A program made the position numbers and the translations under genes. A DNA stretch of 44,943 nt, from sequence record SRR20825006_1030; one strand, written 5' to 3'. This document shows positions 1 to 44,943 of this stretch, one piece after another. A model generated the notes under the pieces. It was given only the letters and a program-made list of their open reading frames with translations. It was not told the DNA's origin and made no database searches. Every line of letters starts with the position of its first letter. The first letter of the stretch is position 1.

Positions 1-1
1 T

Positions 2-427
2 AGTTTTGCTGAGTCAGTGCATAAAATTACACAAGAACAATTAAGACGTCATGGTCTACAGCCAAAAGTCATTGCTGATGTTATGAATCAGCGTTTAGAA
101 GGCAAAATCCTGCATAGTGATGTGCAAGAATTCGACTGGGTATGGTGTCAGAAACTCTTTGAAGCAGCTGGCACGACACCAAGATTTAAAATCCATGATG
201 CAACATTGCTCTTCAATCACAAAATCAATGACTCTCATGAGCCTTCATTAACACAAATCATGACCGAAACTTCTCTTTCAGATGGTCAATTGAGTTCCAT
301 CTTAAATCGCTACTCATTGCAGGCATGGGAAAGGCTAGACTGTGCTCCACACCGGGCGGCATGCGATGTACAGCATCTTGTTGAGATGTGGAAGCTGATT
401 ACAGAGCTTGAGACAAAAAATTTCTGA
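2..427 (+). CDS. DEDDh 3'-5' exonuclease family protein, 5'-truncated by the window edge
   Basis: Frame is open from base 2 (SFAESVHKIT, like the 'VHGIT' motif), has an FD motif and a C-terminal HRAACD (ExoIII HxAxxD). Confidence 0.7.
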   Translation, partial: SFAESVHKITQEQLRRHGLQPKVIADVMNQRLEGKILHSDVQEFDWVWCQKLFEAAGTTPRFKIHDATLLFNHKINDSHEPSLTQIMTETSLSDGQLSSILNRYSLQAWERLDCAPHRAACDVQHLVEMWKLITELETKNF

Positions 428-438
428 CTTGTTGAGAA

Positions 439-948
439 TCACTTGCTTCTCCTCTCTTCGCGGAGCACTTCAAAAGTCTTCTGATACCTTTGTAATGCTC
501 GCTCAAAATATGTGAGGTCGTGACCTTCCGGCTTGCTAGTAACGGCGACGTGCCACATCAGATGTGGAGGCCAATCATTGGGAATTACTTCTTTGAGTGC
601 CTTGCGGATACGCGCAAAGTCTTCGGGAGAATATTTGTGCTCCCTGGCAGTAACGTAAAGAAGATTGTAGTGAGGGAGTACATATCTGCTTTCTAATGGA
701 TCTTCTTCGAACACCCCTCGCCATTGTCCATCCGCTCGCTTCACGAAGTAGAGCGGAGCAACGGGCACCCCAGCGAATACGCATGCCGCACCAATGGCAT
801 GCATAGCTGGACCTATTGTCATAGCGGCTTTTGCTGGCTCTTTACCACAGGCAGCAGCATACATGCCGTAAGAAGACACGCGATTCGACAACACGCTATC
901 TTGGAACTTGTCCAATATTTCAAGTGCTATTTCCCGTGCAGTTGCCAT
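439..948 (-). CDS. hypothetical protein, 169 aa, cassette-like
   Basis: ATG-started ORF with a plausible soluble sequence; no family recognised. Confidence 0.7.
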   Translation of the reverse strand: MATAREIALEILDKFQDSVLSNRVSSYGMYAAACGKEPAKAAMTIGPAMHAIGAACVFAGVPVAPLYFVKRADGQWRGVFEEDPLESRYVLPHYNLLYVTAREHKYSPEDFARIRKALKEVIPNDWPPHLMWHVAVTSKPEGHDLTYFERALQRYQKTFEVLREERRSK

Positions 949-985
949 AGCGCTGCCTTATGTGTAATGCCCGACGCTTCTAATC

Positions 986-1029
986 ATACAACGCCTCAGC
1001 GGCCGGCTACGGTGACTTGTTAGCTTTCA
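986..1029 (-). repeat. degenerate, shortened integron attC-like site
   Basis: Minus strand after the stop reads TGAAAGCTAACAAGTCA...GCCGCTGAGGCGTTGTAT. The AGCTAAC inverse core is complementary to GTTAGCT upstream of the same gene (1518-1524). Confidence 0.55.
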
Positions 1030-1500
1030 TTTCGGCTCAATTAAAATCATGTGCTCATCAGCTCGTGGCCCTTTGGTACATTTCACAAGAATATTGAGAT
1101 TACCATTCATAAAATGCTGATTGATCGGGCAAGACTGAAAGATGTTTTTTATCGCTTCAGAGGTAGCACCACCATATTCCTCGGAAATAATTGCGCTCCA
1201 TAATCGCCCTGTAATATCCATCTTCTTGCCGTGCCAGTTCACAACAACAAACTTAAGGTTCTTAATATGGTCTGGGCCTGAGCTTTTGCTGTTAATCCAG
1301 AGCTTCACGTCCTCTTCGCGGTTATAGCACCCCCACAGGGATCCAAAGCCATCACTTGGTGGCGTGGTTGACTCCCTTACACACTGAAGCCTTTTAAGCA
1401 ACTTGGCCTTCTCAACAGAGACGCTGCCGAAGGATTCCGCAAAGGCTGGCTTGCAAAATAGAACTCCCAGAAATACAAATAAGTATGTAAGTTTCATCAA
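1027..1500 (-). CDS. exported hypothetical protein
   Basis: N-terminal signal peptide ending in AFA; AAGGAG RBS; several Cys residues. Confidence 0.75.
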   Translation of the reverse strand: MMKLTYLFVFLGVLFCKPAFAESFGSVSVEKAKLLKRLQCVRESTTPPSDGFGSLWGCYNREEDVKLWINSKSSGPDHIKNLKFVVVNWHGKKMDITGRLWSAIISEEYGGATSEAIKNIFQSCPINQHFMNGNLNILVKCTKGPRADEHMILIEPK

Positions 1501-1625
1501 CGACCGTCTCCTTTGACAGCTAACAGCACATATAATGGATCTGGGGAGCCATTAAGCAATTTTTTTGTTTGATAGGGATAAAGCCATTTCTCATTATGAA
1601 ACATGGTTTTACCTTAGTTCTTAAT

Positions 1626-1650
1626 GAACGAACTTGAACACTTATTGGGT
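1626..1650 (-). repeat. left half of an attC-like site
   Basis: ACCCAATAAGTGTTCAAGTTCGTTC just after the stop of 1657..2325 resembles an RYYYAAC-led attC start; no right half is seen. Confidence 0.4.
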
Positions 1651-1656
1651 GATGGT

Positions 1657-2325
1657 CTACACATAGTCATCGGAATTCATTGGTAGCTTTGAAAGCCCCA
1701 AGTCTTCACGCCATGCATTCAGTTCTTCGAAACATGACTCGCATAATAGTGCTGGACTTCCATCCTCTCTTTCAAGGAGAGTGATTTTCCCAGAAATAAA
1801 TCCAAATCGTTGTTTGCATTTGGCACAATCTGCTTTCACCTCAACCCCATCCAGGGCAGGCAATGACCTTCTATTGGATACCTTAAACAAGTTGCTAATC
1901 TTAATTTTTGCATCTGCGATGTCTTGATCACTCCAACCTTGAAGCTTGGTTTTTTTCTGGCCGATCATTTTTTTCCTGAAAACAAGGAAAGACCAAAAGT
2001 AAGCGATGGTAATGATATTTAGAACAACCCATACTGACTTTTCGCCCAAATGAACAGGAATTATTGGGTTGTATAAAATTGCAGCAGCGCCAAGCGGCGC
2101 AAGGAACAAAGGCTTACGATTTTCTAATTCCACAAAACCAATTGCAAGAGCCGAACCGCACAAAACCACTCGCAATAATTTATAGAACCAGTAATCCATC
2201 TCCAAGATTCCGAGCAAAACAAATGCGGTACTGATAGTTGCGGCAGTGAATATTACTCTTTGATTAGTCATTGGTAATTCACTCCGCAAAATGCCATTAT
2301 TAGATGACATTTTAGAACCCACCAC
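1657..2325 (-). CDS. membrane protein (DUF6804-like N-terminus) with a C-terminal CxxC...CxxC region; true start may be the internal MTNQ
   Basis: YWFYKLLRVVLC...LYNPIIPVHL...W pattern; CAKC and CESC. Confidence 0.65.
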   Translation of the reverse strand: MVGSKMSSNNGILRSELPMTNQRVIFTAATISTAFVLLGILEMDYWFYKLLRVVLCGSALAIGFVELENRKPLFLAPLGAAAILYNPIIPVHLGEKSVWVVLNIITIAYFWSFLVFRKKMIGQKKTKLQGWSDQDIADAKIKISNLFKVSNRRSLPALDGVEVKADCAKCKQRFGFISGKITLLEREDGSPALLCESCFEELNAWREDLGLSKLPMNSDDYV

Positions 2326-2998
2326 GAACTTGTGCGCCTAACCATGCGCCATACATAAAAACTGGGATAAAACCAAAAATCGCCGTAAGTGGAAACATAA
2401 TTAGCTGACCTAGACCTTCTCCAGCCATTTCTATACCCGTGACTATTAGAGCTGCTACCATCATTCCTAACCACGACATAACACCGCCGATTATGATTAA
2501 GCCTGTTGAGAACCAGAAACCAGGAATGAAATCTACTCTCCCCTTGTCTATACCGGGATTTATGGAATCAAGGATTCCGAGCACAAACATAAGTGCGATG
2601 CCACCGAGAACAAGTGTTTGTAATGATTGCAACTGACCTAAGACTGGTATAAGTGCCAGAACTATTGCGGCTAGAACAAGAACACCAACGAGTTTGAAAA
2701 ATGCCCCTGGAGCAACAACAATAAGCTGCCAAGGGAAACTCCATGCCGCATCTTCGGCGAAACCGAAGATTATAGGTGCGATGGTTAATATCATTACAGC
2801 CATCGCTACAACTTGGAGTACAGGCATTAAAAGCATGCTAAGGCAGCCCATATATCCAGTAGCACCTTCGTTCTTTTTCATAACCATGCCAACAATTATC
2901 ATTGGGATAAAAAACATGGCGAGGTACTCAAGGCCAGCAACGTATGTCTCCCAGTAGGTGAGAACCTTTAGGCCCGCAAGTACCGAATCCCAAAACAT
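2312..2998 (-). CDS. hypothetical integral membrane protein
   Basis: 228 aa, about 6-7 hydrophobic segments, AGGGG RBS. Confidence 0.75.
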   Translation of the reverse strand: MFWDSVLAGLKVLTYWETYVAGLEYLAMFFIPMIIVGMVMKKNEGATGYMGCLSMLLMPVLQVVAMAVMILTIAPIIFGFAEDAAWSFPWQLIVVAPGAFFKLVGVLVLAAIVLALIPVLGQLQSLQTLVLGGIALMFVLGILDSINPGIDKGRVDFIPGFWFSTGLIIIGGVMSWLGMMVAALIVTGIEMAGEGLGQLIMFPLTAIFGFIPVFMYGAWLGAQVRGGF

Positions 2999-3173
2999 GG
3001 TTATCCCCTTTTTGTCATGTTGACCTGTTCCCCACTTTCTAATTCACGACAAACTTAGTAATGTTCATCACTGAAAATAGAAATCGCCATTCTATATGCC
3101 GTTCTATTGGTTAGATTATGACCCTGACCCCGTATCAGGTCCAGCCACTTACTTATTCGCGCTATTCTGACTT

Positions 3174-3383
3174 TTGAGCTACGGACAATCGATGTTTATT
3201 CAAAGTCTTTTCGGCATCGCAACTCCAGCGATAAGATATTTGAGATCTGTGGTTGCCATTCTAGATCGGCAATATGATGTGAAGGCGCTTGGTAAAGATG
3301 CAAAAGGGAATATTCGTATTGGAATAGAGGCGCCTAAATCGGTTCCTGTTCAGCGAGAAGTAATCTACAACAGGATAAAATAA
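3174..3383 (+). pseudogene. degenerate CsrA-like fragment
   Basis: GNIRIGIEAPKSVPVQREVIYNRIK matches the CsrA C-terminal half; the MLILTR N-terminus is missing. Confidence 0.65.
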
Positions 3384-3548
3384 CAATCTTCAACGCTTTG
3401 AAGTCTCGGTTTAACCTTTTGCAATATACCAGCACGGACCCGATGATATACAGACTGATAGACTATAACCACAATTTTAATATGGTTTATTGTAACATAT
3501 TAGCTGGAATTAGCATCGAGAGTAATAAAAATAGCAAAGGATTCGCTT

Positions 3549-5597
3549 ATGGACTTTGAGGTAATAACCCTTGCAACCTACGGTACACTTTTCATCCTGT
3601 GGTCTGCGATACTGATACTTTATCTCTACAATGTACGTAAGGTTCGAGCACTCAGCCTGGCCGTCAGTGTTTTACTCTCGATATTGGCCATCGATGCCTT
3701 CAGAACCACATTCGAGTCAGCATATTTCGGTCTTTATTTTTCTTCGGTTTATGATTTCCTGCCGAGGGAGCTCTATGAGTTTCTCTCCAGACCTGAAGTC
3801 TTAATCCTGCCCAAAGCGCTTAATTTAGTAGCAGCGCTTGTCATCGTATTTCTACTCTTCAAGTTCTGGATTCCACGTGTTGTGCTTGAGCGCCGTGAAA
3901 TGCTTGATGCCATGTCTAAATCAAACCGGGAACTTGAGTTAATACGCTATTCACTGGAACACATTTCAGACAGCGTCTACTGGGTATCACCAGAAGGTCG
4001 GGTGATTGATGCGAATCAGGCAGCCTGCGAATACATGGGCTACACATTAGACGAGTTAAGACAGCTTCATGTTTATGATTTTGATCCAGACTTTACTAAA
4101 GCAATCTGGCCAAAACACTGGCAAGAACTCAAAGCCCAGGGCAGCAAACATATTGTTACGCGCCACGTCACAAAGTCTGGTAAATCAGTTCCCGTCGATA
4201 TTGTGGCCAATTATCTTCACTATGACGGTGAGGACTATAACTGTGCGATCGTAAGGGATATTAGTAAGGAACTGGAGAAAGACAATCTAATCTGGCAACA
4301 GGCCAATTTTGATGAAATGACAGGCCTACCCAATCGACGGTTGTTTATGGATAGACTGAATGAGGCTCTACTCACAGCACGTAGACACAAACTTCCCATC
4401 GCAGTGATGCTCATTGACATTGACCGGTTTAAGGAAATCAACGAGGTGATGGGGCCCGAAGTTGGAGACAAAACACTGGTTGAGATTAGTCAAAAGCTGA
4501 ATAAAACGGTCCGGGATAGTGATACTTTCGCCCGGTTATCGGGTGACGAATTTATTGCAATCATCAAGAACTATAACTCTACAGCTGATCTTCAGCTTAT
4601 TGCAGCCAGAATGTTCGATGTTATGAACGAACCACAACAGCTGGGTGAGTTAACCATGTTTCTCTCAGCCAGCATTGGTGTAACGCTTTATCCAAATGAT
4701 GCTCAAGATGGCAAAGAACTGATTCGCAATGCATATCAGGCCATGTACGATGCAAAAGACAGCGGCGGACGCAACCAATTACAGTTTTTTACCCCATCCA
4801 TGCATGAGCGAATGCAACAACGTGCCAGACTGGTGAGTGAAATGCGTAAGGCCATCGATGATGAGGCTTTTGAGCTACATTACCAGCCCATTGTAGATTT
4901 ACAGACGGGTAAGGTCGTTAAGGCTGAAGCATTAATTCGATGGAAGCACCCCGAAAAAGGACTTGTTTATCCTGGTGAATTCATTCCATTAGCAGAAGAA
5001 ACAGGCTTGGTGATACGTATTGGAGACTGGGTATTAAAGCAGACGCTTAATGACCTGCCAGGATTTAGAGAGCTACATGCTTCCTTCTCAGTCTCCATCA
5101 ATACTGCACCTGCTCACTACAAAGACCTTCATTGTATTTCTCGTTGGATGCAAAAAATCAGTGAGGCAAATCAGCCTGGAAGTGCGATTGTATTCGAGAT
5201 GACTGAACATAACTTGATGCCAGAACACTCTGACGATATAGAAGCAACCTTGGCTTCACTGCATGGTGCTGGAATTAGAGTTGCCTTGGATGATTTCGGC
5301 ACCGGTTATTCTTCCCTTGCTTACCTGAAACGCTACCGAATCGGTTTTGTAAAAATTGACAAGAGCTTTGTGGACAGCATAACAACAGATACACACAGCC
5401 ATGCTCTATGCGAGGCGATCATTGTCATGGCACACAAGCTTGATATGGAAGTGATTGCTGAGGGTGTGGAAACCAAAGAACAAATGGAAGTTTTAGCAGA
5501 TATTGGCTGTGACCATGGTCAGGGTTACTACTTTTCACGCCCAGTGCCGTTTGATAAGTTCATAACTCTTATTGGCTTCCCGTTGTCTTTAGAATAG
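3549..5597 (+). CDS. membrane PAS-GGDEF-EAL c-di-GMP protein
   Basis: N-terminal TM helices, PAS, DEMTGLPNR, SGDEF, EALIRW, DDFGTGYSS. Confidence 0.93.
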   Translation: MDFEVITLATYGTLFILWSAILILYLYNVRKVRALSLAVSVLLSILAIDAFRTTFESAYFGLYFSSVYDFLPRELYEFLSRPEVLILPKALNLVAALVIVFLLFKFWIPRVVLERREMLDAMSKSNRELELIRYSLEHISDSVYWVSPEGRVIDANQAACEYMGYTLDELRQLHVYDFDPDFTKAIWPKHWQELKAQGSKHIVTRHVTKSGKSVPVDIVANYLHYDGEDYNCAIVRDISKELEKDNLIWQQANFDEMTGLPNRRLFMDRLNEALLTARRHKLPIAVMLIDIDRFKEINEVMGPEVGDKTLVEISQKLNKTVRDSDTFARLSGDEFIAIIKNYNSTADLQLIAARMFDVMNEPQQLGELTMFLSASIGVTLYPNDAQDGKELIRNAYQAMYDAKDSGGRNQLQFFTPSMHERMQQRARLVSEMRKAIDDEAFELHYQPIVDLQTGKVVKAEALIRWKHPEKGLVYPGEFIPLAEETGLVIRIGDWVLKQTLNDLPGFRELHASFSVSINTAPAHYKDLHCISRWMQKISEANQPGSAIVFEMTEHNLMPEHSDDIEATLASLHGAGIRVALDDFGTGYSSLAYLKRYRIGFVKIDKSFVDSITTDTHSHALCEAIIVMAHKLDMEVIAEGVETKEQMEVLADIGCDHGQGYYFSRPVPFDKFITLIGFPLSLE

Positions 5598-5762
5598 CCA
5601 TCGATGTGCTAAACCGATTTTCATGCTTCTTTGATTGCTCCAATTCTCAAACGACACTGCTATGAATGGCACTTGCTAAAATCCTACTTCTGCCAGCCAC
5701 CCTATACAACGCGACATTTACTTTGGCTATCACTGTAATGATAGCCTTTGTCCAATGACTTG
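5592..5762 (-). pseudogene. relic 3' end and downstream flank of a diguanylate cyclase paralog
   Basis: Diverged copy of 9666-9840; encodes ITVIAKVNVALYRVAGRSRILASAIHSSVV* versus MSVIARADDAMYKAKASGRSRVLASAMDSRVV*. Confidence 0.8.
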
Positions 5763-5766
5763 GGGC

Positions 5767-7086
5767 TCATTCGACTTGTTGATATATTCTCTCTACAACC
5801 TCTACAACTTGCTCAGCCCCTTTTCTGATATTGATAATGGACTGACCTGCCTGAGCTGCCAAAGATACAGCCTCTTCAACACCATCAAGGCTACCTGACA
5901 TGCTGTGAATAACGGTTTGAGTATTGGACTGAACTCTAGAGATCATCTCAGAAATTTCGGATGTAGCCTGATGTGTTCTGTGAGCCAGTGTACGAACTTC
6001 ATCAGCAACGACAGCGAACCCTCTACCCTCAGACCCTGCTCGTGCAGCTTCGATTGCAGCATTTAAAGCCAGCAAATTAGTCTGTTCTGCTATATCGCTG
6101 ATTGTTTTTACGATCGAACTTATTTGATCGGTTACGTCATCAAGTTTACCTAGTTGTTCAGATGAATCAGAAACTTTTGCTGAAAGTGAATGCATTCTTT
6201 CTGTCGTATCGAAGATGATTTTCTCACCTTCGCTTGATTGCTCCAGAGTGTCACGCGATATTTCGTAGGCTGTTTGTGCTGCCTTCTTTTCGTTTTGAGC
6301 TTTCTCTACCTGTTCTGTTATGTCGCTAGCAAATTTAATGACTCGATATGGCTTCCCTTGATCATCAAGAACAGGATTATATGTGGCACCCAGCCACACG
6401 ACTCTTCCACTTTTAGTTAGTCTTTGATAGCTGCTATCGAAGAATTCGCCTTGGTTCAGCTTTTCCCAGAAGATCCTATATTCATCACTTTCCGCAAATT
6501 TAGCCTCACAGAAAATGCGATGATGTTTGCCCTGTACCTCTTCTAAAGAATACCCCATCAACTCAAGGAAGTTAGTGTTTGCGTCCCTGACCTTGCCTTC
6601 CATGTCGAACTCAATCACTGCCATCGAACGGTTTAATGCAGTGATAAGGTTATCTGCATTACGTGACATCTCAACACGTTGGGTGATGTCGTTAGCCGTC
6701 TTAATCACTCTTTCAAGTGATCCATCAGCTTTTCTTACAGGGAAGTAAGTTGCCTCTAGCCAGATGCTGGCTCCATTTTTGTGTTTGCGTTGGAACTGAC
6801 CACTGAATGTTTCGCCGGCTCTGAGTTTAGCCCAGAAATCTGCGTAGTCTTTGCTACGGACATAATTTTCATCACACAAAGTTTGATGGTGCTGGTTTAC
6901 CAGTTCATCAGTCGTGTAGCCAACAACCTTACTAAAGTTAGTGTTTACCGATAGGATGATGCCGCCCGGCGTAAACTCTATAATCGCAACAGACTTGTCA
7001 AAAGCCCTGAGCAAATCGTCCTTTTCATCTAATTGTTTCTTTGTTCTAGCGAGTTCATCTTTGACTATTCTGTATTTGCTGAACAT
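5767..7086 (-). CDS. soluble PAS-PAS methyl-accepting chemotaxis protein (BdlA-like)
   Basis: Two PAS/PAC repeats, [17 protein letters not shown]...[10 protein letters not shown] signalling motif, no TM segment. Confidence 0.92.
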
Positions 7087-7558
7087 TAACTTCCCCTAAT
7101 TAAAGACATTGCAACCGACTTGATAATTGTAGGATGCAATCATATAGTGAGCAATATAATTAATTAGAAAGAGCTTGTATATGTGCGAACCAATTCAACA
7201 TGATTTAGATGTGTGTCCATGTCCCGATCACAGTCATCAGCTCTTTAATTGACTTACTGCACTGGGTCAGTCTTTCCGATGCTTTCAGTAGCCCTCTGAA
7301 GCACGTCTCTTTTTTAAACTGGGATGAGAGAATCGGTGTTATACAACAACGATCAGCTGAAATTGGTTCAGCTATAACAGATAACAGTGTCTTTGACTGT
7401 CTTGATGCTCCACATATAGGTATATCCATGCAAAGATCGGGGGCACAGTCGACGGTAGTTATTATATGTATATGATTTTATATTCTGATTTATATGATAA
7501 TCAGGCTTTGAGGCAATCCCATTAAAAACGCCATGCGGTAATACTGGAGACAATTATT

Positions 7559-7753
7559 ATGCTCATACTTTCAAGACAGATCGGCAGCAGCATCGTTATC
7601 GGCGATGATATAAAAGTCTCAGTGTTAGGGATTAATGGCAAACAAGTCAGATTAGGTATTGAGGCACCCATCTCGGTTTCAGTTCACAGAAATGAGGTTT
7701 ATGAAAGAATTCAAAATGAACTCGAACTCAAAAAAATGAATACAAGGTCATAG
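7559..7753 (+). CDS. csrA: carbon storage regulator CsrA/RsmA family
   Basis: MLILSRQIG...VRLGIEAP...[17 protein letters not shown]. Confidence 0.92.
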
Positions 7754-7981
7754 TCTGCCTGTTATGTCTATCTGAGCTGGAAGCGGCACCTTAAAGTGAA
7801 GAAGATCACATTTCTCAATAGCTACTTGTTGGTCGCCCTAAAATTGATGATTTCTAATCACTCTGGCAAGTGATTCATCGGCATTTATTTTCTTACTATT
7901 ATTTCAATTGAAAAACTTTATGAGATGAGTAACGCTCAAAAAAGCTGACAATGTCATTGAATACTGAAAGGAATCACTACT

Positions 7982-9655
7982 ATGGATATTACTCAGTTAT
8001 TTAAAACACTTGATAATAAAGGACGTCTGATCAAAGCAGTATTGGTGCCTTTGCTGCTTATCCTGATGGGGTGTGTATTTATGCTCGTCTATTATACCGG
8101 CGGCATAAAATACGTTTATTCACATTCAATGTATATCCCAATTGTATTAGGTGCACTCATTTTTGGTGTTCGAGGAGGGATCTTGTTTGGACTCTTGGGT
8201 GGACTAATTCTTGGCCCTTTCATGCCTATTGATGTGGTGACCGGAGAAATGCAGAACACCATTAACTGGCTTTATCGAACTGGCTTTTTTGTCTTAATCG
8301 GTTTCATAGCAGGTCTTGCCAGTGACATCGTCGGAATTTATTTGAATAAACTGAAATGGATTTCACGACATGACGAATATACAGGATTGCCTAACCGCCA
8401 TGCATTGATTGAAGAATTGCCAAACTATGCTGCTAATACTCATCCACCGGAAATGAATATCTTACTTGTAGCCTCCGTTAATAACACTCGACAGTTGAAA
8501 ACTGCTTTTGGTATCGATGTCATTGATACAGCAATTGGACAAATCTCCGAACGCTATATGAAACGGCTAAAGGAAATGGGACATGAGTTTCATGTTTATC
8601 GAGCTGATGCTGGTTCAATCAGCACGCTGGTTACAAATACGCCATCACAAAAGCTAAAAACATTGCTCAAAGAGCTCGCTAAGATAGCAAAAAAGCCATT
8701 TGAGTTTCAGGGCATCCCCATCCATGTTGATTTCCGAATGGGTTTTGTACCATTCGATACTGCGTCGAATCCGCCCCACTCATACCTCCAATATGCAGAA
8801 TCAGCTATGAATCAGGCACATGAAACCCTGAAAGATTTTCTTGCCTACAGTAAAGACCTGGAGGGTCTCGTTAGAGAGAATATGTCACTTTTAGGTGAAC
8901 TAGTTGATGCGATTGAGCTAAATCAGCTTGCTTTACACTATCAGCCTAAAGTCGATAGTAAAACTGGAAAAGTAGTCGGTGTGGAGGCCCTGATGCGATG
9001 GCACCATCCTAATCGTGGCAATGTGCCGCCAGGCGTCTTTATTCCATGTGCTGAACAGAGCACATTAATTTTTGACATCACCACATTTGCTCTAGAGACC
9101 GCATTAAAGCAAATAGTGCGTTGGAATAAGCAAGGCATTGATTTACCCATAGCCGTAAATCTATCCCCGCTCAACCTGGGTGAACCTGGTTTTGCTGACA
9201 TTGTGATAGCGCTTTTAAGTCGATATGGTGTGGATGGTCACAAGCTTGAACTTGAAGTGACAGAAGGCGCATTAATGTTGGATATTGCCACATCAACAAA
9301 AGAGCTCAATAAACTAGCAGAGAAAGGCGTCATTATTTCAGTGGATGATTTTGGTACAGGCTATTCCTCGTTACAGTATCTGGATAAGTTACCAATCAGC
9401 ACGATTAAAATCGATCAGTCTTTTATACGCCAGCTCTCTGAGGGCGAGAGTTCTTCCCATATTGTTGAAGCAACAATCAGTCTGGCACATCGCTTAAAAA
9501 TGAATGTTGTAGCTGAAGGTGTCGAAGATCAAGACACATTTGACTACCTTTTAAAGAATGAATGTGATTCTGTACAAGGCTACCTGTTTTCAAAACCACT
9601 AACTGAAACAGAGTTTCAAGACTGGCTTAAACAGTATGAAAGTAACCGTAGCTAG
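7982..9655 (+). CDS. membrane c-di-GMP phosphodiesterase (degenerate GGDEF plus EAL)
   Basis: TM N-terminus, DEYTGLPNR with no GGDEF motif (RADAGSI instead), intact EALMRW, DDFGTGYSS and EGVE. Confidence 0.9.
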   Translation: MDITQLFKTLDNKGRLIKAVLVPLLLILMGCVFMLVYYTGGIKYVYSHSMYIPIVLGALIFGVRGGILFGLLGGLILGPFMPIDVVTGEMQNTINWLYRTGFFVLIGFIAGLASDIVGIYLNKLKWISRHDEYTGLPNRHALIEELPNYAANTHPPEMNILLVASVNNTRQLKTAFGIDVIDTAIGQISERYMKRLKEMGHEFHVYRADAGSISTLVTNTPSQKLKTLLKELAKIAKKPFEFQGIPIHVDFRMGFVPFDTASNPPHSYLQYAESAMNQAHETLKDFLAYSKDLEGLVRENMSLLGELVDAIELNQLALHYQPKVDSKTGKVVGVEALMRWHHPNRGNVPPGVFIPCAEQSTLIFDITTFALETALKQIVRWNKQGIDLPIAVNLSPLNLGEPGFADIVIALLSRYGVDGHKLELEVTEGALMLDIATSTKELNKLAEKGVIISVDDFGTGYSSLQYLDKLPISTIKIDQSFIRQLSEGESSSHIVEATISLAHRLKMNVVAEGVEDQDTFDYLLKNECDSVQGYLFSKPLTETEFQDWLKQYESNRS

Positions 9656-9720
9656 GATGAGATTTGAATAGCCATCGATTTGCTAAACAGGTTCTGATGC
9701 TCCTTTGAATACTCCAGCTC

Positions 9721-11067
9721 TCAAACAACTCTGCTATCCATGGCACTTGCTAGAACCCTACTTCGACCAGAGGCTTTAGCCTTATACATAGCGTCATCTG
9801 CTCTGGCTATCACCGACATGCTCTCTTTATCGCATGTCTTGAGCTGAGTAATACCTGCACTAAAACTGCACTGAATAAGCTTCCCTGCGTCAGAATAAAA
9901 ATCTCGTTTACACCAATTTTTCAGAAGTAGTTCTATCACTGATTTTCCTTGTTTCACCGTTGTATTGGGCATAATAACGAGAAACTCCTCACCACCAAAA
10001 CGACCAAAAACATCAGTCTCTCTCAGCCGATTTTTGAGTTCATGTGCAAACTGTACCAGCAGTTTATCTCCAGTCAGATGGCCATGGTTATCATTCACAT
10101 CCTTAAACTTATCCAGGTCAATAATAACGACCGTAATGTCACTTGGATGGCGGTGGAACTGCTTGATTAACTGTGAAAGACGTCCAAGCAACACCCGTCT
10201 ATTGGGCAAAAGTGTCAATTCATCGAGTTCAGCCTGCTGTTTGAGTTTTACTTCAAGTAATTTTTGCTTATCAATGTCATTGATAATGCCGTACCAACTC
10301 ACTCCGTCCTCATTTTTTTCCGGAATGGCGTGAATCTGTAACCATTTGAAGACATCCTGAAAATGTACCCTGAAATCAACAAGCCAGGGCTGCATATCGA
10401 TTAACGAATGATTGAAACTGACAAGCAAGCGCCGAAGATCCTCTTTATGCACAATAACCAAAGCGAGATTGGGTTCTTGCTGAATCTTCGACAATGGAAC
10501 GTCAAAAAATACACCGGCCTGCTCACTGATAAACGGGCAAGCCAAATGGTGATGGTTATCAATATTGAGACAAAATATGACGCCGGGAATGGCCTTAGAA
10601 AGTTTATTGAGTATGAGCTCGGCCTTGTAACGCTCGGTCACATCAATATGAGTCCCAGCCAGCCATTCAGGTTTGCCATCGGCAGTTTTAGTAACGATTT
10701 TGCCACTGTCCTGAACAATCACCCAGTGACCCTGTTTGTGACGCAGTCTTACCAGGCACTCGTAACGCTCCAATTGGCCATCGAAATGCTTGTCAAAAAT
10801 GGCATTGGATTGCTCCAAATCAGCTGGGTGAACAAGATCCACCCACGTTTGAAATGACAATGGTTCTAGTTCTTCAACTTTATAGCCTACAATTTCAGCC
10901 CACCGCTCATTTATGATGATCTCACCTGATTGGACATTCCATTCCCAAGTTGCCGCATTTGTTCCATCAATGATTGCTTCAAGACGTGATTGATATGAAA
11001 TATAGGCATCTTTTTTCAAGCTCTGTCCTTTTCGATAATCACACTGAAATTTTGTGATGTAAATCAC
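9721..11067 (-). CDS. PAS-domain diguanylate cyclase
   Basis: PAS_3-type domains, RETD I-site, RFGGEEF. Confidence 0.92.
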   Translation of the reverse strand: MIYITKFQCDYRKGQSLKKDAYISYQSRLEAIIDGTNAATWEWNVQSGEIIINERWAEIVGYKVEELEPLSFQTWVDLVHPADLEQSNAIFDKHFDGQLERYECLVRLRHKQGHWVIVQDSGKIVTKTADGKPEWLAGTHIDVTERYKAELILNKLSKAIPGVIFCLNIDNHHHLACPFISEQAGVFFDVPLSKIQQEPNLALVIVHKEDLRRLLVSFNHSLIDMQPWLVDFRVHFQDVFKWLQIHAIPEKNEDGVSWYGIINDIDKQKLLEVKLKQQAELDELTLLPNRRVLLGRLSQLIKQFHRHPSDITVVIIDLDKFKDVNDNHGHLTGDKLLVQFAHELKNRLRETDVFGRFGGEEFLVIMPNTTVKQGKSVIELLLKNWCKRDFYSDAGKLIQCSFSAGITQLKTCDKESMSVIARADDAMYKAKASGRSRVLASAMDSRVV

Positions 11068-11406
11068 AAATTATCACGTCCTGAGACAGACTTGTAGCGT
11101 CATACTTGTTTATTTAATGGGTTGGAGTTGATTGGCTCCAGATTGGGGATAGTATCGAGCCTTGACTGGATTGAAAAGACAATAATTTTAAATCGGCTCA
11201 GTCAATCAATAAAGCGTGAATCAAACAGGAAAAGCATCAACTTACCCTTGTGAGGAATTATCTATTTTATGAGCTTATATGTACGTAATTTTTATTTTAT
11301 GCCTTTATTTTATTTATTATATGCCATTAACATTCCTTTAACACATTGATTAATAATGTGGTGAATATAAATTAGACGTCTTTACTTACAGAAGCACGCA
11401 TTAAAG

Positions 11407-11781
11407 TTGTTAAGGATTCCATTTTTTAGTCTTATTCTCATAGGGGCAATGCCAACATGGGCAGATAACTTGACTGGACCACAAAAGAACGCCGTCAGAT
11501 CAGCAAAACAATATCTTAGTTTTACAGGATTTTCTCGCAACGGTCTGATAGACCAGCTTTCATCCGATTATGGCGATGGATACAGCGTTAATGACGCCAC
11601 GGTTGCTGTCGACAGTCTGAGCGTTGACTGGAGCAAACAAGCGGTCAAATCGGCGGAACAATATCTTAGTATCCAGGGCTTTTCCTGTAAGGGCCTAATT
11701 GAACAGCTTTCATCAAGCTATGGCGACAAGTACACAGTTGAACAAGCAACGTATGGTGCACAGCAAGCAGGGGCCTGCTAA
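11407..11781 (+). CDS. Ltp-family (host cell surface-exposed lipoprotein repeat) exported protein
   Basis: Signal peptide and two tandem repeats A(V)xSAxQYL...FSxxGLIxQLSSxYGDxY typical of Ltp domains. Confidence 0.8.
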   Translation: MLRIPFFSLILIGAMPTWADNLTGPQKNAVRSAKQYLSFTGFSRNGLIDQLSSDYGDGYSVNDATVAVDSLSVDWSKQAVKSAEQYLSIQGFSCKGLIEQLSSSYGDKYTVEQATYGAQQAGAC

Positions 11782-11889
11782 TTCAAGCCTTATCGAATAG
11801 AGTGGCTTCATTTTTATTTCATAATGAGCCGATCGAAATCCCAGTTGGTGGGTAATACCGGATAAGCTGATGTGTTATTTCATCTCGTT

Positions 11890-12027
11890 CAAGGTCACTT
11901 GTTGAGTTATTTCATCAGGTCCACGGTCACTTGATGGTTATAAATTCTCGGTCACTGGATGGTGTAGTAGGTGCCTAAGTGCTTGATTTATTGTGTTTCT
12001 CACGGTCACTAAATCAGTTACGCGACA
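11890..12027 (-). mobile_element. putative Tn7-like (TnsB DDE) transposon end; element extends leftward
   Basis: Minus strand begins TGTCGCG, followed by four related repeats (TAACTGATTTAGTGACCG, ACACCATCCAGTGACCG, TAACCATCAAGTGACCG, TAACTCAACAAGTGACCT). Confidence 0.7.
11976..11988 (-). promoter_or_regulatory. IHF binding site
   Basis: AATCAAGCACTTA matches WATCAANNNNTTR exactly and lies between the terminal repeat and the second repeat. Confidence 0.65.
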
Positions 12028-12033
12028 TAAACG

Positions 12034-12062
12034 AAAAAAGCCGGCTCAAAGTCGGCTTTTTT
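12034..12062. terminator. bidirectional intrinsic terminator-like hairpin
   Basis: AAAAAAGCCGGC-TCAAA-GTCGGCTTTTTT. Confidence 0.75.
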
Positions 12063-12278
12063 GTATGTCATGCATTAAATTGCACCAGTCAAGAGAGGTT
12101 CAGTTCATATGGCATCTGATGAGCAAAAAAAGCATAACGACAACAAAAACAACAAACCAGACAATAACCGGACGGGAAGAAGCGACTATAACAGACCCAT
12201 TGGTGACAATGTAAAAGGTGAAGTAAACACAACGAACAGCACTGGGCCAAGAGTGCCAGATAATGCAAAAAAATAAGC

Positions 12279-12674
12279 ATGAAACTAGAAGATATTAGAG
12301 AAGCCTATTACTCACACACCGCAACCGCGAGTCGAGTAGCACGTCAAATATCTTTTGCAGGAATTGCCGTGATATGGATATTCAAAACAGATAAATTGGA
12401 TTCAATCGCTCTTCCTGAAACGCTTATAAGCGCTGCTATTGCGTTGTTGCTATCGCTTTCATTCGACCTACTTCAATACATTTATGCATCAGCTGCTTGG
12501 GGTATTTTTCACCGATATAATGAGAGAAAAAAAGGCGTAGATTATTCTGGTGAAGTTTATGCACCTATGTTTATTAATTGGCCAAGTAATATTTTTTTCT
12601 GGGGAAAGCTGACTTTCTTGATGATTGGATATTTTTTTCTACTTATTTATGGGCTAAGTTCAATTAAATCGTAA
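12279..12674 (+). CDS. hypothetical membrane protein
   Basis: 131-aa ORF with about 3 hydrophobic segments. Confidence 0.7.
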   Translation: MKLEDIREAYYSHTATASRVARQISFAGIAVIWIFKTDKLDSIALPETLISAAIALLLSLSFDLLQYIYASAAWGIFHRYNERKKGVDYSGEVYAPMFINWPSNIFFWGKLTFLMIGYFFLLIYGLSSIKS

Positions 12675-12790
12675 AACTAAATACAGCACTAAAATCATAT
12701 AAGGAAAAGATGAGGTTGCTGAGTTGCATATGGGAAATAAAAACAACGATATCAACGAAGACGGCGTTATAGAACATCTCCGATCACACC

Positions 12791-12857
12791 AAAAAGGGGA
12801 CAGATTTATTTTTCCTAGAACTATTCCCCAACTACAAAATAGATCTGTCCCCTTTTT
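12791..12857. repeat. 22-bp inverted repeat pair (GGGGACAGAT motif)
   Basis: AAAAAGGGGACAGATTTATTTT ... AAAATAGATCTGTCCCCTTTTT, one mismatch, 23-nt spacer. Confidence 0.85.
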
Positions 12858-12884
12858 TAACCAGAACTGCATCAGAAATCAATA

Positions 12885-13373
12885 TTGAAAGTCTACTTTT
12901 TAAAACACATTTTTAATAAGGGAATGGAGCAGCATAAGATGGAACTAATAATTGGTATCACTGGCCTGGTACTGGGCTTACTCTCTGTCGTCGCAAGTTT
13001 CTATTACGGCAACAGAAAGAAAAGACTCATCAACAAGATGGAGAAATATCAGAACAGTATCGATCAAGTAGAAAAATACTCCGGTGATGATGCGGTCAAA
13101 ATGATGGTCCATGACTCCTTCAACAATTTCTCATATGCCGTTGGCTTGTCACTATTAGCGTATTCTGTTGAGGGTATTACAAATAAATTATTCAGCTTTA
13201 GTGGAGAAGCAGAATTTTTTATCAGCCAACTTGCTTTGGGTGTGTATTTTGCTGCTGGAATTCTCTTAATTCAAACATATGCCACGCTGAGTAATGCATA
13301 CCGTCCTAATGAGTCGATTGCAGCACTGCAAAAAAAAGTCGATAAACTAAAAGATGAGATTAGTAAACACTAA
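12885..13373 (+). CDS. hypothetical membrane protein (start probably an internal ATG)
   Basis: ORF with 3 TM segments and a coiled-coil-like C-terminus. Confidence 0.65.
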   Translation: MKVYFLKHIFNKGMEQHKMELIIGITGLVLGLLSVVASFYYGNRKKRLINKMEKYQNSIDQVEKYSGDDAVKMMVHDSFNNFSYAVGLSLLAYSVEGITNKLFSFSGEAEFFISQLALGVYFAAGILLIQTYATLSNAYRPNESIAALQKKVDKLKDEISKH

Positions 13374-13434
13374 GATTCAGGTAACTTGAAAAACGAGCAG
13401 ACCAAGTTTACTGCTGCCTAGATACCATTAATGT

Positions 13435-13455
13435 AAAAAAATCTGTCCCCTTTTT
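13435..13455 (+). repeat. third copy of the ATCTGTCCCCTTTTT motif
   Basis: 15-bp exact direct repeat (13441-13455) of 12843-12857. Confidence 0.8.
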
Positions 13456-13546
13456 CGCTTATGGATCTCCACCTGCAAAGGCGGAAGATCTGTCTAAACC
13501 CGTGTCCGGAATTAGTTGACCACTACAATGAGCCAAATGCAGACAT

Positions 13547-14608
13547 TTAGTTAGATTTTTCCATCACCAGATATGGGTTGAAGCGTTCATGAATATCAAA
13601 TCCATATTTCGCATTTATAGCCCACTTAATTATATTCCGTGCCAATAACTGATTATCATATAACTCTGCGTATGTACTAACGCGGTCTTTGAAAACTCTC
13701 CCATGAGCTGCTCGCTCATTACGCAATTTTTCTAGCTTTATCATTTTTTCAATTGCGCTCTCATCTCGCTCAGAGAATGGGTTTTGTACTACCTGCTCTA
13801 AGTCAATTCCTTCAGATTCAAATTTTCTAAGGATCTTATCTTGAGATGAAGCCATCATTCCGCCATATATCGCCTCTAAAACTTTATAAAACCCATGAAG
13901 CGCACCTTCGAGCTTTACTGCTTCAGAAATGGTCAATGGTTTTTCATTCTCTGAGCTCAAGTAGTCCTTCGGATAACCTATTTCTTCAATCACACAAAGA
14001 ACGGCCTCTCTGTAAAACATTGACGCATAAAGCAGCACTTCATCGCCAACTATCAAGTCAGCAATTTCAAAAACTCGCAAATTGACCTCGAGCCCGAAGG
14101 ACCGCAAATACCAAATAGAATCATCTATAGGATATTCAGGTATACCCGTATGCTTAGTTACATAGATACGCAAATCTGAGCTACTTAGGAGTCGATCATC
14201 TTCTATTTTAGACTCAGCAATCTCTATTACACCGACATTATCAGAGTCAGTTGCATCTCGTAAGATAGCCATCGAAGCATTCAAGGCATCCAGTACATTG
14301 AATCTATTGATAACTTTCGAATTAGGAATCAAGACATATCGAGAGTTCTGATAGCTCAGCCCTACAATCTCAAGTGTCGAGTCATTTTTCGATCTGTCTA
14401 AAAGGCTAATCGAAGAACCGTTAAATTTCCCATCAGGCCTTTCAAGTATCACGGGCTTCAAACTAAAATTGTTATAGTTTCTACAACAGCACAAATAATC
14501 AGGGAAGACGGTTATGTGCGGTTGGTCATAGCATTGAAGCTTTTCAATTTCTCCTTCACTTAACTCAAAAATGAACTCTGCGGGTAAACCAAGAATTAAG
14601 TAGTCCAT
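13547..14608 (-). CDS. hypothetical protein with a HEPN/MauJ-like C-terminus
   Basis: FYKVLE and LRNERAAHG (Rx5H) motifs. Confidence 0.6.
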   Translation of the reverse strand: MDYLILGLPAEFIFELSEGEIEKLQCYDQPHITVFPDYLCCCRNYNNFSLKPVILERPDGKFNGSSISLLDRSKNDSTLEIVGLSYQNSRYVLIPNSKVINRFNVLDALNASMAILRDATDSDNVGVIEIAESKIEDDRLLSSSDLRIYVTKHTGIPEYPIDDSIWYLRSFGLEVNLRVFEIADLIVGDEVLLYASMFYREAVLCVIEEIGYPKDYLSSENEKPLTISEAVKLEGALHGFYKVLEAIYGGMMASSQDKILRKFESEGIDLEQVVQNPFSERDESAIEKMIKLEKLRNERAAHGRVFKDRVSTYAELYDNQLLARNIIKWAINAKYGFDIHERFNPYLVMEKSN

Positions 14609-14849
14609 TTCCTTTCCCTGACAATGAAATATTTATTATCAAAGCAATGAATATTTTCTCCCTAGAGGCTAACGGGATCATGCTCTTCTACTCATAAATA
14701 ACTGCACTATAAACTACTGCAGTCCACTTCAATCAACCTATCCTCATAAGAGGTTTAGCAGCAGTTAAAACATACTTGGCTTTCTTCAAATCAAAGTGTT
14801 CAGGGACGATTGATTATTTCAAAACCCCAAATTTTAGTTTTGAGACGGA

Positions 14850-15044
14850 TTATTTCTTACGACGCCCAGCCCTGTTAAACGCAGAGTAAAGCTGGTAAAG
14901 AATATACGGAGTGATAGCCAATATCACTGCTTCTGTACCAGTCATTTTTTCACCTGCCAGTACAAGAATAATGATCAGCAGAAATCCGACAGCCAACAGC
15001 TTGAGTAGCTTGATTGACTCTTTCGCTATAACCTTCTTCTGCAT
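14850..15044 (-). CDS. small membrane protein
   Basis: 64 aa, two hydrophobic segments, GAAGGAAG RBS. Confidence 0.55.
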   Translation of the reverse strand: MQKKVIAKESIKLLKLLAVGFLLIIILVLAGEKMTGTEAVILAITPYILYQLYSAFNRAGRRKK

Positions 15045-15308
15045 TTTGCTTCCTTCTCTAAAAATTCAACAGTTCTGAGAGGACTCAATCACCCCAACGG
15101 GTAATCTACTCCTATACTTGGTGCCCTATCAATGGATTAAGCCAGCCAATCCGATAATCATTCGGTGATTAAAATTCAGAGGCGGTATCTGCCAAGCATC
15201 ATTAGCCAATGCCGCGGCATGACTGCCTATGAAAATTATCCCCAATAACGTACCCTAACTTCCCTAAAATCATATCGACCGGCGATATGAGATGATTCAG
15301 GAAGGTAA

Positions 15309-15659
15309 ATGAAACAAATCACCGTAGAAACTAACCCAAGCGAAGAGAAACTAAAGAAATTAGGCGTCAATCATTGGCCGACATGGCAGAAAGAAGTCTC
15401 TGTTTTCCCCTGGAGTTTCATCACCACTGAGTATGCCTATATCCTTGAAGGGGAATGTGTGATGACACCTGAAGATGGTGGTCCAGCGGTGACATTCAAA
15501 GCGGGTGATTTGGTGATTTTCCCGAATGGTTTCAAAGGCACCTGGGAAGTAACAAAGCCATTCAAAAAACGCTTTAAACACGTCGATGGCAATTTGGCAA
15601 AATGCTTCTTGTGCCGTGTAAAAATTCTGGTCAATCGTATCAAGTCACTGTTTGGCTAA
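15309..15659 (+). CDS. cupin superfamily protein (Cupin_3/DUF861-like)
   Basis: WPTWQKEVSVFPW...EYAYILEGE...GDLVIFPNGFKGTW. Confidence 0.85.
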   Translation: MKQITVETNPSEEKLKKLGVNHWPTWQKEVSVFPWSFITTEYAYILEGECVMTPEDGGPAVTFKAGDLVIFPNGFKGTWEVTKPFKKRFKHVDGNLAKCFLCRVKILVNRIKSLFG

Positions 15660-15698
15660 TCGACTTTTTGTGTCTAACTAATATTAACGAGAGAGAAA

Positions 15699-15989
15699 AT
15701 GAGCGAAAACGCCCCTGCTGAAAAAACATTCCAAGAACGTTGTGATGAGTTTATTACTCTTGCTAACCAGCAACATGCAGAAACCGAAGCAGAAAATGTG
15801 AATTCTGCAATACTCTTTTCTGCCGCACGTTTCAGTGTATTTAGCACTGCACCTCAGTTTGATGAGGCTGAACAGTTAAAAGAAGAAAAACAAAAAATCA
15901 TTGAGTATTTTACTCAGCGTTTTGCAGAAATGATGGCGACTAACCTCGACGAATATATTGATCGCTTTGATGAGTACAACCCGAAGTAA
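15699..15989 (+). CDS. DUF3144-family protein
   Basis: FQERCDEFITLAN...SAARF...NLDEY pattern. Confidence 0.75.
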   Translation: MSENAPAEKTFQERCDEFITLANQQHAETEAENVNSAILFSAARFSVFSTAPQFDEAEQLKEEKQKIIEYFTQRFAEMMATNLDEYIDRFDEYNPK

Positions 15990-16000
15990 GTTGAAGTAAG

Positions 16001-16089
16001 GTAGGTTGGGCTGAGGGACGAAGCCCAACAATTCCAACCTTTTTAAACAAAAAACCACCGTTGGGCTTGATAAATTCAGCCCAACCGAC
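16001..16089. repeat. GTAG-type REP doublet (REPIN)
   Basis: GTAGGTTGGGCTGAGGGACGAAGCCCAAC plus inverted GTTGGGCTTGATAAATTCAGCCCAACCGAC. Confidence 0.9.
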
Positions 16090-16115
16090 ATTCGATGATT
16101 TCACAAGGATTGTGA

Positions 16116-16649
16116 TTGATGCGTTATCGACGTGCTGATGTGGCAGGTGCCACTTATTTCTTTACCGTCAATCTTCTTGATCGACAACAAACACTATTAA
16201 CCGATCATATTTCCCTGCTGCGTCGCTGCATTCGAACCGTAAAACATCGTCACCCATTTAAAATCGATGCCATGGTGGTACTGCCCGACCATTTGCATGC
16301 CATCTGGACTTTACCGGATGCTGATGCCGATTTTTCCAAACGCTGGATGTTAATCAAATCATCGTTTTCACGATCACTACCCAAGACCGAAAATCTCAAA
16401 CCAAGCCGTGTTACAAAGCGTGAACGTGGAATCTGGCAGCGCCGGTTCTGGGAACACCTTATTCGTAATGAAGTGGATTATGAGCGCCATGTGGATTACA
16501 TCCACTATAATCCGGTCAAGCATGGCTATGTGGACAAAGCGGTCGACTGGCCCTTTTCAAGCATCCATCGGTATATTAAAGATCGATATGTAGGCCCAGA
16601 CTGGGGTGTTATTGACTCGATTGATGACCTGTCGGTTGGGGAAAGGTGA
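16116..16649 (+). CDS. REP-associated tyrosine transposase (RAYT/TnpA-REP, HUH Y1)
   Basis: GATYFFTV, PDHLHAIW (HUH), WQRRFWEHLIR, YIHYNPVKHG; flanked by REPs. Confidence 0.95.
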   Translation: MMRYRRADVAGATYFFTVNLLDRQQTLLTDHISLLRRCIRTVKHRHPFKIDAMVVLPDHLHAIWTLPDADADFSKRWMLIKSSFSRSLPKTENLKPSRVTKRERGIWQRRFWEHLIRNEVDYERHVDYIHYNPVKHGYVDKAVDWPFSSIHRYIKDRYVGPDWGVIDSIDDLSVGER

Positions 16650-16652
16650 TTT

Positions 16653-16681
16653 GTTGGGCTACCTTCGTCAGCCCAACCTAC
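16653..16681 (-). repeat. REP copy
   Basis: GTTGGGCTACCTTCGTCAGCCCAACCTAC. Confidence 0.9.
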
Positions 16682-16860
16682 GTTTGATGCTTGCCCATGG
16701 ATTGTGATTGATGTGCGTGATCAACGTGTTGAAGCAATTCAGGTAGATAATTCGTTCAACTCCAGACGCTGTTCAATGAGCGCTTGACGCCATCATAAAT
16801 AGGGGAACATGATGATTGAGGTTGTTTACTACCGATGGAAATCATCAGGGAGCGCTAAAT

Positions 16861-17040
16861 ATGAAGTACTTCATCATCGCAATGATGATCTTAGGATCAT
16901 CCTCAGCTATTGCTTCTCAACATAACGTTAAAACAACATCGGCATTCGTGACTGTTTCTGATGCAGTAAGTCATAGTGGCAGAACTGACTCGTCTGGCTG
17001 CCATCGTGACACCAAGGCGGGAACCAGACACTGCCATTAA
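16861..17040 (+). CDS. small exported YHYH-domain-like protein
   Basis: GGAG RBS, signal peptide MKYFII...AIA, C-terminal HSGRTDSSGCH...HCH. Confidence 0.8.
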   Translation: MKYFIIAMMILGSSSAIASQHNVKTTSAFVTVSDAVSHSGRTDSSGCHRDTKAGTRHCH

Positions 17041-17049
17041 GCTAGTCAG

Positions 17050-17137
17050 GTAGGTTGGGCTGACACAGGAAGCCCAACACTTTCCTGCCTCAACACCACA
17101 AACCTCCGTGGGGCTTCATAAATTCAGCCCACCCTAC
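17050..17137. repeat. REP doublet (REPIN)
   Basis: GTAGGTTGGGCTGACACAGGAAGCCCAAC plus GTGGGGCTTCATAAATTCAGCCCCACCTAC. Confidence 0.9.
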
Positions 17138-17338
17138 ATTGATTTAACCGCCCTCTCCTCGCTCAGCATCTCCAGGCGATTATCTAAACACTCACATTAA
17201 CTAGGAACAATCCGCTGGTTGGTGACGTCATGTTAGGTAAGGGTCATAAAAGAAAGAATGGATCCTTTCTGTAATCTCTCATCATTAAATTGCATGTGGA
17301 GTACATAACAGCATCTCATTAATAAAGGAGAAGCCAAC

Positions 17339-18664
17339 ATGTCTCACAAACATACCAAACGGCCAATCAGTCTCATCATGGCCTCTGCCATCATGACCGG
17401 CTTGACAGTCACTGCTTGCTCGGACTCTGAAGCCCCTGACACTGCCCCACCAGACACTCAAGCAAATGGCACTGAAGCCCCTGAGCTCAGTCACAGCGAG
17501 GTACTCTCTGGTCTGGAAAATCCCTGGGATATTACCTTTTTCAATGACGGAACGATGCTGTATACCGAGAAATGTCGTGGCCTGTCAGTGCGTCAGCCTG
17601 ATGGTCAGGTCAATCATCTGTTAGGGATGAAAGACACCACGGATTACGCCACAACGGAGAAAGACCTTATCTGCAAAGGCCAGGCCGGGATGAACGGTGT
17701 TGAAATTGATCCGAACTTTGAGGACAACCGCTACATCTACGTTTACTCAGCCTCTGACAAAATACCGCCGGCGACTAACCGCGTGTTGCGTCTTAAACTC
17801 AATGAAGACTTCACCAAAGTCTCTGACCGCACAGATATTATTGAAAACATTCCGTTCAAACCGAAACCCACTGATCATCCATTCGGTGAGGCCGGCGCTC
17901 ACAATGGCGGCCGAATTCAGTTTGGACCGGATAACCAATTCCTTTACGTTACCACCGGCGACAATCACAACAGCCGGATTCCACAAGATCCGCAATCGCT
18001 GGGTGGCAAGGTGCTTCGAGTTGATCGTAATGGCGATCCCGCACCCGATAATGGTTTATCTGACAAATACGATCCAAAAATCTATACCTATGGCCACCGT
18101 AACGTTCAGGGTCTGACATTTCACCCTGAAACGGGTCAGCCAGTCGTCACAGAACATGGCCCATGGCACTCTGATGAGGTCAATATGCTGTTCGCCGGTG
18201 GCAACAGTGGCTGGGACCCTAAACCCAATATGGCGGGTCGTGGTGACTGCCCGGATGACTACTGCGGCTATATGCCCAACCAGAAAGAAGGCATGGACCC
18301 GGATAAACGGTCTGAATATATGCCAATCACCGATACGGAAACCTATCCGGATGCCATTAAACCTCTCTGGCAGAACAATCAGCTCTCTCAAGGTATCAGC
18401 ACCGCTGATTTCCTGACTGGTGAGCAATGGGGTGCATGGAATGGCCGTCTTGCCGTTGGTTTCATGGGTATTGGCTTTGGTGGCACCCCGGTCGGTAACC
18501 GTATCGATCTGCTGCAAATCTCTGACGATGGTCAGCTTGCTGATGTTACCGAAATGCCCTTACCAATCGAGCCGGGTCGCTTCCGAGCCATCGCTCAGGG
18601 ACCTGAAGGCGATCTGTATACGGTTATGGGTGAAGGCGTAATCTATCGTATTAGCCCGAAATAA
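17339..18664 (+). CDS. PQQ-dependent soluble sugar dehydrogenase (GSDH/YliI family) lipoprotein
   Basis: Lipobox VTAC, GLENPW, HNGGRIQFGPD, YGHRNVQG, EHGP...DEVN. Confidence 0.88.
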   Translation: MSHKHTKRPISLIMASAIMTGLTVTACSDSEAPDTAPPDTQANGTEAPELSHSEVLSGLENPWDITFFNDGTMLYTEKCRGLSVRQPDGQVNHLLGMKDTTDYATTEKDLICKGQAGMNGVEIDPNFEDNRYIYVYSASDKIPPATNRVLRLKLNEDFTKVSDRTDIIENIPFKPKPTDHPFGEAGAHNGGRIQFGPDNQFLYVTTGDNHNSRIPQDPQSLGGKVLRVDRNGDPAPDNGLSDKYDPKIYTYGHRNVQGLTFHPETGQPVVTEHGPWHSDEVNMLFAGGNSGWDPKPNMAGRGDCPDDYCGYMPNQKEGMDPDKRSEYMPITDTETYPDAIKPLWQNNQLSQGISTADFLTGEQWGAWNGRLAVGFMGIGFGGTPVGNRIDLLQISDDGQLADVTEMPLPIEPGRFRAIAQGPEGDLYTVMGEGVIYRISPK

Positions 18665-18723
18665 ACCGCCTGACGGCACTGCAGGGACGCAGTGCGGTTT
18701 TCTGCAAGTACAAAAGGAAGAAG

Positions 18724-18748
18724 AACCCGGCCTTGATGCCGGGTTTTT
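18724..18748 (+). terminator. intrinsic terminator
   Basis: AACCCGGC-CTTGAT-GCCGGGTTTTT. Confidence 0.75.
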
Positions 18749-18760
18749 CATGTCTGGATG

Positions 18761-18789
18761 GTAAGTTGGGTTGAGGCACGAAAACCAAC
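18761..18789 (+). repeat. degenerate REP copy
   Basis: GTAAGTTGGGTTGAGGCACGAAAACCAAC. Confidence 0.7.
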
Positions 18790-18848
18790 ATTCTGAATTC
18801 AGTCTGGGTGTTGCGTTACGCTATCGTGAAACCAAGCTGAATCTGTAG

Positions 18849-18877
18849 AAAAAACCGGGCAGGGTTGCCTGCCCGAT
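18849..18877 (-). terminator. intrinsic terminator
   Basis: CGGGCAGG/CCTGCCCG stem next to an A-tract. Confidence 0.6.
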
Positions 18878-18933
18878 TACTAATGTGGACTGGGTTGAAA
18901 TAACCCATGGTGCCATTTCGTTTCTAAATGGTG

Positions 18934-19419
18934 TCAGCCACCAAACTTTTCATTTTCGCCAATATTGGGCGTGGTGTTTTTAATATTGGCTTTGGCAAAT
19001 TCATATAGCTGGAAAGCTTTGCTCTCTTTCGCTTTCCAGTGTTCGCCCATTTCCACCTTCACTTCCAGCATGGCGACTTCTGGGTCCTCCTTGCCTTCGG
19101 GAAACCAGGCTGCAATGAAAGAATTCCAATATTTATCGACCAGCGTCTGGTCATCGATAAGTTTTGCCTTGCCTGAGAGCGAGACATAAACGCCCTCCTC
19201 CTGATCAGAGAAAGTCAGGCAGACATCATGGTCCTGGTTAGTTTCTGAAACTTTCTCAGCACTGCGACGGGTATAGAACCAAAGCGTGCCGTCATACTCA
19301 TCCTGCACAAGGTGCATGGGTCTGGCGCGTGGCATGTCCTCATCCAGCGTGACCAGCATGCCGACTTTGATATCTTTTATCATTTCCCAAATTTTCTGCT
19401 TATGTTCAGGACTGGACAT
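18934..19419 (-). CDS. general stress protein 26 / pyridoxamine 5'-phosphate oxidase-like
   Basis: IKDIKVGMLVT...RARPM...LWFYT...AWFPEGKEDP. Confidence 0.88.
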   Translation of the reverse strand: MSSPEHKQKIWEMIKDIKVGMLVTLDEDMPRARPMHLVQDEYDGTLWFYTRRSAEKVSETNQDHDVCLTFSDQEEGVYVSLSGKAKLIDDQTLVDKYWNSFIAAWFPEGKEDPEVAMLEVKVEMGEHWKAKESKAFQLYEFAKANIKNTTPNIGENEKFGG

Positions 19420-19448
19420 AAATCTAATCTCCTATGTATCACTTAAAC

Positions 19449-19488
19449 AAAAAAGGGGTAGAGACGAATAAATTCGCCCGCTACCCCT
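19449..19488 (-). terminator. intrinsic terminator
   Basis: AGGGGTAG...CTACCCCT stem with an A-tract. Confidence 0.55.
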
Positions 19489-19504
19489 GTTAATACGGAT
19501 CTAA

Positions 19505-19822
19505 CTAATGATTACGCTGACGTTCGACAATCTTGTCCAATTGACGGGTCAGTTTCTGCTCAGCACCGGTTAAAGCCTGTTTCACGTTTGCCCCATCATG
19601 GCTGACCACATTCGGTTGGTGCCCTTCCAATCGGGCTTCAATCAGGCAACGGATATCGTCACCGCCTCCGCGTTTGTCACTATTTTTATCGCTTATGTGT
19701 ACTTCGATACGAGTGAGATATTCATCAAAACGTTTGAGATTATGCTGTAACTCTTCACGAATTGATTCGGCCAGTTCTACTGCACCATGAATATTGTGGT
19801 CAGTATTGACTTGGATTTGCAT
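19505..19822 (-). CDS. HPF/RaiA-family ribosome-associated protein
   Basis: MQIQVNTD...TRIEVHISD...RCLIEAR. Confidence 0.85.
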   Translation of the reverse strand: MQIQVNTDHNIHGAVELAESIREELQHNLKRFDEYLTRIEVHISDKNSDKRGGGDDIRCLIEARLEGHQPNVVSHDGANVKQALTGAEQKLTRQLDKIVERQRNH

Positions 19823-19952
19823 GTACGCTCCTTTTGCGTGATTTGAAATCGTTTCAATTCTTCAAATCTGACCCGTTTTACGGGTATTGATTCCATCAAT
19901 GTCCATTTGCTGAATCATGGACCTCCCTGTCCACGATGAGGCTTCGCTTTGT

Positions 19953-20225
19953 TTATTGGCTAACAACCTGTTCGTAATTTTCAAAAGCCTTGTGCAGGTT
20001 TTCATCCGGTTTTTTCAGAAACTTCGCTTTGGCATCTTTATTACCAAAGCAGTATTGATTACCGTCCGGCCCAGTCCAGTCGACGGAGCAGTCGGTTTTG
20101 AATTCTTCACCAGCGACAATACCCATAGCGCAGCGACCACCGAATTCAGGATAGTCTGCAGCTACAGCCAATGAAGACATGGCAAAGACCAAGGGTGAGA
20201 TTGTAATCAGGAGTAACTTTTTCAT
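19953..20225 (-). CDS. small exported YHS-like protein
   Basis: GGAGG RBS before MKKLL, signal peptide, C...C...YCFGNKDAKAKF. Confidence 0.7.
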   Translation of the reverse strand: MKKLLLITISPLVFAMSSLAVAADYPEFGGRCAMGIVAGEEFKTDCSVDWTGPDGNQYCFGNKDAKAKFLKKPDENLHKAFENYEQVVSQ

Positions 20226-20289
20226 TTCTGCCTCCTTTTTTGGTTCGTGTTCAGATAAACACTCAACAATATGACTGCCAGCAAACGGT

Positions 20290-21021
20290 CTAAGTTTTTG
20301 AGCCAAAAATGACCCCATGACAGAAAAACCGTCTCAACAGTCGCCCCTGCCGCGTTGAGCTTGCTTTTTGTTCTTTGAGGTAAGCGCGCAAAAATGTAAT
20401 GTGATCCCGTTGATTGAATAGCATAAGACTGCGTTTGTGTAAGCTATCAAGGTCATGTTTCATTGCAGCCCCACGACGCCAGCGGCGCTTCATTTTTTCA
20501 AGATCAATCAACTTTACTGACCACTTGCCATCCGATTGGCGAACAAAAATATGCTTGGGATAAAGGCAGTTATGCTGATAGTGATGCTGATGAAGTTTGC
20601 TGATACAGCGAGCAATCGAACGCAGCAGTTCTCTGCGCTGAGGTAGCGTTAATGAATCTAAATCAAGCTGGTCGAGCGACTGGTAGCCTTCCAGAGCCCG
20701 GGTCCCCAGTATGGCCGTATCACCTTTGATAGCAAAGATGGCGACATCCACAGTGGGCAAGCCAACCCTGTGAAGTCGTCTGATATTACGGTACTCACGC
20801 AATGCAGTTGGTTGTTTTATGAACAGATTAGTCCAGCTGCGGTAACTGTGTCGAAACTGCTGCTTGAGATAGACCGGAACGACGCCGTCAGGTGTTTCCA
20901 ACTCGACTTTTCTCACCCCACTCCATCCGCCACGACGGATATTGGGTGCTTCGCACCAGTTATGATCGCCCATCCACAAAGTGTCAAACTCGGGGCTGGT
21001 CAGTCCTTGCAAAATCTCCAT
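20290..21021 (-). CDS. InaA / Kdo-WaaP lipopolysaccharide kinase family
   Basis: EAPNIRRGGWSGV, YLKQQ, HNCLYPKHIF, IDLEK. Confidence 0.88.
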   Translation of the reverse strand: MEILQGLTSPEFDTLWMGDHNWCEAPNIRRGGWSGVRKVELETPDGVVPVYLKQQFRHSYRSWTNLFIKQPTALREYRNIRRLHRVGLPTVDVAIFAIKGDTAILGTRALEGYQSLDQLDLDSLTLPQRRELLRSIARCISKLHQHHYQHNCLYPKHIFVRQSDGKWSVKLIDLEKMKRRWRRGAAMKHDLDSLHKRSLMLFNQRDHITFLRAYLKEQKASSTRQGRLLRRFFCHGVIFGSKT

Positions 21022-21030
21022 GATGGCAAC

Positions 21031-21729
21031 CTATTTTTTTTCCAGCACATAAGTACGCCACATGGCGTATCCAGGCAGAAAATCCAGATGCGCTTTGATA
21101 TCAAAACCGGCTTGTTCGAACTCTTTTTCAACCTGGCTTCTGGGAATCACAAAGCGATTTTGATATTCCCGTCGTGCCCTTTTAGATTCCAATTTGCTAC
21201 GGCGCCAGGATTTAACATTGCCATCAACCCAGAGAGAAATGATCACCGAAGTGCGCGCTACCCTGTGCATCTCAGCAAGCAGTCTTAGACGGTCCTTGCT
21301 GTTACCAATATGGTGAAGCAATCTGATGCAAAAAATGTTGTCGACTGCCCCATCAGGTAAATCCAACTGAAAGGCGGATGACTGGAGCGTTGATATCCGC
21401 TTCGTGATAGTGGGTGGACGATGCTGCATGCCGATGTCGATCATGTCCTGGCTGTAATCACAGGCAATGATTTTTCTGTCTTTCTCTTCTGTCAGCAAAG
21501 ACCAGAAACGGCCTGTGCCACATGGCAAATCGAGTACAGACTTGGGATTGCCTGCCAGTTCAAGTGCTTTGCGAGCGACTTTCTGGTCACGCCAGTCTGA
21601 TAATCTTCGCCAGAAACCATCCTGATGTTTATCAAAATAGGCCTGAGCGTGGCGGAGATCATACTTTTCTGAAAAAGTCAGTTTGGGGGCGGTATCGAGT
21701 TTATTTGAGTACGTTGAGCTTGCTTTCAT
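21031..21729 (-). CDS. class I SAM-dependent methyltransferase
   Basis: VLDLPCGTGRF motif I, CIRLLHH. Confidence 0.9.
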   Translation of the reverse strand: MKASSTYSNKLDTAPKLTFSEKYDLRHAQAYFDKHQDGFWRRLSDWRDQKVARKALELAGNPKSVLDLPCGTGRFWSLLTEEKDRKIIACDYSQDMIDIGMQHRPPTITKRISTLQSSAFQLDLPDGAVDNIFCIRLLHHIGNSKDRLRLLAEMHRVARTSVIISLWVDGNVKSWRRSKLESKRARREYQNRFVIPRSQVEKEFEQAGFDIKAHLDFLPGYAMWRTYVLEKK

Positions 21730-21774
21730 ATCATCATCATTCAGTTAGGGTATGTATATTGATATCAGTCGTTC

Positions 21775-21791
21775 ATTAAGAAAGACTTAAC
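21775..21791 (-). promoter_or_regulatory. PmrA/QseB-type OmpR-family box
   Basis: GTTAAG-N5-CTTAAT direct repeat about 45 bp upstream of the methyltransferase. Confidence 0.5.
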
Positions 21792-21921
21792 CCGTACTGC
21801 ACAATCATGACCTGGCTGGATCAACATTATTGCCTGCCGAAGCTCGACCAAGCTCGGTCTGCTGCATAATCTGACTCAGGTTTGTTAGGATGGATGAGGA
21901 CTTCAACGATACAGGTCAATC

Positions 21922-23508
21922 ATGCCGGAATCCCGCCCGGGTTGGGTTTTCTATATTTCTCTGGGTACGCTGCTGGCTTTTGTGGCAATAGCGCTGTTAT
22001 GGCCAGCTGAATTTGCCGAATCAGCTGAAACCGCACTGTCATTCACAACAACCCATTTCGGTTGGTTATATCTGTTTGTCACGACCGGCTTTCTCATTTT
22101 CTGTATCGGTATCGCCATGAGCGATTATGGCCGCATCCGGCTGGGTTCAGATGGTGAGGCACCGGAGTTTTCCTATACTTCCTGGCTGGGGATGATTTTC
22201 TCTGCAGGCATGGGGGTTGGCCTGGTGTTCTGGGGTGTGGCTGAACCAATGACCCATTATGCCAATCCACCCTTTGGCAGTGCGGAACCTCACTCGGCTG
22301 AGTCAGCCAGTCTGGCGATGCGATATTCCCTGTTCCACTGGGGCTTTCATCAATGGGCCAACTTCGGCATTGTCGGACTGGCGATTGCCTATGTTCGCTT
22401 TCGCCAGGAGCGTCCGGGTCTCATCAGTGAAGCTTTCAGATCCACATTAGGCGACCGGGTCGATGGGGCAACCGGCCACGCTATCAATGTGCTTGCCGTC
22501 GTTTCTACCGTGTTTGGTGTGGCCACGACTGTCGGTCTGGGTATGATTCAAATCAACAGCGGCATGAGCTCGGTATTTGGCATCGATTTCGGGGTTGCAT
22601 CACAACTTGCCATTCTTGGCGGGGTGGGCATCATCTTTCTACTTTGCTCACTCGCTCCACTTGAAAGTGGCATTCGTTATGTCAGTGATTTGAACCTGTG
22701 GCTTGCCGCGCTGATTCTGATGTTTGTTTTTTTCGCCGGTCCGACCGACTTCATCACGGCCTCCATGACCAATGCCATTGGTGATTATTTTGCCAATCTG
22801 ATTGGGATGAGTCTGGTCATGACACCCTACTCCGGCGATGACTGGGTAGAACGCTGGACCATTTTTTATTGGGCCTGGGGGCTATCCTGGGCACCTTTTG
22901 TCGGAACCTTCATTGCCCGTATTTCGCGAGGCCGAACCATCAGGGAGTTCGTGCTGGGTGTCATTGGCATGCCCGTTCTGCTCAGTGCCTTATGGTTTGC
23001 GACCTTTGGTGGGTCGGCAATGTATTTTGAAATCTTCAAAAACGCCGGCATTGCCGACGCTGTCGAAACAGAAATCAGTTCGGGCTTGTTCGCCATGCTG
23101 GAAGTACTGCCGGCCGCTGACATACTGAGCTATCTGATGCTGGCGCTCATTATTCTGTTTGTGATTACGTCTGCCAACTCGGCAACATTTGTACTGGGTA
23201 TGTTCACTGCTAAAGGGGTACTTGTGCCCAAGCGCTGGCTACGACTGACATTCGGCATTATCCAGGTGCTGGTTGCCGGTGTGCTCCTGATGAGTGGTGG
23301 CTTGTCTGCTTTACAGACCGTTTCGATTGTTGCGGCTTTTCCCTTTATGATTCTGATGGTCTTCATGGCGAGCGCGTTGCTGAAATCTTTACGGGATGAG
23401 CAAAGACAGATCGAGCTTCATGAAGCCTTAATGCGCGAGCGGCTGCAACGATTGATAGACCAGCATGACTTACCCGGACTTGATGGTCAGCAGGAAAAAC
23501 CTAAGTGA
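21922..23508 (+). CDS. BCCT family betaine/choline/carnitine transporter
   Basis: FSAGMGVGLVFWGVAEP, FHWGFHQW, WTIFYWAW..SWAPFVG.FIARISRGRTIREF. Confidence 0.95.
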   Translation: MPESRPGWVFYISLGTLLAFVAIALLWPAEFAESAETALSFTTTHFGWLYLFVTTGFLIFCIGIAMSDYGRIRLGSDGEAPEFSYTSWLGMIFSAGMGVGLVFWGVAEPMTHYANPPFGSAEPHSAESASLAMRYSLFHWGFHQWANFGIVGLAIAYVRFRQERPGLISEAFRSTLGDRVDGATGHAINVLAVVSTVFGVATTVGLGMIQINSGMSSVFGIDFGVASQLAILGGVGIIFLLCSLAPLESGIRYVSDLNLWLAALILMFVFFAGPTDFITASMTNAIGDYFANLIGMSLVMTPYSGDDWVERWTIFYWAWGLSWAPFVGTFIARISRGRTIREFVLGVIGMPVLLSALWFATFGGSAMYFEIFKNAGIADAVETEISSGLFAMLEVLPAADILSYLMLALIILFVITSANSATFVLGMFTAKGVLVPKRWLRLTFGIIQVLVAGVLLMSGGLSALQTVSIVAAFPFMILMVFMASALLKSLRDEQRQIELHEALMRERLQRLIDQHDLPGLDGQQEKPK

Positions 23509-23618
23509 AACAGGAAGACCGATGATCTGATATGGTCGCCACCTACCCGGACAAGCTCTTAAACTGAACTTATCTCAATTACAGCCAGTCAATTCTATTT
23601 TCCAAACAGGTCATCCAC

Positions 23619-25238
23619 GTGTCATTTATTGTTTCTCACGACTTTATCAAAGCAACCCAGCATGCAGAATTAAGCCCTTACCGAGACAGGGTGGCTCGTG
23701 AAGAAGCCGATAACCGGGGTTATATCAAAACCTCGGAAATGGAAATTGAGCCCCGGCAGTTATCTCTGGCAGCTTTAAAAGATATGGCTGACGTGGCTGA
23801 CTCGCTGGAGGATGTAAAGTCCAAGCGGGCGATTGAAGCCATTTTGATGGCACGTGATGGCGAGTTTGATGCGCCTATTCCCAATTTCAAAGCCTTTTCA
23901 TCGACGCTGGAATCCTACCTGAAGCACAAGTTGGTTGACGGCTGGGTCTATCTCAAAAAAGCGGATGGTAAGCGCTATCCGGCGCTGGTGACTGACTTCA
24001 GCTATAAACCGGCCACCGCCCATGCTGAAGAATCGCTTTTAATGCATGTCTGCCACCTGTCGCCGAATCTAAAGAAAGGCTATTTCGGCTTCGAGCATGA
24101 CTACATTGCTTTCGGACCCGGTGACGTCAATAAAAAACGCATCAATGAGGCGCTGGAGCTCAAGCAGGTCTTTAGGGAAACGCCGGCTTTGAAAGCAGAA
24201 TATGAGGATAGCTATGCCCGCTACTGTCGAGAGATCAAAGATCAGTTTTCCGAACAGTTTGTCGCCAGTGGCCTGATTCACACTGACAAAACCCAGGTGA
24301 ATTCGGATGGTTCGGCGATTGAAACCAAAGTCATTCATGATATGCCACCCAGCGATGTCAAAACCTATTCGCAGTTAAGAGAATCCTGCCTGGTTGAAGG
24401 TGAAGACAATGTACTGGCGATGCCTGAATGGCCATTGCTGCGGGTATTCAATTTAAAAACACACAGCTTTGTCTGGATTCACGCGGATTATCTGACCCGT
24501 TACGAATACGATAAATCACTCAAGGACAAACTGATCCTGCCTAAAACGCATCACGATCTGCTGGATGTATTAACCACCAATGTTGATGTGTTCAGCGGCG
24601 ATATTATTGAGGGCAAAACTGCCGGTAATGTGATTTTGTGTAAAGGGGTGCCGGGTGTCGGTAAAACGCTGACAGCAGAGATTTATTCCGAGTTGATTGA
24701 ACGGCCATTATATCTGCTGCATTCCGGCTCATTGGGCACCAACGCCAAGGATATTGAAGCCAACCTCAGAGTCATCTTCTCCCGCGCTGAGCGCTGGAAC
24801 TGCGTGTTGCTACTGGATGAGGCTGATGTGTTTATCGTCACCCGTGGAGACAATATCGAGCAAAATGCCATTGTTGCCGAATTCCTTCGTACCATGGAGT
24901 ATTTCAGTGGTTTGCTGTTTATGACCACCAACCGGCCTTCGGATATTGATGAAGCAATTATTTCCCGTTGTGCCGCGATCATAGAGTACGAAATCCCGAC
25001 ACCGGAAAATGCTGCCAAGATCTGGCAGGTGTTTGCCAGACAGTATGACTTCGAATTGCCGGACAAACTGCTGACACAGTTACTGGCCACTTTTGAAGAA
25101 ATCAGCCCCCGGGATATGAAGATGCTGCTGCGGCTGGTTTTACGTGTCGCCAGAAATATGAATGTCGATCCGGACATTAACCTCTTTCGTCAGTGCGCCA
25201 TGTTTCGCGCCATTAAAATCACGGAAACCTCTCTGTAA
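23619..25238 (+). CDS. AAA+ ATPase with an uncharacterised N-terminal domain
   Basis: Walker A GVPGVGKT, Walker B LLLDEAD, MTTNR...DEAIISR. Confidence 0.9.
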   Translation: MSFIVSHDFIKATQHAELSPYRDRVAREEADNRGYIKTSEMEIEPRQLSLAALKDMADVADSLEDVKSKRAIEAILMARDGEFDAPIPNFKAFSSTLESYLKHKLVDGWVYLKKADGKRYPALVTDFSYKPATAHAEESLLMHVCHLSPNLKKGYFGFEHDYIAFGPGDVNKKRINEALELKQVFRETPALKAEYEDSYARYCREIKDQFSEQFVASGLIHTDKTQVNSDGSAIETKVIHDMPPSDVKTYSQLRESCLVEGEDNVLAMPEWPLLRVFNLKTHSFVWIHADYLTRYEYDKSLKDKLILPKTHHDLLDVLTTNVDVFSGDIIEGKTAGNVILCKGVPGVGKTLTAEIYSELIERPLYLLHSGSLGTNAKDIEANLRVIFSRAERWNCVLLLDEADVFIVTRGDNIEQNAIVAEFLRTMEYFSGLLFMTTNRPSDIDEAIISRCAAIIEYEIPTPENAAKIWQVFARQYDFELPDKLLTQLLATFEEISPRDMKMLLRLVLRVARNMNVDPDINLFRQCAMFRAIKITETSL

Positions 25239-25340
25239 TCAGTCCTCTTTCTATACAGAGTCTTCAGATCGTCTATGCCCCGGCCTTGATATAAGGTCGC
25301 CGTCTTTTAAACACCACTGAGCGACAATGATTCGAGCAGA

Positions 25341-26516
25341 TCACTGGCTGTCATCGCTAAACGCGGAGCGGTGATACTCAGTCGCGTCCTTCACCGCCCT
25401 GACCCCGGTCTCCGTCAATTCTGGTACATCGCCGCCAGCCAGCACTTCCAGTACAGCGTGCACGCCCCGGCTGAGTGAAGTCAGGTTATAGCCGCCCTCA
25501 AGCACCAGGGCCAAACGGCCATGACAGTGCTGATCAGCAATGTCCTGCACAATACGGGTGATGACTTTGAAGCCGTCATAAGACAGATTCAACGCCATAT
25601 CATTATGGTGGGGATCAAACCCTGCGGAGACCAGGACCAGATCAGGTTTAAAGTACTCAGCTGCCGGCACCAGTATTTCACGAAAAGCCATTTCGAAAGC
25701 AATGTCTCCCGCCGTTTCCGGCAAGGGTACATTGATCGTGTAACCTTCGCCGAAACCGGCACCGACTTCATTCAGGTCGCCTGATCCCGGATAAAATGGC
25801 GCCGCACAATGTGTATCAAAAAAAAGTACATCGGGATCAGCCCAGAAGATATCCTGCGTGCCATTGCCATGGTGTGCATCCCAGTCGACAATCAGAATGC
25901 GTTCGCATCCCAGCTTGACCTGGGCATGGGCCGCGGCCACAGCTAGATTATTTAGCAGACAAAATCCTCTTGCCCGCACCGGTTCAGCATGATGTCCCGG
26001 AGGCCGAACCAATGCGAAGGCGCTTTGTGAGTCACCATTGACGACACTCTCGACTGCTGCGATCGCATTGCCCGCCGCGGAACTGGCTGCTTTGATACTA
26101 TCTGGGGAGACGGCCGTGGTATCTCTGTCCAGCCAGGCACTCTGCCCTGCCAGCGAAAACAGATGGTCCAGGTATCCCGTGGTGTGCACACGGCCCAGCT
26201 GCTCATAAGTCGCGGCCGGACCGGATTTGAACTGTACCCCGGGCACGGGGTTCTCATGAAGATATTTTGTAATGGCTGTCAGCCGGCCGGGGTGCTCTGG
26301 ATAACTCCATTTGAAATTCAGCCCCTGCAGCATCGTTCTGACCCGTTTCTCAACCCGACTGGGGACAAAAGGCAGATCGACTTCCGGGTTATGGCCCAGC
26401 ATCACCTCATCAGTAAAGACATTGACACTACGATCGCCTATCACTTTATTTCCTTTTCCGCTGCCCGGTTGCAACTGTACCGGTGACAGCGTTTCATGGC
26501 TGCTCTGCCAGGGCAT
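25341..26516 (-). CDS. histone deacetylase / acetylpolyamine amidohydrolase family protein
   Basis: RPPGHHA, GFC, DWDAHHGNGTQ, SAGFD, LEGGY. Confidence 0.93.
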   Translation of the reverse strand: MPWQSSHETLSPVQLQPGSGKGNKVIGDRSVNVFTDEVMLGHNPEVDLPFVPSRVEKRVRTMLQGLNFKWSYPEHPGRLTAITKYLHENPVPGVQFKSGPAATYEQLGRVHTTGYLDHLFSLAGQSAWLDRDTTAVSPDSIKAASSAAGNAIAAVESVVNGDSQSAFALVRPPGHHAEPVRARGFCLLNNLAVAAAHAQVKLGCERILIVDWDAHHGNGTQDIFWADPDVLFFDTHCAAPFYPGSGDLNEVGAGFGEGYTINVPLPETAGDIAFEMAFREILVPAAEYFKPDLVLVSAGFDPHHNDMALNLSYDGFKVITRIVQDIADQHCHGRLALVLEGGYNLTSLSRGVHAVLEVLAGGDVPELTETGVRAVKDATEYHRSAFSDDSQ

Positions 26517-27033
26517 GCTTTACTGTTTGTGTAAATGCGGCAGCTCTGACTCCGGTCGGTTGAAACCCGAGCCTGCTCCAGACGGCTTTGGCTTCGTTAT
26601 TGGAAACGGCATATTCAAGTATGAGCTCCTGAACATGGTGAAGTTCAGCATAGGAAAGCAGTTCCCGCATGATGCTTCTGAAAATACCCTGCTGCCTGAA
26701 TGCCGGCTCCACCCAGACATCATCGATAAAGCCGGTTTTGCATTCCACTTCATCTGCCTGCTCCCAGATGCCCTGGGCATGGCATATGTAGAGATAGCCC
26801 ATGCCTACTGGCTCGGCGCCTGCGGTGGCAACGACAAGATGCTTATCCAAATCTGCGAGGGAGGTGCTCAGTACATGCATCAGCCTTTGTTTTTCTTCTT
26901 CCTTGAGATGCTGATGTGGCCCCCCGGCAACATGAAGTGCCAGTTTGGCAAGAAAATCGACAAGCACCGGTAGATCACTCTCCACTGCCTTGCGGATGAC
27001 AACATCATCGGTAGGACCCTGCTGTCTCGTCAT
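26494..27033 (-). CDS. GNAT family N-acetyltransferase
   Basis: IRKA, VWVEPAFRQQGI (motif A), N..A...W..LGF. Confidence 0.88.
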   Translation of the reverse strand: MTRQQGPTDDVVIRKAVESDLPVLVDFLAKLALHVAGGPHQHLKEEEKQRLMHVLSTSLADLDKHLVVATAGAEPVGMGYLYICHAQGIWEQADEVECKTGFIDDVWVEPAFRQQGIFRSIMRELLSYAELHHVQELILEYAVSNNEAKAVWSRLGFQPTGVRAAAFTQTVKHALAEQP

Positions 27034-27817
27034 CTGGAAAGACTCCTTGCCATGCTTCAGGCTGGCGGCTTACCCACCCTTATATATAGAGACTACGCCG
27101 TTTCAGGAATTGCTTCTCTGGCATGTGACTTAATATGGTCTTATGTCCCAACATACAACCTGAGCCCTGACAATGGAAGACAGCATTGCTAAGCGCTTAC
27201 TAAACAACTGCTGACTGTTGTTCTCGACAGCGGTTTAAACCAATTGGGTTTTCCTAAATAGGCTCATGGTTCAAGTCAACAACGCCATCGAGGAGTGCGT
27301 GCAGTTAAAATTTCTGAAGCCACGCTTCAACTCAGCACATCGTCTTTAACTCCCTATGAAAAAACATTGCCCCCCATTCATTGCTCCAGCTATGCCAGCC
27401 CCTTTCATGAAAGGTCAGCGATATTCTATGCTTCTTCGAAAGCCAGAAATCATCGGCATTTGACGGGGTTATCCCTTTTTCACTAAAAAAGTGAAAATTT
27501 CCCGATTTCCCAAATATGTGAACTTTTTTCGAAATTTAATTAACGAACTATCAAACACTGACTATAAACAACATGAATTAAATTGCTGCTCAGTTGCCTA
27601 TTTTATTAAAACAATTTGTGACTTACACAACGCCTGGGTAGCTCCCTGTCATTTAGAAATGACATACCAGCAGCGACCAGCACAAGCATGAAAAATACTG
27701 ATTTTTATTGGCAAAAAGCTCATTGAAAGAAAACAGGAACTACGTCAAAGCTGACTTCTTCTCGTGCATGGCACGGTCAGCAGAGCATGCCATTTTAGCC
27801 AGTTATAGGAGAAGACC

Positions 27818-28096
27818 ATGATTTCAGAGGAACTCAAGAAAGCAGAATCGATTGAAGAAGTTGTACAGATCATAGATAACGGCGGCACCGGCTTTGAATC
27901 ACCGGAAGAAGTCGCCGCTAAATATGCTTATCTCTCAGCGATGCAAACGGAGAGGAAGAACAAAGAAGATATCCAGGCTGAGCTACAAACGCTCATGGAA
28001 GAAGGCGCGATGTTTGAATATCCATTGGCATTGGAATATGCCGAGTCCTACCTCATTGACACGTTGACTGATACCCCGCGACCTCAGCGTTTTTGA
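27818..28096 (+). CDS. small acidic hypothetical protein
   Basis: AGGAGA RBS, 92-aa ORF. Confidence 0.7.
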   Translation: MISEELKKAESIEEVVQIIDNGGTGFESPEEVAAKYAYLSAMQTERKNKEDIQAELQTLMEEGAMFEYPLALEYAESYLIDTLTDTPRPQRF

Positions 28097-28384
28097 CTGG
28101 CTCTGCCACAACCAAGATGACATTCAGCGTCGGTAAAGCGGCGCTCAGGATTTTATTCAGTTTTCCGGATAAATGGCTATGTCTCAGGGAAGAGAGGCTC
28201 GGGTCGCTGGGTATGATTTGTAAGAGCAATCCCTATCAAAACCTTCTTAAACGCCTTCATCCTCATTTCTGTTGCTAATTCAATCTATCTTGTCCTGGGA
28301 ACAGTTTGATTTGACAGTGTTCATTACAGTCACAGCATTAAGACGTTACACTTGAATCACTAAATTGCATTCAACTAAGGCCTT

Positions 28385-29791
28385 ATGGAACAGAACAAAC
28401 CACTCTCCCCTGGTGCCAAGGCACTTGAAGTCAACCTTGATGAGCTCCGTTACGGTTCCTTTGCCGAAATAGGCGCCGGTCAGGAAGTCGTTCGCTGGTT
28501 TTTCCGCGTGGGTGGTGCGGCGGGCACCATTGCCAAGAGTATCTCTGCTTACGACATGAAAGTCAGCGATGATATCTACGGTAAAGCGCCGCGCTATGTC
28601 TGCCGTGAGCGGCTGGAGGATATGCTGGATATTGAGTACAAGCTCAATATCGAACGGTTAAGCGAACAGCGTGGTGACAACACCGCCTTTTTTGCTTTCG
28701 CGGATACCGTTTCGGCCCGTAATTATCATGGCACCAACGAGTGTCACGGCTGGCTCGGGATTCGATTTCAGACTGAAGCCCATGCCGCCCACAGCGACAT
28801 CATCATTCATGTACGCATGCTGGATAATGAAAACGCACTGCAGCAGGAGGCGCTGGGCATTATCGGTGTTAACTTGATCTACGGTGCTTTTCATCTCAGT
28901 CATAACCCGGATCTGTTGGTGAAATCCCTGCTGGATAACCTGACCACCGATCGGATTGAAGTCGATATGATTGACCTCAGCGGTGACGCCTTCCTGCATG
29001 TCGATAATCGCGTGGTGAGTTTAAGACTGGTCCAGCTGGGTCTGAGTGACGCCGCGATGTTCTCTGCTGATGGCAAAGTACTGCAGCCCTCGGAGCATCT
29101 GCGTAAGAAAAATGTGCTGGTAGAGCGTGGCCGCTTCCGCCCTGTCACCCACGTCAATATCGATATGCTCAATGCGGCCAGAAAGCAATTCGAAGCGGAG
29201 GAGGATTCGGCACCGGAAGAAACCATTTCCATCATGGAAATCACCATGCATAACCTGCACAGCGGTGATGACGGCATTGATCTGGAAGACTTCATCAGCC
29301 GCGCTGATGTGCTGGAAGCCGCCGGTCACACTGTGATGATTTCCGACTACCCCGAATACTATCGTCTCGCAACCTACTTATCCCGCTACACCAAGCGCCG
29401 GATTGGGATCACGATGGGAGCACACAGTCTGATAGAACTGTTTGATGACAAGTACTACTCCGATCTCAAGGGGGGAATTCTGGAAGGCTTCGGCCGATTG
29501 TTTAAAAACAACGTCAAGCTCTACATTTACCCCTTCAAGGACGCAGCAACACAAACCTTGTACAAGGTCGATAACCTGCAGGTCACTGAACAGCAGAAAC
29601 ATCTGTATCAATATCTGAAACAGAATGACGAAATTGAACAGATCCAAGAGTTTAATGAGGAATATCTGGATATCTTCTCGCCTGATGTATTAAAGATGAT
29701 TACAGATAATAAGTCCGGCTGGGAGAGGCTGGTACCAGAGGTAGTGGCAGAGAAAATCAAAAACCAGCAATTATTTGGCTATCAGGATTAA
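28385..29791 (+). CDS. conserved protein with a putative nucleotidyltransferase-like C-terminal domain
   Basis: YGSFAEIGAGQEV N-terminal motif; RGRFRPVTHVN resembles a HIGH-type motif; soluble. Confidence 0.7.
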   Translation: MEQNKPLSPGAKALEVNLDELRYGSFAEIGAGQEVVRWFFRVGGAAGTIAKSISAYDMKVSDDIYGKAPRYVCRERLEDMLDIEYKLNIERLSEQRGDNTAFFAFADTVSARNYHGTNECHGWLGIRFQTEAHAAHSDIIIHVRMLDNENALQQEALGIIGVNLIYGAFHLSHNPDLLVKSLLDNLTTDRIEVDMIDLSGDAFLHVDNRVVSLRLVQLGLSDAAMFSADGKVLQPSEHLRKKNVLVERGRFRPVTHVNIDMLNAARKQFEAEEDSAPEETISIMEITMHNLHSGDDGIDLEDFISRADVLEAAGHTVMISDYPEYYRLATYLSRYTKRRIGITMGAHSLIELFDDKYYSDLKGGILEGFGRLFKNNVKLYIYPFKDAATQTLYKVDNLQVTEQQKHLYQYLKQNDEIEQIQEFNEEYLDIFSPDVLKMITDNKSGWERLVPEVVAEKIKNQQLFGYQD

Positions 29792-29813
29792 AGTTCTTCG
29801 TATCCTTCAGATG

Positions 29814-30602
29814 TTACGGATTACAATAGTTACAATAACTGGCATCACCCTGCGATTTTTTAAGCTGTGACTCACTAAAACCGCATGATTTGCAATTACT
29901 TACGATGGCCTTGATTTCGTTGGTAGGTTGACCACATAGCTGGCAGGCTGGTCCTAACTCCCTGTCATCCGGCCGAAAATCAATCGCATTACAGTGAGGG
30001 CACTTCGACTGTATCCGCTCAGCAAGGTTAAGAGCTGCTTTTTGGATCATGATCTGTCTGAGCGGGGAGTTCATTGCCCTGAAGTCGGGCTCCAGCAAGA
30101 CTGGCCATTCTGTAAAAGGTGCCTGGTGGAGAGCAATGACTTCAGCCTGACTGAGCCCTTTCAAAATACCGTCCGGACAACGAACAATCCATCTTTGCTG
30201 TTGGAAATCTGATATTTTCCCAGCCAACTCATCCAACGACGACGCCTTGATCGCTCTTAATGCTGTAGGTCCTTCTGCACTGGCGTAAATAATCAGTTCG
30301 GGTTCTTTCTGGTAAAGACAGATAAGCTCCTGATTCCAGTTCATCAGACCACCGAGCGGACCACTAGCGAAACTGCCCTCACTCCCCAGCCCCACATTGA
30401 GCCCACTCAGATCAGCGGCCTTTTTTGCCTTTTCCAGGGCACAGGCTTTGGGTGAGAGTGTTCTTTCAATTTCTCCAGAAAAAGTGCCCAATTCATCGGT
30501 ATCAAAAAAGTCTATTTCTAACAACTCGATACCTATATCGTATAAAACAGGCGCCAGTTGTAGCGATTTACGATGTTTAGTGAGCAGTGCTGCCGTTTTC
30601 AA
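29814..30602 (-). CDS. DUF6671-like protein with a C-terminal Cys-rich region
   Basis: [28 protein letters not shown]; four CxxC pairs; TTG start overlaps the upstream TGA. Confidence 0.7.
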
Positions 30603-31194
30603 AAATATCCCTCCTGTTTTTTCCGCTCCATGGAGTTGGCCTGATCTTTATCCAGCAATCTTCCCTGACGTGTGCTGGTTCGGGAGTTAATCATTTCAAT
30701 GATAATATCGCCCACGGTCTCAGAGCGACTTTCAATCGCACCGGTATGAGGGTAACAGCCCAGTGTTCTGAACCGTATCCAGCGTTCTTCAATACTGGCT
30801 TTTTCCGACTCAGTGAGATACGGCAGTACACGCTCATCATCCAGGCCCAGAATCTGGCCTGTTCCCGCATCATAGACCACAGATCCTGACTTAATCGGGT
30901 GCCCCCCTCAGCCAGCGCAGCTTCGTTGATATGTACAATCAAATCCAGATCATGCTTATTGACCAGCCGATCGCAGAAGCTCGCCACCTCGGCAAATTCC
31001 CAGGTAGTATCAATGTGCAGCAGGGTGAGTGGTACCTTTCCCGGAGCAAATGCTTTGCGGGCAAGATGCAACATGACCGTCGAATCCTTACCAATCGAAT
31101 AGCACATGCAGGGATTATCGAAGCCGGCGGCCACTTCTCGCATGATATGAATACTTTCGGCTTCCAGTTGCTGAAGATGGTTGAGCGATTTCAT
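30599..31194 (-). pseudogene. cysD: sulfate adenylyltransferase subunit 2, internally deleted and frameshifted
   Basis: [12 protein letters not shown]...YSIGKDS in one frame and RFRTLGCYP...[11 protein letters not shown] in another; the central GGARRDEE region is absent. Confidence 0.85.
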
Positions 31195-33581
31195 TTCGCC
31201 TCCTCCCACTGATCAGCCTGATAACGCTCAATTACATCATCGTCATTCCAGCAGAACAGGAACAACCAGTTGTTATCCACTAACTGCCTGACTGTCTCAT
31301 GGGCAGCGATGACTCTCTCTATCGCCACTTTCGGCGCCGCAATGTAGACGTTGAGTCTCAACGGCTGGTGACGCCATTCATGACCGTCGTGGATCGACTG
31401 GTATGACAAGCCGATACGCAAGTCGCCCCCATTGCCTTCAAAAACGCCGATGTGCTGGTTCACAGCGTTATGGAGCAGCTTGTTACCACTGCCAAAAAAG
31501 TTGTTATCTGCGACGGACAGGTTGTATTGCATATTAATCCAGTGCGTTACCACCATCGGCGCAGTCATGATTTGTTCCAGCAGCACTCCTTCTGGATCCT
31601 GATGCCAGTCATAATCATGCAGGAAAGTCCGACCATCCAGCGGCAATGCGCGTGTACGATCGCGCGGTGCCACGATAAACGCAGCATTATTCGCAAGTCC
31701 CCACTCAGGACGGACTTCAGACCAGTCTTTGGCTCGGTCTGACAATGCCTTCTCCAGTTTATTGTCGTCAAGCTCTTGCAGTCCCGGCTCCATAGTGGCA
31801 GCTCGTTCCCGACGGGTGGCGTTGGCAGCCTGTTTCAACCACGCCTCGATATCGCTGTCGACTTCCCCGAAGCAGCTGACTTCATCGGTGGTGGTGTTAT
31901 GCAAACCGGGAACAAAACGGGTCTGGTCGGGAATGTGGATGCCCTCCTCTGCCAGCTTTTGTCTTATCGGCGCGTCATTGAGTAATCTTGCCAGCACACG
32001 CACATTAACCTCACCGGTCTGCCCGCCACAGGCGCCACAGTCAAGGCCCGAAGCATGGAGGTTATTCCGGGTCTCACTACCGTGGCCAAGTAACAGCACG
32101 GTCGGGGCAAACGCTTGTGTCAGCCCCATACCTTTTAACACACCATTGACCAGGCTTGTTTTATCCTCGAGACTGAGCGGCTGATCTTCGCTTAGCAATT
32201 CCCAGTCATGATGGTGACTGAGTGAATCAATCAGCTTCTCTTTTTTCTTAGGGAAAAAATTGTCCTTCAGCAGCTTGAACGCATAAGCCCAACCCACGGT
32301 TTCGACCATGGTGAACGCCGAGACGGATGAGTTGCCCCAGCTCTTCCAGTGGCTCAGCGTATGCAGGTTGCGAAGCTTGTCCTGACTCGCTTTTTTCTCA
32401 CTGACCTTGATAGCCGGCGCGACCAGGCCGGGTAACTGAGGGCGCACTGTCGGTGTGTCAGCAGGCTGGTAACTGATAGGCAGACCATAGAATCCGGCAA
32501 AGCCGATGGTCTGGATCGCCGGACTCTGATTTTCCAGCGCCCTTCTGAAACGTTCAGAGCGAACATCAATGCAGAATGCTGCCTGTAATACGGGCGCTGT
32601 CTGACTGGGTCGCGCTGTGGTTTTCAGGGTCTGATGCAGTTTTTTCTGGTATTCCAGTTCCGCAGCATGGGTCCAGATCCAGAAATAGCGCAGATGCTCG
32701 AAATGCTCATCAATCAGCTCGTTAACCTGAAATTTCTGCTGTGCCCATCGGGCCTCCAGTATGCGAAAGTCTGTTTTAGAGACTTTCTTTTTTAACTGAC
32801 GCCAGACAATAAGATCCCAGGCCATTCTGATAGCAAGGAGTGACTCCACATACTGGCTATCCTGTCCCTTTAGTCGTTTTTCCCAACGCTGCCAGGAAAA
32901 ATAACTGGCCCAGCCGTTAATACTTAGTAATAACTTGTGCGCATAGATCTCCATTTCGTGGGGACCGAGTTCAAGTTCAACCGCCACCTCATCAAACAAA
33001 GTTTCAAAATCATTAGGCAGGTCAACAAATGCTTCACGTAGATGTTTCTCACCCATTAACAATGACATACCGTAATCATGCGTGGTGAAATCAAGCCAGC
33101 TGGAATAGAGATTTTCCAGATTTTCAGGGTGCTGATTAATAAACTCACCACAAAACTGACTGATTTGATGTACGGTTTCATCCTGCCATCGCATTTTGTG
33201 GTGGTCACGACTTAAATCTGCAATTTCAACAACACTGAGCCAAACACCAGGGCTAGTTTGTTTCAGGCCCGTTCTCAAAGAATTGATATCTGTTGCTGCT
33301 CTGTAAGCTTTTGCCGCTGCAAATAGTGATGATTCTGAAATTTCGCCCTTATCAAAACTGCTGAGAAGTTCTTGTGCAGACATTGTCGTTTTGACACCAG
33401 CCAATGCCGCAAACCTGGCTGAGACCAACTCGACGGGATGATGACGACACTCCCATAAAGGATTGACAGCGATGAAACGGTCCAGCGGCCAGCTGGGAGC
33501 AATCAGAGCGCAGGCATTACGAATCGCTGAAAGTTGTTGTGCTTTCGCTTGTTTGATGACTTCAGCTGTAGCTTCAATCAT
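31191..33581 (-). CDS. dabA: inorganic carbon transporter subunit DabA (DUF2309)
   Basis: [31 protein letters not shown] (Zn ligands), [13 protein letters not shown]. Confidence 0.92.
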
Positions 33582-35158
33582 ACCCAGGACTCCTCAATCG
33601 TTTGCTGCTCTGTAATGCTTTGCCGTGACTTTGGACGTAGAACGACCGGCCACAGCTGCAGGGTCAGGCGCGTCATGATTTCATCCAGATATAAGCCCGA
33701 AAATAACCAGCGATAAAGGGTTTGTGTCTTTTTCCTCTGTGGGAAAACTCGAATCTGCACAGTCAACGCAAACAAGGCCAGAAACATAATCATGAGCCAT
33801 ATATCCATCGCAGAGAACATGCTCGCCGCAGGTAGGTCAGTCATCAGATTACCTAGCAGCGCTTTAGCGCCCATATAGAGGCCAACCAGTCCCGTAGCAA
33901 TGCAAACCGCTAATATGCCGGCCCGAGAGAGACCATGACTCAGTGCAGAGACCAGATACAAAGCAAGTGCGGCATTAACCAGAAGCCAGACACTGAGTGG
34001 CCCCTGATAACTGGTAAACAAAGGTATTGCCGCTGTAGCGACTAAGGCCAGCGATAAACAGATAACAGCACTTTCGAAAGTGACTTTTTTCTGTGGTGCC
34101 AACTGCTTCAGACCGTAATCCTGAACAGCTTCACCGGTGCTGAGGAAAGCATAAGCCTTGTACAAAGAGTGCGTCAGAAGATGTATTAACGCCAGTTCAT
34201 ACAGTCCAAGCGCGCATTCAATCAGCATTAGCCCCATCTGGGCACAGGTGGACCAGGCGAGACGGACCTTGATACTGATTCTGGTCATCATGACCAGCGC
34301 ACTGATCAATGTACTTAGACCAGCGACAATGAGCAGTGTCCATTGTGCTGCTGTGGCCAGTGCCATGAGAGGAGAAAAACTGATAAGCAGGAAACCACCC
34401 AGGTTGATAATACCTGCATGTAAAAGTGCACTGATAGGTGTGGGGGCTTCTACAACCTGTATCAGCCAGCCATGCAGTGGCAGTTGAGCACATTTGATCA
34501 AGGCTGTCTGCGCAATCAGAAAGGCAGCCACTTTTTCAGTAAAACTGAGTTCATGCCCCGGCGTGACACTGAGGTAATACTCCAGCATGGCGCTGAGCTG
34601 GAATGTACCGTGCTGATGATATAGCAGGAGGATCGCACTCAGAAGACAAGTCTCAGCCACCCGCGCGAGAATGAATTTCTTATGCGCTGCCAGCACAGCG
34701 CGAGGCCTGTCTGGGTAAAACAGGAGCAAGCGATGAAAACACAGACTGATCGAGACCCATCCCAACCATAACAAGAGTAGGTTATTACTCAACACAACAA
34801 CAGAGACCGAGGTCAGGCTCAGTAATAACCACCGCCAGTATCGGTGGGAGCGCGTTTCAGAACGTATATAGCGTTCCGAAAACTTAATAATAATGACGGC
34901 CATGAAACTGACCAGAGACAGCACCGTGAGATTGATGGCGTTAACTGCTAATACGCTGGTTAATTGTTGCTCTTTTGCAAGGAAGAAATGGGCAGTCACC
35001 AGCAGCATTGAAACGACGATGATGAGTGAGACTGCGTTCAATATCAGCCGACGCCTACTGTCGGTTAGCCTGGCCTTTCCGGCCAGCCAGGCGCCCACCG
35101 CTAGAACCAGTGGGATAAGAATAGACAAGTGGGTGGAAAAAAATTGGCTCACAGACAT
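33578..35158 (-). CDS. dabB: inorganic carbon transporter subunit DabB (NuoL/MrpA-like)
   Basis: KCAQLPLHGWL..VEAPTPISALLHAG, STCAQMG; ATGA overlap with dabA. Confidence 0.88.
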   Translation of the reverse strand: MSVSQFFSTHLSILIPLVLAVGAWLAGKARLTDSRRRLILNAVSLIIVVSMLLVTAHFFLAKEQQLTSVLAVNAINLTVLSLVSFMAVIIIKFSERYIRSETRSHRYWRWLLLSLTSVSVVVLSNNLLLLWLGWVSISLCFHRLLLFYPDRPRAVLAAHKKFILARVAETCLLSAILLLYHQHGTFQLSAMLEYYLSVTPGHELSFTEKVAAFLIAQTALIKCAQLPLHGWLIQVVEAPTPISALLHAGIINLGGFLLISFSPLMALATAAQWTLLIVAGLSTLISALVMMTRISIKVRLAWSTCAQMGLMLIECALGLYELALIHLLTHSLYKAYAFLSTGEAVQDYGLKQLAPQKKVTFESAVICLSLALVATAAIPLFTSYQGPLSVWLLVNAALALYLVSALSHGLSRAGILAVCIATGLVGLYMGAKALLGNLMTDLPAASMFSAMDIWLMIMFLALFALTVQIRVFPQRKKTQTLYRWLFSGLYLDEIMTRLTLQLWPVVLRPKSRQSITEQQTIEESWV

Positions 35159-35244
35159 ACCTCCTTTGCTGGCGGCAGTATGTCAAACGAGCTATCATAA
35201 ATAAAATAGATATTTATTAATAAATATATAAGTTTTAATTAATT

Positions 35245-36129
35245 ATGGCAAAAATAAACTATCATCACCTCTACTATTTCTGGCGTGTCGCCTTATCAGG
35301 CAGCATCACCCGTACCGCCGAAGAGTGCCACGTATCACAGTCTGCTTTGTCGCAACAAATCAAACAGCTTGAGACCACGATGGATATGCAGTTGTTTAAA
35401 CGAGTAGGAAGACAACTGGTGTTAACCGATACCGGCAGGAAAGTTCTTACTTATGCCGATGAAATCTTTAGCAAAGGTGAAGAACTGCAATCATTTCTGA
35501 AAAAAGGAGAAGTGGCCAGTCAACGCCACATCAATATTGGTGTTTTAACAACCTTATCGAGAAACTTCACCGAATCTTTTATCAGTCCCTTACTTCAGGA
35601 ATCCAATGTCAAATTTACATTGAGCACACGGGGTATGACGAATCTCTTGAATGGCCTGAGCAGTCACGAACTCGATCTGGTGCTCACCAATCGCTCAGTC
35701 AGTCAGCAAAATGATGACGCCATTTGGCAAAGTCAGCTCGTTTCACGACAATCTGTTTCCATTATCGGGCCTGCTGAAAATAAACCTGAAAAAAAATTTC
35801 CAGCAGGTTACGACAGCTTGAAATGGGTGCTTCCTACTGGGATTACTGAAATTCGCTCTGCCTTTGATGCCTATTGCTCGACACTTAATTATACCCCTGA
35901 GGTCATGGCAGAAGCCGATGATATGGCGATGTTGCGACTATTGGTGAGAGATACCGGGGCCGTGACCGCCTTGCCACCGGTTGTCGTCAAGGATGAAATA
36001 GCCAATGGCCGCTTAGCTGAATATCAGGTATTGCCTAATGTCTTCGAGAACTTTTATGCCATCACAATTCGACGTACTTATGTACCAGAAATTGTCACTA
36101 GCCTGCTTCACAAAAATATTGTGACTTGA
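35245..36129 (+). CDS. LysR family regulator (NhaR-like), divergent from dabBA
   Basis: NYHHLYYFW...SQSALSQQIKQLE HTH; AT-rich 86-bp intergenic region. Confidence 0.92.
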   Translation: MAKINYHHLYYFWRVALSGSITRTAEECHVSQSALSQQIKQLETTMDMQLFKRVGRQLVLTDTGRKVLTYADEIFSKGEELQSFLKKGEVASQRHINIGVLTTLSRNFTESFISPLLQESNVKFTLSTRGMTNLLNGLSSHELDLVLTNRSVSQQNDDAIWQSQLVSRQSVSIIGPAENKPEKKFPAGYDSLKWVLPTGITEIRSAFDAYCSTLNYTPEVMAEADDMAMLRLLVRDTGAVTALPPVVVKDEIANGRLAEYQVLPNVFENFYAITIRRTYVPEIVTSLLHKNIVT

Positions 36130-36176
36130 ATACACTGGGGCAACGTTCGTGAGGGTGAGTAGCAACCACTTACAAT

Positions 36177-36203
36177 AAAAAAGCCCTCATCCGAGGGCTT
36201 TTT
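36177..36203. terminator. bidirectional intrinsic terminator
   Basis: AAAAAAGCCCTC-ATCC-GAGGGCTTTTT between convergent genes. Confidence 0.85.
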
Positions 36204-36228
36204 AAATTAAGTCACTGAACTGTGTTGA

Positions 36229-38460
<2,232 letters not shown>

Positions 38461-38665
38461 CTAATTCTTTCTGATGTTGTTGAGCGTATTTAGAATAAGA
38501 GCCCAAAGCTCACGTCGCTCTTTTGATGGCGCACATTATACGGTATCAAGCCTTTTAAACGCAGAGTCAGGCTAATTTAACCGCTGATTTGATTCGCTAA
38601 GCGCTTGGTTTTTTTGTGCAGGTCTGCTTCAAGGGGTGTTGGGCATCGCTATCGCTCCACCCAGT

Positions 38666-39691
38666 CTATTCAGCGTCTGACTGGTCAAAAACGGCCAGAG
38701 GGTGCGTGGTGATGATATGCATCATAACCCGCTGCCCTGGTTCTGCGATGTTTTCATGACTGCAGCGGATTTTCACGGTAGCACCCGTATCTGTTTTAAC
38801 GCCGTAAAGACGGGCGCTGCCTTCGTAACGGCTCCAGATGATCTCGCCATTGCCCTGCTCGTCCAACTTCAGTGATAAATCGTCCGGTCGCAGTAGCAAA
38901 TCCACCTCGCCCTCTGCACCGTTAACCGGTGCCGCCGGCGCGTTACCCAGTGGCGTTGCCACGATATTACTGCCGGCGTCCAATCTACCGGGCAGGAAGC
39001 TGGCATCCCCCAGAAAACGGGCGACAAAACGATTCTGCGGTTCACTGAAACAGCTTTCCGGCGTACCGATTTGTTCCAGTTTACCGTCTTTCAATACGCC
39101 GATCCGGTCACCGACCGACAGCGCTTCTTCCTGATCATGGGTCACCCAGATGGCAGGTACACCGGCATCTTTCAGTGCGTGTCGAATCTCCCAGCGCAGA
39201 TCGTCTTTTAAAGCTGCATCAAGATTGGATAAGGGCTCGTCCAGCAGCACAAACGCCGGTTCATGAGCCAGGGTTCGGGCCAGTGCCACCCGTTGTTTCT
39301 GTCCGCCGGACAGATTGGCCGGTCTGACGTCACGCCAGGGTGTCAGCCCCAGCAGATCGATCCAGTGATCGGCTTTGCGGCTGTCTTTGAGTTTGAAACT
39401 GACATTCTGCATCACGGTGAGATGGGGGAACAACGCAAAGTCCTGAAACACCATGCCCACATGACGTTTTTCCGGTGCAATGGTTTTGTCGGCAGTAACA
39501 GTCTGAGCGCCGAGTTTGATCGTGCCTTCTGTGATCGGTATCAGTCCGGCCAGCGCTTGCAGGATGGTCGTTTTACCACAGCCTGTAGGTCCGACCAGCG
39601 TCAGCAGTTCTGAATCACCCAGCGTCAGGCTGAGGTCATCAACCACTTTCTTCTGGCCGTAATGGACAGACACATTCTGAACTTCAATCAT
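38666..39691 (-). CDS. Fe3+ ABC transporter ATP-binding protein
   Basis: GPTGCGKT, LSGGQKQR, LLDEP; C-terminal TOBE-like region. Confidence 0.9.
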   Translation of the reverse strand: MIEVQNVSVHYGQKKVVDDLSLTLGDSELLTLVGPTGCGKTTILQALAGLIPITEGTIKLGAQTVTADKTIAPEKRHVGMVFQDFALFPHLTVMQNVSFKLKDSRKADHWIDLLGLTPWRDVRPANLSGGQKQRVALARTLAHEPAFVLLDEPLSNLDAALKDDLRWEIRHALKDAGVPAIWVTHDQEEALSVGDRIGVLKDGKLEQIGTPESCFSEPQNRFVARFLGDASFLPGRLDAGSNIVATPLGNAPAAPVNGAEGEVDLLLRPDDLSLKLDEQGNGEIIWSRYEGSARLYGVKTDTGATVKIRCSHENIAEPGQRVMMHIITTHPLAVFDQSDAE

Positions 39692-41214
39692 GAAAGAGAA
39701 GGCTCCTCCTCAATTACATCCGTCTGGTTCCAGCGCTCACCGAAGAACATAACAGCCAATGCCAAACCGGAAATCACTACCAGTAATAAACCGGGAATTG
39801 CTGCCTGACCAAAGTAACCAGCCTCATAAACCCGCCACAGGTAAGTGGCCAGGGTTTCAAAGTCCAGTGGGCTCAGGATCAGCGTAGCCGGTAATTCTCG
39901 CATGACTTCGAGAAATACCAAAGCCGCACCGGCAACGATGCCACGGATACTCAATGGCAGGGTAATACGGCGAAAGGCTTCTTTTTGACTTGCCCCCAGC
40001 AGGCGGGCTGCCTTCACCAGACTGGGATCGAGACGTTCAGATGTGGATCGAATAGAACCTACAGCCAACGGCAGAAAGCGCATGACATAGGCCAGCACTA
40101 ACAAGGCCAGGGTCTGGTAAAGCATCGACAGCTGCAGGCCGACATAGACTAATGCCGTACCCATAACAATACCGGGCACGCCAAAGCCGAGGTAACTGAC
40201 CCGTTCCATCAGACGACCGAATTTACCACTGATGGCGGCCTGAGCCACCGGTAAAGCAAACAATACCGTAGCGATGGCAGCGAACAAGGCGGCATAAGCG
40301 GAATTCCAGGCATAAACCAGTTCAAAATTACCGGCGCCCTCCCGCCACAACCAGATGCCGAATACCGCCAGTGGCAGTAGAATCGACAAAGCAATTACTG
40401 GCATACAGGACAGCAACATCACTGAAGTGCGCAGTTTACCCGGCCACAAGGTCAACGATTTACCGGGTCTTTCATGTGTACCTTTAACCCGGGATTCCAG
40501 AAACAGGATCAGACCCACAATGACCAACAGCTGTAATGACAGCATTGCCGCCTGACTCAGACCGAAGCTGTTGTATTCGACATAAATCATGCGGGTGAAA
40601 GTATCCAGCCGCAGAATCGCGGGCGTACCGAAATCAGAGAGCGCATACATCGCCGCCAGCAAAGCACCGGCAGCAATGCCGTTGGTAATGCGTGGCAACA
40701 CCACCGTCCACAGACTGCTGAGCAAGGACATGCCCAGCGTACGGGCAGCATAAACGAGACTGGCATCAAGACTGAGCAAAGAGGCACGCACGGTCAGCAT
40801 CACAAACGGATAGGTGTACAACGCCATCACCACACTGGAACCGAACAGACCATCGAAACTGGGTGTGGTCAGGCCGGTTAACTGTTCTATTTCGCCACCG
40901 GGTCCGAAAGCCGCATAGAGCGTGAAAGCACCAATATAGCTGGGTATCGCCAGCGGCGCGGCCAATAAGACCAGCCAGAATTTCCCCCAGGGCAGTCTGA
41001 CATAGGCTGTCAGCAGCGCCAGCGGTACGCCGATAAGCACCGCGCCACCCGCTGTGAACACCATGAGTGCCAGAGTATTGGTGAGGATTTGCAGATTACG
41101 CGCGTCAAACAGCTGTGGACTGTCTGCGGCCAGCACCATCAACACAAGCACCGGCATCAATGCCATCAAGGCAATGATAAAGGCCAGTGGATAGGAAGGA
41201 GACCATCGCTTCAT
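39688..41214 (-). CDS. Fe3+ ABC transporter permease (two repeats)
   Basis: Two EAA-like loops (AARTLG, AARLLG), SDFG, RELPATL. Confidence 0.9.
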   Translation of the reverse strand: MKRWSPSYPLAFIIALMALMPVLVLMVLAADSPQLFDARNLQILTNTLALMVFTAGGAVLIGVPLALLTAYVRLPWGKFWLVLLAAPLAIPSYIGAFTLYAAFGPGGEIEQLTGLTTPSFDGLFGSSVVMALYTYPFVMLTVRASLLSLDASLVYAARTLGMSLLSSLWTVVLPRITNGIAAGALLAAMYALSDFGTPAILRLDTFTRMIYVEYNSFGLSQAAMLSLQLLVIVGLILFLESRVKGTHERPGKSLTLWPGKLRTSVMLLSCMPVIALSILLPLAVFGIWLWREGAGNFELVYAWNSAYAALFAAIATVLFALPVAQAAISGKFGRLMERVSYLGFGVPGIVMGTALVYVGLQLSMLYQTLALLVLAYVMRFLPLAVGSIRSTSERLDPSLVKAARLLGASQKEAFRRITLPLSIRGIVAGAALVFLEVMRELPATLILSPLDFETLATYLWRVYEAGYFGQAAIPGLLLVVISGLALAVMFFGERWNQTDVIEEEPSLS

Positions 41215-42248
41215 AAAACGCCGACGTCACGCATCAGATCAATGGTCGGACGCAGATCAGCCAGACGGGTCAGATCAATTTGGGGTGGATTGATAGTTTT
41301 TAATCTCGGCAGCCCTTCCGGTGGCATGACGCCGTTAACCAGCGGGATTTCACACGCCTCTTCAGCCAGATAAGACTGCACTTCTTTGGTCAAAAGGTAA
41401 CGAATGAAGTTGGCTGGCAGTTCGCCTTCTTTCAGGGCAAGAATGCCGGAGGCATTCACCAGACAACCGGCATCATTATTGGTAAAGGCTAAGTCCACAT
41501 TGGCGTCCGGTTTACCGGCTTTGAGTCGCAGCGTGTAGTAATGATTCGCCAGGCCGATATCGACCTCACCACGCTCGACGGCCATCACTACCCCCAGTTC
41601 ACCGGCGAATTTCTTGGCCTTCCGGTTCATCGCTTTGAGCCACTCCCTGGTGACCTTGTCACCCTCGAGAATTCGCATACCGGTAACAAAGGACTGAAAA
41701 GCCGCGTAAGCCGGTGCCCAGCCGACACTATAGTCTGTATCGGGCAAGGCCATAATGTCATTGGGGATCTTGTCAGCGGTCAGACGCTCGGTGTTGAAAG
41801 GAATGGTACGAATCCGCCCGGTCACCGGCGCCCAGTCCGGAAAGCGGAATTCATCACGTAACTGGCCGGTCAGCTCTGCCGGTAATGTTTGTGCGAGTCC
41901 GGCGGCGGTAACCATACCCACCGCACCGGAGTCGACTGCCCAGAACAAGTCAGCCCGACGCACACCCGCTTTGGCCTCAGCCAGAATGGCATTAGTCAAA
42001 GACGCGGTCGGACCACGGCGGATTCGCAGTTTCAGATCCGGGTTACGATCTTCAATCGCTTTAATCACATTTTCATACAGGCCACCCTCACCTCGACCCA
42101 GGTAGAGGGTCAGTTCGCCTTCCAGTTTAGGCAGTTCCTCGACAGAAACGGCATCGGCCGGGTCGGCAAGAACCTGACTGATATTGAGTGGCAAAGCCCC
42201 GGCGGCAGCCAATGCGGCCAGGGATTGTATGAATGTTCTGCGTTGCAT
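41211..42248 (-). CDS. Fe3+ ABC transporter substrate-binding protein with a Tat signal
   Basis: QRRTFI twin-arginine motif; NHYY tyrosine pair as in FbpA/FutA. Confidence 0.85.
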   Translation of the reverse strand: MQRRTFIQSLAALAAAGALPLNISQVLADPADAVSVEELPKLEGELTLYLGRGEGGLYENVIKAIEDRNPDLKLRIRRGPTASLTNAILAEAKAGVRRADLFWAVDSGAVGMVTAAGLAQTLPAELTGQLRDEFRFPDWAPVTGRIRTIPFNTERLTADKIPNDIMALPDTDYSVGWAPAYAAFQSFVTGMRILEGDKVTREWLKAMNRKAKKFAGELGVVMAVERGEVDIGLANHYYTLRLKAGKPDANVDLAFTNNDAGCLVNASGILALKEGELPANFIRYLLTKEVQSYLAEEACEIPLVNGVMPPEGLPRLKTINPPQIDLTRLADLRPTIDLMRDVGVL

Positions 42249-43061
42249 TTAGAAAACGTCCTTTCTCTCTTCAGCAGATTTTTCCAACAAGGAACGGGCT
42301 GTGTTTATCTTGCCTTTCATTGTATTAACGACGTCACGGACTTCATCAATACTTTGACCGTTCTGAATCGCTTTCGGCAGCACCACATTGAAGTCTTTTT
42401 CCAGGTCTTCCACCAGATCGGCATTCAGCGAAATCAGTTCACCTTCAACGCCCTCAAACAGGTTCAGATAGGTGTCGTGCACAATGCTGACAGCTTCCTT
42501 TGGCAGTTTCTCGGCATATTTCGCCACTACTCGATCCAGCCGACTTTTGATGGCATCGAGTGCTTCCAGAGAATTGGTCGGGTTAGCCTGAGTCGTTGCC
42601 ACTTTTTCAGTGAGACCTTTTTCCTGGTATTGAGCGGCTAGCTTGACGGCGCCCAACGCCTGCCACAGTGACTGCTCAAGGAAACGTTGCTGTTTGCGTA
42701 CTTCTTCGATTGCGGCTTTTTCTTCAATCGCGCCTTTCACGCCAAACAGGCCCTGCCAGATTGAGGCATAGACCGGTACATAACTGGTTTCAATCGCTGA
42801 ATGGAATTTGACTTCCTCCCAATACTCAACCAGCAAGTCAGGTTCGGCTGCTTCCACGCCGCCTTCCTGATAACGGCTGATCATTTCATCAACCTTGGTG
42901 CCGATCCAGTTCACTTCCTGTGTGTAGGATTCAATATTGTCTGACAGGTGATTCACATGCTCGCCCACCGGACCATTGGCAAACGTGACGGGCGCTGTCA
43001 GCAATAGGCTGGCGGTCAATAAACTGGTCAGATAATGGCGTTTGAATCCATTGATTGTCAT
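42249..43061 (-). CDS. exported helical protein, first gene of the iron operon
   Basis: Signal peptide, AGGAG RBS, YLNLFEGVE and HSAIE motifs. Confidence 0.75.
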   Translation of the reverse strand: MTINGFKRHYLTSLLTASLLLTAPVTFANGPVGEHVNHLSDNIESYTQEVNWIGTKVDEMISRYQEGGVEAAEPDLLVEYWEEVKFHSAIETSYVPVYASIWQGLFGVKGAIEEKAAIEEVRKQQRFLEQSLWQALGAVKLAAQYQEKGLTEKVATTQANPTNSLEALDAIKSRLDRVVAKYAEKLPKEAVSIVHDTYLNLFEGVEGELISLNADLVEDLEKDFNVVLPKAIQNGQSIDEVRDVVNTMKGKINTARSLLEKSAEERKDVF

Positions 43062-43109
43062 CGTTCTATCTCCTGGCGTTGCGATGGTTTATAAAGTAAA
43101 GGCACCTTT

Positions 43110-43128
43110 GATAATGATACTCATTTCT
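43110..43128. promoter_or_regulatory. Fur box
   Basis: GATAATGATACTCATTTCT matches 15/19 to GATAATGATAATCATTATC, upstream of the iron operon. Confidence 0.8.
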
Positions 43129-43236
43129 ATTGGCAAGGTAAACTGATACCTGTTGCGATGTGCCTGTGCCCCATCGTCTGGTTAGGTGTCGATCAAGCTT
43201 CAAATCAGACACAAGCCGTGTGCACGAGTTCGAATT

Positions 43237-43255
43237 CAGTATCAGTATCATTCTC
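43237..43255 (-). promoter_or_regulatory. second, weaker Fur-like box
   Basis: GAGAATGATACTGATACTG matches 13/19. Confidence 0.45.
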
Positions 43256-43400
43256 AATCACAACTCAAAGCCGGTTATTATGAAGCAAAACAGGGGTTTC
43301 TCCTATCCTCGAAAGCGGATTCTCAATCAGCAACGCTACTGTGAAGGGAGGCGCCCATGTACAATTGCTCTTTTTCTGAATCAAAAGAAGCTGACTCACT

Positions 43401-44144
43401 ATGAAAATTCAAAGCGATTTTGTTGATCTGGATACAGCCACCGGCGTCATGCGTACCTATATACACCGCCCGGTCGGCAGTGGCAGCTATCCGGTCATTC
43501 TGTTTTATTCAGAGATCTTTCAGCAGACTGGTCCGATAGAGCGGGCTGCAAGGTTAATGGCAAGCCACGGTTATGCCGTGCTGGTACCCGAAGTCTTTCA
43601 TGAGCTGAACCCGATTGGCACCGTACTCGGCTATGATGATGCCGGCCGTGACAAGGGGAATGCCGATAAAGAAGCCAAAGATGTGCAGGGCTATGACTCG
43701 GACAATGTCGCCATGATTGAATACGTCAAAACACAACCGTGGTGCAATGGTCATATCGGGGCCATGGGTTATTGCATCGGCGGCCACCTGGCCTTTCGTG
43801 CCGCCCTTCAGCCGGAAGTCAAAGGGACAGCCTGTTTTTATGCCACCGACCTGCATATCCAGAAAATCCCAAACCAGCCGGGCCAGCACAGCATGGAACG
43901 GCTGGGTGATATCCAAGGCGAACTGCTGATGATCTGGGGCAAACAGGATAACCATGTACCGCGTGAAGGACTGGATAAAATTCACCAGCTGTTGAACCAG
44001 ACTGATATCACCTTCACCTGGCATGAATTCAATGCCGAGCATGCCTTCATGCGTGATGAAGGTGATGGTGGACGTTATGATGCCCAGACTGCGATGCTCG
44101 GTTACCAGTTGGCCTTAAACCTGTTCAGCCGGACATTACGTTAA
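43401..44144 (+). CDS. dienelactone hydrolase family protein
   Basis: GYCIGG nucleophile, GKQDNH, AEHAF. Confidence 0.9.
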   Translation: MKIQSDFVDLDTATGVMRTYIHRPVGSGSYPVILFYSEIFQQTGPIERAARLMASHGYAVLVPEVFHELNPIGTVLGYDDAGRDKGNADKEAKDVQGYDSDNVAMIEYVKTQPWCNGHIGAMGYCIGGHLAFRAALQPEVKGTACFYATDLHIQKIPNQPGQHSMERLGDIQGELLMIWGKQDNHVPREGLDKIHQLLNQTDITFTWHEFNAEHAFMRDEGDGGRYDAQTAMLGYQLALNLFSRTLR

Positions 44145-44167
44145 TCAGTCACACAGTAATTTTAGCG

Positions 44168-44203
44168 AAGGGGAGAGCCTGTGTTACCAGTCTCCCCTTT
44201 TTT
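44168..44203 (+). terminator. intrinsic terminator
   Basis: AAGGGGAGA...TCTCCCCTT stem plus T-tract. Confidence 0.7.
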
Positions 44204-44280
44204 ATTTCTGTTAACTGCGTCACATAACAACCCTGATCACAAGTGCAATACTTGCTGAGAGACTTTTGAGTGTACAAGCA

Positions 44281-44715
44281 ATGACGCAGCAAAGGAAAAC
44301 GCCCATGCTACTGAGCTGGCATGAGGAATTTGAGCAGCAGAAAGAAATCATTGATGAACAGCATCGTGCGATCCTGGCCAGCATTAACTCCATTCACTAC
44401 CTGTTTCTGAAGGGGGAGGATAACAACCTTATCAAGCACCTGATGATGCTCTACTCCCAGCTCCAAATACACTTCAAAACAGAGTTGCTAATCCTCGGTC
44501 AACATGAGTCGCCGTTGATCAATGAGTACGAACAACAAGCTAAAGATTTCCTTGATGGTCTGCTTGATATCTGTGAAGTTAAAAATCTGGACCATCAAAC
44601 CCAGGAATTATTCGAACAGTTCAAAAACTGGTGGCAGAACCATCTGGCATTACACCAGCAGATCACGCCCTATCTGTTTAAATGGGATGGTGATTTCTGC
44701 AGGGTGGTCGCCTGA
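44281..44715 (+). CDS. hemerythrin-like protein (degenerate)
   Basis: W...IDEQH...HFKTE...WWQNH. Confidence 0.75.
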   Translation: MTQQRKTPMLLSWHEEFEQQKEIIDEQHRAILASINSIHYLFLKGEDNNLIKHLMMLYSQLQIHFKTELLILGQHESPLINEYEQQAKDFLDGLLDICEVKNLDHQTQELFEQFKNWWQNHLALHQQITPYLFKWDGDFCRVVA

Positions 44716-44759
44716 TCAGCCATTCATGTCGCTAGCAGGCCCTGCTTTGACATGAATTC

Positions 44760-44804
44760 GGGGAGTGAGAGAATCGCAAAGATTCTGCCCACTCCCCTTT
44801 TTTT
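44760..44804 (+). terminator. intrinsic terminator
   Basis: GGGGAGTG...CACTCCCC stem plus T7. Confidence 0.65.
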
Positions 44805-44878
44805 ATGCGATTTGCATGACTGCTTCGGCGCTAAGCTTTTCTTTCTGCATGGGTTTCCAAAAAAGTCGAAACAAAGGC

Positions 44879-44906
44879 TTCACATTCTTAAAGGATGTTG
44901 TAGAAT
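44879..44906 (+). promoter_or_regulatory. sigma70 promoter of the tRNA
   Basis: TTCACA-N16-TAGAAT. Confidence 0.6.
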
Positions 44907-44920
44907 GCCTCGCTTTCTTG

Positions 44921-44943
44921 GGGTGCTTAGCTCAGCTGGGAGA
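44921..44943 (+). tRNA. tRNA 5' part, probably tRNA-Val; truncated by the window
   Basis: GGGTGCTTAGCTCAGCTGGGAGA acceptor stem and D-arm; the anticodon is not visible. Confidence 0.8.

Follow-up and report, generated by a model that had tools for sequence, protein, structure and literature searches.

The stretch of DNA analysed here (44,943 nucleotides, sequence record SRR20825006_1030; referred to at its full length as the window) carries, about 12 kb from its first base, an unannotated cluster of short direct repeats of some 140 bp. This locus raises the question of whether the cluster marks the boundary of a mobile element and, if so, of which kind and at which chromosomal site. The reading that we favor, with a probability of roughly 0.85 on the strength of sequence comparison, is that positions 11889–12027 form the left end of a Tn7-family transposon in the nrdB attachment site, i.e., between the nrdB stop codon and its terminator, with the right end (outside the window) lying against nrdB. 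Since neither nrdB nor an opposite (right) end was found in the window, and no tnsA/B/C, tniQ, cas, or integrase genes were found among the ORFs scanned in it, the pairing with nrdB, the right end, and the tns genes are inferred from other species (related genomes are designated below by G numbers). That this particular copy is intact has about an even chance.

Architecture of the putative left end

The features that make up the putative end are the following (offsets are counted from the terminus inward):

12021–12027, minus strand: transposon terminus TGTCGCG, with 12027 as the last base of the element
12000–12020, minus strand: predicted TnsB-type binding repeat L1; core AGTGACC at 12004–12010, offset 18–24; 29.0 bits
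11976–11988, minus strand: IHF consensus AATCAAGCACTTA (predicted site), offset 40–52, in the 33-bp gap between L1 and L2
11946–11966, minus strand: predicted binding repeat L2; core at 11950–11956; 24.0 bits
11921–11941, minus strand: predicted binding repeat L3; core at 11925–11931, offset 97–103 (shared with a site in G802); 23.5 bits
11889–11909, minus strand: predicted binding repeat L4; core at 11893–11899, offset 129–135 (shared with a site in G802); 27.2 bits
12028–12032, no strand: TAAAC, right-hand copy of a presumed 5-bp target duplication, read as the nrdB stop codon TAA plus AC

Read on the minus strand, positions 12027 down to 12000 are TGTCGCGTAACTGATTTAGTGACCGTGA. This 28-nt terminus is the sole match in the window when up to three mismatches are allowed, and was matched in none of 100 shuffles. 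The four 21-nt repeats behind it (from L4 to L1) are direct, with spacings of 32, 25, and 54, and all four share an invariant GGTCACT on the plus strand (i.e., AGTGACC on the minus strand). A position-weight scan of the 44.9 kb with a 12-site matrix scored these four sites at 23.5–29 bits and the next match at 13.6, and no second site cluster or second end emerged from position-weight scans and the terminus search over the same 44.9 kb. Another TGTCGCG on the minus strand, at 5716, was rejected as a second end because it has no sites behind it.

The repeats L4 and L3 are situated inside a 32-nt tandem duplication (11868–11941). At this tandem repeat, a loose end at 11899 was observed in one low-depth contig of X23.

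Such a cluster might have arisen by chance, or might represent plasmid-type iterons or operators without relation to transposition, and one of its components is indeed not rare: the IHF consensus WATCAANNNNTTR, perfectly matched at 11976–11988, has five matches in the window vs. a shuffle mean of 2.66. The repeats themselves speak against this explanation, as AGTGACC occurs seven times in the window when both strands are counted (vs. a shuffle mean of 3.63), and four of these seven copies fall on one strand within 118 bp. So do the uniqueness of the terminus in the window and the presence of homologous ends at the same chromosomal site in three other genomes, and we consider a chance cluster or a set of iterons extremely improbable.

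Directly beyond the terminus, TAAAC is visible as a single copy in the window. The nrdB gene of G793 ends with GGGAC TAA AC GAAAAGCC, and TAAAC is compatible with a 5-bp target duplication that would comprise the nrdB stop codon and two further nucleotides. The first-pass annotation, made from the letters of the window, had described a TGTCGCG terminus, four AGTGACC-core repeats, and an IHF consensus between repeats 1 and 2, all of which were confirmed in the sequence, and had named TAAAC as a candidate duplication, which fits the composition of stop codon plus 2 nt when compared with G793.

The same end family in related genomes

In a family-wide pattern search of 83 genomes, the window's type of terminus was found in three (G802, G791, and G797). 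The right end of G802 (TGTCGCGTAACTGATTCAGTGACC, identical to the window terminus at 24 of 25 positions) begins at the nrdB stop codon, 4 nt past the last sense codon, and its two sites abut each other. A tnsA gene located 450 bp further in encodes a protein with 47% identity to the TnsA of a sister element in G760 (described below). The left end of G802 is located 54 kb away and has four sites with the same motif as in the window, the offset of the L1 core from the terminus being identical. CTAAT, which holds the nrdB stop codon, flanks both ends, an nrdB-type terminator follows the left end, and a site-matrix scan revealed only these two site clusters in 60 kb.

The same left end is carried by G791, where the inner 1524 nt are 98.4% identical to G802. 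Since this identity stops exactly at the terminus and the flank beyond it then differs from that of G802 (GATTT and then a right end that belongs to another Tn7-like element), the TGT terminus can be regarded as the true mobile boundary. As GATTT also precedes the nrdB-proximal end of G791, the comparison of both genomes provides direct evidence for a mobile boundary with a 5-bp duplication. These genomes bear out the earlier assignment of the cluster to a Tn7-family end, since ends of this family occur there together with tnsA, an opposite end that matches, and 5-bp duplications.

The classic layout of lambda-like att sites likewise pairs arm-type direct repeats with an IHF site. The cluster might in this regard be an attL/attR junction of a tyrosine-recombinase island, with the direct repeats as arm-type integrase sites and IHF as the bending factor, and the neighboring Ltp-like gene (see below) indeed matches phage superinfection-exclusion families. 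Nevertheless, no integrase was found among the ORFs scanned, ends of this family form inverted pairs in G802 and G791, with 5-bp duplications and tnsA, and the identity between these two genomes ends precisely at the TGT terminus, so that an att junction appears very improbable.

The relatives that carry the window's end family look to have decayed or composite tns sets. Two abutting sites make up the right end in G797 as in G802, but in G797 this relic is all that is left of an element after nrdB and the next 12 kb contain no tns gene, while no tnsB was found at the right end of G802 (where tnsA is present). The only TnsB-like gene in the G802 element encodes a protein of 674 aa (TnsB′) that is 25–29% identical to the TnsB of G760 and nearest to the TnsB of Tn6677 (2e-42). 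Since this gene sits in a module by the left end (including a TniQ′ of 318 aa) and searches revealed no internal right end for that module, TnsB′ is at most a candidate for the transposase that acts on the AGTGACC sites.

The module in question is a divergent tnsA′-tnsB′-tnsC′-tniQ′ set that occurs next to the left end, and reads toward it, in G802 (L079 10079–14773) and G791 (G791:C1:1815177–1817557); this layout is opposite to that of Tn7. The nrdB locus of G791 as a whole (G791:C1:1811832–1892800; L074, L096) is a tandem array of ~81 kb, which contains a truncated TGTCGCG right end, a tnsA-tnsB-tnsC-tniQ (681 aa) operon 9–15 kb in, the tnsA′B′C′Q′ module, the left end, GATTT, and the right end of another Tn7-like element.

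A sister element in G760

The G760 genome was reached with the window's monomeric isocitrate dehydrogenase as a probe (the G760 protein being 91% identical). Its element displays the order nrdA, nrdB, right end, tnsA, tnsB, tnsC, TniQ, cargo, and left end, and the only complete transposase module seen beside nrdB is that of this sister end family. The TGT right end, with two abutting repeats, is located 10 nt after the nrdB stop codon, and the inverted left end ~44 kb further, with TGATT repeated at both ends. Beyond the left end follow a hairpin like that at 12034–12062 of the window and, 2.7 kb later, a block homologous to the window from 14786 onward.

The G760 tnsB gene encodes rve and Mu-transposase C domains, tnsC is of the TniB type, and TniQ has 755 aa including an HTH domain. 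Its TnsB is closest to those of type I-F3 CASTs (PseCAST, 2.4e-92; Tn6677, 8.5e-82), followed by ShCAST (1.7e-33) and Tn7 (8.7e-22). No cas genes were found in the G760 element among ORFs of at least 100 aa in its first 20 kb (L038) and of at least 150 aa in the rest, nor among the ORFs scanned in the G802 element. For two genomes with ends of the TGTAG family (G793 and G789), inverted-repeat, regex, and terminator searches did not find the left ends.

Use of the nrdB site

The DNA behind nrdB was read in 30 loci, out of 61 relatives searched. Half of these sites (15/30) are empty, with nrdB followed directly by a hairpin, while six carry a TGTAG-type end resembling that of G760, one a TGTCAT-type end, and four the TGTCGCG terminus, the remaining four being unclear. 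Between about a third and a half of the sampled related species have an occupied nrdB site, in many cases with tandem or decayed elements, and the empty site that the first-pass annotation had proposed to look for in related strains is common among them.

Ends starting with TGTCGCG directly after the nrdB stop codon were found in G802, G797, G791, G787, and G812. As read from the loci, the insertion offset after the conserved GGGAY of nrdB is 4–6 nt for the TGTCGCG type vs. 13–15 nt for the TGTAG type, so that at least two end families use this site with family-specific offsets. If TAAAC in the window is indeed the stop codon TAA plus AC, it would fit the 4–6 nt class. The 5-bp duplications at the site are CTAAT in G802, GATTT in G791, TGATT in G760, and ATAAA in G788. 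Insertion directly downstream of nrdB is seen as such in the relatives and indicated by synteny for the window, for which a site- and orientation-specific insertion beside a conserved gene is likewise indicated by synteny only.

The first-pass annotation had noted that no known attachment gene is visible next to the end and had supposed that targeting may be unusual. This supposition does not hold, because the window contains the far (left) end, so that the attachment gene is expected beyond the other end, and because the gene found there by synteny, nrdB, is an already published Tn7-like attachment site (described in parts of Correa et al. 2024, NAR, PMC11014353).

In G787 (L071), G812 (L064), and G791 (L070), the nrdB stop codon is immediately followed by TGTCGCG(TAAC), beyond which the DNA bears no relation to the AGTGACC sites. 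These nrdB-proximal termini are either truncated right ends or members of a third end family that shares the terminal 7–11 nt.

An IHF-type site at a fixed offset in left ends

Five left ends were anchored at their termini and scanned with WATCARNNNNTTR, the IHF consensus used by Walker et al., which yielded the following IHF-type sites:

Window: offset 40–52, AATCAAGCACTTA, 0 mismatches
G802 and G791 (one lineage): offset 40–52, TATCAATGGGTTA, 0 mismatches
G760: offset 39–51, TATCAATTGGTTA, 0 mismatches
G788: offset 39–51, TAACAGTGGCTTG, 1 mismatch to WATCARNNNNTTR

All five left ends, which represent four lineages and two end families, thus have an IHF-type site on the terminus-inward strand, between sites 1 and 2, while none of the three right ends scanned (G802, G760, and G797) has one on that strand. 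The IHF motif keeps its position although the transposase-site sequences differ between the two end families, which argues for a function. These comparisons support the IHF site, at which binding is predicted from the consensus, as a conserved and position-fixed feature of the left ends, and they extend the original observation of an IHF site between transposase repeats to an offset that is conserved in 5/5 left ends.

A comparable arrangement has been described for the type I-F CAST VchCAST, the left end of which has a perfect IHF consensus between its two terminal TnsB sites, and in which both IHF and the IHF site are needed for efficient transposition (excerpts of Walker et al. 2023, PMC10201428). 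According to the same excerpts, 20 I-F CASTs share the left-end IHF site, which has no counterpart in the right end. Moreover, a cryo-EM structure, as outlined in part of a preprint (bioRxiv 10.64898/2026.07.09.737429), comprises one IHF dimer and four TnsB subunits, the DNA being bent by 180 degrees so that LE2 comes to lie on TnsB. With regard to nrdB-targeting elements that lack CRISPR, no paper on an IHF site came up among those listed by the literature searches, and the word IHF does not occur in the main text of PMC11014353.

The terminator and the right-hand flank

Two features to the right of the end connect the window to nrdB:

12034–12062, plus strand: hairpin terminator with U run, by synteny the nrdB terminator that the insertion would have moved away from nrdB
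14786–16683, plus strand: conserved chromosomal block (cupin, DUF3144, and REP-associated tyrosine transposase), found in relatives 1–5 kb downstream of nrdB or, at occupied sites, after the element

When folded, 12028–12072 forms a hairpin of 13 pairs with a U run behind it (–16.9 kcal/mol, z = –4.5; none of 200 shuffles was as good), although a simple consensus terminator scan did not flag the hairpin at 12034–12062. The fold bears out an earlier remark that the insertion lies next to a terminator. A like hairpin is located directly 3′ of nrdB in the 15 empty sites and also follows the left ends of G760, G802, and G788. Since this type of hairpin recurs at many loci of the relatives' genomes, it does not by itself identify nrdB. 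However, nrdB and a homolog of the block are found on one contig and in the same orientation in at least 12 relatives (G806, G760, G789, G792, G784, G801, G815, G803, G800, G811, G809, and G793), and 12034–12062 is therefore best read as the nrdB terminator. The block also follows the left end in G802 and G788.

When the first 20 kb of the window were compared with 101 relatives of G760, nucleotide conservation started at ~14786–14806 and ran rightward, with only paralog-level matches left of ~14.8 kb. Because this left part has no nucleotide-level counterpart, the whole of 1–14.8 kb can be considered non-core DNA, and the end at 12027 sits 2.8 kb inside it.

Four ORFs (~55, 131, 162, and 353 aa; 12109–14608), none with a Pfam, NCBIfam, or PADLOC match, occupy the variable gap that separates the terminator from the core block in the window. 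The corresponding gap in G760 contains a reverse transcriptase and an AAA_21 ATPase that look like a defense system (L040:8066–10358). Within the same gap of the window, a stretch of 67 nt (13461–13527) is 94–97% identical in G810, G787, and G816, in surroundings that are not conserved. This stretch may be a REP-like element or a small RNA, and Rfam gave no family anywhere in the window, this stretch included.

Further to the right, the REP-associated tyrosine transposase of the block (16116–16649; NF047646, 3.9e-61) has a homolog 1–1.5 kb after the nrdB terminator in several relatives, the surrounding block being rearranged in G798 and G806. An AAA ATPase at 23619–25238 is weakly like the anti-phage IetA/IteA (PADLOC IetA, 2.2e-20; NCBIfam IteA, 55 bits vs. 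a cut-off of 510). At 31191–35158, a DabA/DabB inorganic-carbon transporter pair is located beside a LysR regulator and the monomeric isocitrate dehydrogenase, which is an ordinary chromosomal context.

The visible interior and the state of the element

The window is a complete contig, as a public sequencing run contains one with exactly 44,943 bp that matches it without differences over the 20 kb compared. At least 12 kb of the presumed element is visible, and it runs off the window at base 1:

1–12020, no strand: element interior, with a DEDDh-like fragment, hypotheticals, DUF6804, and the genes below
3549–5597: PAS-GGDEF-EAL gene
5767–7086, minus strand: MCP gene, PAS-type chemoreceptor
7982–9655: GGDEF-EAL gene
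9721–11067, minus strand: PAS-GGDEF gene
11407–11781: Ltp-like lipoprotein gene

The 5′-open ORF at 1–427 corresponds to the C-terminal part of a DEDDh-exonuclease-like protein (PADLOC PDLC01247, 3.5e-6). A second copy of bases 1–404, ~85% identical, is present on a 721-nt contig from the same sequencing run as the window, and this copy may explain why the assembly stopped at base 1.

In a seawater metagenome, the end and the neighboring gene are present at 85–95% identity. One contig of a seawater metagenome run (X2) joins window position 5573 to 14806 across 1322 other letters, and in at least one relative the PAS-GGDEF-EAL gene is consequently much closer to the core block. This joint fits a smaller related element, or could mean that 1–5597 is not cargo. 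Another X2 joint connects 11785 to 11882, the shorter side of which measures 148 letters; if this is the right-hand side, the contig would cover at least 11882–12029, i.e., 2 nt past the terminus, which is a weak hint at best. The X2 depth is low between 12007 and 13340, and no conclusion is drawn from stretches without coverage; the small-share runs X3–X20 were left aside.

The metagenomic identity of 85–95% suggests maintenance and bears on the question of whether the left end, even if genuine, belongs to a relic that has lost or scrambled its right end and/or tns genes and would be inert unless a related element supplied the proteins in trans. The relatives lend this alternative some weight, as their nrdB locus is a graveyard of Tn7-like pieces: G797 retains only its two-site right-end relic, G787, G812, and G791 only the first 7–11 nt of the terminus, G802 has no tnsB at its right end, the locus of G791 is a tandem array, and the left ends of G793 and G789 were not found. 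Degradation has likewise been described for the nrdB elements of A. baumannii (parts of PMC11014353). In the window, on the other hand, the terminus, the IHF consensus, and the four sites with their invariant cores are intact, and no decay is visible. We consider a relic possible but rather doubtful.

A model for insertion at nrdB

If the cluster is indeed the left end of a Tn7-family transposon at nrdB, its insertion may be envisaged as follows. A TnsB-type DDE transposase, as inferred from the family, would bind the four AGTGACC-core repeats, while host IHF would bind at offset 40–52 and sharply bend the DNA between repeats 1 and 2. With the DNA bent in this way, as in the type I-F3 CAST VchCAST, the inner TnsB protomers would come within reach of the terminal one. 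TnsA and TnsB would cut at the TGT terminus, and insertion at a fixed distance would be directed by TnsC and by a selector of the TniQ/TnsD type that recognizes the 3′ end of nrdB. The 5-bp duplication left behind would here be TAAAC (the stop codon and two further nucleotides), and the 12 kb in view would then be cargo, with c-di-GMP and chemotaxis signaling genes and the Ltp-like lipoprotein.

Both nrdB as an attachment site and the IHF site in I-F CAST left ends are already known, and what is added here is a further example with both. An unannotated 140-bp repeat cluster can in this way be mapped as a transposon boundary, and, if the main reading is true, the contig would start with 12 kb of mobile cargo at a known hot spot. 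The core of the first-pass annotation, i.e., a Tn7-like end with an IHF site, proved right in light of the pairing in G802 and G791 and of the five left ends, and current models are not overturned. Moreover, the presence of the IHF site at the same offset in CRISPR-less nrdB-targeting relatives suggests that the host-factor requirement is independent of CRISPR co-option, which it may predate.

A broader proposal, which we put forward tentatively and consider unlikely to hold in full, is that IHF-assisted folding of the left end could be an ancestral, position-locked trait (at ~40–52) of the whole I-F3-type branch of Tn7-like elements, including its protein-targeted, CRISPR-less members. As part of the same proposal, the AGTGACC ends would be moved by the atypical, compact tnsA′-tnsB′-tnsC′ set with its 318-aa TniQ′ (without evident DNA-binding domain), located beside the left end and reading toward it, and insertion at the nrdB stop codon would proceed via an undescribed selector.

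Comparison with known systems

Wider searches for the end were made in several collections. An exact-pattern scan of GTDB contigs gave two chance matches, both in ordinary coding sequence; the scan pattern fits the G802 right end (G802:C1:31061) exactly, yet this end was not returned, indicating that the collection does not cover every relative genome used here. The same kind of scan gave no match in viral contigs and 13 loci in JGI metagenomes, all unrelated to the end (seven copies of one GC-rich coding repeat, two cysQ/cysD upstream regions, two copies of one gene, and two singles). Distant blastn of 11780–12100 against a plasmid collection found no match.

Among known systems, the left end of phage Mu is alike in its DDE transposase superfamily and in having a host bending protein (HU) act between L1 and L2 (excerpts of PMC10201428). 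It differs from the present case, where there are no phage genes, TnsA is found in relatives, and integration is site-specific.

Tn7 at attTn7 (glmS, TnsD) resembles the present elements in its heteromeric TnsA/TnsB transposase, TnsC, and TniQ-family selector, as well as in inserting behind an essential gene to which the right end is proximal, in its 5-bp duplication, and in its asymmetric ends. The TGT-starting ends with asymmetric, direct sites of ~20 nt that are typical of the Tn7 family were found in the window (left end) and in G802 and G797 (right ends). The attachment gene is a different one, however, and the TnsB of G760 is much more distant from that of Tn7 (8.7e-22) than from those of the I-F3 CASTs. 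Furthermore, the left end of Tn7 is not known to have an IHF site.

The type I-F3 CASTs (VchCAST/Tn6677 and 19 homologs) are alike in their TGT terminus, 5-bp duplication, and right end facing the target (PMC10201428 and 10.64898/2026.07.09.737429, both in part). They also share the spaced TnsB sites in the left end and tight sites in the right end, with an IHF consensus between the first two left-end sites only (PMC10201428, in part), just as the window has this consensus between L1 and L2. In contrast, no cas gene or CRISPR array was found in the visible 12 kb of the element, no CRISPR-like array in window 1–16000, and no tniQ-cas8/5-cas7-cas6 operon with an array in window 1–16000 or among the ORFs scanned in G760 and G802. 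The window's left end moreover has four sites, and G760 uses a TnsD-like TniQ of 755 aa with an HTH domain and a fixed protein-coding target, nrdB.

The nrdB-targeting branch of Tn7-like elements (A. baumannii remnants, A. nosocomialis, and Guyparkeria sp.) is alike in its insertion just downstream of nrdB (sections of PMC11014353, restated in part of bioRxiv 10.1101/2025.07.27.667033), and many of the published copies are degraded (PMC11014353, in part), as in the relatives studied here. This branch, as defined by Correa et al. 2024, was found in other hosts and is likened to the present elements by its insertion site rather than by TniQ sequence. In contrast to that branch, at least two end families share the nrdB site in the genomes described here, each with its own insertion offset.
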